Shown: positions 1 through 64,000, numbered from the stretch's first letter. The stretch is DNA of 64,000 nucleotides from Candidatus Caldarchaeum sp. (GCA_038844785.1 JAWBRA010000008.1:1-64000), one strand, 5' to 3'. Numbers and translations are program-made. Notes: generated from the sequence alone by a model not told the origin.

Positions 1-1
1 T

Positions 2-346
2 GAGTGGCCTATAGGGTTCTGGACATCTGCACGGGGCAGGGTTCTATCCAAGCGTCTCGACACATACTTCAACCTGACTGCGCAACCTTCTCGGGACTAT
101 TCCTTGGGGAGACTTCAGGCAGAGCTGAGAATCAAAGCAGTCTTCATAGGCGATGACGGGAGCAGGGTAGGGCCTCTAACCCTCTTCACAGACCTAGAAT
201 ACGTCATGGTCAGGGAGTTTAGAAGCTTCAGCATAACAGTCCTAAACTACTGGGGTTTCAACCACATCTCCGTAAGCCTTGCCAGCGGTCCGTTTGTTCC
301 TTCAGGCAGTCAGCCAAACTATCATGGGGGAATGGTATTGAAGTAA
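2..346 (+). CDS. Partial hypothetical protein, 5' end outside the window; its 3' end runs into a degenerate repeat
   Basis: Frame is open from position 2 (EWPIGFWTSARG...) to TAA at 344-346; no family recognised. Confidence 0.4.
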   Translation, partial: EWPIGFWTSARGRVLSKRLDTYFNLTAQPSRDYSLGRLQAELRIKAVFIGDDGSRVGPLTLFTDLEYVMVREFRSFSITVLNYWGFNHISVSLASGPFVPSGSQPNYHGGMVLK

Positions 347-452
347 ATGCTGTCAAACGTTTAAAAACAGGGATAATTGCCCTAACTGCAACAGAATATT
401 AGGGAAAAACCAAGAAGAAAGAGATACAAACCAACCATCTAATATCATGATT
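292..452 (+). repeat. Degenerate copy of the Zn-ribbon-coding segment at ~40235-40388
   Basis: Shared blocks TTCCTTCAGGC, CAGCCAAACTAT, AATGGTATTG, TGTCAAAC, AACTGCAACA, AAAGAGATACAAACCAACCAT in the same order at both loci. Confidence 0.8.
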
Positions 453-489
453 AGGCGGACGATCATCCAGGCTGATCTACCGGCCCATC

Positions 490-1392
490 TCAATGTTTTC
501 TGCTTTGTGATAAATAGTTTACCACTCTTTGGAGGCCTTCTTCTAAGCCGACCTTTGGGCTGTAGCCGAGGACTGTCTTTATCTTTTCTATAGATGGTGT
601 GCTGTACATCGGCTTCGACTCAGCTTGAGTCCGTGGAGGAAGTAGTTGAAGCTCGGAAGATGAGCCCGTCATTTTTTTTATCATTTCCGCCAGCTGTCTG
701 ACGGAAACGGCTCCACCGGTTCCGACGTTAAAAGCTTCTCCCACAGCCTTTTCTTTCGTTAGGGAAAGCTCAACAGCGTAGCAGAGGTTTTCAACGTGAT
801 ATGGGTCTGTCACATCAGCCCCACCGTTGTAAAGAGGTATCGGCCTACCCTCCAAGCATGCAAGAATGAACCTTGGAACCATTTTTGAAGGCGGCTCATA
901 CTCGCCGAAGGCCTTCCAAGGCCTGAGGACGACGACGGGAACGCCATGGTTGCTGTAATAACTCCAAACCATGTTTTCAACAGCAACCTTGGAATAATCG
1001 TAAGGCGTTCTAGGCGAGGGCGGGTCAGCTTCGGAGACAGGCGTCTTTGCGGGTGCACCGTAGTAGTTAGCTGAAGAGAGAAATACGACACGCGAAAGTC
1101 TTTTCCGCCTTGCCGCCTCAATAATATTTAGGGAGCCCATGAAGTTCACGTGAAAACATCTGTATGGGTCTTTTAAGGACTCAGCTATGTCGGCTACCGC
1201 TGCAAGATGGACAACGGCTTCGAACTCTAGGCTTTCGAAAACCTTCGACACCATAGTGTAGTCTGTAACGTCTACACGTAAATTCTCCTCTCCGCGAAGG
1301 TCAACACCCACCACCTCAAACCCTCTCGCCCTCAGATACTCGACAAGATGTTTTCCGATGAAACCCTGCGAGCCTGTGACCAACACCTTCAC
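490..1392 (-). CDS. NAD-dependent epimerase/dehydratase (extended SDR, GalE/RmlB-like)
   Basis: VLVTGSQGFIG Rossmann motif, HLAA, YxxxK (YDYSK), FNVGTG. Confidence 0.9.
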   Translation of the reverse strand: MKVLVTGSQGFIGKHLVEYLRARGFEVVGVDLRGEENLRVDVTDYTMVSKVFESLEFEAVVHLAAVADIAESLKDPYRCFHVNFMGSLNIIEAARRKRLSRVVFLSSANYYGAPAKTPVSEADPPSPRTPYDYSKVAVENMVWSYYSNHGVPVVVLRPWKAFGEYEPPSKMVPRFILACLEGRPIPLYNGGADVTDPYHVENLCYAVELSLTKEKAVGEAFNVGTGGAVSVRQLAEMIKKMTGSSSELQLLPPRTQAESKPMYSTPSIEKIKTVLGYSPKVGLEEGLQRVVNYLSQSRKH

Positions 1393-1481
1393 GGCCAGCC
1401 TCCAGTGTCTGCTTTGAGGTTTTTAAAAACCCTTGTCCAAACGAGGCTTAAAATATCCCTGATAGACAGCATACGGTAGTA

Positions 1482-2813
1482 ATGTCGGCTCTCTCCTCGT
1501 TCGGCAAAACTTTGAAAGATGCTTTCGCCAAGTTTCTTTCCTCGCCATCAGCGGACAGGAAAGCCGTCGAAGAACTGGTGAGAGGTATTCAAAGGTCTTT
1601 GCTGATGGCGGACGTGAAGGTAGAGCTTGTCCAGAAAATCTCTGAAAGAATAAGGGAGAGAGCATTTTCTGAGAAGCTTCCGCCAGGCGTTAGCAGAAAA
1701 GACCATGTCGCCAGAATAGTCTATGAGGAGCTTACCTCGCTGCTCGGCAGGAAGCCTCCTAAACTAACGTTCGACGGAAGAAAACCCTATGTAATCATGT
1801 TGCTTGGCATCCAGGGTTCCGGCAAAACAACCACGGCGGCTAAGCTGGCGAACTACCTTAAGGCGAACGGTTACAAGGTTGGTGTTGTATGCGCCGACAC
1901 CTACAGGCCCGCCGCCTACATACAGCTGAAACAACTCCTTGACCCACGCGGAATACCCGTCTACGGCGAGCCGGAAAATGATGACTCCATAGAAATAGCA
2001 CGGAAAGGTGTGGAAAACCTGAAACAATCAGGCCTTGACATCATAATTATAGACACTGCTGGACGGCATAAGCAGCAGGATGAGTTAATGAACGAGATGA
2101 TGAAGCTACAGGCAGCCCTCAATCCCGACGAAAACATACTAGTCATAGACGGAACGATAGGACAGCAGGCGGGAGTCCATGCAGCCGCCTTCCACAAAGC
2201 TGCACCTGTAGGCTCCATCATAGTTACGAAGCTGGATACATCAGCAAAGGGAGGGGGAGCCTTGACAGCCGTAGCCGAGACCGGGGCCTTGGTCAAGTTT
2301 GTAGGCGTGGGCGAGAGGATCGAGGACTTCGAAACCTTCAACCCAAGCGGATACATAGCATCCCTGCTCGGCATGCCAGACATCGAAAGCCTTGTTGAGA
2401 GGGTCAAGATGGCTGAGCTCGCGATGGATGAGGAACGGATGAAAACAATTCTCACGGGAAAGTTTACCCTTGAAGACATGGTTAACCAGCTCAGCAGCCT
2501 GACCAAACTTGGGCCTCTTAGGAAAATACTGAGCAAACTACCTCTTCCAGGAGTCGACATGCTGTCGGAAAACGAGTTCGAGAAAGCTGAAGAACGCATC
2601 AGAAAATGGTCTGCGATTATCAAGTCCATGACGCGTGAAGAGAGAGAGAACCCTGGCATTTTAGATGGTTCTAGAATCAGGAGGATAGCTAGGGGTGCGG
2701 GGGTTTTTGAAAGGGATGTGAGGGAGCTGGTTAAGAGCTATCAAGCCTCCCGCAAAATGATGAAGGACCGTAAACTCAGACATATTCTCCGCCAGAGCAG
2801 GGGAACTGCATAG
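1482..2813 (+). CDS. srp54: Signal recognition particle protein SRP54
   Basis: GIQGSGKTTT, DTAGRH, TKLD, GVGE motifs; Met-rich M domain with SMT..ER and SRIRRIARGAG. Confidence 0.97.
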   Translation: MSALSSFGKTLKDAFAKFLSSPSADRKAVEELVRGIQRSLLMADVKVELVQKISERIRERAFSEKLPPGVSRKDHVARIVYEELTSLLGRKPPKLTFDGRKPYVIMLLGIQGSGKTTTAAKLANYLKANGYKVGVVCADTYRPAAYIQLKQLLDPRGIPVYGEPENDDSIEIARKGVENLKQSGLDIIIIDTAGRHKQQDELMNEMMKLQAALNPDENILVIDGTIGQQAGVHAAAFHKAAPVGSIIVTKLDTSAKGGGALTAVAETGALVKFVGVGERIEDFETFNPSGYIASLLGMPDIESLVERVKMAELAMDEERMKTILTGKFTLEDMVNQLSSLTKLGPLRKILSKLPLPGVDMLSENEFEKAEERIRKWSAIIKSMTREERENPGILDGSRIRRIARGAGVFERDVRELVKSYQASRKMMKDRKLRHILRQSRGTA

Positions 2814-4124
2814 TTGGAAACAGTCGTCCAGCGTGCGATACATCTTCTGACCTTAGACCCTCTATGCGACTATTGCCTAGGCCGCCAGTTCGCAAGATTG
2901 GGTTTCGGGTTGACCAACAAGGAGCGGGGGAGAGCTCTTAAGATAGCTCTGCTGCTGGAATCCGTCAAACAACAAAACGTTGAACTCCTTCGGCTGCTTG
3001 CCGAGAGGGGCGGGGTTGAAGAAGCCGTAGAACATTTGAAGAAAAACAATATTCTGACCCAGAAACAGCCTTGCAGCCTGTGCGGCGGGATACTGTCCGA
3101 AGAAAAATTTAGGGCGATTGTGGAGTCTATCTCTACACAAACCAGCCAGTACGAGTTTGGGACATTTTTAGTCGGCGCATCCGTACCTCCCGAGGTTAGG
3201 GAAAAAGAAGACAGGCTGCGCTCGCTCGCAGGAATAGAAGAGGGAGAGGATCTGAAGAACGACATAACTAGAGAAATCGCCAGACTTTTAGCAATTAACA
3301 CAGGGAAAAAAACAGACTACATATCACCAGACATAACAATCATAGTCAACATGTTCGCCAACACATTCAAGATATTCCCAAACCCGTTATTCATCAAAGG
3401 TAGATACCTTAAACACAGCAGAAACCTTCCACAATCACCTTGGCATTGTAGAAAATGCTGGGGTAAAGGCTGTGAAGAATGCGGTTTCACAGGGCGTGAA
3501 TATCCAACAAGCGTTGCAGAACTCGTAGGAGAGCCTGCGAGGAGAATGTTTGATGCGGAGGCGTTTAAGTTTCACGCCGCAGGCCGCGAGGACGTTGACG
3601 CTCTCGTGGAGGGTGGTGGAAGGCCTTTCGTAATTGAGCTGAAAAGACCGAGAAGAAGGTTCATAGCGCTAGAAGAAGTGGAGAAAACAATCAACAATGA
3701 GTCTGGAGGATTGGTTGAAGTGATGCTCGAATCCCTCGCGAGCAGGAAGGACGTTAGAGCTTTGAAGCTAACCTCGCCGACAGCAAGCAAAACATACATC
3801 GTTAAAGCCTACTATCACACGGACTTAGACGCTTCACAGCTTAGGAAGATTGAAGAAGTTTTCAGAAACATAGTTATAGAACAGAGGACGCCGACAAGGG
3901 TTTTGGCGAGGAGAGCTGACAGGGTAAGAAGGAAGATAGTTTACGAGACTGAGGCAAGTCTCGTGGGCAGTAGAGAGGTGGTCTATAAAATAAGATGTCA
4001 AGGCGGACTATATGTCAAGGAGCTTGTGACTGGTGACGACGGTAGAACAAAACCCTCGTTCGCAGAAATCTTACAAACGGTTCCATCCAAGCTTGAGCTG
4101 ACCGTGGTAAGCGTGGAGGCATAA
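2814..4124 (+). CDS. pus10: tRNA pseudouridine(54/55) synthase Pus10
   Basis: LCDYCLGRQF N-terminus, GRYLK..R.LPQ, FHAAGREDVD catalytic motif, GGLYVKELV.GD.GRT.PS; conserved position next to srp54/rpl21e. Confidence 0.95.
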   Translation: METVVQRAIHLLTLDPLCDYCLGRQFARLGFGLTNKERGRALKIALLLESVKQQNVELLRLLAERGGVEEAVEHLKKNNILTQKQPCSLCGGILSEEKFRAIVESISTQTSQYEFGTFLVGASVPPEVREKEDRLRSLAGIEEGEDLKNDITREIARLLAINTGKKTDYISPDITIIVNMFANTFKIFPNPLFIKGRYLKHSRNLPQSPWHCRKCWGKGCEECGFTGREYPTSVAELVGEPARRMFDAEAFKFHAAGREDVDALVEGGGRPFVIELKRPRRRFIALEEVEKTINNESGGLVEVMLESLASRKDVRALKLTSPTASKTYIVKAYYHTDLDASQLRKIEEVFRNIVIEQRTPTRVLARRADRVRRKIVYETEASLVGSREVVYKIRCQGGLYVKELVTGDDGRTKPSFAEILQTVPSKLELTVVSVEA

Positions 4125-4168
4125 ATGCTTTTATCATGGTATACTGTAGACTTCAGCGGATACTTGGA

Positions 4169-4462
4169 ATGGCCACCTCTAAAGGTTTCAGGAGAAAATC
4201 AAGAGGCCGGCTGCTAAAGCCTAGGGGGTCAAGGAGCGGCCCAGCACCAGACGTATACTTAAGGAGCTACAAGCCAGGCGACAGAGTACTGATAGCAATC
4301 GAGCCAAGCGTTCAAAAAGGTTCTCCCCACCGAAGATACCATGGAAGGGTTGGAGAGGTGGTTGAAAAACGCGGGGGAGGATACGTCGTCCACGTAAGGC
4401 TGGGCAATAAGATAAAGAAACTATGTCTGCTTCCAGATCACATAAGGGGGGTTGTGGGTTAG
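4169..4462 (+). CDS. rpl21e: 50S ribosomal protein eL21
   Basis: SKGFRRKSR, GD.V.I.IEPSVQKG.PHRRYHGRVG; ATG at 4169 preferred over 4136. Confidence 0.95.
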   Translation: MATSKGFRRKSRGRLLKPRGSRSGPAPDVYLRSYKPGDRVLIAIEPSVQKGSPHRRYHGRVGEVVEKRGGGYVVHVRLGNKIKKLCLLPDHIRGVVG

Positions 4463-4465
4463 CAT

Positions 4466-4822
4466 ATGGCTAGGAAAATAATCTCGAAAACTGAGATTCC
4501 TATGGCTACAGCCGCAAAGATACTGCAGGAAAACGCGGGAGAATTGAACGTCCTGCAGTCACGCGTCCTTTCATACGCCAAAAAGTATTCAAAACTATCT
4601 CATGAACAGGCTGAGCTGTTGGTGGATAAACTGGTTAACGAAATAGGTTTGACTAGGAGGGAGGCTGTGCAAGTAGCCGACACATGTCCAACCAATGTTG
4701 AGGAGCTGAGAGCAATCTTAAGCGGTTACAAAAGGCTTGTCTCATTTCTCCTTTTCTCTGAAGAGAAAATGAAAGCTGTGATTGCTCTGGTCGAGGAAGC
4801 GTTAAACAATCGTCTAAAGTGA
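4466..4822 (+). CDS. rpo4: RNA polymerase subunit Rpo4 (RpoF)
   Basis: Y.KK.SKL, AVQVADTCP.NVEELRAIL; conserved rpl21e-rpoF-DUF655 order. Confidence 0.88.
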   Translation: MARKIISKTEIPMATAAKILQENAGELNVLQSRVLSYAKKYSKLSHEQAELLVDKLVNEIGLTRREAVQVADTCPTNVEELRAILSGYKRLVSFLLFSEEKMKAVIALVEEALNNRLK

Positions 4823-5430
4823 AAGCTGAGAAAGCCATGCAGCGTCAGAAACGCTACGAGGATTATGGATATGTTTTAGATGTTTTCCCAGCGTCGCAGC
4901 ACGCTAAAGCGGGTCAAAGATTCCTCCACGACCGCAACGAATACGTCATACAGCTTTTGGGCGAAGATTTCTTCACATTGCTGGAGGTGGCCGTCAACGA
5001 AAGGTTTAAGCCTAAACCGGGCACCCGAATATACATAGGCCGCGACGTACCCCGGGAGATACTGAGAATAATCAGACGCGTAGACTTCAACGAGCTCACG
5101 GAAACAGCTATGGCATACGTCGAGCCCGTGGTACATAAAATCATTGAAGAGAACCCTAAAAGATTCCTAGACTTTATCAACAACAGCGGCCTGCTAACCC
5201 CTCGTCTGCATGCATTGGAGCTGGTTCCAGGAATAGGGAAGAAGATGCTGCAAAAATTTCTTCAGGAAAGAGATCTGGCAAGGTTCGAAAGCTTCGAAGA
5301 CGTAAAAAAACGGACCGGTCATCCCAACCCTGTTGAAGCCATATGTAAAAGAATAATACAGGAGCTGAAAAATAGGGAGGAGAAGTATAGGGTGTTTGTG
5401 CGCGAGCCTGCGCCTCGCGAGCAGGTTTAA
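4819..5430 (+). CDS. DUF655 family putative RNA-binding protein
   Basis: EDYGYVLD, GEDFFTLLE, RLHALEL.PGIGKK helix-hairpin-helix; synteny with rpoF. Confidence 0.88.
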   Translation: MKAEKAMQRQKRYEDYGYVLDVFPASQHAKAGQRFLHDRNEYVIQLLGEDFFTLLEVAVNERFKPKPGTRIYIGRDVPREILRIIRRVDFNELTETAMAYVEPVVHKIIEENPKRFLDFINNSGLLTPRLHALELVPGIGKKMLQKFLQERDLARFESFEDVKKRTGHPNPVEAICKRIIQELKNREEKYRVFVREPAPREQV

Positions 5431-6224
5431 CGGCCCTTAAACTGCGGCTCCCTCTTCTCGTAAAACCTCGCTCTTATACCCTCCTTCAAATCTTCTGTAT
5501 GGAACATCAATATAGATTCCTTAAGCTGGTATTCCATCCCCTCGTCTACTGGCATTTCTCCGCCTAGGTTGACACATGCTTTTGTAGCGCCGACAGCAAG
5601 GGGAGCGTTCTTGTTTATCTTACGAGCTAGAGCAAGAGCTTCTTCCAACAGCTTTTCGTGGGGCACAACTTTGTTGACGAAGCCGAGCCTGTAAGCTTCT
5701 TCTGCAGTTATCCAGTCGCCGGTGAACAGAAGATACTTAGCCCAGTACTTGCTAAGGAAGCGCGGTAATCTGACGGTTATGCCAGCCCCAGGGCTAACGC
5801 CTATCGTGACCTCGGGAAGACCAAATCTCGCGTTCTGGCTGGCCACAACCAAGTCCACAGCCTGAATCACCTCAATGTTGCAGTAGCCGTTGACAGCCGC
5901 TATTATCGGCTTCCGCATTTTCTCCATAAAACGCCAGACATCAAGGTTAAACCTGTTAAACTTCTCGATCTCAGCGATTTTTCCAGCCTCGACGTTGGCT
6001 AGGAACTCCTTCGCATCACCCCCGGAACAAAAAGCTCTGTCACCTGCTCCCGTCACTATGATAGACCAAACATCAGGGTCTTCAGCTGCTCTATGCAGCG
6101 CGTCGTTAAACTCCTTGAGCATAGCCACGCTCATGGCGTTCCTAGCCTCAGGCCTGTTGAAGGTTATAACGGCCACTTTGTCCTCGGCACGTTTTTCATA
6201 GATTATGTTTCTATACTCGCTCAC
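5427..6224 (-). CDS. Enoyl-CoA hydratase/isomerase family protein
   Basis: ITFNRPEARNAM, AFCSGGD, KPIIAAVNG, FGLPEV.IG, F.EKREPQFKGR. Confidence 0.92.
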   Translation of the reverse strand: MSEYRNIIYEKRAEDKVAVITFNRPEARNAMSVAMLKEFNDALHRAAEDPDVWSIIVTGAGDRAFCSGGDAKEFLANVEAGKIAEIEKFNRFNLDVWRFMEKMRKPIIAAVNGYCNIEVIQAVDLVVASQNARFGLPEVTIGVSPGAGITVRLPRFLSKYWAKYLLFTGDWITAEEAYRLGFVNKVVPHEKLLEEALALARKINKNAPLAVGATKACVNLGGEMPVDEGMEYQLKESILMFHTEDLKEGIRARFYEKREPQFKGR

Positions 6225-6407
6225 GTCTGTTCCTACGCGAGACTATTTTTTAACTCTTGTCTTTCAACGTAGGGCTTCCAGAGGCAACACCATGTTCTCA
6301 AATTAAAAACATTGAGGACGGGGGCAAAGGCGAAAAACCTGCTAAAAAGCTGATGTCCCGCTAGAGAACTTTTGAGAATATATGATGTTGTAAAAAGGCT
6401 GAGCGAG

Positions 6408-6926
6408 CTACTTTTTTCTACGCATGTTCAGAAGCGCTGCTAAAATTATTATCTGTAGAACTATCAGAAGGTCATAGGTTATGATAAACGGCGGGCAGAG
6501 GAAGGGGCAGCTGAACTGCGGGCTGCTGGAAACTGGAGAAACTCCGAACAGGTACATCGCGAAAAGCTCAACAGGTATTCCTATCGAAGGACCTGTCAAC
6601 GGGTTGAGAAGGAGAAGTATGAGATAGAGGGCTGACCAGTACAGAAGAACCCGCACCCCTGCATGCGGTCTTGTAATCAACAACCCGAGCAGGAAGGTTT
6701 GTATGCCGGAGAATATGATGAGAGCTGTGGCATGACCGGTTTGGGGGTTGTCGAACCACAGCAGCCCGTCAAAAAGCAGGATGACAATTCCAATCACGAG
6801 AGAAAGAACTAATGAGGCTTTAACCAAAAATAATCCTCTACCTTCACTCACGAAACTCACATCCGTTGTTCCAGATATAATCTTTTGCCGGAATCCAACA
6901 TGCTGTGAGAATAACAATATATTCAC
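6408..6926 (-). CDS. Hypothetical membrane protein (~4 TM; true start probably near 6830)
   Basis: Several long hydrophobic stretches; C-terminal FSCPFLCPPF motif and basic tail. Confidence 0.6.
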   Translation of the reverse strand: MNILLFSQHVGFRQKIISGTTDVSFVSEGRGLFLVKASLVLSLVIGIVILLFDGLLWFDNPQTGHATALIIFSGIQTFLLGLLITRPHAGVRVLLYWSALYLILLLLNPLTGPSIGIPVELFAMYLFGVSPVSSSPQFSCPFLCPPFIITYDLLIVLQIIILAALLNMRRKK

Positions 6927-6972
6927 CTGCCCTACTGCATATTACGTGAATAGTGTGGAAGATTTTGTAAAA

Positions 6973-7761
6973 ATGATTCTCTCCGCGAAAATATACGACT
7001 TGGGCCAGCCATACTTTAACGGCATGCCTGTGCATCCTGAAGACCCGCCCTACACCATGGTCATATACCGATACCACCAGTATACGAGGCAGCTTTTCGA
7101 GAAGGTGGCTCCAGGGTTTTCGGACTCGATGGAGCTGGTGATAACCAGCATGCATTCTGGCACTCACATCGATTCAAAATGCCACATGGCGAGGGATGGG
7201 ATGTTACACAACGGCGTTAAGGCCTCGGACATTGTGAAGCATACGGGCTACACAAAATACGGCACCGAGGAGATACCAATATACGTTAGAAGAGCTGTCC
7301 TGCTCGACGTGCCAGCTTCAAAAGGGCTTGACATACTTCCTCAACGATATGGAATAACCGCGGAAGACCTTCAGAAATGCCTTGATTACGAAGGGGTAAG
7401 CTTGAGGGAGGGAGATGTAGCGTTAGTCAGAACAGGTTACTCACGCTACTTCACCGCCGACAGGGAGAAATACCTCCATGATTTCGCAGGCATAACAGAG
7501 GAGAGCGCCCAGTGGCTGATTGACCGGAAAATATCCCTTCTAGGAATAGACAACCTGGCTATGGCTGTCCCGAAACCCTTCAAAGTCCACTTGATGTTTC
7601 TTGTCGACGCCGGAATACATGTTATGAAGAGCCTCTACCTAGAGGAGCTTTCACGCGACAAAGTGTATGTCTCCACGATTGTCGTGACGCCCTTAAAAAT
7701 CGTCGGAGGAACCGGGTCGTTGGTAAGGCCTATAGCGCTTGCAGTTGGGGGAAAAGTATAA
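6973..7761 (+). CDS. Cyclase family metal-dependent hydrolase (kynurenine formamidase-like)
   Basis: HSGTHID metal motif, GDVALVRTG, LGID, PLKIVGGTGSLVRPIA; ATG at 6973. Confidence 0.88.
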   Translation: MILSAKIYDLGQPYFNGMPVHPEDPPYTMVIYRYHQYTRQLFEKVAPGFSDSMELVITSMHSGTHIDSKCHMARDGMLHNGVKASDIVKHTGYTKYGTEEIPIYVRRAVLLDVPASKGLDILPQRYGITAEDLQKCLDYEGVSLREGDVALVRTGYSRYFTADREKYLHDFAGITEESAQWLIDRKISLLGIDNLAMAVPKPFKVHLMFLVDAGIHVMKSLYLEELSRDKVYVSTIVVTPLKIVGGTGSLVRPIALAVGGKV

Positions 7762-7788
7762 GTAGGCATCGGCTAACGTATCTGGGAG

Positions 7789-8121
7789 TTGGCCGACAAG
7801 CCGATAAAACGGCTATTTTGGTGGCTTCTGCTGGGCACGAAGGGAGGGCCCACACGTCTGCTAATCCTCGTGAGGCTCCGCGACGGGCCCGCCAACGCCA
7901 ACCAGCTCGCCAACGCTCTAAAACTAAACTACAAGACCGTCCAACACCATCTGGAGATACTGATGGAAAACAAGCTGGTAGAATGTGATGGTGGACGGTA
8001 TGATGTTAGGTTCAGGTTGGCTCCCATCGTAGCCGAAAACCTGGATGTCCTGGAGTCGATCGTTGAAGAAGCGTTATCCAAGCCTGTCAAGGCGAGCATA
8101 GCATGGGGCCGCTCTGGCTGA
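7789..8121 (+). CDS. Winged-helix (ArsR-like) transcription regulator
   Basis: GTKGGPTR..IL, ANANQLA..L.LNYKTVQHHL.IL HTH pattern. Confidence 0.85.
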   Translation: MADKPIKRLFWWLLLGTKGGPTRLLILVRLRDGPANANQLANALKLNYKTVQHHLEILMENKLVECDGGRYDVRFRLAPIVAENLDVLESIVEEALSKPVKASIAWGRSG

Positions 8122-8387
8122 CGAACATCCTGATATCCGTGATGATTGTTCTAGGCCTTCTTTACTCGCTCAGAAACTATTTGCTGACAAGGAAGCTTGC
8201 TAGGACAAAGTTTACCAACGCGCTGGTAGCCTTAACCTTTATCTTTCTTCTTCAAAACATGTACGCTGCCTACGTGTTCTACATGCTTTCGTGGAGCGAA
8301 AGCACCGAAATCGCATACCCCCTTCTCATGCTGAACCTTCTCGGGCTGGCTGGCTTCAGCATATTTGTTTACCTGTCAAGAGCCTGA
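8103..8387 (+). CDS. Small ~3-TM membrane protein coupled to the wHTH gene
   Basis: Three hydrophobic segments; overlaps the regulator's stop codon. Confidence 0.65.
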   Translation: MGPLWLTNILISVMIVLGLLYSLRNYLLTRKLARTKFTNALVALTFIFLLQNMYAAYVFYMLSWSESTEIAYPLLMLNLLGLAGFSIFVYLSRA

Positions 8388-9340
8388 GGATGACCTTTGC
8401 CGTAAAGCCAACATTTCACCGAGACTTTTTCAACGTATGTCGAAGACGGTCTTTCAAGCCTGCATCTGTCAAACATGTAGGGACAGCGTGGGTGGAAACG
8501 GCAGCCTGAAGGAGGGCTTGCGAGACTGGGAGGAGACCCCTCTATATATTCAAGAACACGTGGCCCTCTTATCCTAGGTGTTGATTTTAGAAGTTTTTGG
8601 GTATAGGGATGGTATGGACGAGTGAGCACATCGTCCGCTCCCCCGTATTCTACGACCTCGCCAGCATACATGACCGCAATCATGTCAGCTATGTCGCTGA
8701 CCAAAGCGAGGTCATGACTTATGAATATCATTGAAACTCCAAGCTCTTTCTTCAGCCTTTTCAGAAGGTTTATGATCTGTGTTTGGATGGAGACGTCAAG
8801 GGCTGAGGTGGGCTCGTCTAGAATAACTATCCGTGGATTGAGCGACAAGGCCATGGCTATCATGGCTCTTTGCTTCATCCCGCCGCTGAGCTCGTGCGGA
8901 TATCTTTCAGCAGCCTCCTCAGGCAAACCTACTTGTTTAAACAATTTCTTAACGGTTTTGAAGGCCTCATCCCGCTTGTAGCCTGCTTTAACGATAAGCG
9001 GTTCAGCAACCTGAACGCCGATCTTCAAAACGGGGTTGAAGCTGTTCATCGCCCCCTGAAAAACCATCGAAACCTTATTCCAACGGACTTCGGAGACAAA
9101 TTTCTTAAAATCCATTGCGAGTATGTCAACGTTGTCTAGGATGGCTTGCCCGCTAAAATGGACGGCGTTGCTGGGAAGCATTCTCATCAGTGCGAGACCT
9201 GTGCTGGTTTTGCCGCAGCCAGACTCGCCCACCAACCCCAATGTCTCGCCGTCGCCAACCCTGAAGCTAACGTCGTCAACCGCTTTTACGGTCATCCCTC
9301 CGACACCGTAGTAAAGCCTCAGACCGTTAACTTCAAGCAA
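8369..9340 (-). CDS. oppD: Oligopeptide/dipeptide ABC transporter ATP-binding subunit (OppD/DppD)
   Basis: GESGCGKT Walker A, YPHELSGGMKQR, ILDEPT, HPYT, GCRFHPRCP. Confidence 0.92.
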   Translation of the reverse strand: MLEVNGLRLYYGVGGMTVKAVDDVSFRVGDGETLGLVGESGCGKTSTGLALMRMLPSNAVHFSGQAILDNVDILAMDFKKFVSEVRWNKVSMVFQGAMNSFNPVLKIGVQVAEPLIVKAGYKRDEAFKTVKKLFKQVGLPEEAAERYPHELSGGMKQRAMIAMALSLNPRIVILDEPTSALDVSIQTQIINLLKRLKKELGVSMIFISHDLALVSDIADMIAVMYAGEVVEYGGADDVLTRPYHPYTQKLLKSTPRIRGPRVLEYIEGSPPSLASPPSGCRFHPRCPYMFDRCRLERPSSTYVEKVSVKCWLYGKGHPQALDR

Positions 9341-9341
9341 G

Positions 9342-10805
9342 CTAGGCCATCCTCCTTAACCTCGGGCTGACAACAGGCTCTAGACCAAGCGATATCATAA
9401 CGAAGGTGAAGGATGTCAAAGCTATTAGCGCTCCTGGCGGAAGTATCCACCACCAAAGCCCTAGGTTCACCCCACCGCTTCTGAAAGCGTACTCAAGTAT
9501 CTGGCCCCAGCTTGGAAGAGAGGGGTCGCCTAAGCCGAGGAAGCTTAAGGCCGCCTCCGCAAGAATAGCTGAAGGAGTCGAGAATATCATCTGTGATATT
9601 AAGAAGGGGGCTATCTGCGGCATTATGTGCCTGAACATTATTCTGCTACGGCTCACTCCCAGAGATTCGGCCGCCTCCACATACTGAGCTGTCCTTGCCT
9701 GAAGGACTATTGACCGCACCACTATAGCTAAACCAGACCAGCCGAAGGCCACCAGTATGAATACAATTATCCAGATGCTTGGTTTAAGGATAAATGTGAA
9801 GAATATTAGAAGGGGCAGCAAGGGTATGTTGTTGAGCACATCACATAATCTTTGAATTGCTTCGTCGACTTTACCGCCCACGTAGCCGCTGACCATTCCT
9901 AGGGATGAGCCGATGGCTGTGGTTAAAACAGAGGTAATAAAGCCGATGAGGAGGGCTACGGGGAAGCCGAAAAGCAACCCCGTCGCAAGGTCTCGTCCAA
10001 GCCTGTCCGTACCCATTAGGCCGTAAACCTTCCCGCCGACGACGTAAGAAACCCGTCCAACCCTGTCGTCGGAGCTGTTTCTGACAACGCTTACCGCAAT
10101 AGAGTAATCTCCGGCCAGCGGCGTGAACCCATCTACGCTTGGACGGCCGAACAAAACCTTCTCCACACCGATGCTCACAACCTCTTCAGCTGTTAAAGAA
10201 AAGCCATACCCAGATTCGAGAAACCTGCTCAGATACTGTCCGGCTTGGATGTCGCCGCTAAGATACACGCGTAACGGCGTTTCGAAATGCCGTCGGTATG
10301 GGCTGGCCTCCCCCGGCACGGGCGGCGAAACCGTTAAAATGTAAAACAACGCCATCCTGCCATCCGGCCTAACAAGCTCGAAAAGCAAAGTCGGAGGCCT
10401 TTCATGGTATAGGACGTCTGCGACGGTTATTGAAACAAAGCTGGGGAAGTCATCATACCGGTAACTGAAGCTTTTCTCTGTTTTGTCGCCGGGGTTTTCA
10501 AAAGTCATGACGATGTTTGTGGGCGCAGGCTTAGGGGAAAAAAGGTTAGTCCACTCTGGCGGCGCCTCCTTCGGATTGTCCGCCCAGTATGAGGGGTTGT
10601 TCCAGAAGCGTGTTCCAAAATCCAGTGGATACACAACTACTACATAGACCGAAACTATAACCTGCGCAGCCAGAAGAAAAACACCTGCTTTCGAGATGTT
10701 CGAAGACCAGAAAACTCTCCAAGCCGTTTCCTGTGTCAACCCTCCTCTAACGGCTCGGGAAAAGTATTTGAGCATAATAATGTTACCGCAGCCTCTGCAG
10801 CACAA
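9342..10805 (-). CDS. oppC: Oligopeptide ABC transporter permease (OppC/DppC) with large extracytoplasmic domain; start probably ~10740-10775
   Basis: GTDRLGRD, YVEAAESLG EAA loop, EAALSFLGLG, WWW..PPG, PRLR. Confidence 0.88.
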   Translation of the reverse strand: MCCRGCGNIIMLKYFSRAVRGGLTQETAWRVFWSSNISKAGVFLLAAQVIVSVYVVVVYPLDFGTRFWNNPSYWADNPKEAPPEWTNLFSPKPAPTNIVMTFENPGDKTEKSFSYRYDDFPSFVSITVADVLYHERPPTLLFELVRPDGRMALFYILTVSPPVPGEASPYRRHFETPLRVYLSGDIQAGQYLSRFLESGYGFSLTAEEVVSIGVEKVLFGRPSVDGFTPLAGDYSIAVSVVRNSSDDRVGRVSYVVGGKVYGLMGTDRLGRDLATGLLFGFPVALLIGFITSVLTTAIGSSLGMVSGYVGGKVDEAIQRLCDVLNNIPLLPLLIFFTFILKPSIWIIVFILVAFGWSGLAIVVRSIVLQARTAQYVEAAESLGVSRSRIMFRHIMPQIAPFLISQMIFSTPSAILAEAALSFLGLGDPSLPSWGQILEYAFRSGGVNLGLWWWILPPGALIALTSFTFVMISLGLEPVVSPRLRRMA

Positions 10806-10995
10806 CCAGCGTGCAGCAAATCGCAGAAATTTTTCGAGATGTTATTATTGCGGAGACAGTTGTTGAGGGCGGCTAGGCTACGCTGCAAGCGTCTCCAACA
10901 CTATACCTGAGGTAGCGATATCCAGTTAACCTTTCCTTCATACTGTACGACGTGCTTTATCCGTATGATCAGCCTATCTGAAGCGAATATGCCTA

Positions 10996-11874
10996 TCAAG
11001 GCCTCCAGCCACTGAGCAGCAACAACGTGAAGGAAACAGCCAAAACGTCCGCTGTTGCAGCTGGTTTAAAACCCGCGTTGGAAATCTTTTCAGCAAGCTC
11101 CTGCAACATATCACGTCCCTTAGCCGTGGCTGCTCCTCCAGCGTCAAGCACCTCTCCCGCCATTCTAGAGAGCATCCTCGCAGCAGCCCTCCCATGCATT
11201 CTAGCGACATGGCTGTCAGGCTGATGTTTTAATATGTTGAGGAAGGTGTTTACACCCGCCGTGTTCAAATCGGTTTTACGGATCTGTTTTTTAAGGTAAC
11301 TATATCCGTGTGTGAAGCTGTTGCGGTAGCATGTTGAGTATTCCGTTGCAACAACCTCGAACCCCTTATACGGTTGGAGGGCGTCCAACACCGTTATACG
11401 GCGTTTGGTTATTTCCGCGTAAGTTTTGTCACTGTATACATCCAAGTAGGCGACATGTCCTAGATGGCTTGGGTTCACGTTTTTTATTGCTTTGAAAATG
11501 TCCAACGTATCCGTGTAGTCCATGTTCTTTAAAACAAACCTTAAGCATGTTCTGAGCTCGGCAAATTTATTGCACTCGGCTGCCGCTTTTGCTAGAGGTG
11601 TCAGAAGCAGTAGTGCTCCGAGATGCGTGTTGCCTCCATTTTGCCAAGACAGCATGTCCTTACATGCATGGAAGACTACGCCGCCAACACTCCTCCCTTC
11701 CGCAGCATCGCGGAAATGTTTGTATAATGCTATAGATGAGCTCATGAACTGTGAGAATAATATTGGGTTTGAAGAACGGTCTACTAGGCCTGGTTTTGGT
11801 GTTGTAGCAAGTTCGAGCAGAAGTCCAAGCGTGCAACAGCGAGCAACATCATCAGAGGTGTAAAGCATCGTCAT
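10996..11874 (-). CDS. citG: CitG family triphosphoribosyl-dephospho-CoA synthase-like protein
   Basis: LE...TPKPGLVDR, NTHLGALLLL.PL, PDSHVAR.HG, PAATAD. Confidence 0.85.
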   Translation of the reverse strand: MTMLYTSDDVARCCTLGLLLELATTPKPGLVDRSSNPILFSQFMSSSIALYKHFRDAAEGRSVGGVVFHACKDMLSWQNGGNTHLGALLLLTPLAKAAAECNKFAELRTCLRFVLKNMDYTDTLDIFKAIKNVNPSHLGHVAYLDVYSDKTYAEITKRRITVLDALQPYKGFEVVATEYSTCYRNSFTHGYSYLKKQIRKTDLNTAGVNTFLNILKHQPDSHVARMHGRAAARMLSRMAGEVLDAGGAATAKGRDMLQELAEKISNAGFKPAATADVLAVSFTLLLLSGWRP

Positions 11875-12689
11875 GTCAGGAGATACACTGTTACCGAGAG
11901 AATAAGAGCGGTTAAAATTGTTATCGGTAAACCTGGGAAAACCGGCCTTTCTTTCGCAAGCCTAAGCGTGATGAGGTATCCAGCAACGATTCCTATGAAG
12001 GCCGCTGTTGCTGGTACTATCCCAAAATTAGTGTTGGCGAAAGAGTATAGAACCGTGTAGAAAAAAAGGTCGCCCAAACCTATGCTGACGCCGCGGAAAT
12101 CTACCACTAAGCCTTTGATGCTGCTGGTGTCAACCTCTCCTAAAGTTTTTAAATGGCCCTTGAAAACGGCGACCGAATCATACACCGAAATAGCTACCAA
12201 AAGCACGAGGGAGGTCCAGAAGGGTATCGAAGAACCTACGACAACACCAGAGGATGAAGCTATGTAGGATGAAGCGAGAAGCCCGGCGACCTCTGAACGT
12301 GACAATATTCCCGCTAAGGTGAGCAAAGCAACTGCAACCGCAAACCCCATCACCACGTCAATATTCAAGTCGGTTAGAATCAGCAGATAGAATGTTGTCA
12401 CCGCTGTAGCAGCTATGAAGAAAACTGAAAGAATCAACAGACGCACAACCTTTCTATGTCTCAAAATCATTATGATCGCTAGACTTCCTACGAACATGGA
12501 TGTGACAACTATCAATGTGTTGACGTACGGTGTTGGGGTGAGAAGCTGAGATACGTCCTGCCCACCCTCTTCAGGGATAGGGGTTACTGCTGGAGGGGGA
12601 AGCCTGACTCCTTCAACAGACAGCTGGAATAAAACGGCCATAGCTAACGTCAATAACACTGGAAAAGTTTTGGACAGATACTCTTTCAC
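11871..12689 (-). CDS. Presenilin/signal peptide peptidase-like GxGD intramembrane aspartyl protease
   Basis: Multi-TM; YD (SVYDSVAVF) and GLGD (IGLGDLFFY) catalytic motifs; PAL-equivalent PGLP. Confidence 0.85.
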   Translation of the reverse strand: MKEYLSKTFPVLLTLAMAVLFQLSVEGVRLPPPAVTPIPEEGGQDVSQLLTPTPYVNTLIVVTSMFVGSLAIIMILRHRKVVRLLILSVFFIAATAVTTFYLLILTDLNIDVVMGFAVAVALLTLAGILSRSEVAGLLASSYIASSSGVVVGSSIPFWTSLVLLVAISVYDSVAVFKGHLKTLGEVDTSSIKGLVVDFRGVSIGLGDLFFYTVLYSFANTNFGIVPATAAFIGIVAGYLITLRLAKERPVFPGLPITILTALILSVTVYLLT

Positions 12690-12766
12690 AGCCCATTTAG
12701 GGATGAAACTGGCGGATTAAATAGATTTTAAAAATCGTTTATATACGTCCATTCACCTCTCAAACC

Positions 12767-13519
12767 GTGGCTAAGAAAGAACTACCCAAGTATGTATCAA
12801 CTGGTATCGCTGGTTTGGACACGCTTTTGGATGGCAAAGGGTTCCCCGCCGGCTACAACATTGTTGTGATGGGCTCGCCTGGCTCTGGGAAAACAACGTT
12901 TGGGCTTCAGTTTCTACACCATGGGTGCAAAATAGGAGAGAACGGCGTGTACGTGACGCTGGACGAAAACCCTGAGAAGGTTCTGGCAAACGCCGGAAAC
13001 GTGGGGATAGGCCTACAGCCATTGTTGGACGAAGGCCTTTTAGCGATAGTCGACGCCTCGCCTATAAGAACTATCCCAGGCCAAGTAAAGATCGGGAGTA
13101 TTTCGATAGGTAAAAAAGATTTTTCGCTGACTGCTCTAATAGCAGCGGTTACCAACCACGTCCGCAACGTCAACGCTAAACGTCTTGTAATCGACTCTCT
13201 CACCTCATTCTTCCTGCAGTACCCTAGAGGGGCTGAGAGGCGGGCGGCTTTCATGGAGCTTCTGGAAGGCATCACTCCGCTTAGATGCACGACACTCTTG
13301 CTGACAGAGCTGAGGATGAGTGGTTCAGACAGGATTTACCAGTTCGAGGAATATCTCGCAGACGGCGTAGTGATTCTAAGAAAATATTCGAAAGACTCGG
13401 TGGTGCTCCAGTCTATACAGATCGAGAAAATGAGGGGTGTCAACCACAACGTGGAGGCTCATCCCTACAGGTTTGTTCAGGGCGGTATAGAGGTTTTCCC
13501 AACGGAGAAGGTTATCTAA
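12767..13519 (+). CDS. Single-domain KaiC/RAD55-like RecA-superfamily ATPase
   Basis: STGIAGLDTLL, GSPGSGKTT Walker A, YVTLDE, RLVIDS Walker B, EEYLADGVV, IEKMRG. Confidence 0.92.
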   Translation: MAKKELPKYVSTGIAGLDTLLDGKGFPAGYNIVVMGSPGSGKTTFGLQFLHHGCKIGENGVYVTLDENPEKVLANAGNVGIGLQPLLDEGLLAIVDASPIRTIPGQVKIGSISIGKKDFSLTALIAAVTNHVRNVNAKRLVIDSLTSFFLQYPRGAERRAAFMELLEGITPLRCTTLLLTELRMSGSDRIYQFEEYLADGVVILRKYSKDSVVLQSIQIEKMRGVNHNVEAHPYRFVQGGIEVFPTEKVI

Positions 13520-13551
13520 AGACTTATCTTTTTTCATGTATTATCAAATAC

Positions 13552-14727
13552 ATGACAAGTTTTAAGGGAGAGGTTAATGAAGGTTTAGACCCCTTCACGA
13601 AAGCGGCTGGGCTGATGCTGCTGAGGTACGTTGCCGGCGGACACAAGGAGTTTAGGGAGATGATTACGTTGATAAGGTCTGCTTCAACCTACTTCGAGCA
13701 CACCCTCAGAAAAATCCTTAACGGACCACGTGCCGCAACATACGATGAGCTTCTCGAGCTTGGCGTCATGAAGAAAAAATACATACCCTACGCAGCTTAC
13801 ATGGCTACCATCTCCACTTATCCGCTGCTCGTTTACACCGCTTCGAAGTCTCAGATGCTTTCAACTGTTCTGGCAAAGATGGCGCTGATACTCAGCATTA
13901 AGGTTCTCGACAACATTAACGATACCTACCACAGCTTAGAGGAAGCCGCTCAGTCTCTGGACAGGCAGGCAAAGGCTATAGCCAATGGCGAATTCCATGT
14001 CCTTGAAGGCACAGACATCGTAAAAAAAGCAGAAAACTCATGTTTGCTAATGGGGCTGCTGGTCAATTATTGGCTTAGGAATAAGGTTCCAAACGCCAAC
14101 ATAACTAGAAAACTCTTTCTCCTCGACTTGAAAAAATACATAGAAGGGCAATGTTCAACCTTTAAACAGCAGGACAAGGATGCCAGAGTATCACTAAGTA
14201 TCTACGACTATCTGCGGGCTATGAATGAGAAGGGCGTCGGACGGGTGTGGGTTGGTCTAGACCTTTGCATGCTCGAGAACACCAGCCTAAAGACCTCGCA
14301 AGACTACAGAGCAGTTATCCCCATCCGTAAAGCATTCGACTACATCTTCAAGTCTTCGAACTATTATGACGACGTAGCCGATTTGGAGGCTGACCTCAAA
14401 GCCGGTATCTGGAACAGCGTTGTTTATCTCGGAAAGGACTTGCGTTTGATAGCCAGCCCACAGGACGCGGTTAAAAACAACGCTTTAAAACGCTATACAA
14501 TAAGGCTGGGCGACCTCCACTATCTAATCGGCCTCCAGTTTTTAAACCAAGCTTCGAAACACATAGCGTTCAGATGCAGCAGTCTAAAGGCATCCATGCA
14601 TGTGTTCAGGTATTTTACCGTGAGGAAGTGGTTGTTAAAATCCAAAAACCCGTTAAACTTGATAGACTTCCTAGGGGCTAGGGCGCCGCCGGAGCTTCTG
14701 CGCTACGCCGAGTTTATCAAAGGCTAG
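13552..14727 (+). CDS. Class I isoprenoid synthase (terpene synthase/trans-prenyltransferase) fold protein, divergent
   Basis: Helical pattern; first Asp-rich motif LDNINDT, EGQ, second motif YYDDVADLEAD..AG.WN; ATG at 13552 (the 13285 start overlaps the ATPase gene). Confidence 0.62.
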   Translation: MTSFKGEVNEGLDPFTKAAGLMLLRYVAGGHKEFREMITLIRSASTYFEHTLRKILNGPRAATYDELLELGVMKKKYIPYAAYMATISTYPLLVYTASKSQMLSTVLAKMALILSIKVLDNINDTYHSLEEAAQSLDRQAKAIANGEFHVLEGTDIVKKAENSCLLMGLLVNYWLRNKVPNANITRKLFLLDLKKYIEGQCSTFKQQDKDARVSLSIYDYLRAMNEKGVGRVWVGLDLCMLENTSLKTSQDYRAVIPIRKAFDYIFKSSNYYDDVADLEADLKAGIWNSVVYLGKDLRLIASPQDAVKNNALKRYTIRLGDLHYLIGLQFLNQASKHIAFRCSSLKASMHVFRYFTVRKWLLKSKNPLNLIDFLGARAPPELLRYAEFIKG

Positions 14728-15575
14728 CTGCAACATCGATAAAGTAGCGTAGCAAGCGTCAAGAAAGATATAGCCGAGCACCCCCAGAAAACATGCTTCC
14801 ATAACCCCTCTTTAAACAGAAGGAAAGCCAGCATCGTCGCCTGGGCAAGCAGTGATGAAATCGCCGCGGTTTTGAGCTGGACTTCGAGAAACGCCACATA
14901 TGTTACCGCTATAAACAGGAGTGCCAAAGCTAAAACAACTGCTTTCCTAGTCCCAAAAATCAAAGGAATTGTCTTATCTCCTATCAAACGGTCTCCTTTT
15001 ACGTCCCCTATATCCTGAACAGTGTGGATTGATAGACCCATGAGAAAGAGAGGCGGAACAGCTGCGATGGATGATAATGGGTTGCGTCCTGTCAAGACAG
15101 CAGCGGCGGTAAACGGTATAAGCAAAGTATGCGATACGAGGATGGAGCCTTTCACAGCTGGAAAGCGTTTCAGCCTGATTCTCGGCGCCGAGTAAAAAAA
15201 TGCAAACAGCAGGTCAAGAAAAAGTATTAGACCCGCCACGACGTTCACAAACGCAATCAGCAAGGCGACAACCATAGATAATGCGCATAAAAACGTTGAA
15301 TACCTTAATGCCTCCTTCGGTGTTATGATGCCAGCTGGTATGGGAAAGTTTTTTTTAGTTATCGCGTCCGATTTCACGTCCATTATGTTGTTGTAGCTGT
15401 TCAGAAACGCTGTTGCGAGGAGAAAAAAGGTTCCAAAAAAGAGTATTTCCCACATGGCTGAGACTCCGACAAGCAGAGAAGTGAAAAGAGCCAGAAGAGG
15501 GGAAGCGAAAAGCGAAAAGTATGATTTGTTTAAGGCAGCGAACCCGAGAAGCTTATGTCTATTCAAGCTCACCAC
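14724..15575 (-). CDS. UbiA family integral-membrane prenyltransferase
   Basis: NNIMDVKSD (NxxxDxxxD), PIPAG, YSAPRIRLK, QDIGDVKGD...G.KTIPL.FG. Confidence 0.9.
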   Translation of the reverse strand: MVSLNRHKLLGFAALNKSYFSLFASPLLALFTSLLVGVSAMWEILFFGTFFLLATAFLNSYNNIMDVKSDAITKKNFPIPAGIITPKEALRYSTFLCALSMVVALLIAFVNVVAGLILFLDLLFAFFYSAPRIRLKRFPAVKGSILVSHTLLIPFTAAAVLTGRNPLSSIAAVPPLFLMGLSIHTVQDIGDVKGDRLIGDKTIPLIFGTRKAVVLALALLFIAVTYVAFLEVQLKTAAISSLLAQATMLAFLLFKEGLWKHVFWGCSAISFLTLATLLYRCCS

Positions 15576-15598
15576 TTACCGAACAGCGGCCGTCTTAT

Positions 15599-17071
15599 TC
15601 AAAGGATTGTTGTTTTGAAGCTGCAACTTTCAGCACCCATCGCACGGCATGAAATCTCAAAACAATCCGTCTTCATTTTCAGACAAACAGCCAACACACC
15701 GGTAACCACGCTAGAAACAAACTTGTCGCAATACGGTGAATCACTGCTAACACTTTCGCATAAATGGCAGCGCTTAACCTCGAAAACCCAGCTGTTATTA
15801 CCGGCTGCTGTGACAGCAATGTCTAGACCCCATCCCGCCTTAAGGGTGATGGCTATAAGCTTAGGCGCATCACTCACGTTGAAAACTGTGTAGTAAGTTC
15901 CTTCAAGCCTTTTGATGTATTCAAGCGCAGTTTTCCTAGCCGACAGTTGTCCGAAATAGTAGGTGGCAAGCCTAGCTTCGGTACGCAGTTCAGCCCTCTT
16001 AATCGCAGAATAGTCGACGATTTTTTTCATCGCTTCTAATACTGCCAGATGAGCGTCGAGCGGTACGGTTCGCACACGTTTTCCAAGAAAGCCTTTCGAG
16101 AGCGAAACGAGAAAGACAGCTAAACTGGCCGGCACCTTGAGAAGGAGTTTGCTTTTCAACTTTAACCCTTTTCTCCTAGGCATTGGTGAAACATTGTCAA
16201 CCTCTTCCAAGTTCAGGATTCCGGATACAACCCATGTTGCAATTTTCTCCTCCAGTTCAGTCCAAATCTCCGGGAAGAGATGTTTTACAACCGACACGGT
16301 ATTACCGTCCATGCTTGTCAAAAGCATGTAGTCGGATATGGACATAAGCTCGGGATTTGCTTCAGCAACCTTGATCATAAGCCTGTCTGCCTTGCTGTCT
16401 AATTCATTTTTAATTTCGTCGACCGACTTCGCGGGAGCTGGGAGTTCTTCGAGAAGCGCTCCCTTCCACTCAACCAAGAGCCTTCCACCCGTTATCTCAT
16501 ACTGTATGTTTTTGAGATGAAACTGAGGGTCACACCCTCTTACCGGAGTCATGTAAAAGAGAAGCTGGCTCCCACTCCTGACGACCGATATGTCTATCAC
16601 AGAGTCAACTATGGCTCTCACCTTTTTCTCGAAATCCCCGAATGTGTTCCGGGGCAGCAGGTAAAACTCGATGCTCTTAGAGCTGGACACATCCTTCTGC
16701 CATATTTCAAGAAGTTTCAAAACCTCGTCGGGGTTGTGTCTTACTAGAAGCTCGGGGAGGTAGGTGTGTATGAAAACCTTTCCCTTCTCGGCGCGACGTC
16801 TCTGATTAACTTGTATGGACAGGTCCTGCAAGGACCCGATAGATACGGTGGCTTGGCTTTTTCCAACTGCTTGATGACGGCTTGACGCAATCTCCACCAC
16901 AGAATCTTTTCGGCTGCGGAAAAGCGTCCTTAAAAACGTAAGTCCTTCGCTGAAGGTCTCATCGGCCACAAGCACTGTAGATCCGGGACGAAGCCATACA
17001 ATCCTGTCGAAAACAGAGTGGCCGGACAGGAAAGACGACCTCTCTCCTTTCTCCACGTCGGCGGCCGTCAT
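15599..17071 (-). CDS. Inactivated KaiC-like ATPase domain fused to a C-terminal V4R domain
   Basis: SGHSVFDRI..LRPGSTVLV and AIVDSVIDI resemble KaiC without the GKT; C-terminal CHLCE....PYC....GVL....EISCRAMGAESCSF V4R signature. Confidence 0.75.
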   Translation of the reverse strand: MTAADVEKGERSSFLSGHSVFDRIVWLRPGSTVLVADETFSEGLTFLRTLFRSRKDSVVEIASSRHQAVGKSQATVSIGSLQDLSIQVNQRRRAEKGKVFIHTYLPELLVRHNPDEVLKLLEIWQKDVSSSKSIEFYLLPRNTFGDFEKKVRAIVDSVIDISVVRSGSQLLFYMTPVRGCDPQFHLKNIQYEITGGRLLVEWKGALLEELPAPAKSVDEIKNELDSKADRLMIKVAEANPELMSISDYMLLTSMDGNTVSVVKHLFPEIWTELEEKIATWVVSGILNLEEVDNVSPMPRRKGLKLKSKLLLKVPASLAVFLVSLSKGFLGKRVRTVPLDAHLAVLEAMKKIVDYSAIKRAELRTEARLATYYFGQLSARKTALEYIKRLEGTYYTVFNVSDAPKLIAITLKAGWGLDIAVTAAGNNSWVFEVKRCHLCESVSSDSPYCDKFVSSVVTGVLAVCLKMKTDCFEISCRAMGAESCSFKTTIL

Positions 17072-17140
17072 CAGCGGTTCAAAAACCCATTCAGTCGCTT
17101 AAAGGCTTTTCACGCCAATTCAATTCTACGGCAAGATAAT

Positions 17141-17890
17141 TCAACGCCCGGCTAATTCGCCGTCGTTGGCCTTCAACACACCTCTTGAAAAAACGATTAA
17201 AGCACCGCCCATCATCCTCTCCTGAAGGTCAACATCTTTGAAGAAACTTTGGAGCAAGTTTTTCAATTCACTGTTGGTCGGCAGCCGCTCATAGGTTTTA
17301 TAAATCGAGTACACGCTGAGACCAGCCAATCCAAATCTGAAGAACGCTAGGCAAGGAGCTATGAACCTCCAGTAAAACCCTATCGCCAACGTTTTTAAAC
17401 GGTTGTCAGGCTTTCCTAAATCCACTACTATCAGCTTTCCTCCAAGGCCCACAACACGTCTGACCTCAGACAATGCGGCCCTCATGTCTCTAGCATCTCT
17501 GAGTGAGAAACCCATCAAAACACTGTTGAACACGTTGTCCCTGAAAGGCATTCTTTCGAAAACAGCTATTACGGGATGAGTTTTTGTTTTAGAAACCTTT
17601 TGAGAAGCGTTCGAAAGCATCTCCGCCAGAGTATCCAGCATCACGACATCACGTACACCTGGCTGTTGTTTCAGCAAAATTTCTGTAAACACCCCGTTTC
17701 CAGCGCCGGCGTCCAAAACAACCTCATCTTCACAGACTCTGCCCGATATTCCTTCAACCCTTAAACCTACGTCAGAGTTGAATGAAATAACCTTGTTGAG
17801 CTTATCGTAGACAGGGGCAACCTTACGGAGAGACTCTAAAACCTCAGGCCAAAACTCCCAAAGACCAGGCCTCTCGCTGACCATGCTCAA
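17141..17890 (-). CDS. UbiE/MenG-like SAM-dependent methyltransferase
   Basis: VAPVYDKLNKVISF, VLDAGAGNG motif I, MPFRDN.F, GFSLRD, EVRRV...GG. Confidence 0.85.
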   Translation of the reverse strand: MSMVSERPGLWEFWPEVLESLRKVAPVYDKLNKVISFNSDVGLRVEGISGRVCEDEVVLDAGAGNGVFTEILLKQQPGVRDVVMLDTLAEMLSNASQKVSKTKTHPVIAVFERMPFRDNVFNSVLMGFSLRDARDMRAALSEVRRVVGLGGKLIVVDLGKPDNRLKTLAIGFYWRFIAPCLAFFRFGLAGLSVYSIYKTYERLPTNSELKNLLQSFFKDVDLQERMMGGALIVFSRGVLKANDGELAGR

Positions 17891-17938
17891 ACCATCATGA
17901 CCGCCGGAGATTTAAACCACTTTGCCGTTTAATGACTG

Positions 17939-18682
17939 ATGAAAAAAGAGGTTGAGGAGGCTGTTGAAATACTGCAGACAGTTTTCAACCTGAACTCATA
18001 CCAGGCCAAAGCCTATGTAGCCGTGCTGTCGGGATGTAAAACGGCTAAAGATGTTTCCAGTAAAACAGGCATCCCGGTCACGAGGGTTTACGACACGCTA
18101 CAAAGGTTGTTGGAGCTGGGGCTCGTCTTAAAAACCGGGAAAGGATACCAGCCGCTGGAGTCTAGGTACGCCCTAACAAGCCTGCTGGAAAAAGAGAAAT
18201 CGAAGGTTGAGATGGAGTTCAAAGAGAAGAGCAGGAAACTGGAGAGGTTTCTCAAGCTGGCGGAGCTTTTCAGCCAGCCTACGGAGCATGAAGCAGACAC
18301 AGCCGTGTTAAAGGGTCTGGACCCCGTTCTCATCAAGACGGCGGAAGTATGCAGCAGAGGTTCGACTCTCGTCTTCGCCGTCAGAAAAGCAGTCAAGCTC
18401 AAGCAAGAATTCAAGAAAGCAGTCCAGCAAACCCAATCGAAAAACATCATCTTCTTACTCCACCCATCCGTAACCATCGACGACGATGACAGAGAATTTT
18501 TCAACATGTTGGGAGCAAAGGTTGTCCAGAGCCAAGCAATACTGCTCGACATTCTTGTAAACGACGCCGGCGAGGCTTTGATAGGTCTTCCTTTAGACGG
18601 GGAGCCTGTGGCTGTTTGGGTCCGGCACCATGGCTTTGCAGGCTCTCTTCTGGATGCTTTGCTAGAGCTGATGAAGCATTAA
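17939..18682 (+). CDS. TrmB family transcription regulator
   Basis: LNSYQAKAYVA.L, TA.DVS.KTGIP.TRVYDTL..L...GLV. Confidence 0.85.
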   Translation: MKKEVEEAVEILQTVFNLNSYQAKAYVAVLSGCKTAKDVSSKTGIPVTRVYDTLQRLLELGLVLKTGKGYQPLESRYALTSLLEKEKSKVEMEFKEKSRKLERFLKLAELFSQPTEHEADTAVLKGLDPVLIKTAEVCSRGSTLVFAVRKAVKLKQEFKKAVQQTQSKNIIFLLHPSVTIDDDDREFFNMLGAKVVQSQAILLDILVNDAGEALIGLPLDGEPVAVWVRHHGFAGSLLDALLELMKH

Positions 18683-19230
18683 GGTGGAGGGGGTGGAGGC
18701 GGTTGAAAGCCTGGCTTGATTTGGAAAAAGGCAACAGCCAGAATGATGTAGGCTACAAGCTCTATTATAGCTCCAACCAAGATTATCATGAGGATTGCTC
18801 CTATGAATATTAACAGTCCGGCTGTGCGGAAGAGACCTATGCCTAATCGGTTTCCTGTAAGAGTTAACGATCTTCTGAGAAAGAGGCTTGAAACGACTGC
18901 AAAGACCCATACCACAGCTAAAGCCAGCAGGATGCTAAAGATCAAATTTCCAATGTTTGATCCATCAAGACCGCCCGCAAACATGGACAAGACTCCAACA
19001 CCTCCGACGACGATTCCCGCTACCGCACCTATTATGCCGACAACAACCGCTATTAACGCGTTTTTGAATATTTCCGGCTCATGAAAAATGTCGGAAAGCT
19101 GTTTCAACGATATCAGCAGGAGAATTAATCCCACAATGCTTAACGCGGAGCCTGCGTAGGGGACGATGGCTAAAACAAGAAGTATAGAGCCTATTCCTCC
19201 CAGCAAACGGGCTTGACTTATATCCGCCAT
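18679..19230 (-). CDS. DUF996-like membrane protein
   Basis: A.LLGGIGSIL, S.K.LSD.F....IF.NAL, LFRTAGL..FIGAIL..ILVG; poly-Pro tail. Confidence 0.75.
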   Translation of the reverse strand: MADISQARLLGGIGSILLVLAIVPYAGSALSIVGLILLLISLKQLSDIFHEPEIFKNALIAVVVGIIGAVAGIVVGGVGVLSMFAGGLDGSNIGNLIFSILLALAVVWVFAVVSSLFLRRSLTLTGNRLGIGLFRTAGLLIFIGAILMIILVGAIIELVAYIILAVAFFQIKPGFQPPPPPPP

Positions 19231-19240
19231 GTTCGGGAAG

Positions 19241-19942
19241 CTATTTCGAGGTTTTTAAAGTTTTGCACCCCATTTCTTCCACCCTTCCATCTTCGAACGC
19301 GATAAACATCCTGTCCGCAAGGCCTACGAACAATCCGTTTTCGAGAAGCCCGGGTATTTTTCTAAGCCGTTGCTCGAGCGATGCAGGGTCTGTGATTTCG
19401 CCGAAATCGGCATCCAGTACGTAGTTGCCGTTATCCGTCACAGTGGGACCGTTCTTAGCCTGCGACATACGCACAGCGACGGATGCGCCGATCTTCTCGA
19501 CCTCATCCACAACATAGCCTAAAGCGAAGGGCAGCACCTCCAGGGGAACTGGTTTGTTGAGTTTTTTCGAAAGCTTACGGCTTTCGCCCACGAATATCCT
19601 CAGCTTCGACGCTGACGCCAACACTTTCTCCCTCATCAACGCAGCACCGCCACCTTTGACCATGTTACAGCTCTCATCTGTTTGGTCAAAGCTGTCGATA
19701 TAGAGGTCTGGATGCGGGTTTCTATCCAGGCTGGTTAGCTGAAGCCCGGACCGGACGGCTTCCAAGTAGGTTTGCGAGGATGCGGGGATTAAGGTTATAC
19801 GTTTACCCAGCTTAGAGATCTCAGCCACGATGAGCGATACTGTTGAGCCGCTGCCTAAGCCCACAACCATCCCGTCTTCTATGAAGGATGTTACAGCCCT
19901 AGCCGCCGCCAGCCTCGCTCCGTCCATCCCCTCCACCTTCAA
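19241..19942 (-). CDS. rpiA: Ribose-5-phosphate isomerase A (start probably ATG at 19927)
   Basis: VGLGSGST, KGGGAALMREKV, PLEVLPF, TDNGNY.LD, IPGLLENGLF. Confidence 0.95.
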   Translation of the reverse strand: MKVEGMDGARLAAARAVTSFIEDGMVVGLGSGSTVSLIVAEISKLGKRITLIPASSQTYLEAVRSGLQLTSLDRNPHPDLYIDSFDQTDESCNMVKGGGAALMREKVLASASKLRIFVGESRKLSKKLNKPVPLEVLPFALGYVVDEVEKIGASVAVRMSQAKNGPTVTDNGNYVLDADFGEITDPASLEQRLRKIPGLLENGLFVGLADRMFIAFEDGRVEEMGCKTLKTSK

Positions 19943-20201
19943 ACCTCTCCAGCAGCTTCAGCGCCTTCTCCTCCGCAAGCCTCACTTTTTCCTCAGCCTC
20001 CAAAACAACCCTAGACAACCCAGTGTCCACCTGTTCAGGCAGGTCCGAGGCCTGTAAAACAACAACCTGCCTCCCAGGCTTAGTCACAACAGGTTTTACG
20101 CTCTTCGCCGAAGCGTACGCAACAGCTAAAGCGGTTGTGGCCGCGAAAAAACCTAGGATTACCGCCAAGTCTTCGAACAAACCCAGTACATACGCTGTCA
20201 A
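19899..20201 (-). CDS. Small membrane-anchored hypothetical protein
   Basis: N-terminal hydrophobic helix plus charged C-terminal helix; fills the gap upstream of rpiA. Confidence 0.5.
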   Translation of the reverse strand: MTAYVLGLFEDLAVILGFFAATTALAVAYASAKSVKPVVTKPGRQVVVLQASDLPEQVDTGLSRVVLEAEEKVRLAEEKALKLLERFEGGGDGRSEAGGG

Positions 20202-20290
20202 GCTGGCTATAAGCGTTAACGTAGTTTATGAATGCTGGTTTTCGAGAGTATTTCGGCAACATTATATTGGGCCTATCGTTTCAAAGTGGT

Positions 20291-20824
20291 ATGAAATTCA
20301 TTGCAGTGTTTGGCACTAAAAATTCTGGGAAAACTACATTGGTGGAGTATTTTGTAGAGAGATTTGTGAGGGACGGGTACAAAGTGGCCGCAGTGAAACA
20401 CATTCACCACCATTTCACAATCGACACGGAAAACAAGGACACGTGGAGGATGGCGCGGAAAGGAGCTAAAGTCGTAGCAAGCGTGTCGCCCAACGAGCTG
20501 GCTTTAATGTTCCACAGCGTTGAAAATCGGTGGGAAAACAGCTTGGAGAAGCTTTTCAAGATCTTGAACGATGAAGGATTAGATTTAGTGGTTTTTGAGG
20601 GGTTCCACATGGTTTTGGGAGGTAGGCCGGATGTTTACAAGCTCATAACAGTGAAGAACAGCGGCGATGTAGCCATTTTCCTACAAACGCTTAAACCACC
20701 GATACTAGCGATAGTCAACAACTCCGGCGAGCCTGTTCCCCAAACCACCATACCGGTTTATACGCCGCCGCTTTCAGAGGAACTATACCTCTATACGCGG
20801 AAAGCCATACAAATTTCAGCTTAA
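20291..20824 (+). CDS. mobB: Molybdopterin-guanine dinucleotide biosynthesis protein B
   Basis: G.KNSGKTTL, VAAVKH.HH.F.ID...KDTWR, EGF; ATG at 20291. Confidence 0.92.
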   Translation: MKFIAVFGTKNSGKTTLVEYFVERFVRDGYKVAAVKHIHHHFTIDTENKDTWRMARKGAKVVASVSPNELALMFHSVENRWENSLEKLFKILNDEGLDLVVFEGFHMVLGGRPDVYKLITVKNSGDVAIFLQTLKPPILAIVNNSGEPVPQTTIPVYTPPLSEELYLYTRKAIQISA

Positions 20825-20849
20825 AGCCAAGCTACTCGATAAGTTAACT

Positions 20850-21752
20850 GTGAAAGCTTGCGGACTCATACTTGCGGGAGGGGTGTCAAAAAGGTTTGGA
20901 GGAGACAAAGCATTCGCAATCGTCGACGGGGAGCCTATGGTTAAACACGCAGCTAGGACTCTGTATCAAGCGTTTGGCGAAGCTTATTTATCCGTCAACA
21001 CCGCGGAAAGAGGCGGCATGCTTTTTAACGCCGCAAGGCCATACGTTTCAGGCTTTATAGTGGATGTCTTTGACGCGGGACCTTTGAGCGGCCTGCTAAC
21101 AGCCGCCCATAAGGTTGAAGCCGAGGTTTTTGTCACAGCGCCAACGGATACTCCCTATTTAAAACCCTCTTCGTTAAGCAGCTTACTCCAGCAACATCTA
21201 GAGTCAGATGCCGACGCAGCGTCTGTTGTGTGGGGTAATGGGGCCGTTGAAACATTAATCCAAGCCGTGAAAAGGACGTGCTTGCTTAACTACGCAGAAA
21301 AGTTTCTCAACTTTAGGCGAAGCTTCCTCCGGCCCTCCGACATACTGAGGTCGGCTGAGAAACTTTTGCTCGTCCACGCCTCCAACCTTACCGATAACCC
21401 GCTTGAATTCTCAAACATAAACACTGTCGAAGACTTGTCGAACCCAAAACCACGCGGACCCTTGCAGGGTCATGTGAAAAACAATTTGCTGATAACCGGC
21501 TGCTCAAAGCATTTTTCAGATGCTGCGGAGAAATATGGTAGCGGGTCATATTACTCAGCTGGTTTAGGTTACATGGAGGAGGCGGCCACGTACCTCAAAC
21601 ATGGTGTGACACATCTGTCTTCGCATGCTTTTTTCGACGCCGCCAAAACCTTCCAAAAAGCGGGGAATGCAGAGGCTTCAAATCTTATGGAGCATCTTGC
21701 GCTACTGGCTAAGCAATGGATGAACATAAAGGAGGATCACGCAGAAGGTTGA
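20850..21752 (+). CDS. mobA: Molybdenum cofactor guanylyltransferase with C-terminal helical extension
   Basis: ILAGG.SKRFGGDKA, GPLSGL, DTP, NINTVEDL. Confidence 0.88.
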   Translation: MKACGLILAGGVSKRFGGDKAFAIVDGEPMVKHAARTLYQAFGEAYLSVNTAERGGMLFNAARPYVSGFIVDVFDAGPLSGLLTAAHKVEAEVFVTAPTDTPYLKPSSLSSLLQQHLESDADAASVVWGNGAVETLIQAVKRTCLLNYAEKFLNFRRSFLRPSDILRSAEKLLLVHASNLTDNPLEFSNINTVEDLSNPKPRGPLQGHVKNNLLITGCSKHFSDAAEKYGSGSYYSAGLGYMEEAATYLKHGVTHLSSHAFFDAAKTFQKAGNAEASNLMEHLALLAKQWMNIKEDHAEG

Positions 21753-21797
21753 AAGATGTTGAGCTATGCTTTAATTTTGGCTAAGTAAGCTACATGC

Positions 21798-22064
21798 ATG
21801 GCTAAAGTACTGATGGTGGTCCGAATCCTACCGCGTGACTCTGAGACTGACTTGAACCGTCTTCTTGATAAGATCGTCAAAACGCTTCCCAACGATATCA
21901 GGGTCTGCGACAGCGGAAGGGAGGAGATTGGTTTTGGCCTTGAGGCCCTTGTTGTCGGGTTTCTCATGCCAGAGATGGAGGGCGTAGGCGAGGATTTAGA
22001 AAGACGTTTAGCAAGCATCGAAGAAGTTGGGGAGATAGACATCCAGTCTGTAACTCGTGTCTAA
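21798..22064 (+). CDS. ef1b: Archaeal translation elongation factor 1-beta
   Basis: V...ILP....DL, EEIGFGL.AL, 88 aa. Confidence 0.92.
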   Translation: MAKVLMVVRILPRDSETDLNRLLDKIVKTLPNDIRVCDSGREEIGFGLEALVVGFLMPEMEGVGEDLERRLASIEEVGEIDIQSVTRV

Positions 22065-23185
22065 TGATTTGGGGGCTGGCCAGCCTCGATTTCCTCGACT
22101 AACGCGGCAAGCCTTCTCAACGCGAATATTTTCTCACCCTCGCCCATCCTCGCCCTCATCACAGCTTCTCTCAAAATACCTGCAGACTCGAGCATTGCCT
22201 TCCTGTCAACATAGTAGGGCCTGCCGCTCTTAGTCCCATATGCATAAGCATACTTGACGGGGTCTTTCCAAGAGGCTTTAGACCCATATATAAGACAAGC
22301 CACGTAAGCCAAACCCCTTACCGTGGCAGGACCGACGCCCGACATGGTTAGGAGCTCTTCAAACCTTCTCACGTTTTTCACGGCACGGAGGGTCTCCTCG
22401 TCAAGCTTCCTCGGCGGCATGAGATGCTGGGGCAGCCTCTCAATCTCCATGGAAGGACCTCTGTCTAAGAGACATTGTTTTTTCATCAAGGACTTCGCCT
22501 GCGCTAAATCCTCGTTAATCCTGCTTGGCGGCGTGTCAGAAAGCATCTCGATGATTGTTTTACGTGTTTCGGTTGACTGTTTGCTTGTCATGTCGAGTAC
22601 AATCTCCTCCACCCGGTCGCTCACGATCTCGGTATGAGGCTCTTGGACCGTAGCCCCTACCTCACTAGACCAGTGATACCTTCTTGCTGTCAGGTTTTCC
22701 GTGTTCATTCCCTGGTTTACGATAGTCCACTTACCGCTCTCAGAAACAATCGCTGCGTGGAAGTAAATGTTGTAAGAGTCTTGGAGTGCCGCTTCATCCA
22801 CCGCGCACGTCAGCCTTGATACACGTCTTAGCTCGCCTACATCCTCCACACCTATTTCGCTCAAGACCCTAGCTGCCTCCAGCTGAGCCATCCGCATCTC
22901 GCCTCCCTTCCCGCCCAAAACCCTTAACGGAACCTCTGTCCCAGCCAGAGCCTGCTTTATGGCCTTGAGGGTGACGGTTGTCTGGCCGCTGGTGTTCCAC
23001 TCAAACCCGAGGACGCAGGAAAGAGAAGTAAGCCAGAACGGGTTGGCAAACCTCCTAGCCACCTCGTCTGGCCCCATAAAGTCACACAACGCCCTAACAA
23101 TCTCCCTGCCAAGCTCAACCATCTCCCTGAAATGGGGTACCGAGCCTTCAGCCAGCCAGAGGGTAGCTGAGCCGGAGCGCTTCAT
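22061..23185 (-). CDS. DUF763 family protein
   Basis: RFANPFW..L.CVLG.EWN.SG.TT, VDEAALQD.Y.IYFH, NQGMN....ARRYHW, GVGPATVR.LA, DPVKYAYA.G.K.G.P. Confidence 0.8.
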   Translation of the reverse strand: MKRSGSATLWLAEGSVPHFREMVELGREIVRALCDFMGPDEVARRFANPFWLTSLSCVLGFEWNTSGQTTVTLKAIKQALAGTEVPLRVLGGKGGEMRMAQLEAARVLSEIGVEDVGELRRVSRLTCAVDEAALQDSYNIYFHAAIVSESGKWTIVNQGMNTENLTARRYHWSSEVGATVQEPHTEIVSDRVEEIVLDMTSKQSTETRKTIIEMLSDTPPSRINEDLAQAKSLMKKQCLLDRGPSMEIERLPQHLMPPRKLDEETLRAVKNVRRFEELLTMSGVGPATVRGLAYVACLIYGSKASWKDPVKYAYAYGTKSGRPYYVDRKAMLESAGILREAVMRARMGEGEKIFALRRLAALVEEIEAGQPPNH

Positions 23186-23295
23186 CCTTCATCCAATAAT
23201 AACTATCAAGAAAACAAAATATATCGTTTACCCACGGGGCTACTGACCCTAAACTTTCTCTTCGTGAACGTATTTATAGACGGTGTGCAAATACT

Positions 23296-23964
23296 TTGCA
23301 AATGCCACCCAGCATAGTCTCGGTTTACATTGCATGCAGGCCTAAAAATTGCTGGGTTGCGAGGCTTGCAAAGGCTTTTAGAAACATTAACGTGAGAGTT
23401 GTTGAGCACTCTACTCAGCAGGCAAACTGGCATCACCAGCTCTTCCGAATAACAGCGGGAGATCATGCGCAGCAGGTTGCAAGATTTTTGCAGAATGAAC
23501 CTTCTCTCCAACGCCTCCAAGTAGTCATGGGGAGGAATACTCACATTTTCGGCTACGCCATGTCTTTATGCGGCGGATGCGGTTTGGAGCTGGCTGAAGA
23601 CTGCATAGTTAGAAGCGTGTCCTCAACAAAAGACGGCAGCGTGATATGGCATGTAATAGGCATAGGCGAAAACGTCAGAAGCTTCATGAACATGCTAGTG
23701 AACAGGGATATAGCTTTTAAAATTGTTCGCCAGCAAACCCTCAGATGGAACGGCATACTCACCCATAGACAGGAGATGGTTTTGACAACAGCTTTGGAGA
23801 ACGGATACTTCGATTATCCACGGCGAGTTGGTGTAAGAACGTTGGCAGCACAGCTTGGGATCTCTCCTTCAACCGTGTTAGAAACGCTTAGGAAGGGTCT
23901 GAAGAAGGTTGTAAGAGAGTACATGATGATGTTAGGGGTTTCAGAGCTTACTGAGCTGGCTTGA
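23296..23964 (+). CDS. Cys-rich regulator with C-terminal HTH-10 (Bat/NarO/DmsR-like)
   Basis: LTHRQE.VL..A.E.GYFDYPR......LA.QLGISPSTV.E.LRKG; N-terminal CxxxxC and CxxC...C; directly upstream of the oxidoreductase operon. Confidence 0.82.
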   Translation: MQMPPSIVSVYIACRPKNCWVARLAKAFRNINVRVVEHSTQQANWHHQLFRITAGDHAQQVARFLQNEPSLQRLQVVMGRNTHIFGYAMSLCGGCGLELAEDCIVRSVSSTKDGSVIWHVIGIGENVRSFMNMLVNRDIAFKIVRQQTLRWNGILTHRQEMVLTTALENGYFDYPRRVGVRTLAAQLGISPSTVLETLRKGLKKVVREYMMMLGVSELTELA

Positions 23965-23984
23965 TCCTTAATTATTTTAGGAAA

Positions 23985-23998
23985 CCGAACACGTTCGG
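23985..23998. promoter_or_regulatory. Palindrome CCGAAC-AC-GTTCGG (CGAA-N4-TTCG), putative operator of the nar/nxr operon
   Basis: Perfect 6-bp inverted repeat ~45 nt upstream of the alpha-subunit ATG, followed by an AT-rich TATA-like segment. Confidence 0.6.
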
Positions 23999-24042
23999 CA
24001 CATCATTAATCTACCGGGCTTATAGAATTATTGTTAACAGCG

Positions 24043-27000
24043 ATGAAGATATCGCGACGCGAGTTTGTTAAGCTTATTCAATCAACAGTTGCCGTTTCCA
24101 CAATTGCTTCTCTACTGCCGGAGGATGGTTTCGGATTTCAGTACATCGAGCCCATAGACCCGTCGATAAATCCATTGAAAACCTACCCCCCAAGGGATTG
24201 GGAACGGGTTTACAGGGAGCTTTAACGCCCGATGAAATGTTTCATTATCTCTGCGCGCCCAACGATACCCATGGATGCCTGCTGAAAGCAAGCGTAAAAA
24301 ACGGGGTTGTAGTTTACGTTGACCCTTCATACGGATATGGTAAAGCGACGGACATTTTCGGCAACAGGGCCTCTGCGCGATGGGACCCGAGGGCGTGCAT
24401 CAGCGGACTCTCCTACGTGAGAAGGTTCTACTCGGACAAAAGGATTGAAGGGAGCGTACGTGAGAAAAGGCTTCAAGCAATGGGTTGACGAAGGGTTCCC
24501 AAGAGACCCAGAAACGGGTAAACCGCCAAGCCGATACTTTCAAAGAGGTAAAGAAGAATTTGTCAAGGTCTCCTATGAAGAAGCTTTCGAGATAATCGCC
24601 AAAGCAATCATCAACATAGTAACAACCTACAGCGGTGAGGAGGGGAGAAGAAACTGCTTAAGCAGGGATACGACCCAGCCATGGTCGAGGCGATGGAGGG
24701 GGCTGGGACACGCGTGCTCAAGTTTAGAGGAGGGGTGCCTTTCATCTCACCGATTAGGACAGGCGGTTTTTACAGGTTCGCCAACATGATGGCCCTGCTC
24801 GACGCCGTTGTCAGAGGCGTGGGGCCGGAGGAAGCGAAGGGAGCTAGGGGATGGGACAACTATGCATGGCACACCGACCTCCCTCCAGGCCATCCAATGG
24901 TCACGGGCGTGAAGACCCTTGACTTCGACCTTTACACCGCGGAAAACGCCAAGCTGATCATACTCTGGGGAATGAACTGGATAGCCACTAAAATACCTGA
25001 CGGACATTGGCTGACTGAGGCAAAGCTGAGGGGTGCTAAAGTCGTCACAATAGCCCCCGAGTACCAGTCCTCCAGCTCTAAGGCTGACTGGGTTGTTGTG
25101 ACAAGAGCTGGAACAGACCATGCTTTAGCTCTAGGGCTTGCTCACGTTATAATCAGGGACAGACTTTATGACGAGAGGTTTGTCAAATCGTTCACAGACC
25201 TGCCATTACTCGTGAGGATGGACAATCTCAAACTCTTGAGAGCCCGTGACATCATAAGGGATTGGCGTCCTGCTCAGCTCAAAAACTATGTCAAAGTCCT
25301 TTCATCAGGAGAGCCGTCTCCGCCATACTTCCAGCAGGCAACACAGCTTCTTCCAGAAGGCTTGAGGAAGGAGATAGACGACTTTGTTGTATGGGATTAT
25401 GCGTCACGTAGTTTTAAAGTTGTCACAAGGGATAACGTTGGAGAGCATTTCAGAGCGCTTGGCCTTGATCCAGCCCTCGAAGGCGAGTTCGAGGTAGAGA
25501 CCGTCGAAGGAGCCAAGGTGAAAGTGCGTCCAGTATTTGACCTGCTGAAACAATATCTTGAGGAGAACTTTGACCCCATCACTGTTTCAGAGATAACATG
25601 GGTCGCCCCAGAGGCCGTTGAAGAGCTTGCTAGGCTCATAGCTGCCAACAAGTCTCGAACGCTTTTCGTCGAAGGCATGGGGCCGAACCACATGTACCAC
25701 AGCGACCTAAAGGACCGTGGGATACTTCTTGTTGCAAGCCTGACCGATAACATCGGACATTTCGGCGGGACCGTTGGAAGCTATGCAGGTAACTACCGTA
25801 TGGAGCTGGTGAACGGAGTTTCACAATGGATTACGGAGGACCCGTTCAACATAGAGCTAGACCCTGAAAAGCCGGCGAAGGTCAAAGCCTATTTCAAGCC
25901 AGAGTCAGCACACTACTATGCATACGACGACAGGCCGTTGAGGGTTGGAAACAAGCTGTTCACAGGCAAGACTCATATGCCGACGCCTACTAAAGCCACT
26001 TTCTGGGCAAACACCAACTCAATCCTCGGCAACAGCAAATGGGCTCACAACATCATGGTAAACACTCTTCCGAAGATAGAGTTGATAATGGTGAACGACT
26101 GGCTGTGGACGGCCACATGCGAGTACGCCGACGTAGTGTTCGGAGTCGACAGCTGGATTGAAAGAAAGAAGCCAGATGTGTATGCCTCAGTAACAAACCC
26201 ATTTCTGCAGGCATGGCCTAGAACTCCGCTTCCCCGCATCTTCAACACCCGCGACGATGTGGATGTTTTGGCCGGCATAGCGTTAAAGCTTTCCGAGCTC
26301 ACAGGCGACAGAAGGTTCAGGGATTACTGGCACTTCGTCTTAGAGGACAAGGTAGAAGCAATTTTAAACAGGGTTTTCAACGCAGGAAACTGCACACGCG
26401 GCTACACCTTCGAAGCTCTCGAGGAAAGCTGCAAAAAGGGCACGCCTTTCCTGATGCTTACAAGAACCAGCCCTAGGATAACCGGCTGGGAGCAGACAAA
26501 CGAGAGCAAGCCATGGTACACCAAGACCGGCCGCCTCGAATTTTACAGAGAAGAGGAGGAGTTCATAGAGTATGGCGAGAACCTGCCGGTTTACAGGGAG
26601 CCTATCGACAGCACATTCTACGAGCCAAACGTAATAGTCTCAAAACCGCATCCGGCGATAAGGCCCAAGCAGCCTTCTGAATACGGCATTGCCGTCATGG
26701 ACTTGTCCACCGAGGTGCGGCAGGTCAGAAACGTTGTCAAACCATGGGAGGAGGTTAGGGCAACAAGCCATCCGTTAGCTGAAAAAGGCTTCACGCATGT
26801 GCTGGTCACTCCAAAGTATAGGCATGCATGCCACACCATGGGAGCTAGCACAGATCTTGAGGTTACGTTTTTCGGACCGTTTGGAGACTTCTACAGACAC
26901 GACCCAAGAAAGCCATGGGTGGGCGAGGGCTACATCGACATCAACCCGTTGGATGCGAAACGTCTAGGGATAGAGGACGGAGACTATGTATGGTGCGACG

Positions 27001-27512
27001 CAGACCCCTCCGACAGGCCTTTCGTAGGATGGGTTGCAAAGCCTGAGGACTACAAGGTTTTCAGATGGCTTGTCAGAGCCAGACACTATCCTAACATAGC
27101 TCCAGGCATAGCTCGTGCATGGTTTCACTTCTACGTCTCAACCCACGGCTCTGTCGAAGGACATGAGAAGAGAGCTGATAAACTTGCCAAAAACCCGAGA
27201 ACAGGCTATCAAGCAGCCTACAGGTATGGCAGCCATCAATCCACAACAAGGACATGGCTGAAGCCAACCCTGCAGACAGACAGCCTTTTCAGAAAATAGT
27301 ACTACGGACAGCTGATAGGGAAGGGTTTTGCGCTAGATGTCCACCAGCTGGTGGGCGCTCCGAAAGAAGCCTTCGTCAAAATCACCAGAGCCGAGCCTGG
27401 CGGGGAAGACGGAAAAGGACTTTGGAACCCTGCCGCCTCCGCGATGAGGCCTATGTATGCTTCTGAGCCTATGAAGAAGTATCTTGCGGGGCTTTTCGTG
27501 GAGGTGGTGTGA
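24043..27512 (+). pseudogene. narG: Tat-exported nitrate reductase/nitrite oxidoreductase alpha subunit (type II DMSO reductase family), interrupted by 3 frameshifts and one TAG
   Basis: ISRREF Tat motif; CAPNDTHGC...PRAC FS0 region; WHTDLPPGHP; KTGRLEFY; YRYGSHQS.TR.W; frameshifts near 24223, 24451 and 24646; in-frame TAG 27297-27299 followed by homologous sequence (..APKEAFVKITRAEPGG..) to TGA at 27510-27512. Confidence 0.88.
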
Positions 27513-27513
27513 G

Positions 27514-28668
27514 ATGCCGAAGGTCTACAACTGGCAGATCGGAAGGGAGATGGATTACTGGTATGAGGCGGCGCGTCCAAGACGGCAGGCTGGAGCAGTG
27601 TTTGACACAAACAAGTGCATCGCCTGCCAGACGTGTACGGTTGCCTGCAAAACAACGTGGATGTCCGGAAAAGGCCAGGAATACATGTACTGGAACAACG
27701 TTGAGACCAAGCCCTGGGGCTCCTACCCTATGGGATGGGATGTAAACATTCTAAACATGCTCGGTCCTCAGCGATGGACCAAGAACGGCGACAGATATGT
27801 TTATCAAGGCAAGACGTTATTCGAAGCGACGCCAGCAAACGAGAGAGTTTTAGGCTATCTTCCCAGCGACATTGAATACGCGTATCCTAACAGAGGAGAG
27901 GATGAGACAAACCAGCCGTTAACCAACGAAAAATTCTACCTGAAGCTTCCGCATGACGTGTGGTTCTTCTACCTGCCTCGCATCTATAACCACTGCACAT
28001 ACCCTGCATGTCTAGCAGCATGTCCTAGGATGGCGATCTACAAAAGGCCGGAGGACGGCATAGTATTAATCGACCAGCTTCGATGCCGTGGATACAGGGA
28101 GTGTGTGCAAGCTTGCCCTTACAAGAAGGTTTTTTACAATCATGTTACGAGGATATCGGAGAAATGTGTCCTCTGCTACCCCGCCGTTGAAAGAGGTATT
28201 TGGCCACGCTGCATGAGGACGTGCATAGGTAAGATTAGGATGTTCGGCTATGTGAACACTCCTGAAAAAGCCGACCCCGAGAACCCGCTTGACTTCCTAA
28301 TACACGTTAAGAAAGTAGCTCTTCCGCTTCTACCCCAGCTGGGGCTCGAGCCTAACATTTACTACATACCGCCGGTACACGTCGGCAACATCAACTTCCT
28401 CAGAATGCTTTTCGGGCCAGGCGTGGACCAAGCCATCCAAACCTACAGAAAAGCCATGGCTGGAAGGGATACAGAACTTGTTGCGGCGCTTGTGTTGAAC
28501 GTTTCAACCGACAGGATTATGACAAAGTTCAAAGTCATAGGGGGTTCGGAGGTAGCTGGTTACGATGAGAATGGCCACGAGGTTGTGAGAGTGCCTTTGA
28601 AAGAGCCTTCTGTAGTGAGACCCTTCTTCGACGAAAAGCACCAAACTTTCAGGCATAACATTACATGA
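27514..28668 (+). CDS. narH: Nitrate reductase/nitrite oxidoreductase beta (Fe-S) subunit
   Basis: VYNWQIGR, NKCIACQTCTVACK, WNNVETKP, CRGYRECVQACPYKK, EKCVLCYP, CMRTCIGKIR; ATG at 27514. Confidence 0.92.
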   Translation: MPKVYNWQIGREMDYWYEAARPRRQAGAVFDTNKCIACQTCTVACKTTWMSGKGQEYMYWNNVETKPWGSYPMGWDVNILNMLGPQRWTKNGDRYVYQGKTLFEATPANERVLGYLPSDIEYAYPNRGEDETNQPLTNEKFYLKLPHDVWFFYLPRIYNHCTYPACLAACPRMAIYKRPEDGIVLIDQLRCRGYRECVQACPYKKVFYNHVTRISEKCVLCYPAVERGIWPRCMRTCIGKIRMFGYVNTPEKADPENPLDFLIHVKKVALPLLPQLGLEPNIYYIPPVHVGNINFLRMLFGPGVDQAIQTYRKAMAGRDTELVAALVLNVSTDRIMTKFKVIGGSEVAGYDENGHEVVRVPLKEPSVVRPFFDEKHQTFRHNIT

Positions 28669-28678
28669 GGTGGGTTAG

Positions 28679-29680
28679 ATGAAGATGTGGAGAAGACGTG
28701 CCATGCTTCGACTTGCCTCGGACAAAGCTAAGCCGCTGAGTAAAGTAGACAGGTTTCTTCTACCAGCTGTTGCGGTTTCGTCTTTGGCAACAGCGTTGCT
28801 GGCTGCTTTTTACAGACAGTTTGAATCCGTTTTAAGACCGGCCCAGGCCACCACACGGCAGCAACCCATCGCAGACATCATAGCGTATAGAGTACCTAAG
28901 GCACCAATATCCGACCCAGACTCACCTGTGTGGGAGAATATTAAAGCATACAAGATAAACCTTGCAGACCAGACTATAACAAGACCTTTGAAAACAACTG
29001 TACCTAAGCAGCCGATCACGGTAAAGGCCGTGTACGACGACGAGTGGATTGCCTTCCTGCTCATCTTCCCGTCAGACAAACCCTCTAAACAAGCCATAAA
29101 AGTGAACGAGTTCAGAGATGCGTGCGCCGTTCTGCTGGCCAGGCATCCGGCAGCGCCGGAGGTAAGGTTCATGGGGACTGCTGATAACCCTGCGACAATC
29201 CTCCACTGGAAGGCGGACTGGCAGGCTGACGTGGAGGAGGGGTTCCAAGACATTGAAAAAGCCTTTCCAAACGTTGCGGCAGACTTCTATCCACCGTTGA
29301 AGGAGGCTGTAGCCGACGGGAAGCCGCCGAAAACAGTCGACATCATGAACGGGGCGGTTAGATGGCTTGCTGGGCTCAATGCAGGCAATCCGATATCTGA
29401 ACCGGTGAAGAAATCACCTGTAGAGAAAATAGTTGGGAAAGGCCCTGGGACGATCGCCACCATGCCTACGCAGGATGCCGTAGGTTGGGGGAGATGGTTG
29501 GACGGTTACTGGAGAGTAGTTCTGGCCAAAAAGCTGAGAGCTTCAGACAGCAACGCTGGAGAAATAAGCCTTGAGCCAGGAAACGTTTACGCAGCAGCGT
29601 TCACCGTATGGTTTGGCGGCGAAAGAGACAGGGGTGCTAGGAAAAATCCCAGCATGCTGCAAACACTCCTCCTCAAGTAG
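28679..29680 (+). CDS. Heme b gamma subunit (EbdC/NxrC-like DOMON cytochrome)
   Basis: N-terminal anchor; FRDACAV, FMG....P..I.HWKA (Met ligand), VW.G...DRG.RK (Lys ligand). Confidence 0.8.
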   Translation: MKMWRRRAMLRLASDKAKPLSKVDRFLLPAVAVSSLATALLAAFYRQFESVLRPAQATTRQQPIADIIAYRVPKAPISDPDSPVWENIKAYKINLADQTITRPLKTTVPKQPITVKAVYDDEWIAFLLIFPSDKPSKQAIKVNEFRDACAVLLARHPAAPEVRFMGTADNPATILHWKADWQADVEEGFQDIEKAFPNVAADFYPPLKEAVADGKPPKTVDIMNGAVRWLAGLNAGNPISEPVKKSPVEKIVGKGPGTIATMPTQDAVGWGRWLDGYWRVVLAKKLRASDSNAGEISLEPGNVYAAAFTVWFGGERDRGARKNPSMLQTLLLK

Positions 29681-29688
29681 GTGAGCTT

Positions 29689-30303
29689 TTGGAGACAACA
29701 GAGCTTTATGGTGACAGGCTTCTTACGTTTGCACTGTTCTTCAACATGCTCGCTAAAAGCTTTGTCCCAGACAGGGAAAAGATGGTTGAAAACCTCCGCA
29801 AACTAGCCGAAATATCCGTTAACCTCCCAAAAACAAAACTAAGAGAGCTTATTTCAGCAATCTTGCAACATGTCGAGGAAGATGTCGAGGCCACATCTGA
29901 TTATTTCAGGCTGTTTGAGCTGGCTGTCTCACCTCCTTACGAGACATCGTACACGACGGCTGTGAAGAAAGAAAACATGACGTTCCACAAGGCTGACGTT
30001 GCCGGCTTCTATAGAGCCTTCGGCGTCAAACATTCTGGTGATTATCCGGACCATTTAGCCGCTGAGCTGGAATTTCTTTCACTTCTATTCTTGAAAGAAG
30101 CTCACGCGCTAGAACACAGCGATGTGGAAAATGCTGAAATATGCCGTGAAGCGCGGGAGAAATTTATTCAGCAGCACTTGGCAAATTGGGTGGATCTTTT
30201 CAGCCAAGCCGTGGAGAAAAACGCTAAAAAACCAACTTACGTCCTCTGGGCCCGTCTTCTGGTCGAAGCGGTTAAGCTTGCCAGCCAGCCGGTAAATGTT
30301 TAA
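29689..30303 (+). CDS. TorD/DmsD/NarJ-type maturation chaperone
   Basis: PPYETSY, DVAGFYRAFG, PDHLAAELEFL, F..QHL..W. Confidence 0.9.
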   Translation: METTELYGDRLLTFALFFNMLAKSFVPDREKMVENLRKLAEISVNLPKTKLRELISAILQHVEEDVEATSDYFRLFELAVSPPYETSYTTAVKKENMTFHKADVAGFYRAFGVKHSGDYPDHLAAELEFLSLLFLKEAHALEHSDVENAEICREAREKFIQQHLANWVDLFSQAVEKNAKKPTYVLWARLLVEAVKLASQPVNV

Positions 30304-30341
30304 GAGGAGCCGTTTACACCCGTGTGGTGAAGTGGTGTAAA

Positions 30342-30653
30342 TTGGAATACATCTACGCAGCGTTGCTACTACACAAGGCTGGCAAAAAAGTCGATGAAGA
30401 AGGTTTACGAAGGGTTATAGAAGCTGCTGGCATTACACCTGACCTGCCAAAGATTAAATCCCTAGCAACGGCTCTCGCTGAAATAAACATAGACGAGGTC
30501 TTGAAACAAGCCGCGGCAGTCCCGGCAACCAGTGTGGCGCCGGCACCTACAACGCCAACGCCTGCAGCTCCGGCTGCCGAGAAAGCCAAGGAAGAAAAGA
30601 AAGAGGAAGAAAAAGAGGAGGCGTTGTCAGGGCTAAGCGCCCTCTTCGGCTAA
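30342..30653 (+). CDS. rpl12: Ribosomal stalk protein P1/aL12
   Basis: (M)EYIYAALLLH.AG, Ala/Pro hinge, acidic tail, GLSALFG; TTG start at 30342. Confidence 0.95.
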   Translation: MEYIYAALLLHKAGKKVDEEGLRRVIEAAGITPDLPKIKSLATALAEINIDEVLKQAAAVPATSVAPAPTTPTPAAPAAEKAKEEKKEEEKEEALSGLSALFG

Positions 30654-30678
30654 AAGCATATTAGAATCCGCCAACCAT

Positions 30679-31449
30679 TTGCCGAGGATGGATAGTCATC
30701 TAGTTGAGGTCCGTGATCTCTGGAAAAGCTACGGCGGAATATATGCCGTTAGAGGGGTGAGCCTAAGGGTTGAACCGGGAGAGGTTCACGGACTTTTGGG
30801 ACCCAACGGCTCGGGGAAAACCACAACTTTCAAATGCTTAGTAGGTTTACTCAAGCCAGACAGAGGAACTATAAAAATAGCAGGACATGATGTTCTGAAA
30901 AACCACGACTACAAGAGGTTTATCGGCTATCTTCCTGAAAACCCCTCACTACCCGATTACTTGACCGTAAAAGAGTTCCTTTTCTTCGCTGGAAAGCTGA
31001 AAGGGTTGGCCGGCGGCCTTCTTCAAAAAAATGTTTCCGAACTAGCGGAATCATATGACCTAGAGAAATTCTCCGACAGACTGATTTTCGAGCTGTCAAA
31101 AGGCATACGTCAAAGGGTAGCTACAGCTGCCTCGTTATTGGGTGAACCTCTTGTATTGGTTTTCGACGAGCCTTTCAACGGACTGGACCCCGAAGCTCAG
31201 AAAACAACAAAAGACTACATGGCCGAAACTGTCCGGAATGGCGGCAGCGTTCTGATAAGCACTCACATCCTAGATTCAGCTGAAAAAATTTGCGACACCA
31301 CGACCATAATAGTGGAAGGCACAACCGTTTACTCAGGCTCCATACAACATTTAAAAAAGTCAACGGAGCTTTTTGACAACAACGCTTCGCTTGAAGAAAT
31401 TTTTCTAAAACTGGTTTCAAAGAGGTTGAGTAAACATACATCTAATTGA
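30679..31449 (+). CDS. ABC transporter ATP-binding protein (ABC-2 type)
   Basis: GPNGSGKTT, LSKG.RQR, DEP.NGLDP, STH. Confidence 0.9.
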   Translation: MPRMDSHLVEVRDLWKSYGGIYAVRGVSLRVEPGEVHGLLGPNGSGKTTTFKCLVGLLKPDRGTIKIAGHDVLKNHDYKRFIGYLPENPSLPDYLTVKEFLFFAGKLKGLAGGLLQKNVSELAESYDLEKFSDRLIFELSKGIRQRVATAASLLGEPLVLVFDEPFNGLDPEAQKTTKDYMAETVRNGGSVLISTHILDSAEKICDTTTIIVEGTTVYSGSIQHLKKSTELFDNNASLEEIFLKLVSKRLSKHTSN

Positions 31450-31501
31450 TCTTCTTGCCACGAAAGTTAAACAGTATCTGGGAGGTGTTAGAAGGTCAGC
31501 T

Positions 31502-32974
31502 TTGCGTCTGCTATCACCGTTGTTGATATATGTTTTATGGGTTGGGGTTCTTGCCTTCGCCGCATTGGTTGTCAGGTTTTATGGCGGCGTAATGGGTGTT
31601 GGCACACAAGGCTTCCTACAGAGTTTCACACTGGTCACAGCATCGGGAGTTCTTGCGGCAGGAATTTTCCTCGGAATTAAAGGAGGTCTTACTGCATTAG
31701 GTTATGAGGTTGACTATGTATTCACCTCACCTCTCAAACCGCATTTATTCTTAGCATCAGACATAATTTTCCAGCTTATGCTTCTGAACATCTTTGTCAT
31801 CCCATCATCCTCAGTGATAGTGATTGTTCTCACCCACCCTAGACATTTAGAAAGTCTTTCTTTAACGATTCCCATTTTTGAAATAAGCATCCTCGCAGCC
31901 GTTCTGACCTCGCATTTGCTTGGTTTAGCGCGAAACTGGTTGGGTGAAACGCTGTCACGAAAGTTGGGCTGGGCTTTGATGCTATACATTTTGCTTCCGA
32001 TACTTAATATTGTGATGGGCTGGCGGATTGAGATTGGCACAGCAGTACACCCTGTTTACCTTGTCTCAGGCATTTTTGTCGACGAGTGGAAAACGTTTTG
32101 TGCGGCAGCGTACCTTATTGTTTTAACTAGCTTGTATGTTGTTCTCTCAAGAAAATGCCATTACTCTGCTTTCACACCTATACTGGTGAATGTTCTCACC
32201 GATCCTCCGAAAAAATTCACGTTTTATCTGCAGCCGCCGCGTTTGCTGAAGGGTATTTTATCCATAAATCCAAAAGACGGGCCGACTGTTTTGATCTTAA
32301 AAGTACACTTAACAAGGTTTATTCGTGACGGGAGTCTTTGGATAGCTGCTTTTGTTTTAGCACTAATAACAGCAGCAAACTCAGTCTTACCTAAACTTTT
32401 CGGTGCACAACCATTCCCAGAAGTGGCCCAGCTGACTCTGATAACACTGTATACGCCGCTTATACCAGGCCTGCTTTCGATCAACTGGGCTGTCTCGGAG
32501 AGAAGCAACTTATGGATTATAAGGTTGTCTAAAGATGGTGTGAAAAAGTATGTTGTTGCTCTGCTTTTTTCATATGCCGTGGTGTCATGTGCTTTCTCAG
32601 GAGCTTTGTTCGCTGTTGTATTACTTGGAGCCCGGGAAATGCCCTACCTAGTCATGGACCTATTGCTGCTGGTGTCGGCCTCAGTTTTCGGGTCATTTTT
32701 TTCTGTGATGACGTCAACAGCTGTCAAGCACATTCCCACCCCCTTATCGGTAACCTCGCTGTTCCTTGTGATAACCCCGTTGTTAGGCTCTGTGGCTCTT
32801 TCCCTTCCAATGCTTGTGGTGAGGCTTTTCGAACCGTTTGCAGACAGTCCCTCGCCCCCTCTGTTAGCCGGCCTTTTGACATACATGACAGCCATGACAG
32901 CGGTTCTCTTCACTATATCCAAAAAAGCTGGCGAAAAAAGTTGGGACAGGGAACAGCAGCTATTAATGGTTTAA
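31502..32974 (+). CDS. Putative ABC exporter permease
   Basis: About 12 hydrophobic segments, EVDYVFTSP motif, follows the ABC ATPase. Confidence 0.72.
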   Translation: MRLLSPLLIYVLWVGVLAFAALVVRFYGGVMGVGTQGFLQSFTLVTASGVLAAGIFLGIKGGLTALGYEVDYVFTSPLKPHLFLASDIIFQLMLLNIFVIPSSSVIVIVLTHPRHLESLSLTIPIFEISILAAVLTSHLLGLARNWLGETLSRKLGWALMLYILLPILNIVMGWRIEIGTAVHPVYLVSGIFVDEWKTFCAAAYLIVLTSLYVVLSRKCHYSAFTPILVNVLTDPPKKFTFYLQPPRLLKGILSINPKDGPTVLILKVHLTRFIRDGSLWIAAFVLALITAANSVLPKLFGAQPFPEVAQLTLITLYTPLIPGLLSINWAVSERSNLWIIRLSKDGVKKYVVALLFSYAVVSCAFSGALFAVVLLGAREMPYLVMDLLLLVSASVFGSFFSVMTSTAVKHIPTPLSVTSLFLVITPLLGSVALSLPMLVVRLFEPFADSPSPPLLAGLLTYMTAMTAVLFTISKKAGEKSWDREQQLLMV

Positions 32975-33016
32975 ATTTAAACACTGCAGTACCAAACTTA
33001 AAACGGTGCCGGCCTC

Positions 33017-35746
33017 ATGCCCTATGACGAAAGGGAATACAGGCTTGATTTCTTCGTTGACAACGGTTTTACGAGAAGACAGTGTGCCGTATGCGGAGAG
33101 TTTTTCTGGAGCCTCGACCCAAACCGGTCAAACTGCGGCGAATCTCCATGTGTCGAATACAGCTTCCTAGACAAAGCTTATGCAAAAGCTAGTTTATCCG
33201 TAGGAGAGGCCAGAAAAGCATTCATTGATTTTTTCGCTGAGAGAGGCCATACACCGGTAAAGCCCTACCCCATAGTAGCCCGGTGGAGGACAGATCTATA
33301 TCTTACGGATGCTTCGATCGTCGACTTCCAGCCCTGGGTTACGGATGGTATAGCGCCTCCGCCGGCCAACCCCTTAGTCGTCAGCCAGCCTTGCGCAAGG
33401 CTTGTTGACCTAGATAAGATTGGTTTGACTTTCGGCCGCCACCTCACAGTCTTTGAAATGGGAGGACACCATGCTTTCAACTATCCCGATAAACAAATTT
33501 ACTGGAAAGACGGTACCGCGGCTTACTGCCATGAGTTTATGACCAAGGTTCTCGGCATACCCGCTGAGGAGCTTGTCTATAAAGAATCGTGGTGGGCTGG
33601 CGGGGGAAATGAAGGGCCCTGCCTAGAGGTCATAGCGGGCGGGCTGGAGCTTGCAACGCTTGTGTTCATGCAGTTCAAAACCCTTGACGGTGGGAGAGTT
33701 GAGACCCCTATAAAGACCGTCGACACCGGTTATGGAATTGAACGGCTTGCATGGTTCACTCAGAGGACGCCGAGCGCGTTTGACGCCATCTACGGAGATC
33801 TCTTGGGGAAAGTTAGGGAGCTTATACCAGTCAACCGTCCCCCCGAAGAGCTGCTGATAAAATACGCGCGCCATACAGGCTTGGTTGTGCCTAAAGCAGA
33901 CGTTACGGTTTATGAGCTGAGAAGAAGGGTTGCAGAGCTTGCTGGAATATCGCTGCAACAGGTCCAGGAGCTGATACAACCCTATGAAAAGCTCTACAGC
34001 AGCCTAGACTACAGCAAAGCTATCGCATTCATTGTTTCAGAGGGGGTTGTTCCAAGCAACGTCAAAACCGGGTATCTAGCACGTCTGCTGATACGCAGGG
34101 CTTACAGAGTGCTCAAGTCTCTTGGCGCGGAGGAAAGTCTTCTAAGCCTAATTGACCTGCAGTTAGGATTCTGGAAAAACGACTTTCCACACCTTGGCGA
34201 AATGCGCAACGAAGTGTTGGAGATAGTTGAACACGAAATCAATAAGTTTAAGGAGACACTATCCCGTGGAACGGAATACATCGCTAGAGAAATCAAAACT
34301 ATAAAAAACACCGTCAAGGAGCTTCCGGTCGAAAATTTAATCCGATACTACGACGATAAAGGCATAACACCCGACATAGTCGCGGAGATAGCTTCAAAGG
34401 AGGGAGTAACCGTGTCTATACCTGAGAATTTTTACGAACTTGTTGCCGCTAGACATCTTAGAGAAATTCCCGTCAAGCAGGAAGGAGAGAAAATGGACGT
34501 AAGCAAGTATCCTGCAACAGTCAAGCTCTACTACGAACAGCCGTGGACTTTTTACTTCAGAGCCAGAGTCTTGGGTGTTGAAAACGGTCACGTGATTCTT
34601 GATTCAACTCTCTTTTATCCAGAGGGCGGAGGCGCGGTAGGCGACACCGGCAGCCTTGTCTTCTCAGGTAAAACATGCCAGGTAGTAGACACGAAGATTG
34701 TGAACGATGTTGTATTGCATAAAGTTGAGGGACCTCTGCCGGAAGTGGGTGAAGAGGTGGAGGGCTATGTTAATGTCGAGAGACGTTTAAGCATAGTACG
34801 TCATCACACAGCCACGCACATACTATTAGGAGCTGCGAGAAAAGTGTTAGGTAAGCATGCTTGGCAAGCAGGGGCGAGAAAAGAACCCGATAAAGGGAGG
34901 CTGGATGTCTACCATCATAAGAGGCTAACGCCCGAGCAAATACGTGAAATAGAACGCTTGGCCAACATGATTGTCTCCAGGAGAATTCCAGTTAAAATAA
35001 GCTGGCAGGATAGAAACAGAGCAGAGGAGACATACGGGTTCAGCCTCTACCAAGGCGGCGAAGTACCGCTCGGCAACATCAGAGTTGTGGAGATACCCGG
35101 ATGGGATGCTGAAGCTTGTGGAGGCCTTCACTGTGAAAACACCGAGGACGTCGGCCTAATCAAAATAATCTCCAGCGAGCGGATTCAAGACGGGGTTGAG
35201 CGAATCGTTTTCACCGCTGGGCCAGCATCTCTGCCGAGATACCAACGGCTGGAGTCTAGTCTGATGCAGATTGCTGAAACCGCGCAGACCCCGTTAGAGG
35301 ATGTAGCGAAAAAGGTTGCTGAGCTGGATGAACAGCTTAGGTCTCTACGTAAGACCGTCAAAAAACTACTGGATAAGCTCGTTGTTTTTAAGGCCGGAGA
35401 AATAAGAAGCATAGCAATCCCGTTGGGCAGGCTTCACCTATATCTCGCAGAGGAAGAGTTTGAGGATGACGATTACTTGATTAAACTTGCGGCTGAAACC
35501 GTGAATGTTGACAAGCCTTCCATGGCCATCATTTACGCTGGCGCACCTTTCTCGAAGATTGTTTGCATAGTCAACGAGCAGGCCGTCAAACTAGGTTACA
35601 GGGCTGGGGATGTTGTAAGCCAGCTTTGTAGATATTCCGGCGGCAGAGGCGGCGGAAGCGATACGCTGGGCAGGGGGGCTGCCCCTAAAGAGGCTTTAAC
35701 AGCAGCATTATCGGAGCTCGAGAAGATCGTTAAACCTTCTCAATAG
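33017..35746 (+). CDS. alaS: Alanyl-tRNA synthetase (archaeal type)
   Basis: N-terminal CxxC..FW, YP.VARWR.D, FEMGGHHAFN, DTGYGIER, HHTATH and CGGLH editing motifs, GGRGGG. Confidence 0.97.
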   Translation: MPYDEREYRLDFFVDNGFTRRQCAVCGEFFWSLDPNRSNCGESPCVEYSFLDKAYAKASLSVGEARKAFIDFFAERGHTPVKPYPIVARWRTDLYLTDASIVDFQPWVTDGIAPPPANPLVVSQPCARLVDLDKIGLTFGRHLTVFEMGGHHAFNYPDKQIYWKDGTAAYCHEFMTKVLGIPAEELVYKESWWAGGGNEGPCLEVIAGGLELATLVFMQFKTLDGGRVETPIKTVDTGYGIERLAWFTQRTPSAFDAIYGDLLGKVRELIPVNRPPEELLIKYARHTGLVVPKADVTVYELRRRVAELAGISLQQVQELIQPYEKLYSSLDYSKAIAFIVSEGVVPSNVKTGYLARLLIRRAYRVLKSLGAEESLLSLIDLQLGFWKNDFPHLGEMRNEVLEIVEHEINKFKETLSRGTEYIAREIKTIKNTVKELPVENLIRYYDDKGITPDIVAEIASKEGVTVSIPENFYELVAARHLREIPVKQEGEKMDVSKYPATVKLYYEQPWTFYFRARVLGVENGHVILDSTLFYPEGGGAVGDTGSLVFSGKTCQVVDTKIVNDVVLHKVEGPLPEVGEEVEGYVNVERRLSIVRHHTATHILLGAARKVLGKHAWQAGARKEPDKGRLDVYHHKRLTPEQIREIERLANMIVSRRIPVKISWQDRNRAEETYGFSLYQGGEVPLGNIRVVEIPGWDAEACGGLHCENTEDVGLIKIISSERIQDGVERIVFTAGPASLPRYQRLESSLMQIAETAQTPLEDVAKKVAELDEQLRSLRKTVKKLLDKLVVFKAGEIRSIAIPLGRLHLYLAEEEFEDDDYLIKLAAETVNVDKPSMAIIYAGAPFSKIVCIVNEQAVKLGYRAGDVVSQLCRYSGGRGGGSDTLGRGAAPKEALTAALSELEKIVKPSQ

Positions 35747-36593
35747 CTTTTGAAAGGGCTGTTGACTCGGATAAAGCCCTTGCTATGATGAGGGGCAGAA
35801 CCTCTTTCGCATAATATCCCGTTTCCACGGCTATCGCGGCGGCTTCACGGCCTGCCTTCACTATGAGAAGCGGCAGGGTCTCACTGCTTATGTACGATAT
35901 GTTTAACGCGAGGGCCAGCGCCGTCGTGACACCGTTTCTCAGTTCAGCGCTTGTTTTATCTAGGTCGACGACTAACTCGCCCCCCTCAAGTATTACACCA
36001 TCCTCATACGCACGGAGAAGGGTTATACCTCTCAAAACGGCTTTGATGTCAAGCTTTACGAGAAGGCTGGCCAACAGCTGCGATATCTCGTCCCCCTTCT
36101 TGGCCACGAGCGTGTCTTTAGCTATCCATATTTGACCACCTTCTATACGTGTTGGAATCTTAAGTTTGCCGAAGTCGCTGAGAATCGGGCCAGGCGGCAG
36201 GCCTGTGTTTGTTTCAGGAACCCATACGTCGAAATCAGCCTTCTCACCTGCCTTAGCGTACATCGGAACCTTGCTCTTCTCGAGAATCAGTGCGAGCTTG
36301 AAGCTGTTCATGCTGCTAAAAATAAATCCCACGGGGGCTGTGACGTTTTCCACAAGCTTTTCAAGCTCTGTCTTTCCAGCAAGCCTACAGGCTTTAAGAA
36401 AGATCGTTTTCTTCAAAACACGTATCTCACACAACCCCCTAAGCTTCTTCCGCATTTCGTGTAACGTGTTAGACCTTACGCCATTAAGGTCGAAAACCGA
36501 TACAACGTTATAGCGTTTGATAAGGTCTGCAACCTCTTCAGCTAGCTTAGCCTTCTTAGCTATGGCTCTTCGCGTAACCGTCTGAACTGACAT
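35730..36593 (-). CDS. rplP0: Ribosomal protein uL10 (P0)
   Basis: A.AGE.A..DV.VP..NTG.PPGP.LS.F.KL.IPTRI..G.I.I.KD. Confidence 0.95.
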   Translation of the reverse strand: MSVQTVTRRAIAKKAKLAEEVADLIKRYNVVSVFDLNGVRSNTLHEMRKKLRGLCEIRVLKKTIFLKACRLAGKTELEKLVENVTAPVGFIFSSMNSFKLALILEKSKVPMYAKAGEKADFDVWVPETNTGLPPGPILSDFGKLKIPTRIEGGQIWIAKDTLVAKKGDEISQLLASLLVKLDIKAVLRGITLLRAYEDGVILEGGELVVDLDKTSAELRNGVTTALALALNISYISSETLPLLIVKAGREAAAIAVETGYYAKEVLPLIIARALSESTALSKAIEKV

Positions 36594-36649
36594 GGTGCAG
36601 CCACTCCAGCTCTATCCCAGACCTAAATCCCATCTTATAACGTTGTTTC

Positions 36650-37309
36650 CTAAAACTCTACCTTGACAGGGGTTCCACGTGTTGCTTTCAAATAGACGCT
36701 GGAGATGTTTCTCTGTCTTTTCTCAAGCTTTTCAACGACCCTGTTTAGGACGGTTTCAGCGTTCTCAGCTATTTTTTCATCGCTGTCTTCCTCAAGACCT
36801 ACCAAGCAGGCTATAACAGGTGTTTTCCTCAGCTGCACCTGCACGCTGTTGGCATATCGTTTCACTAGTTTTTGGAGGTCTGACCCTGGCGGAATAGGTA
36901 TTGGCGTCTTTCCCCGCCCGCCTAAAGCTGCCCCAAGCGCTCTGGCCGCAAGCCCCATCAAAGATGGTTCAACAAGGACAAAATCAAATGCTTTAGCTAT
37001 TTTCTTAGCTTCTCTCTTTCTACCCACCAGGGTCTCAAGCTCCTCCCTAGTCAAAACCCTTGAGACGCCTTCAGTTCTGCTGGCCTCCAGCGCAAGGTTG
37101 CCCGAAGCTATGACGAGGATTTTACGTCTTTTCCTCCCAAGGTCGTTGGGAAGCTCTACTACTTCAGTGAACCTGTTCTGCGGCTTTGACAGGTCTACTC
37201 CGGTTACGTTGATGATCAGCTCAAGGGACTGCTTAAACTTAGATGGATGCATCTTCTCTTTTGATTGTTTAACCGCCGCTAAAATCTTGGAGCTAACTGC
37301 ACGCATCAT
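36650..37309 (-). CDS. rpl1: Ribosomal protein uL1
   Basis: FKQSLELIIN..G.DL, LG..LG.RGK.P.P, SVYLK.T.G.PVKV. Confidence 0.94.
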   Translation of the reverse strand: MMRAVSSKILAAVKQSKEKMHPSKFKQSLELIINVTGVDLSKPQNRFTEVVELPNDLGRKRRKILVIASGNLALEASRTEGVSRVLTREELETLVGRKREAKKIAKAFDFVLVEPSLMGLAARALGAALGGRGKTPIPIPPGSDLQKLVKRYANSVQVQLRKTPVIACLVGLEEDSDEKIAENAETVLNRVVEKLEKRQRNISSVYLKATRGTPVKVEF

Positions 37310-37794
37310 TTCTTTTCACCAAAATAGCTATCGTATTTTCCTTGGTCAACGAGCTTGATCACATCCTTCGCAACCATGCCGTCAACCTTAACACCCATGC
37401 TCACGCAAGTACCCAACACTTCTTTCACAGCCGACTTTAAACTCTTAGACCTAAGATCTGGCATCTTTGTTTCAGCTATTTTTACAATGTCAGAGAATTT
37501 AAGGTCGGCGACAAAATCCTTTCCAGGGGTTCCCGAGCCTTTAGACACTTGCGCCGTGCTCGCTATTAACGCGGCTGTACTTGGAGTTCCTACTTTTACT
37601 TGATACTCTTTCGTGTCGGTGTTAACCACAATCTCTATCGGAACACGCATGCCCATGAACTCTTTGGTGAGCCTGTTAGCTTCCTCAGCAACCGCCATTA
37701 CATTTAAGCCTAAAGGCCCAAGGGCGGGTCCTAGGGGAGGGCCGGCAGTAACCTTTCCGCCTTCGACTAGAAATCTAAAGGTTTTCTCACCCAT
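37306..37794 (-). CDS. rpl11: Ribosomal protein uL11
   Basis: GGK.TAGPPLGPALGP.G.NV, KEVLGTCVSMGV. Confidence 0.96.
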   Translation of the reverse strand: MGEKTFRFLVEGGKVTAGPPLGPALGPLGLNVMAVAEEANRLTKEFMGMRVPIEIVVNTDTKEYQVKVGTPSTAALIASTAQVSKGSGTPGKDFVADLKFSDIVKIAETKMPDLRSKSLKSAVKEVLGTCVSMGVKVDGMVAKDVIKLVDQGKYDSYFGEKK

Positions 37795-37831
37795 TTTCTC
37801 CGTCGGGATTGTCACAGCCTATTCATAAATT

Positions 37832-38731
37832 CTACGTCTTGCTGACGGGTCTTACTGCGTCGATTGAAACGGATATTGGAAGCTGGAAAGCTGCTTCCCT
37901 GAGCTCTAACGTAACTTCCCGCCTCGCCTTCTCCACTCGTATAACCTTACCCGTTATGCCCTTCAGAGGGCCTGAAACAATCTCCACCACCTGCCCAGCC
38001 TCTATAACCTCTATCAACGGCTTTTCAACAAGGTGCGGCGCTATCGTCTCAAGCTTGACAGGCATGGGCGGCCTGGCTTTAACATGCCTTATGTTCTGCA
38101 CTGCGTCAGCTATAACCTCCCTATGGCTTGCTTCAACAAACACATAGCCTTTGAGAGCAGGCAGTATAACTATTGAGGCAACGGCTGGCCTCTCGACCAG
38201 CTTGAAGAGAGGAATGTATGTTTCTGTTTGCCAACCTTCCCCTGAATACGCTAAAGTGGTCAGATCATCCCGCCCGTTTTCACCATAAAACCAAAGGTAC
38301 CCGCCTTCTTCATGCTGTGTCTTAAACAAGACCAACGCATATCTGCCGCCTCGTTTAAGCATCACAGGTGTTGGAAGGTTTATCTCAGCCCACCCCTCAG
38401 CTTTCAAAAGCAGCGGGTCATACCGGCCTTCGCCCAAGGGGTTCTGGGAAAAGCCCGTTTCATCGCTGTACTCATGGACCCTTGTCCTCAAAGGTTCTGA
38501 GGGCTCGCCCACCTTACCTATGTAGACGGAAATCTTCTCCAATGCTGTTGTCTTAGGCGAGCTGAAAACAACGGTGACATGATTTTTTTCAGTTATCGAG
38601 GCAGATCCCTTAATTTCCTTGACGAAGTCTAGAAAAACTCCGTGGAACCTTGCCTCCAGTATGCTGGCTACCGACCTCTCCTGACCTACTGTGGTCTTAA
38701 CCGCAAAATACTTCATCTCAGCTTGCGCCAA
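37832..38731 (-). CDS. spt5: Transcription elongation factor Spt5 (NusG) with ~150-aa insertion
   Basis: YFAVKTTVGQE..VA..L and LKGYVFVEA NGN motifs; KOW GQVVEIVSGPLKG..GKV; upstream of rpl11. Confidence 0.9.
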   Translation of the reverse strand: MAQAEMKYFAVKTTVGQERSVASILEARFHGVFLDFVKEIKGSASITEKNHVTVVFSSPKTTALEKISVYIGKVGEPSEPLRTRVHEYSDETGFSQNPLGEGRYDPLLLKAEGWAEINLPTPVMLKRGGRYALVLFKTQHEEGGYLWFYGENGRDDLTTLAYSGEGWQTETYIPLFKLVERPAVASIVILPALKGYVFVEASHREVIADAVQNIRHVKARPPMPVKLETIAPHLVEKPLIEVIEAGQVVEIVSGPLKGITGKVIRVEKARREVTLELREAAFQLPISVSIDAVRPVSKT

Positions 38732-39155
38732 CCTGTTGACTCTGCCGACCTACGCTTATTTAATTTTGTCGCTAGAGGGCTGTGTCAGATAAGAGGGATG
38801 ACTATTCGCAAGGGAGTGAAATGAGCTGTGGTCATAGGTTCTGAAACCCATCTAACGCAGCGTCTCTTCGACAAAGAAAAAAACAGCGACAAGAATACGT
38901 AAACCCGTAGAACAAGACATGTGATAAGGAAAAATGGAGGGGAGAGTTTGGCGGAGGCACCTCCTCCCAGCAGCTCCATGGAAAATATATTCTAGGACCG
39001 CTAAGACCTTCCTCTCGGCTTTTTCGTTACGCTCGAAGCATCCCGAGACGACAGGCAAGTAAGCCTGAGAACCGGCCTTCAAATATAGTGCTTATCTGGA
39101 CAGCCTTAGGGTTGGGAAGATATAAATAACTAATTCTGATGTCGATGGTTAGGTT

Positions 39156-39467
39156 ATGGCTAGGGTTGTTGAGAAGGTTCCCGGATGGGTCGCTAGGTTC
39201 CTACTGCCTGAGATTAGGACGCTCATAAAGGAAGAGACAAAAGACCTTAAGATCTACATGGATGACAGGTTTAAGGCTTTTGACGAGAGGCTGAAAGCTT
39301 TTGACGAGAAGTTCAAGTCTTTTGACGAGAGGCTTACCTCCCTCCGCACGGAGATGAACGTCAGGTTCGATAGCTTGGAGAAGAGGCTTGACGTGTTGCA
39401 GAGGGTTGCAGTACTAGAAGCAGAGGTGAGAGAGCTCAGACAGAGACTAGAATCAAAGACAACGTAG
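39156..39467 (+). CDS. Small coiled-coil hypothetical protein with heptad repeats
   Basis: FKAFDERLKAFDEKFKSFDERL; TATA-like TATAAATA at ~39121. Confidence 0.7.
   Translation: MARVVEKVPGWVARFLLPEIRTLIKEETKDLKIYMDDRFKAFDERLKAFDEKFKSFDERLTSLRTEMNVRFDSLEKRLDVLQRVAVLEAEVRELRQRLESKTT
39268..39330 (+). repeat. Three imperfect 21-bp tandem units (core CTTTTGACGAGA)
   Basis: GGTTTAAGGCTTTTGACGAGA / GGCTGAAAGCTTTTGACGAGA / AGTTCAAGTCTTTTGACGAGA. Confidence 0.8.
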
Positions 39468-39589
39468 CGCTCCACACTCTCAAACAGCACACAACGCCCC
39501 TCTTCCCCATACTTGGTGGCCAGTCTCTTGAGACATCCTTTCAGGGGCCTTCTCCCTGAGGCTTAGATCGACGCCTAGTGGGAGAGGAC

Positions 39590-39955
39590 CTCCTTGTAGG
39601 CGAGGCAGGCTATCCGAAGTCGACACACCTCCCTGGGAAGCCCTTGACGTATACCCTCCCACCCACTCACCTCCAGGTCCGCCTCCGAGGCCCCAGCACA
39701 TGAGCTACTATCCTCAGCACCTTCTCCCTCACTATGCGGGCCGCACCTATGAGGGCTCCGACATCCACGTCGTGGAACTTGTTCGAGTAGATCCCAGAGT
39801 ACCCGACGAACGGTGAGATGCTGGAGTCGAAGCCGGGCATCACATATATCTGGTCAGGCGGGACGCCCAACACATCAGCCACCACCTGCCTAGCCGCGGT
39901 CTCGTGCCACGTCCCCATGTCCATCGATCCTAGGACCACGCGTACCCTGGATGTT
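39590..39955 (-). pseudogene. Internal fragment of a xanthine/CO dehydrogenase family molybdoprotein large subunit
   Basis: G..HETAARQVVADVLGVPPDQI.V..G.DS..SP...SG.YSN....GA..GAAR..REK..RI.AH.LG, then frameshift and stop. Confidence 0.7.
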
Positions 39956-39979
39956 TTCCTTCCAAAAACCGAGTATCAT

Positions 39980-40391
39980 ATGGCTAGGATAGTATGTGAG
40001 GAAACAGGCTCTATGAGGCTTAAACTACCTATGGAGGTCTTAAACATACCCGATAAAGGAGACTACATAGGTGTCGTTAGGGGGATATGACATTGAAGCA
40101 GGATGGGGGCTGAGGATACCAAACATGTATAAATCGCTGTTTTATTTAGAGGCTAACGGCTGGAGAGAGGTTAGAATAGCCTTATGGGTTGAAGACGGAA
40201 AACCATGCTTCAGCTATAAAGAATATGAGTCTCTGTTTATTCCTTCAGGCCTTCAGCCAAACTATGATAGGGGAGAATGGTATTGTAGAAAATGTTGTCA
40301 AACCTTCCCCAACAGAGATAAATGCCCAAACTGCAACACAGTATTAAGGAAAAAAGAGATACAAACCAACCATATAATATTATGGCTATAA
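39980..40391 (+). pseudogene. Frameshifted small gene with AbrB-like repeats and a C-terminal Zn ribbon
   Basis: ATG at 39980; removing one G from the run at ~40080-40084 joins MARIV...GVVR to GYDIEAG...WYCRKC...CPNC. Confidence 0.45.
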
Positions 40392-40482
40392 CTTGGTTGA
40401 CGGTTTTTGTAAGCGATGTGAACAGGTTGGATAGCCTTGACCTCTTATCAGAGAAATTTAAACGTAGGTTTAGCCCATCTGG

Positions 40483-40653
40483 TCAAGCCGCTTGGAAAGC
40501 TAAGGCCAAGAAACGTATGATGAAGGCTATCAAGCCTATGATTCCAAGACCTAATAAGGTTATCCGCAGCGTTACAGAATATTCTTTTCTAGAAGGTTTC
40601 CTAGCCATCTTGAACAGTGTCACCGTTGATTTGATGAAACTCAGTAGACCCAA
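40483..40653 (-). CDS. secE: Protein translocase subunit SecE (Sec61 gamma), absent from the ORF track
   Basis: Hand translation (M)GLLSFIKSTVTLFKMARKPSRKEYSVTLRITLLGLGIIGLIAFIIRFLALAFQAA*: ARKP..EY motif plus one TM; same strand as, and upstream of, spt5. Confidence 0.9.
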   Translation of the reverse strand: MGLLSFIKSTVTLFKMARKPSRKEYSVTLRITLLGLGIIGLIAFIIRFLALAFQAA

Positions 40654-40682
40654 CGCCGGCTTCTAGTGGTGCACGGTATATT

Positions 40683-41618
40683 TTATGCTTTCCGGCCGGC
40701 TAAGAGGTAAGCGAGTAGAGAGGCTTCGGTGTGCATTCTGTTTTCAGCCTGGTCGTAGATGACTGACTGAGGCCCATAAGCAACGTCCGGCGTTACTTCC
40801 TCATTCAGGTGCATGGGCATGCAGTGCATGAATCTCGCCGACGGCTTGGCTAGCGCCATCAACTCAGCGTTAACCTGAAACGTCGGGAGAAATGCGGAAA
40901 GCTTCTTCGCTCTCTCCTCTTCCTGACCCATGGAAACAAAAACATCAGTGTATACGAAGTCAGCGTTCTTCGCTGCTTCTTTAGGGTCTTCGGTCAAAAC
41001 GACTTCGCCGCCTCTTCTCTCAGCCACGCTCAACGCCTTTTTAACCTCGGCCTCTGGTGGTTTGTAAGCGTTCGGAGTTGCTACAGTGATTCTAAATCCA
41101 AGCAACGCACAAGCTTGCATGAGTGAAACGCAGACGTTGTTTCCATCACCTACATACGCTATCCTAGCTTTGTAGGGGTCTTTAGAGAACTCGAAAACAG
41201 TCATCACATCAGCAAGAGCCTGACATGGATGATGGCTGTCGCTGAGAGCGTTTATCACAGAAGCTCTTCCGTTGTTGCTCAACGTTATGAGATCGTTGTG
41301 GCTAAAAACACGTGCTACAATCGCGTCAACATATCTCCCCAGAACCTTACCTGTGTCATCCACGGATTCGCCTCTCCCAAGCTGTAGCTCACTCCAACCC
41401 AAGTAGAATGAGTTGCCGCCGAGCTTCGATACGGCAGCTTGGAAAGAAACCCTTGTACGTGTAGACGGTTTCTGGAAAACCAAAGCAACATGCTTTCCCG
41501 CTAGAGGCTTGGACCGTGGATAACCATTTTTCTTCCATCTCAAAGCTTTTTTCACCACTGATAGGAACTCGTCTGCTGTGAGATCCATCACCTCAAGGTA
41601 GTGACGAACTTTTCGCAT
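40683..41618 (-). CDS. argF: Ornithine carbamoyltransferase
   Basis: KPSTRTR, HPCQALAD, GDGNNV, YTDVFVSMG, MHCMP, QAENR. Confidence 0.95.
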   Translation of the reverse strand: MRKVRHYLEVMDLTADEFLSVVKKALRWKKNGYPRSKPLAGKHVALVFQKPSTRTRVSFQAAVSKLGGNSFYLGWSELQLGRGESVDDTGKVLGRYVDAIVARVFSHNDLITLSNNGRASVINALSDSHHPCQALADVMTVFEFSKDPYKARIAYVGDGNNVCVSLMQACALLGFRITVATPNAYKPPEAEVKKALSVAERRGGEVVLTEDPKEAAKNADFVYTDVFVSMGQEEERAKKLSAFLPTFQVNAELMALAKPSARFMHCMPMHLNEEVTPDVAYGPQSVIYDQAENRMHTEASLLAYLLAGRKA

Positions 41619-41689
41619 GAAAAGTTGCTAACCCCCGGGTTATTTTACGTTTTTCATCCGATAAGCCAATATGCAGGCTTACAACACCT

Positions 41690-43306
41690 ATGACGGTTTT
41701 AGCCATGGTTGAAGAGTACAAGCTTTTCAAGTCGCTAGCCTCTCCAAGCAGAATTGCTATGCTCAAAAGCCTTGAGCAGCATCCGCTCAGCTACACAGAG
41801 CTTATGAAGGCTGTCGGCATGGCTAAAAAAACCGCGTCAGGCAAGTTTGCACACCACATTCGAGTTCTACTATCTTCAGGCTTGGTCAGGCTGAACACGA
41901 AAACAAAAGCCTACGAGCTAACCCCCAAAGGTGTTCAGCTGATGAAGTCGCTGGAAAACCTGCGTTCAGCCATGCTGGAACCCGACAGGCTTAAGGTGAG
42001 AAAATCCGGTCTTTTCATCGAAAAGTTTGACAGAAACAAAATCGCACAGGTTTTGGTCGATGAGGCCGGCGTACCCCCCAAAACCGCGGACAAGCTAGCC
42101 AAGCTGGCTGAGGAAAAGCTAGAAGGACTAAAGATAGAATATCTGACAGCTCCCTTGATTAGAGAGCTTGTTAACGCTCTTTTGATAGACCAGGGGTTTG
42201 AAGAGTATCGTCATAGGTTGACGAGGCTTGGAATGCCGGTGCGTGACGTTGAAAAACTTTTGGCTAAGGCGGCGAGAAATAGGGAGTTTCAATTTCTTGT
42301 AAAAAGCTCGTCCAACGCAGTCTTCAGAGAGTATGTTCTCCAGACGGCGTTGCCTCGTGATGATGTAGACGCGTATCTTTCTGGAGACATAGACTTAGAG
42401 GGGGTGGATACATGGGCGTTCAGCATTTCCTCAAAAATTATAGACGCCGAATCCGAACAGTTGTTTAACACATTATCCGAGGTTGACGCAATAGAGAGCG
42501 AGATCGTCATCAAAGAACCCGGTTACTTGGACAGGCAAACGCTTCACTTCTTAGAGAAATATCTTGCGGCAAAGCACGTCAAATTGACGTTCTACAGTGA
42601 TAGCTTCGACGATGAACTAGCCCAATCTATTTTGGACGGCGGTTTTCAGCTGATAGTTCCTCTCGAAAAGCTCGGCTCCAAAACTCAACTCCCTTTAGAT
42701 GTGATCCTGCCGCAGAGACCCGCCACCTCCGAGGGACATCCTTTCTCAGCTTCCGGCTTGATCGAGGGAAAAGCATCACTCAACCTTGTCGGACTTTATT
42801 TGAAGTCAGGAGGTGTTGAGAAAATGTTTTGGGACAACGTTATGTCAGCTATAGACGCTGTGTCCAACGCTTTTGAAAGAAAGAAAAACATGGTTTCCCG
42901 GTTTTGGGAAGATATGCAAGGCTACTTCATCTTATCATTTGTCGGGATATCTCAGTTGGTGGAACGGGCTGGTTTCAGCCAAGCTGAGCTTGTGGAGAAG
43001 CTGTCGAGAGAATGCAGACGGGTTGCATCCGATGAGGTGATGCTTTTACCAAGCGGCCAGTCGGCTGCAAAGACAGCTGAGAGGCTTCAGCGGCTGGACA
43101 TCATAAGGTATGGAGTTAAAACAGTAGAACAGTTGGCTGGGTCGGGATTTTATTCCTGGAGTCTTACCTTCAAGGATGTGGATGAGGTTTTTGAGGTTGT
43201 CAAACATCTGCCAGGCGGTTTAAAGATATCTCTCCCCGCCAAACAGGCAGCTAGACTACTTGACTTAAAGCCTCTGGCTCTACTTTCTTCTAGACCTAAG
43301 GGTTAA
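41690..43306 (+). CDS. wHTH + ATP-cone + degenerate class III RNR (NrdD)-like fusion protein
   Basis: FKSLASPSR..ML..L and Y.LT.KG (wHTH); VRKS...IEKFDRNKI...L..EA...LTAPLIRE.VN..L (ATP cone); RLGMPV.DV, AYLSGDI (NrdD N-terminal-like); no C-terminal RxxGY glycyl motif. Confidence 0.72.
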   Translation: MTVLAMVEEYKLFKSLASPSRIAMLKSLEQHPLSYTELMKAVGMAKKTASGKFAHHIRVLLSSGLVRLNTKTKAYELTPKGVQLMKSLENLRSAMLEPDRLKVRKSGLFIEKFDRNKIAQVLVDEAGVPPKTADKLAKLAEEKLEGLKIEYLTAPLIRELVNALLIDQGFEEYRHRLTRLGMPVRDVEKLLAKAARNREFQFLVKSSSNAVFREYVLQTALPRDDVDAYLSGDIDLEGVDTWAFSISSKIIDAESEQLFNTLSEVDAIESEIVIKEPGYLDRQTLHFLEKYLAAKHVKLTFYSDSFDDELAQSILDGGFQLIVPLEKLGSKTQLPLDVILPQRPATSEGHPFSASGLIEGKASLNLVGLYLKSGGVEKMFWDNVMSAIDAVSNAFERKKNMVSRFWEDMQGYFILSFVGISQLVERAGFSQAELVEKLSRECRRVASDEVMLLPSGQSAAKTAERLQRLDIIRYGVKTVEQLAGSGFYSWSLTFKDVDEVFEVVKHLPGGLKISLPAKQAARLLDLKPLALLSSRPKG

Positions 43307-43648
43307 GATAGCTTTGGCCAAATCTCCCTCTGCTTCAGCCAATGCTGCTCTAGCATCTTCTTCGGAGGCTCCTGTCTGCGACACGACTAGCGTCACATCT
43401 TCTTCAGTAGGTGTGTAAACCTGTTTCGCCTCGGCCTTAGCTTCTTGCATTTCTCCTCCAACAACCTGTATAACATGCTCTGCTCCTGTCTTCATAGAAT
43501 ACACCAACGGGTTTCTGATGGTTATCTGCCTGCTCGCCAGTTTTATCACAACCTCTTCCGCTGTTCCCAGCTCCTCGACGTCAAGTCCTAGGTTTTTGAG
43601 AAGCCGTTCCTGCGCCCTCCTCAACTCCCTCGGACTTAATCTCTTCAA
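43280..43648 (-). CDS. nac: Nascent polypeptide-associated complex protein
   Basis: PRELRR..LG..VEEL..AEEV.I, EEDV.LV.SQTG.SEE.AR.AL.E..GDLAKAIL. Confidence 0.92.
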   Translation of the reverse strand: MKRLSPRELRRAQERLLKNLGLDVEELGTAEEVVIKLASRQITIRNPLVYSMKTGAEHVIQVVGGEMQEAKAEAKQVYTPTEEDVTLVVSQTGASEEDARAALAEAEGDLAKAILTLRSRRK

Positions 43649-43675
43649 CCCATCGTCCCTCTATGATAAAGAGGT

Positions 43676-44140
43676 TTAAATTTTATGCCTTATCTTTACA
43701 GCGGTTCCACGTCTGAGCTCCTTCATCTCCACTCCGGAGAGAACAGCTTTCCCCACGGCCAAAAGAGCTCCACCAGCATTGACGACTAGAACATCCTGTC
43801 CTGGAATTATCGACTCATCTACCGCTATGATGTTTGCAGGCGATACGTCGAACCCGTTTTTCAACCGTGTCTCTCCCCCTTCGTCGACTACCACTCGGTG
43901 TTTCAGGCCTTTGGCTAGTTTTGCAAGCCTTAACCCACCTTCCAAAGTTAGGGAAATCATCCCGTCTGAAGGCCTGACTGTCGCTAGGACAACGCCATCT
44001 AACCATATCCGCCTAATTTTACCTGTTGAAGGTGATACTTCAACGACACAACTGTCTGGAAAAAAATCTTCGCCGTCAACGTCGAAAAGGAATGAGGCAA
44101 GCTGCCTAGCATGCTTGAGCAGCATTTTACTGGACGACAT
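43676..44140 (-). CDS. PUA domain protein (resembles the C-terminal part of archaeosine tRNA-guanine transglycosylase)
   Basis: TGKIR.I...G..LAT.R..DG...L, I.PG.DVLVVN....LLAVGKA.LSG.EM....RG.AVKIRH. Confidence 0.82.
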   Translation of the reverse strand: MSSSKMLLKHARQLASFLFDVDGEDFFPDSCVVEVSPSTGKIRRIWLDGVVLATVRPSDGMISLTLEGGLRLAKLAKGLKHRVVVDEGGETRLKNGFDVSPANIIAVDESIIPGQDVLVVNAGGALLAVGKAVLSGVEMKELRRGTAVKIRHKI

Positions 44141-45368
44141 GAAACTCAGACGCCATGTTCTTTATCTTCTCAGCGAACTGCACAGGAGCCTCGCAGTCAA
44201 CCTCCACCGTGCCGCTGTTGAACTCGATCTTTAAAACGTTGCAGATATTTTTTATCTCTGTTAACAGCTTTAGCGTAGAGTCTTGGTTTGCTAACAAAGC
44301 CTTCAGATGCACGTACCCACCCATGAGCCTAGCAGCTTTTTCATGAAGCGCCTGCAAGTTAAAACCGGTCGCCGCTGACACAGCCACATAATCTAAGTCG
44401 GGATTGATACGGTCTATTTTATGCCTGTAATCGGGGCATAAATCGACCTTGTTAAACACGATGAGTATGGGAACGTTCTTGACGCCGACCTCGTCCAAAA
44501 CAGTGAGACATGTGTTAAGCTTGTCCTCAACCATGTCCACAGTCTCGCTGACATCGACTACAAGCAGAAGAAGGTCAGCGTATATGAACTCGCTCAAAGT
44601 TGAGTGAAACGACTCAACCAAGAGGTGGGGGAGATTGCGTATAAACCCGACTGTGTCGGAGAGATATGCTTTTTTGCCGTTGAATTTAACGATCCGCGTG
44701 GTAGTTGAAAGGGTGGTGAAAAGCTGCGGCCCGGTGGGAGAGTCTTCGCCGGCCAGGGCGTTGAAGAGCGTTGTCTTACCGGCGTTTGTGTATCCTGAAA
44801 GAACAACCGACGGCAGCCCGGCTTCAAGCCTTTTCCCCCGCACCACAGTCTTCCGCACCCTTATCGCCTTCAACTTCTCCTTAATCACCGCAATACGTTT
44901 GAAGATCTCGTTATAGTAAACATCGGCCTCATACGCTCCCAGTCCATGAAAACCTGGCTGTTCACCTTTCTTAGCAAGCCTAACCTTCTCCTTAGCTCTG
45001 GACAGCTCGTACCGCAGCTGAGCAAGCTTTATCTGAAGCTTAGCCTCGGTCGAAGCTGCCCTAATCGCAAACGTTTCGAGAATCAGTTGAGTCCGAGAAA
45101 TAACAGGTATAGACAGTGCTTTGGCCAGGTTGTATTCCTGCACAGGTTTTAACTCGTTTTCAAATACGACCCTCTCAACCCGAAGATTTTTTACAGCCTT
45201 CCTAAGCTCCTCAACTTTTCCGGGACCGATCTGATATTTGGGATGCGGGGCTCTTCTCTGAACCATAGCATAAACCGGCTCATATCCAACGCCCTTACAA
45301 AGCTCCTTCAGCTCGTCCAAGTTATATTCAGACCAGTCATCAACCCTTTGTACTACCGCAACCCTCAA
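44127..45368 (-). CDS. hflX: GTPase HflX
   Basis: IG.GKVEEL, ILE.FA.RA...EAKLQ, GYTNAGKTTLFN, LFTTL, DTVGFI, NKVD, SA. Confidence 0.95.
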   Translation of the reverse strand: MRVAVVQRVDDWSEYNLDELKELCKGVGYEPVYAMVQRRAPHPKYQIGPGKVEELRKAVKNLRVERVVFENELKPVQEYNLAKALSIPVISRTQLILETFAIRAASTEAKLQIKLAQLRYELSRAKEKVRLAKKGEQPGFHGLGAYEADVYYNEIFKRIAVIKEKLKAIRVRKTVVRGKRLEAGLPSVVLSGYTNAGKTTLFNALAGEDSPTGPQLFTTLSTTTRIVKFNGKKAYLSDTVGFIRNLPHLLVESFHSTLSEFIYADLLLLVVDVSETVDMVEDKLNTCLTVLDEVGVKNVPILIVFNKVDLCPDYRHKIDRINPDLDYVAVSAATGFNLQALHEKAARLMGGYVHLKALLANQDSTLKLLTEIKNICNVLKIEFNSGTVEVDCEAPVQFAEKIKNMASEFHVVQ

Positions 45369-45781
45369 CCCAACGCCTTCAATAAACGCTATACGACGCA
45401 GCTTATTTACATATCTGCCCTAGCACCCCCAGAATAGTTCGTGGCCGATAGCAAACCATGCCGGCCATGCAACTGGTTTTTACCACAAACTCAAAAAATA
45501 TCGACGACCCATCAACAACGTAACGGAAAAGGGTTCTTAACATTCTTACAATACAGCACAGCATGTAAGGCGGACAGGTCTTATAAAAACGGACAAAACC
45601 ATAATTTCTTTTTCAGCATGTAACATCCAAAAGTGTATGGTCTTCTTTCATGTAATGTTCAATGAGACATAGCCGTAGATCCATTTTCCAAGCATATGCT
45701 TCACCGGGTCTAATTTTGGTCTTCTGTTTTTGAGTTTGGAGATGTAAAAATGGTTTTTGGGTTTTTAATTGTTTGGATGTC

Positions 45782-46264
45782 TTACAGTTTTGCTAGAAAA
45801 TCTTCCCAGGTTTGTTCATCTTCTACCTCGTCCTCCAACAGCTCCTCGAAGACCTCGTGTGTCACTACGTCCGTGGTTCTGTATTTTTCAACCATTTGGC
45901 TGTAGAATTTTATGGCGCAAGCCTCTGCCTTTAAGATGTCTTTAGCAAGCTTTGCATAGTCTGTGGGGTCTTCAGGCGGAGGTATGTAGCCGCATCCGCT
46001 TGTGGTTAACAGTTTGCCGAAGTCGAGTACGGGTTTTCCTCCAAGCTGGATTATCCGTTGAGCCAGCTTTTCGGCATGCTTCAGCTCGTGCTGCGACATT
46101 TCTAGAAGAACTGGCTTGAAAGTGTCCGCGTCCACGCCTTTTAGCCACATTGCCGCTACCCAGTACTGGTAGTGGGCCAGCCATTCGTCCGCATATGCTT
46201 TCAGAAGGTCTGAAATCACTTCGTCGACGTTCGCTTTCACTATTTCTTTACCTGTTTTCCCCAT
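45782..46264 (-). CDS. Ferritin-like/Dps-like (DPSL/bacterioferritin-type) protein
   Basis: AYADEWLAHYQY, ELKHA..LA.RIIQLGG.P, AEACAI..Y, D.VT......L.DE.E. Confidence 0.88.
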   Translation of the reverse strand: MGKTGKEIVKANVDEVISDLLKAYADEWLAHYQYWVAAMWLKGVDADTFKPVLLEMSQHELKHAEKLAQRIIQLGGKPVLDFGKLLTTSGCGYIPPPEDPTDYAKLAKDILKAEACAIKFYSQMVEKYRTTDVVTHEVFEELLEDEVEDEQTWEDFLAKL

Positions 46265-46303
46265 GTATTTATGTGACGCAAGCGGCGCATTTATACGTTG
46301 CTT

Positions 46304-47755
46304 TCAAACAGTGATGATGAGCTTCCCCGGGTTCATGATGTTGTTCGGGTCTAAGGCTAATTTTATTCTTTTTAAAACCTCTAGCCCAGCCGGCCCCAGC
46401 TCGTCGTTCATGTGTTTTGCAAGTTTAATCCCTACTCCGTGACAGTACTCCATCGAGCCTCCAATACTGTGAGCCAGCTTAACCATCTCATCGAAGGCGG
46501 CTGAAAAATCCGATAGGTCGTCCTCAGTATCCCGGCCTGTTTGCTTCAAAAACGCTATGGAAAAGTTTTCAGGCTGTTTCCAAATTCCTCTATCAACAAC
46601 CCAAATCCGATGTTTCTTAAGCGTTTGAGCAGAAAGACGCTTGTATTCTAAGACCTTTGTCGCAGGCAAGCTGACATGTATGAAGTCGAATAAGATGTTT
46701 TGCCAAAAGTTGTTGCGTTCGGCGTTCTCTACGTACAGGTCTGCTATGTCATGTCTATGCTCCCAAAACTCTTCAGCCCTCGAATCTTCCATCTTACTGC
46801 CGCCAAAGCTTCGGCACACATCGTCAGCAAGCTTGGTTTTTGCGTCAACAATTTCCTTTAACCCCTCGAACATCATGAACAGCTCGCTGTCGTAATCCTT
46901 TACCGGGTCAGAGGGGCCCTCAATCACCTCTCCATACTCAAGCACAGAAGGGATAAGGTTTAAAGCATACAGCTTTAGCAAGGCTTTGAAGCCTTTCTCA
47001 AACCCTTCAAACCTGTATCCTACTATTGTTCTTTTTTCCGGCAGCGGATAGACCCTAAGGGATGCTTTAGTTATTATTCCAAGCGTTCCTTCGCTTCCTA
47101 TGAAAAGTTGCGTCAAGCTCGGCCCCGTTGAACTGTCCTCCACATCCTTCGTTCTGAGAACCTCGCCCGTAGGCAGCACAACTTCCAGCCCCAAAACTTG
47201 ACGACGTATGGAGCCGTAGCCCGCCGCTGTGTATCCCATGCCGTTGGTAGCTATACATCCTCCTACCGTTGCGTATTTTCTAGTCCAAGGGTCGTGTCCA
47301 ACCATCAAACCCTCAGCAGCAATAGACTTGTCAAGCCCATCTATCGTTATGCCTGCTTCACAGCTTACAAGCCTCTCCTCCCTGCTGACGTATAACAGCT
47401 TTTTCATTGATTTCATGTCAACTACGATACAGTCGCTGACAGGCATAGCGCCGCCCATCAATCCTGTCAGCCCTCCAACAGGTACGACTGGGACCCTGAA
47501 CTTGTTCGCTGTTTTGACGACGTGAACAACTTCGGAAGTATCTTTAGGGAACACAACCGCCAACCTCTTGACGTGGAAGGTTTTCCTAAACCCGCGGAAC
47601 TCTCTCAGGGCGTCACGACGATATTTCTGCAGGACATCATCTCCTGAAAGTACTCTAGTCTTAACCGACAGTTCTTCGACAGCCTTATCGAACAGCGACA
47701 CGTGCAAACGTATCTTTTCTCTAGGTAAAATGTTTACGGAGATAAAAGCTGACAA
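46304..47755 (-). CDS. FAD-binding oxidoreductase (GlcD/D-lactate dehydrogenase family)
   Basis: GG.TGL.GGA.P, ATVGG.IATN, LFIGSEGTLGIIT, HGVG, K.ALDPNNIMNPGK. Confidence 0.88.
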   Translation of the reverse strand: MSAFISVNILPREKIRLHVSLFDKAVEELSVKTRVLSGDDVLQKYRRDALREFRGFRKTFHVKRLAVVFPKDTSEVVHVVKTANKFRVPVVPVGGLTGLMGGAMPVSDCIVVDMKSMKKLLYVSREERLVSCEAGITIDGLDKSIAAEGLMVGHDPWTRKYATVGGCIATNGMGYTAAGYGSIRRQVLGLEVVLPTGEVLRTKDVEDSSTGPSLTQLFIGSEGTLGIITKASLRVYPLPEKRTIVGYRFEGFEKGFKALLKLYALNLIPSVLEYGEVIEGPSDPVKDYDSELFMMFEGLKEIVDAKTKLADDVCRSFGGSKMEDSRAEEFWEHRHDIADLYVENAERNNFWQNILFDFIHVSLPATKVLEYKRLSAQTLKKHRIWVVDRGIWKQPENFSIAFLKQTGRDTEDDLSDFSAAFDEMVKLAHSIGGSMEYCHGVGIKLAKHMNDELGPAGLEVLKRIKLALDPNNIMNPGKLIITV

Positions 47756-47788
47756 TAGTTTTATAGAGGGGTTATGAGGGCGTAATCG

Positions 47789-49618
47789 TTGAGGGTTCTA
47801 GAGCTCCACGTGGATTACATCGAGTATCGACCTGTTGGGAGAGAGGCCAGCGTTGCTGAGGAAGCTGTGAACGAGCCTAGGAGGATAGAGGACGCTCTTG
47901 TTATGCTGACGTCTGTTGAGCCCGACGATGATGAAAAAGTCGCTGAGGCTGCTGTGGTCGACGCTGTCGATTTCATGCGTCGGATGAAGGTTCCTAGGCT
48001 TGTCATTTACCCATTCGCCCATCTGAGCAAGGAGTTGGCAAAGCCGGAGCATGCTCTGCAGGTTTTAAAGGCCATGGAGACGATGGCTCAGAGCATGGGT
48101 GTTGAAGTGCACAGGTCGCCTTTCGGATGGAACAAAGCGCTCAAAGTCAGCGTAAAAGGCCACCCCCTAGCAGAAAGGTCAAGAGTCTTCAATCAATCAA
48201 CGCTCCAATCCACTAAACAGACTGCTATTGAAAAAACATACGCGATACTGACCTTGGACGGCCGTTTGATAAGCCCCGAAAAAGTCTACGACATAGATGT
48301 CGGCGAAGGGTTTAGGCTTTTGGTTGAGAAAGAGGCTCTGGGAAAATCGGCGGAAGAGGTTGAGGAGCCAGTTCACAACAAGGTTTTGCGAAGGCTTGGC
48401 ATAGACTGGGAAGAGCTTTCAGACAGCGGGCACATGCACTTCGGCCCCGAAGGGGCTTTATTGTATGAGCTTATCTCCGACTATGCGTCACAGATTGTCA
48501 GAGAGCTTGGATTCCCAGTCTACTTCGTTAAAGGCACAAATCTGTTCAGCCTTGAGAGTAAGCCGATAAGGGAGCATGCGAGCCTTTTCGGCCAGAGGAT
48601 GTACCGTGTGGAGGTTGACGGCAGCCCTCATGTAATGCGTTATGCTGCTTGTTTTCAGCAGTTCGCTCTAGCGAGGAAGTGGGTGGTAAGTTACAGGAAT
48701 CTGCCGTTCGGCATGTTCGAAGTGGCTGACAGCTATAGGCTCGAGCAGCGAGGCGAGCTTGTTCTAGGATTCAGACTTAGGAAAATGACTATGCCAGACC
48801 TTCATGTTTTCTGCAGGGACATGGACCAAGCTTTCAAAATGGTGGAAAAAATACACGACAGAATATACTTGGAGATGGAGAGATTGGGTAGGGATTATTA
48901 CTCGCTTTATAACCTGACTTCAAAAAGCTTCTTTGAGTCTAACCGCGATTTCTTTCAAAGACTTGTTGAAAGGGAGCGTAAACCAGTTCTCTTAGCGTTT
49001 TACCCGGAGAACAGCAACTACTACTGGGTCCTTAATATCGAATACCACATCATAGATAAGCTTGGCAGGCCGAGAGAGATAGGTACTGTTCAGATAGACG
49101 TCGGCAACGCTGAACGTTTCGGCATAGCTTACGTCGACAGCGACGGCTCGAAGAAACATCCAGTAATACTGCATACGGCGATTATTGGCACCGTTGAAAG
49201 ATACCTTTACACAATTGTTGACTCGGCTCTCCAGAAAAGCCCGCCTTCCCTGCCTACCTGGCTCAGCCCAACCCAGCTCAGGATACTGCCGCTCACAGAA
49301 AAATATGTGCAGAGGGCTTTGAAGCTGGCAGAAAAGATATCACGGGAAGGGATAAGGGTCGACGTGGACGAAAGGCCCGAAAGCCTTGGCAAGAAGGTCT
49401 ACGAAGCTGAGACAAGCTGGACACCATACATAGCAACGTTGGGAGCCAAGGAAGCTCGGTCGGGAAAACTGTCAGTAAGGATTAGGGGAGAGAGAAAAAT
49501 AAAACAAATGTCTGTCCAAACACTTGTCAAAAGGATCAGGAAAGAAATAAGCGGATATCCGTTCAGGCCCTTGCCATTACCGACTGAGGTTTCGAAAAGA
49601 CCGGTTTATTCTGCGTAA
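47789..49618 (+). CDS. thrS: Threonyl-tRNA synthetase (archaeal type with N-terminal editing domain)
   Basis: MR.L.LH.DY, YPFAHLS, PFGW.K, GHPLAE.S, RYAAC, SYRLEQ.GE, MPDLH, T.QID, P.WLSPTQ.R. Confidence 0.96.
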   Translation: MRVLELHVDYIEYRPVGREASVAEEAVNEPRRIEDALVMLTSVEPDDDEKVAEAAVVDAVDFMRRMKVPRLVIYPFAHLSKELAKPEHALQVLKAMETMAQSMGVEVHRSPFGWNKALKVSVKGHPLAERSRVFNQSTLQSTKQTAIEKTYAILTLDGRLISPEKVYDIDVGEGFRLLVEKEALGKSAEEVEEPVHNKVLRRLGIDWEELSDSGHMHFGPEGALLYELISDYASQIVRELGFPVYFVKGTNLFSLESKPIREHASLFGQRMYRVEVDGSPHVMRYAACFQQFALARKWVVSYRNLPFGMFEVADSYRLEQRGELVLGFRLRKMTMPDLHVFCRDMDQAFKMVEKIHDRIYLEMERLGRDYYSLYNLTSKSFFESNRDFFQRLVERERKPVLLAFYPENSNYYWVLNIEYHIIDKLGRPREIGTVQIDVGNAERFGIAYVDSDGSKKHPVILHTAIIGTVERYLYTIVDSALQKSPPSLPTWLSPTQLRILPLTEKYVQRALKLAEKISREGIRVDVDERPESLGKKVYEAETSWTPYIATLGAKEARSGKLSVRIRGERKIKQMSVQTLVKRIRKEISGYPFRPLPLPTEVSKRPVYSA

Positions 49619-49749
49619 CCCCCTAGTTGATTCAACATTTTTAACGAGGATTATCCACGAAAAATAAAAAATGTTGGGAAGGTTTAGGTAAAACTGCGGC
49701 AAAAACATTGAGTTGTTTTCTGCAGATGGTTGTTGAACTGGAAAGATAG

Positions 49750-49990
49750 ACCTATTTTCTAAATGTAACTCCATTGTTGAAATTACCTGTCCATCAAGAG
49801 TGTCCACTTCATTTATGGACCATTCGTTTGGGCTGTGGAGTTTTATGGTTATTTCCTCTTTGTACGTCTTACCCTCAAGGGACAGTGTCCCTTCTACCTT
49901 CCAGTTTCCTACAAAAACCTGCAGTTTTTTAGCCTCATCTGGCAGCGGAAAAGCTCGCTTAATGATGGAATCTTTTCCACGCTTTCACTC
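49750..49990 (-). pseudogene. Remnant of a DUF1579-like beta-barrel gene
   Basis: Hand translation ..PLPDEAKKLQVFVGNWKVEGTLSLEG..; no clear start, upstream stops. Confidence 0.35.
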
Positions 49991-50241
49991 TCGCCGTGCC
50001 CTCTCTGCATACCTAATAAGTATACTGCATTAACTGTCTCCCTGTGTAGGACGACCAAGTGAATAATGGCTTAGTGTCTTCGGCTGACTCGACCCGAGAT
50101 ATTCTTCTAGGCCTGTGCTGTGTGAAAAATCTTCAGTTAGGTAAAAAGGTAAAAGAGATGTAAGAACGGCAAAGCTGGCATGGGTTGACCGCGACTTTCA
50201 AAATATGGTTGAAACAAACTTCCTTTTATATACCGCCAAGC

Positions 50242-51486
50242 ATGACTAAAACTATGGCCGGCTCCCTTCCCATCGACCCCTATAAAGTCAGAGAAGATTT
50301 TCCAATATTCAGGCAAGGTAAACCTCTTGTTTATCTGGACAGTACGGCGACAAGCCAAAAGCCGCGGCAGGTAATAGAGGCTGTCGAACGGTTTTACATG
50401 TCTCAAAACGCAAACGTCCACAGAGGAGTTTACGGGTTGAGCGTGGAAGCTACCGAAGAATATGAGAAAGCTCGGCGAAAAGTGGCCGAGTTCATAAACG
50501 CACGTAGCCCCCGTGAGATAGTGTTTGTCAGGAACACAACGGAAGCGTTAAACCTTGTCGCATACAGCCTAGGGCTAAACAAACTTGCACCAAAAAGCAA
50601 AATCGTGTTAACGATGATGGAGCATCACAGCAACATTGTTCCGTGGCAGCTTGTCGCAAGACTCAAAGCACACAAGCTTGACTACATCCCCTTCACAAGC
50701 GACGGCTATCTAGACCTATCGAAGATAGAGGAAACGTTAGATGGGGCTGGGGTCTTTAGCTTCGTACACGCATCCAATGTTTTGGGCACCATAAATGACG
50801 CCAAATACTTGACGAAGCTTGCTCACCAGCATGGAGCTGTTGCTGTGGTTGACGCAGCCCAGTCAGTCCCCCACATGCCTGTAGACGTTCAAGACATCGA
50901 CTGCGACTTTATGGCCTTCAGCGGACACAAGATGCTCGGCCCAACAGGGATAGGCGTGCTCTACGGGAGACGTGAGCTGCTGGAGGAGATGGAGCCTTTC
51001 ATGGGGGGCGGCGAGATGATAAAGGAGGTGTATTTGGACAGAAGCGTGTGGAACGAAGTGCCATGGAAGTTTGAGGCGGGGACGCCTAATATCGCAGGTG
51101 CCGTTGGCCTTGGCGCTGCCGTCGACTACCTTAGAAACATCGGGCTGGACAAGGTCAGGGGGTACGAGCACATACTGATAGCCAAGACACTCGAACTCTT
51201 GTCAGAGCTCAGGCACGTCAAGATATACGGGCCTGAAAACCCTAGACATAGATGCGGGCTCGTCTCATTCAACCTCGGAGACATCCACCCTCACGACCTT
51301 GCAACATATCTCGACCAGTTCGGAATATGCGTCAGAGCTGGACATCACTGCGCGATGCCTATACACACAAGGCTCGGCGTAACGGCTACAACTAGGGCAA
51401 GCTTCTACATCTACAACACCCCTGAGGACGTGGAAGCTTTGGTAGAGGCCTTGAAGAAAGCGGCAAGGTTTTTCAAGCTTTCATGA
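50242..51486 (+). CDS. sufS: Cysteine desulfurase, SufS group
   Basis: YLDSTATSQKP, EHHSN.VPW, FSGHKM.GPTG (PLP Lys), FEAGTP, RAGHHCA. Confidence 0.95.
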   Translation: MTKTMAGSLPIDPYKVREDFPIFRQGKPLVYLDSTATSQKPRQVIEAVERFYMSQNANVHRGVYGLSVEATEEYEKARRKVAEFINARSPREIVFVRNTTEALNLVAYSLGLNKLAPKSKIVLTMMEHHSNIVPWQLVARLKAHKLDYIPFTSDGYLDLSKIEETLDGAGVFSFVHASNVLGTINDAKYLTKLAHQHGAVAVVDAAQSVPHMPVDVQDIDCDFMAFSGHKMLGPTGIGVLYGRRELLEEMEPFMGGGEMIKEVYLDRSVWNEVPWKFEAGTPNIAGAVGLGAAVDYLRNIGLDKVRGYEHILIAKTLELLSELRHVKIYGPENPRHRCGLVSFNLGDIHPHDLATYLDQFGICVRAGHHCAMPIHTRLGVTATTRASFYIYNTPEDVEALVEALKKAARFFKLS

Positions 51487-51528
51487 AGCTGTTTAAATAG
51501 CCGTTTGGACGCTTAGTTTTGAGCAGGC

Positions 51529-53505
51529 TTGAAGGTTGTTGTGGTTGGAGCAGGTGTTATGGGTCATGGTATTGCAGAGGTTGCGGCTTTAGCTGGTTTT
51601 GACGTAGTGATGGTTGATGTAGCTGAAGAGTTTCTGGCGAAAGGATTGGAAAAGATCAGATGGAGTCTGGATAAGTTTGTTGAGAAGAAAAGGATTACGG
51701 CAGAAGAGGCCAAGGCCGCTTTAAACCGTATAAAGACTACTCTAAGCCTGGAGGAGGCTGCACTAGATGCAGACCTCGTAATAGAGGCCGTTCCTGAAAA
51801 GATCAGCTTGAAGAAAGAAATTTTTAGCAAACTCAGTAAAACAGCTCCTTCCAGAGCCATACTCGCAACCAACACTAGCACGCTGCCGATAACCGAAATA
51901 GCTTCCGCCACGGACTGTCCAGACAGAGTTGTGGGCATGCATTTCTTCAACCCACCCCCCCTGATGCCACTTCTTGAAGTTATAAAAGGTGAAAAAACAA
52001 GCGAGCAAACCGTTGAGAAGGCGGTTGAAATTGGGAAAAAGATGGGCAAAACGGTCGTTGTATGCCGTAAGGATGTCCCTGGTTTCATAGTTAACAGAAT
52101 CCTAACACCTCTTCTAAACCTGTCATGCTGGATGGTGGCTAGGGAAGGGATTAAGCCTGTTGAAATAGACTCAGCCGTCAAGTACAGGGCTGGTCTTCCC
52201 ATGGGGTTGTTTGAGCTATGCGATTACTCGGGGATAGACGTCATACATCTTGCTAGCCAGTCGATAAAGGAGAGGGAGCCCAACGCTCCCGAGCCATGCC
52301 CGTTGTTCAAGGAGCTTTATGAGAAAGGACAATATGGACAAAAGTCTGGCAAAGGGTTTTATGAATACCGAGGCGGCGTCTACGAGAGGCCCGAAATACC
52401 TCGTGAAGCAGGCGAGAAAGTAGACCTTGTTACGATAATAGCTCCTGCAGTTAACGCAGCAGCATGGATCGTTAGGAACGATGTGGCCTCGGTTGAAGAT
52501 GTTGAAACGGCTGTTAAGCTTGGGCTAGGATGGCCCAAAGGCGTGCTGGAAATGGCCGACGAACTCGGCCTCGACAACATAGCCAACGCTTTAAGGAAGA
52601 CGGCGAAGAAGTACGGTGTTTTCTACGAGCCGGACCCGTTGATAACACAGCTCGTGTCGGAAGGTAAGCTGGGAAAGAAAACCGGCGAGGGGTTCCATAA
52701 GTATGCTGCAGTAGAAAAAACGGCATACAGCGAAATACTCTTCGAGAGAACTCCGCCAATTACCTGGATAACCCTCAACAGACCTCATAGGCTCAACACG
52801 ATAACGCCGAAGATGATTGAGGAGCTTACAGACGCCCTTCTCAAGGCATGGCATGACAACGAGACACGTGTTGTAGTTCTCAAAGGAGCTGGCGGCCGTG
52901 CCTTTTCAGCGGGAGCCGACATAACGGCCTTCACAGAAATCAAGACAAAGGCTGATGCAGAAAGGTTCTTGAGGGATTTTCAGGAGGTTATGAACATAAT
53001 CGAGGCTATGCCGAAGCCTGTTGTGGCCGGCATAGACGGCTATGCGCTGGGAGGCGGCTGCGAGCTGATTCAAGCATGCGACTTTAGAATAGCCACCACA
53101 CGGTCTGAGCTGGGACAGCCGGAGGTAAACCTAGGCCTTATCCCCGGTGCAGGCGGGACACAGAGGCTTCCGAGGATTGTCGGGATAGCAAAGGCTTTGG
53201 AGATAGAGATGCTGGGCGACAGGATTAAAGCGGAGGAGGCATGGCGCATAGGACTTGTAAACAAAGTAGTTCCACCCGAGCGGTTTGAGGAAGAACTCCG
53301 CAGCTTCGCCGAAAGGCTTGCTTCGCAGGCTCCGTTGGCGTTAAAAGCCATAAAGCAAGCTGTTCTGCTTGCTAGGGAGGCGCCGTTAAGCAGGGGGTTG
53401 GCTGTCGAGAGAAGCCTTTTCGCCGACCTCCTCTTCACGAAAGACTTTATGGAAGGTGTATCTGCGTTCTTCGCGAAAAGAAAGCCTGAGTTCAAAGGTG
53501 AGTGA
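51529..53505 (+). CDS. Bifunctional 3-hydroxyacyl-CoA dehydrogenase / enoyl-CoA hydratase
   Basis: GAGVMGHGIA, EAVPE, HFFNP, PGFIVNR, G.K.GKGFY; C-terminal crotonase AFSAGAD, GGGCE, PE..LG..PGAGGTQRL. Confidence 0.94.
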   Translation: MKVVVVGAGVMGHGIAEVAALAGFDVVMVDVAEEFLAKGLEKIRWSLDKFVEKKRITAEEAKAALNRIKTTLSLEEAALDADLVIEAVPEKISLKKEIFSKLSKTAPSRAILATNTSTLPITEIASATDCPDRVVGMHFFNPPPLMPLLEVIKGEKTSEQTVEKAVEIGKKMGKTVVVCRKDVPGFIVNRILTPLLNLSCWMVAREGIKPVEIDSAVKYRAGLPMGLFELCDYSGIDVIHLASQSIKEREPNAPEPCPLFKELYEKGQYGQKSGKGFYEYRGGVYERPEIPREAGEKVDLVTIIAPAVNAAAWIVRNDVASVEDVETAVKLGLGWPKGVLEMADELGLDNIANALRKTAKKYGVFYEPDPLITQLVSEGKLGKKTGEGFHKYAAVEKTAYSEILFERTPPITWITLNRPHRLNTITPKMIEELTDALLKAWHDNETRVVVLKGAGGRAFSAGADITAFTEIKTKADAERFLRDFQEVMNIIEAMPKPVVAGIDGYALGGGCELIQACDFRIATTRSELGQPEVNLGLIPGAGGTQRLPRIVGIAKALEIEMLGDRIKAEEAWRIGLVNKVVPPERFEEELRSFAERLASQAPLALKAIKQAVLLAREAPLSRGLAVERSLFADLLFTKDFMEGVSAFFAKRKPEFKGE

Positions 53506-53510
53506 AACAA

Positions 53511-54415
53511 TCAGAGCTGTTTATGGTCTGCTGGTGACAAGCTCCACAGCGTTTCCGTCATAGCCCCAGGTAGTGACGCCTCATATCCCTCAGGCCCGTT
53601 CAAAAGCGAGCCTTCCACAGCCAACCCGTTCTCCACAAGCCTAGCCCTGAACTCCGACACCGTACGCCTACTTCCAAGCCATATTGCAAAGCTCTCCAAT
53701 CTTACGTATTCTCGGGAAAGGGGTTGAGCGTCGAGGCCGGCCCAAACGTTAGCCCCTATATGGTGATGGTAGCCTCCTGCGGAGAAAAAGACAGCAGACC
53801 GGCCCAGCCTAAAGATGACGTCAAACCCTAGGATTTGACGATAGAACTTCTCAGCCTTCTCCAGCCTAGAAACATGAAGATGGATGCGGCCTAGCTTAGT
53901 TTGTTTCGGGATTGTCCAGTTACTCGACAGAGCTACACTGGTTCCCTCATCCCTAAGCTCTTGGAGAAGCGAGTTAATGTTCAGCGGCAGCGTAGCCATG
54001 CGTACATAACTGTTTCCGTAATACCTCCATTCAGTCCGCTGTCTGTCCGCGTAGATCTCTATTCCATGGCCGTCGGGGTCCCTCAGATAGAGCGCCTCGC
54101 TTACCAGATGGTCCGAAGCTCCCTCGAACTGCCAGCCTTCAGCCAATCTAACAAACAACCTGGCTAGGTCGCGTCTAGAGGGAACCAGGATAGCAAAGTC
54201 CGAGAGCCTTTTCCGGCTTCGGTAAAGCATCCTTCTTCTCCGACAGGATGATGAGCGGGCTGTATTGGCCGCTGCCGAGAACAACTTTGTCTCCTAGCCA
54301 GGGAGATGCGAGAGCCCCAGCAAACCAACATAGAATTGAAGAGGCCTTTCCAAGCTTGAAACCGTCAAAGACACCATTTGATTGATGTGTCAGACCCTAG
54401 CTTGAAACCCTCCAT
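53511..54415 (-). pseudogene. VOC family catechol 2,3-dioxygenase-like (CatE) gene with frameshifts and stops
   Basis: GASDHLVSEALYLRDPDGHGIEIYAD, H.HV..LE....FY..ILGF, GGYHHHIGANVW; N-terminal VSLTVSSLER..QFY..LLG lies upstream of a TAG and other breaks. Confidence 0.78.
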
Positions 54416-54475
54416 CTAATGGCAGCATGGTTTCTTATAACGAATTTCGGACCACGCTAACGAGCTGTTCGTTTT

Positions 54476-54625
54476 CTATGGTTTGATCCTCGACCTTCGC
54501 CAGCTTCTTCTTCTGTGGGAAGACCTGACGTGGCGGCGTGTTTTCGCCACTACCCATGCGGGGGTGGGCCAGGCCCTCCTCAGCTCACGGGCGAGCCTTT
54601 TCTTGACTGGCAGCGTCTTAACCAT
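54476..54625 (-). CDS. rpl39e: 50S ribosomal protein eL39, absent from the ORF track
   Basis: Hand translation MVKTLPVKKRLARELRRAWPTPAWVVAKTRRHVRSSHRRRSWRRSRIKP*, matching the K.RLA......P.WV..KT...V......R.WRR pattern. Confidence 0.9.
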   Translation of the reverse strand: MVKTLPVKKRLARELRRAWPTPAWVVAKTRRHVRSSHRRRSWRRSRIKP

Positions 54626-54709
54626 AGGAGCTCGACAACTACTGTATCTAATCAACCTATCTGTGAGGAAGACTTATGGCTTGAGATGTTGCTGTGCATT
54701 ACGGTCGTC

Positions 54710-55027
54710 TTGGCGTACGAAAGATTGGTCAGAAAGCTGACCCATGAAAACCTGTGGCTCTACATCCTCACACTTCTCAGCAAAAAACCACTCTACGGCT
54801 ATGAGATCAGGAGAATGGTCGAGAAAGAGTTCGGCTTCAAACCGGGTCAGGTGACCTCATACGTTGTTCTCTACAGGCTCGAACGCGGTGGGCTGATAAA
54901 GGTCGTTAACGAGGCTAAAGGGAGCAGGGGTCCTGCAAGAAAGTATTACACGATTACGGAAAAAGGGGTTAAAACGCTCGGGAAGGCGAAGAAGTTTCTC
55001 GCAGACCTTGCTGTCCGTATTGGGTGA
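54710..55027 (+). CDS. PadR family transcription regulator
   Basis: LWLYIL.LL...P.YGYEI, Y.VLYRLE..GLI, RKYY.ITEKG; TTG start at 54710 (the longer ORF overlaps rpl39e). Confidence 0.87.
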   Translation: MAYERLVRKLTHENLWLYILTLLSKKPLYGYEIRRMVEKEFGFKPGQVTSYVVLYRLERGGLIKVVNEAKGSRGPARKYYTITEKGVKTLGKAKKFLADLAVRIG

Positions 55028-55075
55028 TTATTTTACGACCGTAAAGTATTTAGCCGCCTGATAAGAACATCATCC

Positions 55076-56149
55076 ATGCCAAAAGTTAAGGTAGCCATAA
55101 TTGGTGTGGGAAACTGCGCATCAGCCCTCGTCCAAGGAGTATACTACTACAAAGATGTTGCAGACGATGCTTTTGTCCCAGGACTTATGCATACAAGGCT
55201 TGGAGGCTACCATGTAGGTGACATAGAGTTTGTCGCGGCTTTCGACATAGACAGAAACAAGGTTGGGCTTGACCTTTCAAAAGCCATTTTCCAGAAGCCG
55301 AACTGCACGCTCAAATTCGCTGACGTACCTCACCTAGGTGTTGAAGTTATGCGTGGCATGACGCACGACAGCATTGGAAAATATCTGAAAGACGTCATAG
55401 TCAAACATGATTCTCCAACGGTTGATGTAGCGGATGTTTTAAAGAGTTCGGGCGCTGATGTTGTTGTAAACTTTCTCCCTGTCGGCAGCGAGTCTGCAAC
55501 GAAATGGTATGTGGAGCAGGCTTTGATGGCTGGAACAGGGTTTGTGAACGGCATACCCGTGTTCATAGCGCGGGAAAAACGTTGGCAAGAAGTCTTCGCA
55601 AAGCGCAACATACCCTTGATAGGGGACGATGTAAAATCCCAGGTTGGAGCCACAATACTGCACAGGGTCTTAACAAAACTCTTCGTCGACAGAGGGGTGA
55701 AAATTGAGAGAAGCTGCCAGCTTAACTTCGGCGGCAACACAGACTTCCTCAACATGCTGGAGAGAGAAAGACTACAGTCTAAGAAAATATCCAAAACCCA
55801 AGCAGTAACCTCTCTAATACCGTACGAGATTAAACCTGAAAACATACACATCGGGCCGAGTGACTATGTTCCATGGCTTGAGGATAGAAAGTGGGCGTAC
55901 ATACGAATAGAGGGTTCGGCGTTCGGGAATGCTCCCCTGAACGTGGAGGTTAAGCTGGAGGTCTGGGATAGCCCGAACTCCGCAGGCGTGGTAATAGACG
56001 CCGTGAGATGCATCAAAATAGCCAAAGACAGGGGGATTGGCGGGGTTTTGGAGGGGCCTTCAGCCTATTTCATGAAGTCTCCGCCGAAACAATACCCCGA
56101 CGACGTGGCTAGGAGAATGGTTGAAGAATTTATTGCAAACAAATCCTAG
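55076..56149 (+). CDS. ino1: myo-inositol-1-phosphate synthase
   Basis: [46 protein letters not shown]. Confidence 0.95.
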
Positions 56150-57252
56150 CCGGCAACAGTCTCGACACCATCGCCGCCAAACACTTCGGCAAGCCTCCGT
56201 AAACCGTGTCTTTTTAGCTCAGGCGACAGGTTGGAGTTTCTCAACGCGTCAACAACCTGCTGAAGCCTCCATAGAAAATGGTCTTCGCTGTATTTTTTCG
56301 GGACTTCGCTTGGGCTTATGGCCGGGTCTCTCAGGCTCGGCTTTACACCATAGCATATGTAGACGCCGAAGGCGAGAAGACGTATTATCCCGCGTCCAAC
56401 CCTCCTAACAGCAAGCAACGACTCATAGTCCTTCGGAGTGTTGTTTTCCAATTCATGCAGCAGCGTCCAGTTTATTTTTTCATGAGGTCTCAGAAAGTCC
56501 GCCACCTGTTTTCCTTCCTCATCTAGAGTCATTTGGTTGGGAGTTTTCGCGAACGTGTAAAGACGTTGAAGCTTTGGAACATCATTTGCGAGAATCTCGA
56601 GCGAGGCTTTTCTAGACTGTCTGCTGTCCTCAGCGGTCATGTCAAGAACCCTAGACTTTTTCTCCATCGATATGATGCCTGTATGCGGTTCTTCAACGAA
56701 GCTTCTCAGATATCCTGAAAACCAGTGATAGCGTCTGACAGCCAGGGTGTATGGGTTGATGCTTTGCTGTATGACGGTCCACATGCCGCTGTGGGAGATT
56801 ATCATCATGTGAAAGTAGAGGTCGAATCCATCCTGGATAGCGACGCTGTCAGTTTTGGCCACCATCCTGCTGCAGTAAAGCAGGTGTTGCACCTGGCTGT
56901 CGGAAAAACCGAACAGGCTGGCTACTGTGGGCAGTTCCTGAGGTATTTTGAAACGGTTTGTGAAACGGCCTCCCAGCGCAGCGACACCCGACCTGACGTT
57001 AAGACACTCCTTAAGAATCGAGCCCATGACAAGCGTGGAGTCGCCTGACATTTCATCGAGCCCGCTGACCACGATTACAAAATCTGTGAAAAAGGGCTCC
57101 GCAAAACCTGCCACAAGCTCGTCAGGCCCGTGGAGGTTTAGGAAAGAGTTTACCATCCCGCTTATAATCTGACGGGATTTGTTGTAGTAAAAACGGGCTG
57201 ACCTACCACCCCAGCCCCTCAGTTCTCTAACGCCAGCCCTGTACATACCCAA
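56146..57252 (-). CDS. Divergent DUF763 family paralog
   Basis: [39 protein letters not shown]. Confidence 0.72.
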
Positions 57253-57325
57253 GCCAGCATCGTAAAAGCCAGCTTTTATTGTTGCCCGTCACATACTTCA
57301 AACCTAATACCACAGACATCTGTAG

Positions 57326-57520
57326 CTAGTACGCACGTCTTCTTTTCTGCAAGTATTTTACAACATACACGGCTGATGCGAAAGCAAACGGGAAATAGAT
57401 TGAGAAAAATAAAAACAGAGGGGTGAACTGGAGCCCGATTTGCTGCAGGGCCAACGTGGCAAGCACAGCTATCGCAAGCAGCAAGGCCGCGTTTCTCCAG
57501 CTCTCTGTTTCATCTGTCAA
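57326..57520 (-). CDS. Small 2-TM membrane protein
   Basis: Two hydrophobic helices, basic tail, overlaps the rpo6 stop codon. Confidence 0.55.
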   Translation of the reverse strand: MTDETESWRNAALLLAIAVLATLALQQIGLQFTPLFLFFSIYFPFAFASAVYVVKYLQKRRRAY

Positions 57521-57780
57521 GGATTCTTGTCCTCATCGGCGAGCAGGTCTTTCAAAGGAATGTCCACGTAGCTACCGTCAGACCTTTTTCTCCTGATTAT
57601 GATTGGAAGCACTCCTCTCTCAAACTCCCTCTTTGCTATGTCGATGTTTGTATCCCCTGGTCTAACCTCCACTAGAGGGAAGGCGCCAAGCGATATCTGG
57701 AGGGCCCGACCGCCGATGATCCTAGCCTTCTCGTACTTTGTTAGACGAAGGAGGGCGGGCTTTGCCTCAGTCCTCACCAA
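57517..57780 (-). CDS. rpo6: RNA polymerase subunit Rpo6 (RpoK)
   Basis: [23 protein letters not shown].....LPI.IRR. Confidence 0.95.
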
Positions 57781-59425
57781 CTCCGCTTTCTTCCTTCTCC
57801 TTTTCCTCGCCCTTCTTACCTGGTGTAGACGTCTCCAGCCTCGAAGCAGCTATTATGTCGTCGATCTTCAGCACCATCGCCGCAGCCTCCACGGCTGATT
57901 TGATGGTCTGCTTCTTGACGAGCAGCGGGTCGAGAACATCGAGCTTTAGCATGTCAACTATCTCCGACTTGAAGACGTTTATACCATATGTTATCCCGCC
58001 CTCCTTGTGCTTTGAAGTAAGGTTTACTATTGCTTCGATCGGGTCCATGCCTGCGCTCTCAGCCAGCTGTGATGGAATGGCTTCGAGAGCTTCGGCGAAC
58101 TTGTTGACGGCCAGCTGCTCCTTACCTGGAAGTGTTTTCGCATAATCTCTAAGCCTAAGAGCTGTCTCAATCTCTCCTGCTCCACCTCCTGCTATAACCT
58201 TGCCTTCAACTATCACGTCCTTGACTACGTTTACCGCGTCTTTCAAAGACCTCTCGGCTTCGTCAACTATTCTTTGGGTGCCGCCTCGGATGAGGATGGT
58301 GAGCGACTTGGGGTTTTCACATCCTTCGACGAAAACCATCTTATCTTCGCCGACTCTTCTTTCCTCAACGAGGGAGGCTTTTCCAAGGTCTTCAGGCGTC
58401 AGGTCGTCTATCCGCGATATCACCCTTCCTTTCGTTGCTTTTGCAAGCTTGTCCATGTCGCTCTTCTTGATGCGGCGGACGGCCATTATGCCTTTCTTGG
58501 CCAAGAAGTACTGGGCTAGGTCGTCTATGCCCTTCTGGCATAAGACTACGTTGGCTCCTGTTGACGCGATTTTCTCAACCATTCCACGTAGCATATCCTC
58601 CTCCTGCTTCATGAAAGCCCTCATCTGCTCGGGTGTCTCTATGTTTAGCTTGGCGTCGAACTCTGTTTTCTCAATCTCAAGAGCTGCGTCAAGCAGGGCA
58701 ATTTTGGCGTTTCTCACAAGCTTGGGCATGTCAGGGTGGACAACCTCCTTGTCCAAAACTATTCCTTCAACCAGTTTTGTGTCGCGGAGTGACTGACCCT
58801 CCTTCTTCTCCAGCTTTATATCGTCGAGGTCAACGGTCCATTTGTCGCCTACTTTCTCAGCAACACGTGTCACCGCATCGACGACAAGGCTTGCAAGGTA
58901 GTCGGATTCCTCTCCGACCAACTTGCTTATCATGGCTGTCTTAGCCACTTTTTTGAGTAGTTCCTTGTCGGTTGGGCTTGCTTTAATGCCGATTTCATCG
59001 AGTATCTCTAAAGCCTTGACAGCAGCCTTCCTGTACCCTTCAATCACTATTGTCGGGTGAACCTCTTTCTCTATAAGCTCCTCCGCCTTGGCCAAAAGCT
59101 CGCCAGCTAAAACAACAGTCGAGGTTGTTCCGTCGCCGACCTCTTCGTCCTGAGCCTTAGATACCTCTACCAGCATTTTTGCTACAGGATGCTCCACATC
59201 CATCTCCTTGAGGATTGTTGCGCCGTCGTTTGTGATGACGATGTCGCCGAAGCTGTCCACCAGCATTTTATCCATGCCTCTAGGCCCTAGCGACGACTTC
59301 ATAGTTTCGGCGATTATCTTTGCCACCATTATGTTGGCGCCCTGGACCTCTCGGCCGCGCATCCTCTTGGCTCCTTCCTTCAAAATTATAACTGGCTGCG
59401 TAGCTGTGCCTACTGTTGCTGCCAT
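57767..59425 (-). CDS. ths: Thermosome subunit (group II chaperonin)
   Basis: [28 protein letters not shown]....DE.ERS..DA, GGGA.E. Confidence 0.97.
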
Positions 59426-59459
59426 ACTACATCACACCTAGCGATAGCCGTGTCAAGGG

Positions 59460-59478
59460 TTTTTATAGAGTTTTCCCC
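59460..59478 (-). promoter_or_regulatory. Putative BRE-TATA promoter of the thermosome/rpo6 operon
   Basis: Minus strand reads GGGGAAAACTCTATAAAAA about 35 nt upstream of the ATG at 59425. Confidence 0.5.
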
Positions 59479-59508
59479 AGCGGCATTCCTACACCCCGAT
59501 ACAAAATT

Positions 59509-59528
59509 TAATACCGAGCCTGGTATTA
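59509..59528. promoter_or_regulatory. Inverted repeat TAATACC-N6-GGTATTA, putative RHH operator
   Basis: Perfect 7-bp arms ending 12 nt upstream of the RHH ATG, overlapping an AT-rich TATA-like element. Confidence 0.6.
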
Positions 59529-59540
59529 CCGAGAGCCGGT

Positions 59541-59684
59541 ATGAAGCTGATATCGGTTAAGATGCCTGAAGCTTTAATAGACGGGATGGATGAGCTGATC
59601 AAGAAAGGGGTTTACCCGAGCAGGAGCGCTTTGATGAGGACGGCGGTAAGAGACCTTCTACGTAAAGAGCTTTGGCGAACCTAG
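59541..59684 (+). CDS. Small ribbon-helix-helix (CopG/CdrS-like) transcription regulator, absent from the ORF track
   Basis: Hand translation MKLISVKMPEALIDGMDELIKKGVYPSRSALMRTAVRDLLRKELWRT*. Confidence 0.88.
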   Translation: MKLISVKMPEALIDGMDELIKKGVYPSRSALMRTAVRDLLRKELWRT

Positions 59685-60379
59685 AGCTTAAAGGGGAAAG
59701 TTTCAACAAAGATTATGCGGCCGTAGACGAACCGAGAGTCAGACAGAGAGTCCGAGTACTGTATTTTGTGGCCGCCGACTACAGGCCTGTAGGCTATGAA
59801 AGGCGCTGGAGGCTTTGAATCCAGCTCGGTGTAGTAAACGAGGGGTAACGCTGCAGAGTCATAGTATTCGTAAACAGGGTATATTACTCCAACAACGTAG
59901 CCGCCGTCTAGCTTAAAGCACCAGAGCGGAGGGCTCGAGGCCTCGTCAACAATGGCTGAAACCAGCCGCATCAAAGACCCGAGGGTCTTTACGTGCACAG
60001 ACTTAAGCCCCCTTATTTTCTTTTTTAAAGGCTCGGACAAAGCCATTTCAATGATGTCAGGCGTAGGCTCTATTTCGATTACTGGAAACGACACATATCT
60101 CCCAGTTTCTGGGATGTCTGAGAACCTTGCTTCCTCCCTCTCCAACGGAGTGTATACCAAGTATGGTTTGGGAGCGTTGGTAAGTTCCGCGTAGACAAGG
60201 ATCGGCAAACTGTATTTTCCGAAAGGTATGCTCATCAGATGCGAAAGGATGTGTCTGCCGTTCACGCTAAACTCCAGCAAGGGCGGTATGTAGTCTGCGC
60301 GTGATGCTACAAGCCTCGCAAGGCTGGCTGTGTCTTCAACTTTTAACGGTACAGGTGTTCTACCGCCGCGCCTAGTCAT
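59681..60379 (-). CDS. Hypothetical protein with two internally repeated domains
   Basis: V....SL.RLV...PPL..F...G...LP...Y.EL...P.P...Y repeated twice. Confidence 0.7.
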   Translation of the reverse strand: MTRRGGRTPVPLKVEDTASLARLVASRADYIPPLLEFSVNGRHILSHLMSIPFGKYSLPILVYAELTNAPKPYLVYTPLEREEARFSDIPETGRYVSFPVIEIEPTPDIIEMALSEPLKKKIRGLKSVHVKTLGSLMRLVSAIVDEASSPPLWCFKLDGGYVVGVIYPVYEYYDSAALPLVYYTELDSKPPAPFIAYRPVVGGHKIQYSDSLSDSRFVYGRIIFVETFPFKL

Positions 60380-60490
60380 CGCCTAATCCTACGCCGTGTA
60401 AACAACCGCTAGGCAAATAAAAAACTTACATAGTTTTTCATCTGAGATGTTCTTCAAAACCTCATATCCCAGTCTAGTCAGTAAACTGGC

Positions 60491-61375
60491 GTGACCACTG
60501 TTGGTTTTATAGGTTTAGGTCTTATGGGCAAGCCTATGGCGAAGAACCTTCTGGCGAAAGGGTTCCGTTTAGCGGTTTATAACAGAAGCCCTGGCCCGGT
60601 TGAGGAGCTTGCGAAATTAAAGGCGTTGCCCTGTAAATCTCCGGCCGAGGTCGCAAGCCAGACAGACATTGTCATCACCATGCTTCCCGACGCGCCTGAG
60701 GTTAGGCAGGTTCTAGCGGGTGAAAGAGGTGTTTTAGAGAAAGTTAGGGAAGGGCAGATTGTAATTGACATGTCAACAGTTTCCCCCATCTTTTCTAAGG
60801 AGATGGCTGCGTTGGTGAGGTCTAAAGGAGGTGAAATGCTTGACGCCCCCGTTTCAGGAAGCACCATGGCCGCTGAGCAGGGAGCTTTGACCATCATGGT
60901 AGGAGGGTCTAAAGAGGCTTTCGAAAGAGCTTTGCCGGTGCTGCAGGCGATGGGTAAACACATCTACTACATGGGGGGCTCCGGCTCAGGCAGCTTCACA
61001 AAGCTCTGCAACCAAGTCGCTGTCTCGCTAAACCTGCTGGGCGTTTGCGAGATGTTGTTGATGGCTTCGAAGGCGGGGCTGGACGTTAACAAGGTGATAG
61101 AGGTTGTGTCGACTGGCGCCGGCGGCTCATGGCAGCTGGCCAACCTAGGCCCCCGGATGGCCGTAAGAGATTTTAAGCCAGGGTTTAAGGTGAAGCATTT
61201 GAGAAAAGACCTGCGGATCATAAGAGAGGTGGCTGAAAGCCTTGGTGTGTCCTTGCCAGGCGTCTCGCTAGTAGCTGAGCTTGTTAAAGCCCTTGACAGC
61301 ATGGGACACGGTGAGAACGGTACGCAGGCCCTCATCGAAGTCCTAGAATCTTTGGCATGTCATAAAATCATGTAA
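60491..61375 (+). CDS. NAD-dependent beta-hydroxyacid dehydrogenase (GarR/MmsB family)
   Basis: GFIGLGLMGKPMA.NL, DMSTVSP, LDAPVSG, L.IMVGG, KLCNQ, F......KDL. Confidence 0.92.
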   Translation: MTTVGFIGLGLMGKPMAKNLLAKGFRLAVYNRSPGPVEELAKLKALPCKSPAEVASQTDIVITMLPDAPEVRQVLAGERGVLEKVREGQIVIDMSTVSPIFSKEMAALVRSKGGEMLDAPVSGSTMAAEQGALTIMVGGSKEAFERALPVLQAMGKHIYYMGGSGSGSFTKLCNQVAVSLNLLGVCEMLLMASKAGLDVNKVIEVVSTGAGGSWQLANLGPRMAVRDFKPGFKVKHLRKDLRIIREVAESLGVSLPGVSLVAELVKALDSMGHGENGTQALIEVLESLACHKIM

Positions 61376-61389
61376 AAACGTCGCGCCAG

Positions 61390-62217
61390 CTACAGCTCGG
61401 TCAAAGCCCTCGGATACGAGCCGAGGACTTTAACAAATATCGTGTGGGAGGATAGCTCCGCCAACGCCATCCTGACCCTCTCATCTTCCACATGGCCTTC
61501 AAAATCGACGAAAAAATAGTATTCCCATGGCCTTTGACGGGTTGGCCTAGATTCTATTTTTGTGAGGTTTATGTTGTTTCTCGCGAAGGCTCCCAACGCG
61601 TTGTAAAGGGCTCCCGGCCTATGAACCGTCGAGAATATTATCGATGTTTTACTGTCGGCTTGCGGGGTAGTTTCCCTCGTAGATATTACTAGGAACCTCG
61701 TGTAGTTATGGCCGTAGTCTTCGATGCCTTTGGCGAGGACGGACATGCCGTATATCTGTGCTGCCCTCTCGCTGGCTACGGCAGCAGCATGCTTGAGACC
61801 CTGCTCCTTAATCATCTTCACACTTCCCGCCGTGTCATATGTTACAGCCATCTCAGCGCCGAGAGATGTCAGAAAGCCTCTGCACTGCGCAAGGGCTTGA
61901 GGATGGGAATAGACCACCTTAACGTCGGCAAGCGTTGTCCCAGGATGCGATATAAGACAATGTCTTATCTTGAGTATTATTTCCCCAACCACTTTAACGC
62001 TCGAGGTTAGAAACATGTCGTATGTTTCTGCAACGCTTCCCTCTATGCTGTTCTCTACAGGGACAACGCCAAAGTCCACCACCAAGGCTTCCGTGTTCTT
62101 GAAAACCTCACGAATGGTTTTGCATGGAAAAAGCTCAGCCTTATCGCCAAAATAGGAGATAACTGCTTCCTCGCTGTAAGCACCTTTTTCCCCTTGAAAG
62201 GCCACCCTCAACCCCAA
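61390..62217 (-). CDS. pheA: Prephenate dehydratase
   Basis: AFQGE.GAYSE.A, PVENSIEGSV, SHPQALAQC, NYTRF, ACT domain with TKIESRP. Confidence 0.95.
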   Translation of the reverse strand: MGLRVAFQGEKGAYSEEAVISYFGDKAELFPCKTIREVFKNTEALVVDFGVVPVENSIEGSVAETYDMFLTSSVKVVGEIILKIRHCLISHPGTTLADVKVVYSHPQALAQCRGFLTSLGAEMAVTYDTAGSVKMIKEQGLKHAAAVASERAAQIYGMSVLAKGIEDYGHNYTRFLVISTRETTPQADSKTSIIFSTVHRPGALYNALGAFARNNINLTKIESRPTRQRPWEYYFFVDFEGHVEDERVRMALAELSSHTIFVKVLGSYPRALTEL

Positions 62218-62292
62218 GCCTTTTTCACAGCTTTACGGGCTGTTTTTATTTAAATCCATTCAGGGTAGGCTTAAATACGGTCGCCACACAAT

Positions 62293-62595
62293 TTGCCAAC
62301 GACCTTGGACACTAGCCTCAACACATTCAGCTCACAGTATTCGGGGAACAACGATAAACCTGCACGTGTCTCTTCTGAAAAACTTATTCCCGACATTCGG
62401 AAGTGTCTTGAGCTTCAGGTTGGTAAGACAGGAGAGATAAACACGGAGTATGGTGGTTTTGAGATCACTGTGAACGAGCCTGGTTATTTCCCCTGGTATG
62501 ATGTCTTCGCCACGTTGCTGAAGTTTGGCTATGAGGTCTGGGTCACGGTCAAAAAAGAGAAGATGGTTATTGTTGCGAAGCTTGCGGGAGACTAG
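62293..62595 (+). CDS. Small hypothetical protein
   Basis: Fills the intergenic gap, TTTAAATA-like element upstream, globular composition (FPWYDVF..LL..G.EVWV). Confidence 0.55.
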   Translation: MPTTLDTSLNTFSSQYSGNNDKPARVSSEKLIPDIRKCLELQVGKTGEINTEYGGFEITVNEPGYFPWYDVFATLLKFGYEVWVTVKKEKMVIVAKLAGD

Positions 62596-63974
62596 GCGGC
62601 CAAAGGCAGCTGTAGGTATAACAATGTTAAGGCTAACACCACTGTTGGAAACGTAACTGCAGCGCCTAAGCCGATCCACTGTCTTAGAGTAATATGTATG
62701 CGTTCACGTCTCTCCAGCATACCCACGGCAACTATGTTTGCTGTGCTGCCAATAATAGTCAGGTTTCCCCACAACGTTCCTGCAAAAAGCATAGCCCACC
62801 AAAGAGGAAAGATGTTTACTCCAAAATCTCCGAGAGTTTTCATTATCGGTATCCATGTGGCTACGGCTAGCACGTTATCCATGAAGGCTGACATCAACCC
62901 ACATACGACCATGATTATTATCAGTAAATATTCTAGCCTGTTGCCTCCAATCTGTAAAATTATGTTTGCGAAGACTTGGGTAGCACCGGTATGGTTGAGC
63001 GTGCCGACGGTTGCAAAAAATATCATGAAAAACAATAGAGTCCACCAATCGATTCTCCTCTCGACAAGCTCACGAGCCCTTTCCCTTTCAAGCAACATAA
63101 CAGCTCCTGCGAACAAGAACGGCACGCCTAGGAGCATCGCGTTTTTCCCTAATCCTAAGACCTGCTCGATTGGTGTGTGGAGAATAAGTCCTGTGATGGT
63201 TGCGATGAATATTGCGGCGGGTACTCTAATGTCGAGTTTGTCGCTGTTGATTCCGTTTGCGGTGGAGGTGGGGTTTACTGGTTGTTTGCCTAAGTTGTTT
63301 GCAAGTATTTTTATGTCTGTTTTATAAACGTACATGCTAATCAGTATAAACAGAATAAGAGCGGCGGTTGAGATCGGTGTTGCCCATCGTAAAAAGTCAG
63401 CGAAGCCCAGTCCTGCTCGAAAAGCTATCATGACGCCGACCGGATTCCCGACCACTGTTGCAGAGCTTCCTATGTTAGTGGCGAATACTGCAAGTATGAT
63501 GAACCTAACCGGGTTTAGGTTGTATCTTGACGTAAAATCTAGTATTATCGCGCCCATTATCAAGATCGAGGTTACTTCATCAACCAAAGCCGCTAACAGG
63601 GCAGACATCGCTATCAACGAAACAACCAAGATTCTTGGCCTGTTACCTACTCTCGCGAGAAGCTTGTCCATCAGCACTTCAAAAAAACGGGCATCCTCTA
63701 AGTATCCAACCACCACCATCATAGAGGCTAGAAACAGTATTGTGTCTAGATGAGCGAACTCTATCAGAAGGTTTATCTCAAGCAGGTTTGTTCCCAGCAT
63801 GATCGCTAGGGCAAAAAAAGCGAACACAAGCCTGAACCTCCAGAACATAAGAGTTGCTCCAATCATGCCGCCGAGGACTACGAGCGAAACTGCCTGGCTC
63901 GTGTTAAGCCCTAATACGTAGGCTAGAGCTAACACAAACGCCAGGAGCAACGAATATTGGACCAATTTGTTCAT
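62592..63974 (-). CDS. ArsB/NhaD/SLC13 (ion transporter superfamily) permease
   Basis: LVDEVTSIL, ATNIGS..T.VGNP, SAFMDNV, GN.T.IGSTANIV. Confidence 0.9.
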   Translation of the reverse strand: MNKLVQYSLLLAFVLALAYVLGLNTSQAVSLVVLGGMIGATLMFWRFRLVFAFFALAIMLGTNLLEINLLIEFAHLDTILFLASMMVVVGYLEDARFFEVLMDKLLARVGNRPRILVVSLIAMSALLAALVDEVTSILIMGAIILDFTSRYNLNPVRFIILAVFATNIGSSATVVGNPVGVMIAFRAGLGFADFLRWATPISTAALILFILISMYVYKTDIKILANNLGKQPVNPTSTANGINSDKLDIRVPAAIFIATITGLILHTPIEQVLGLGKNAMLLGVPFLFAGAVMLLERERARELVERRIDWWTLLFFMIFFATVGTLNHTGATQVFANIILQIGGNRLEYLLIIIMVVCGLMSAFMDNVLAVATWIPIMKTLGDFGVNIFPLWWAMLFAGTLWGNLTIIGSTANIVAVGMLERRERIHITLRQWIGLGAAVTFPTVVLALTLLYLQLPLAA

Positions 63975-64000
63975 CGGATGGCAACCTCTCGAGTCTCAAA

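Follow-up and report, generated by a model that had tools for sequence, protein, structure and literature searches.

Two neighbouring genes from the hot-spring archaeon Candidatus Caldarchaeum sp. form a unit whose arrangement is conserved beyond chance. One encodes a 391-residue protein without a sequence family (X391) and the other a fusion of a KaiC-like fold with a V4R domain. Our preferred reading, to which we give a probability of about 0.45, is that they belong to a conserved TACK module in which a non-canonical isoprenoid enzyme is coupled to a V4R sensor carried on a KaiC/pseudo-KaiC ATPase. This core of two genes is smaller than the unit of five that had originally been predicted from the sequence, and the position of X391 beside the fusion, together with their co-inheritance, suggests that an isoprenoid is made and sensed here by a unit not described before. 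Searching the literature outside the inactivated-KaiC (iKaiC) architectures of Makarova et al. 2017, we found no description of the X391–fusion pairing, and no KaiC/iKaiC pair linked to a terpenoid-synthase-fold enzyme.

The locus occupies positions 12767..17890 of the window, the whole stretch of 64,000 nt that was analysed (Table 1). It is organised as two packed convergent units, as the original prediction had it; the ORF calls agree with this, and the palindrome CTAG at 14724–14727 is common to the stop codons of X391 and UbiA, so the 4-nt overlap between them is genuine. Spacers measure 32 nt between KaiC and X391, 69 nt between the methyltransferase and the fusion, and 23 nt between the fusion and UbiA. 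The longest open reading frame for X391 is 13285–14727 (+), with the true start most likely at the ATG at 13552, because every homologue in the alignment begins there. The tttatata element about 25 nt upstream of the KaiC GTG start is a possible promoter for a leaderless KaiC and X391 transcript, and a further TATA-like element, separate from the other genes, is read upstream of the fusion gene; scanning the locus for bacterial-type promoters and terminators gave chance-level matches only. Just two contigs of an RNA library match the 5.25-kb stretch, both mismatch-free (14020–14247 inside X391 and 15695–15911 inside the fusion), a weak hint of expression of both genes, for which contaminating DNA may also be the source.

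Table 1. Features of the locus, numbered from the first nucleotide of the window.
Feature	Position	Strand	Basis
TATA-like box (tttatata)	12738..12745	+	read from sequence
KaiC-family ATPase, single-domain, 250 aa	12767..13519	+	ORF call, PF06745
X391, 391 aa, no Pfam/NCBIfam family	13552..14727	+	ORF call and homologue starts
UbiA-family intramembrane prenyltransferase, 283 aa	14724..15575	-	ORF call, PF01040
Fusion protein (KaiC-fold and V4R), 490 aa	15599..17071	-	ORF call
Fusion N-terminal KaiC/RecA-fold domain, residues about 10-205	16457..17044	-	
Fusion middle region, residues about 206-310	16142..16456	-	
Fusion C-terminal V4R sensor domain, residues about 311-490	15602..16141	-	
UbiE-like methyltransferase	17141..17890	-	ORF call, PF01209

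In 36 of 40 loci X391 and the fusion occur together, separated by no more than one gene; these span at least six named lineages, including Caldarchaeales, Bathyarchaeia, Methanomethylicales and Nitrososphaeria, and the order varies between convergent and tandem. In the other four loci, without a visible pair, the sequence stops no more than 531 bp from X391. Across 401 Thermoproteota genomes the fusion is found in 30, X391 in 27, both in 26 and either in 31; related genomes are not independent, and at the genus level the pair is present in about 10–11 of 161 sampled genera. The X391 family is confined to TACK archaea. Among 22 distant loci scanned, a HAD gene lies by the pair in 12, a KaiC gene near it in nine (Pfam), a geranylgeranyl-reductase-like (GGR-like) gene between its members in three, and a UbiA gene by it in two, with one more found by tblastn. 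The four genes that had been expected to co-occur as a core hold together in part: X391 and the fusion do so far beyond the genus, and KaiC less so, while UbiA is limited by lineage. At one locus (L050) the neighbours of the pair are PAS-DUF835 and TackOD1 signalling proteins.

The fold of X391 was examined in a predicted structure. The AF2 model (pLDDT 90.6) displays the alpha-helical terpenoid synthase fold, with similarity in fold to the class IB synthase BalTS, and the 18 Foldseek hits with E ≤ 0.001 are without exception terpene or prenyl synthases, which supports the assignment of X391 to a predicted class I terpenoid-synthase alpha fold. An isoprenoid-synthase fold with Asp-rich motifs had been proposed from the sequence, and the model and the invariant motifs bear it out; the sequence families are silent. 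The Pfam matches of 19 members at E ≤ 10 include no terpene or polyprenyl synthase family, no NCBIfam terpene synthase family matches, a PDB profile search returned chance matches only (E ≥ 0.11), and alignment against 13 prenyl diphosphate synthases of this order was not significant (hhalign probability 0.15).

The alignment of 19 X391 sequences has 51 invariant columns, among them K74, K76, D120-N121-x-N123-D124, G199-Q200, K227, Y272-D273-D274-x-x-D277-x-x-x-D281 and R358-K359, with D120, N121, N123, D124 and D273, D274, D277, D281 unchanged down to 27% identity. In the model the two Asp-rich motifs are found where helices 99–126 and 255–283 terminate on their C-terminal side, the same helix ends that carry the Mg2+/diphosphate motifs of class I/IB enzymes (PMC5939612). 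The first motif is D120-N121-I-N123-D124 (DNxND) in 19/19 sequences and departs from the DDxx(D,E) of helix D, which leaves room for an inactive enzyme or for different chemistry. The second has the 1-5-9 spacing of the NSE/DTE triad but is all-Asp, when compared by sequence rather than by coordinates with the reference (N/D)Dxx(S/T)xxxE on helix H. The two acidic clusters at canonical positions and the 51 invariant columns favour an enzyme over a passive binder. Most likely, judging from the model, X391 binds a prenyl diphosphate via Mg2+ and then ionises it, as a terpene synthase, or transfers it, as a prenyltransferase; from fold and motifs we infer a non-canonical isoprenoid enzyme and its class of substrate.

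Among known enzymes, X391 recalls class IB 'large-terpene' synthases in its Asp-rich motifs, which are also similar to the second motif of prenyl diphosphate synthases. Identity to class IB BalTS and BsuTS (PDB 5yo8, 6loo) is about 10%, with no sequence-family link. Against the class IB first motif DYLDNLxD (PMC5939612), the last six positions of K117-V-L-D-N-I-N-D124 fit, but the first Asp is replaced by an invariant Lys and the motif as a whole does not match; against DY(F,L,W)IDxxED, the three Asp of D273-D-V-A-D277-L-E-A-D281 fit and the Glu is one position off. That source reports class IB from bacteria (Firmicutes, proteobacteria and cyanobacteria), whereas X391 is found only in TACK archaea. 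X391 also differs from trans-prenyl diphosphate synthases: PF00348 does not match it, motif 1 is DNxND, of the two DDxxD motifs it has just the second, and neither a GKRxR nor an RRG motif is evident; the genome carries two canonical PF00348 genes besides. To our knowledge, no KaiC or V4R partner has been described for class IB synthases. With classes IC–IF (PMC11234867) and three archaeal terpene synthases (10.1101/2024.01.29.577750) X391 shares a single alpha domain, altered acidic motifs and invisibility to Pfam, all having been recognised from predicted fold alone. The class ID motifs are D(N/D), ND and RXXKD (PMC11234867), and the characterised archaeal enzyme A0A5E4I9B1 has DDXXD at residue 67, compared with DNxND at 120 in X391. 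The preprint predicts terpene synthases in 2,867 archaeal taxa, of which our comparison covers its characterised enzyme, and the parts of both sources available to us make no mention of a KaiC or V4R partner.

The inactive KaiC fused to V4R that the original prediction described stands, with its N-terminal domain recognised by predicted structure. There the model shows a KaiC/RecA fold with no nucleotide-binding P-loop; the Walker A motif is absent, with VLVADETFSEG in its place. Homology to KaiC was not detected by sequence, as hhalign of the fusion alignment against the neighbouring KaiC gave a probability of 0.24, and Pfam matches are faint (DUF7504 in 2/21 members and DUF835 in 1/21). The predicted fold nevertheless supports reading this domain as a pseudo-ATPase of the iKaiC type, a named domain (PMC5847659). 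By model secondary structure and pLDDT, the middle region comprises a small alpha/beta linker domain and a low-confidence segment; K276, W280 and G284 are invariant, and an atlas feature search of the region gave noise-level scores (0.78). The V4R domain (PF02830) matches in all 21 family members (best E 3.9e-15), and in the present protein at residues 428–486 with 28.4 bits, under the Pfam cut-off of 31; fold and a conserved Cys cluster agree with the match. Its invariant residues are C435, C438, C448, E472, C475 and C483, of which E472, C475 and C483 may be Zn ligands as in MopR. Domain and feature searches found no recognisable DNA-binding domain in the fusion. A paralogue of the fusion in this genome adjoins an HTH-like protein and has no synthase beside it.

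The single-domain KaiC matches PF06745 at E 2e-56 (191 bits, cut-off 26.6) and reaches the cut-off of none of the NCBIfam KaiC equivalogs, so no subfamily name fits. Walker A (GSPGSGKT), the acidic pair DE and Walker B (LVID) are kept in 18/18 pair-associated KaiCs aligned, and the protein is predicted to be an active ATPase. Orthologues (≥49% identity) occur in all 20 fusion-bearing genomes among 41 relatives, and in one (G016) without the fusion. A single clade (SH-aLRT 96) takes in all 17 pair-adjacent KaiCs but is not exclusive to the pair, having six label changes and also holding three KaiCs from pair-less genomes; in genus g7 and in G280 and G382, KaiC is not adjacent to the pair. These data support a KaiC of one subfamily that tracks the fusion and is often adjacent, with a linkage weaker than that between X391 and the fusion.

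UbiA (PF01040, E 2e-30, 106 bits, cut-off 34.2) has both Asp motifs of its family: motif 2, DxxDxxGD, is intact, and motif 1 reads NNxxDxxxD in three sequences of the Caldarchaeum/HR01 family (f1) and NDxxDxxxD in two Bathyarchaeia neighbours. The genome has five UbiA paralogues, of which this one is the most divergent; the others are two heme O synthases, one DGGGPS-like and one MenA-like protein. The scores of the locus UbiA lie far under every NCBIfam cut-off, in line with the expectation that it would not group with housekeeping DGGGP synthase or quinone enzymes. As a DGGGP synthase it was rejected, at 69 bits vs 296 on NF009521 and 87 vs 269 on NF009523, models on which a paralogue on another contig scores 260 and 187; for DGGGP synthase, heme O synthase and MenA alike, the genome has a separate better candidate. 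Orthologues (E ≤ 1e-64) are found in exactly the nine f1 genomes with X391, an identical presence in 9/18 genomes, and beyond f1 in a few Bathyarchaeia. KaiC and the fusion are retained, but X391 and UbiA are absent, in five genomes of this genus (G001, G002, G003, G006 and G011), so the sensor pair does not require X391; in G002, G003 and G011 X391 and UbiA are precisely missing from an otherwise unchanged block. UbiA is an accessory restricted to certain lineages, which comes and goes jointly with X391, and not the core part originally claimed.

For the module as a whole, we propose that X391 would make or use a hydrophobic isoprenoid, that the V4R domain of the fusion may bind this same isoprenoid, and that the pseudo-KaiC domain and the active KaiC could assemble into a mixed ring, modelled on cyanobacterial KaiC, in which two RecA-like halves stack. 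Ligand occupancy of V4R would then set an ATPase or phosphorylation state that might control the pathway or a downstream target. The prenyl-handling accessories vary by lineage: Caldarchaeum/HR01 and some Bathyarchaeia have a dedicated UbiA, other Bathyarchaeia the GGR-like flavoenzyme, and most remaining lineages a HAD phosphatase. Makarova, Galperin and Koonin (mBio, 2017) reportedly described archaeal KaiC-like ATPase hubs with iKaiC domains, and the locus is alike in having an active single-domain KaiC beside an inactivated KaiC-fold fused to a sensor/output domain. The V4R domain is a small-molecule sensor of the PoxR/DmpR type. DmpR, PoxR and MopR are bacterial phenol-sensing sigma-54 activators of order V4R-AAA+-HTH, whereas the fusion has the order pseudo-KaiC (RecA-type), linker, V4R, with the active ATPase separate. 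In its fullest form, a TACK isoprenoid signalling or lipid-status circuit with a new terpenoid synthase class making a small or lipidic isoprenoid, V4R readout and a mixed-ring ATPase/phosphorylation output, the proposal is on balance doubtful; if true, an archaeal KaiC hub would for the first time have an input ligand and a dedicated enzyme assigned to it, and the terpene synthases of archaea would include a new class.

An unlikely but serious alternative is a biosynthetic complex, in which V4R would be a carrier or hand-over site for the hydrophobic substrate or product of X391, with no sensing, and the KaiC ring a scaffold or ATP-driven extractor; the V4R-related protein Bet3 has an acyl-binding channel. 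It is also rather improbable that KaiC and the pseudo-KaiC/V4R protein are a general signalling unit for an unrelated hydrophobic or aromatic compound, with X391 a mere regulated target or a non-catalytic, ligand-binding relative of terpene synthases; any tie to isoprenoid chemistry would in that case be weak. The survival of KaiC and fusion in the five genomes that lack X391 points that way, as do the HTH-like neighbour of the fusion paralogue, the signalling neighbours at L050, the first motif of X391 and the phenol sensing of PoxR and DmpR V4R domains (titles of 5fru and 6iy8). However, UbiA and GGR-like genes recur beside the pair in unrelated lineages, and the invariant columns of X391 include both acidic clusters in their canonical places.

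We consider a full five-gene system, making and sensing a methylated prenylated molecule, very unlikely. The genes are tightly packed and keep together as a block within the Caldarchaeum/HR01 family, and the methyltransferase (PF01209, E 2e-19, 70.6 bits, cut-off 20.1) is of the type that methylates quinones or prenyl-aromatics, although it scores below the cut-offs of the quinone models (TIGR01934, 96.7 vs 158; NF004452, 129.8 vs 207). This synteny is uninformative, because the flanking CitG, presenilin-like, TrmB, DUF996 and RpiA genes are likewise conserved there; membership of the neighbouring TrmB regulator is not supported. The methyltransferase is single-copy in 37/41 relatives with or without the pair (17 of them without the fusion), and is therefore most likely a housekeeping neighbour and not the system member that had been predicted. 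It is also unlinked to the pair in genus g7, beside it in 0/33 loci outside f1, and the sole full-length UbiE-family gene of this genome, where a MenA-like gene is present too; the fusion gene probably has a TATA-like element of its own.

A chance neighbourhood of unrelated housekeeping genes would suit a window that is ordinary chromosomal core (ribosomal proteins, tRNA synthetases, chaperonin) and conservation that at genus level extends to all flanks, but it is scarcely credible given a pair adjacent in 36 of 40 loci across classes with orientation rearranged, and both genes in 26 of the 31 genomes having either.

The gene calls agree with what the original prediction described at 12767-17890: the open reading frames, the tetranucleotide CTAG at 14724-14727 that is common to the stop codons of X391 (an unannotated 391-aa protein) and the UbiA-family gene, and the Pfam and NCBIfam assignments together establish that this observation of five genes was correct as stated. 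The source genome is archaeal (1.74 Mb, 95% complete, 57 contigs), and the database proteins most similar to those of the window carry the label Candidatus Caldarchaeum sp. Pfam and NCBIfam gave no match to X391, nor to residues 1-420 of the 490-aa protein that joins a pseudo-KaiC (iKaiC) domain, a linker and a V4R domain (the fusion). No genomic island was evident from composition, with a GC content of 0.46-0.48 at the locus and 0.46-0.52 across the window, and a scan for sigma-70 promoters and intrinsic terminators gave counts at or below shuffle level (4 vs 5.0 and 4 vs 5.9 in shuffles, respectively).

Genes of the locus, and related blocks that carry neither X391 nor UbiA
Feature	Position	Strand	Remark
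KaiC-family ATPase	12767-13519	+	Pfam E 2e-56
X391	13552-14727	+	start is the one common to all homologues (alignment A1); nothing in Pfam or NCBIfam
UbiA-family protein	14724-15575	-	Pfam E 2e-30
490-aa fusion	15599-17071	-	V4R match at C-terminus, sub-threshold (Pfam/NCBIfam)
UbiE-like methyltransferase	17141-17890	-	Pfam E 2e-19
Block without X391 and UbiA	G002:C3 (L081), G003:C9 (L080), G011:C17 (L082)		KaiC abuts fusion

An AlphaFold2 model of X391, based on an alignment of 19 homologues with identity down to 27% (A1), is all helical with a mean pLDDT of 90.6 and a pTM of 0.90. Foldseek matched this model to 18 PDB entries at E <= 0.001, every one a class I terpene or prenyl diphosphate synthase, with tolypothrichol synthase (9kgb) as the top match and values well above the ~13-14 that the tool states as common for unrelated helical models. 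The isoprenoid-synthase fold that had been proposed for X391 is thereby borne out. A1 has 51 invariant columns, among them two acidic clusters: helix 99-126 carries D120-N121-x-N123-D124 at its C-terminal end, and Y272-D273-D274-x-x-D277-x-x-x-D281 occupies the end of helix 255-276 together with its continuation. According to a passage of PMC5939612, class I and class IB enzymes have two Mg2+/diphosphate-binding motifs at positions matching these clusters. The X391 motifs are non-canonical, with DNxND in place of the class I motif DDxxD; the LDNIND of X391 is similar to the class IB DYLDNLxD but lacks its first Asp. The second cluster is spaced 1-5-9, as are the NSE/DTE triad and class IB DY(F,L,W)IDxxED, and is readable also as DDxxD. 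Together, the predicted fold and the motifs argue for a Mg2+-dependent enzyme that uses a prenyl diphosphate; they fit a cyclase or eliminating synthase and a prenyltransferase alike, and cannot tell these apart.

Judged from the searches, the X391 family is small, sharply bounded and found only in archaea. A word-indexed search of 5.8 billion proteins gave 19 matches, and profile searching, done exhaustively over 1.84 billion representatives, gave 66 at E <= 0.001, of which 52 were at E <= 1e-30, with no tail into known synthase families. The longest relative has at most 476 aa, so there are no fused forms. Descent of the family from prenyl diphosphate synthases is only hinted at, by a single non-significant profile alignment with those of the same order (probability 0.15) that places EGQ, K227 and DDxxD of X391 on their GQ, KT and DDxxD. 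Two ordinary PF00348 prenyl diphosphate synthases are encoded elsewhere in the window's genome.

The fusion was modelled from 21 homologues (A2) with a mean pLDDT of 83.9. Its N-terminal domain is not recognisably KaiC at the sequence level (hhalign probability 0.24). The strand and loop at the Walker A position read VLVADETFSEG, GK[ST] is not among the invariant columns of A2, and from these residues the KaiC-fold domain is predicted to be one that cannot bind nucleotide in the usual way. V4R was matched in 21/21 family members, with five Cys and E472 invariant in A2. The spacing of E472, C475 and C483 is, we presume, that of the Zn site of MopR. According to a section of PMC5847659, V4R domains and PoxR/MopR sensors have a group of clustered, conserved Cys in common. 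Searching the PDB with the single sequence of the V4R part returned no V4R structure and chance matches only (E >= 0.45). For the middle region, Pfam gave nothing sensible (residues 206-310) and an atlas feature search scored 0.78, within noise (residues 208-300), leaving a winged helix as the middle domain unsupported. Complex prediction for X391 with the full fusion ended in 'no answer' (score 0.01, mark 0.32), which says nothing either way.

A second pseudo-KaiC/V4R protein (463 aa, L079:7649-9040, +) is encoded on contig C1 of the same genome, G000; it is ~31-37% identical to the fusion and matches V4R at 26 bits, and such paralogues are present in most genomes of the genus. The 339-aa ORF preceding it (L079:6222-7241, +) belongs to no Pfam family and is HTH-like by eye; as a candidate relative of X391 it was ruled out (hhalign probability 0.2). 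The two are enclosed by a pair of genes for Mrp/Nuo antiporter-like subunits.

Within the Caldarchaeum/HR01 family (f1) the whole block is syntenic, but so are the unrelated flanking genes (CitG, presenilin-like protease, TrmB, DUF996 and RpiA), so block conservation there is uninformative and the informative comparisons are the distant ones. Scanning one genome per species across 185,579 species with a pattern for X391 relatives, we found 40 loci, in Caldarchaeum, HR01, Terraquivivens, Bathyarchaeia, Hecatellales, Methanomethylicales, Nitrososphaerales and Methylarchaceae MAGs. At 36 of the 40 the fusion gene either directly neighbours the X391 gene or is separated from it by one gene, convergent or tandem, at 27-32% identity; at the other four (L055, L058, L074 and L075) the contig stops no more than 531 bp from X391. 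Of 401 Thermoproteota genomes, evenly drawn and searched with profiles, 30 have the fusion, 27 have X391 and 26 have both. The four genomes with the fusion alone all belong to the window's genus, and the one with X391 alone, G253, is 86% complete in 320 contigs. The gene-neighbourhood check put forward with the original prediction therefore finds X391 and the fusion (the pair) together well beyond the genus, and the rearranged gene orders show that their linkage has been maintained. Counted by genus, the pair is present in about 10-11 of 161, which makes for a modest number of independent events. In Terraquivivens the pair divergently adjoins a gene for a Vps4/CdvC-like MIT-AAA ATPase (L020:9446-10567, L060:6612-7733).

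The methyltransferase had been counted as part of the system, a place that the comparisons do not bear out. Of 41 relatives, 37 have a single copy of its orthologue; they comprise all of f1, f2 and f4, and 17 of them lack the fusion. In Terraquivivens the orthologue lies on another contig than the pair, and outside f1 it is beside the pair at none of the X391 loci. The window's genome has no other full-length UbiE-family gene and also has a MenA-like gene; the methyltransferase is most simply a putative housekeeping quinone-type enzyme. The neighbouring TrmB gene is conserved only within f1.

Of the five UbiA paralogues in this genome, two are heme O synthases that score above cut-off, one is DGGGP-synthase-like (260 bits on NF009523) and one MenA-like; the fifth, the locus UbiA, falls far below all NCBIfam cut-offs. 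Its orthologues (E <= 1e-64) occur in exactly the nine f1 genomes with X391. In G002, G003 and G011 the block runs CitG, presenilin-like protease, KaiC, fusion, methyltransferase, TrmB, DUF996 and RpiA, with X391 and UbiA both missing, and by coordinates KaiC and the fusion are likewise adjacent in G001:C7 and G006:C3; the gap between them is 17-260 bp across these five Caldarchaeum genomes. The presence or absence of X391 and UbiA is thus a natural polymorphism in Caldarchaeum, and their joint presence and joint absence mean that the two are gained or lost as one unit. The five genomes, missing exactly these two genes in an otherwise unchanged block, provide a natural control.

Elsewhere, Terraquivivens has X391 without a UbiA of the locus type, and three Bathyarchaeia loci have UbiA genes flanking the pair, L050 and L057 by Pfam and L063 by tblastn. 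The L050 protein scores 81 bits to the locus UbiA vs 47-52 bits to the DGGGP-synthase-like paralogue, and the L057 protein is ambiguous between them. Annotation of 81 proteins from 22 loci showed HAD-type hydrolases of two subfamilies no more than two genes away from the pair in 12 of the 22, and between X391 and the fusion in L051-L054; a geranylgeranyl-reductase-like flavoprotein (PF22578) takes that position in L045, L048 and L049. The Terraquivivens HAD as query had no match in the window's genome, an empty answer that shows little.

KaiC-like ATPases are numerous in archaea, and a role as signalling hubs has been proposed for them, yet we know of almost none with a known input. Matches to the window's KaiC with at least 49% identity are present in 21 of 41 relatives, namely all 20 fusion carriers and G016. 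In Terraquivivens (G020) the gene shares a contig with the pair at a distance of ~180 kb. A KaiC gene lies near the pair in 9 of the 22 annotated distant loci (Pfam; L044, L050-L054, L057, L062 and L065) and in L075 (tblastn). In five further genomes, the best match abuts the pair (G042, G160), is ~5 kb off (G066) or lies elsewhere (G280, G382). A tree of 37 KaiCs, comprising best matches to the window's KaiC and one of its own paralogues as outgroup, gave a single 28-member clade (SH-aLRT 96), poorly resolved inside, that unites all 17 KaiCs adjacent to or near the pair with eight non-adjacent ones from pair-bearing genomes and three from genomes that lack the pair. All 18 sequences examined keep Walker A, the acidic pair and Walker B intact. 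Co-occurrence, adjacency, tree and motifs thus indicate that KaiC is a frequent and probably functional partner of the pair, not an obligatory neighbour. DUF2111 genes lie directly beside the pair-associated KaiC at Methanomethylicales-type loci (L051:4417-4767, L052:12383-12733, L053:4517-4927), and PAS-DUF835 and TackOD1 signalling proteins flank KaiC in L050 of Bathyarchaeia (4417-5397, 6475-7641).

One hot-spring metatranscriptome library yielded two contigs on the 5.25-kb stretch, both without mismatch, at 14020-14247 (X391) and 15695-15911 (V4R part of the fusion); being the only two, they give no meaning to the uncovered parts. They are a weak hint that X391 and the fusion are expressed, because DNA carry-over is possible and the contigs show neither strand nor level.

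We favour, at a probability of about 45%, an isoprenoid enzyme that is functionally coupled to a V4R/pseudo-KaiC/KaiC device. X391 would convert a prenyl diphosphate and, in Caldarchaeum, its UbiA partner would transfer a prenyl group to, or from, an intermediate of the X391 pathway. V4R would bind the hydrophobic product or a precursor, and the pseudo-KaiC domain would dock on active KaiC, such that ligand occupancy sets its ATPase or phosphorylation output; this specific signalling route we consider unlikely. The main rival is that V4R serves as a carrier or scaffold, with no signalling. For the coupled enzyme and sensor, the distribution is asymmetric: the fusion and KaiC persist without X391, while X391 practically always has the fusion with it. 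This suggests dependence of the enzyme on the sensor pair, or its control by that pair, and not the reverse.

Every individual kind of part at the locus is already known, iKaiC domains and V4R sensors among them. Passages of PMC5939612, PMC11234867 and preprint 10.1101/2024.01.29.577750 already describe non-canonical class I terpene synthases recognised by structure, and it was only recently, in that preprint, that archaeal terpene synthases were confirmed. PMC6393860 mentions neither V4R nor isoprenoids, and the open-access full texts searched describe neither the X391 family nor any pairing of it with a KaiC/V4R protein. The locus offers a concrete pairing, an archaea-only terpenoid-synthase-fold family co-inherited with a V4R/pseudo-KaiC protein. 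If X391 is active, it would define a further non-canonical class I terpenoid synthase, indicate the ligand class of a V4R sensor, and point to a mechanism for monitoring or adjusting isoprenoid metabolism in thermophilic archaea.

Several other features of the window were recorded. Genes for a CitG-like triphosphoribosyl-dephospho-CoA synthase family protein and a presenilin/SPP-like intramembrane protease (10996-12689, -) overlap by 4 nt at 11871-11874; this odd couple is syntenic with the KaiC gene throughout genus g1 and absent from the loci of genus g3. The stretches 20228-21752 and 24681-30303 hold genes for MobB and MobA and, a few kb away from these, a type II DMSO-reductase-family set that comprises an 872-aa molybdopterin oxidoreductase, a 4Fe-4S subunit, an ethylbenzene-dehydrogenase-gamma-like (EB_dh) subunit and a NarJ-like chaperone. 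Two DUF763 paralogues occur within the 64 kb, at 22061-23185 (-) and 56146-57252 (-), with E values of 9e-101 and 1e-61. A separate 490-aa ORF at 31502-32974 (+), with no Pfam match at E <= 1e-6, directly follows an ABC ATPase gene.
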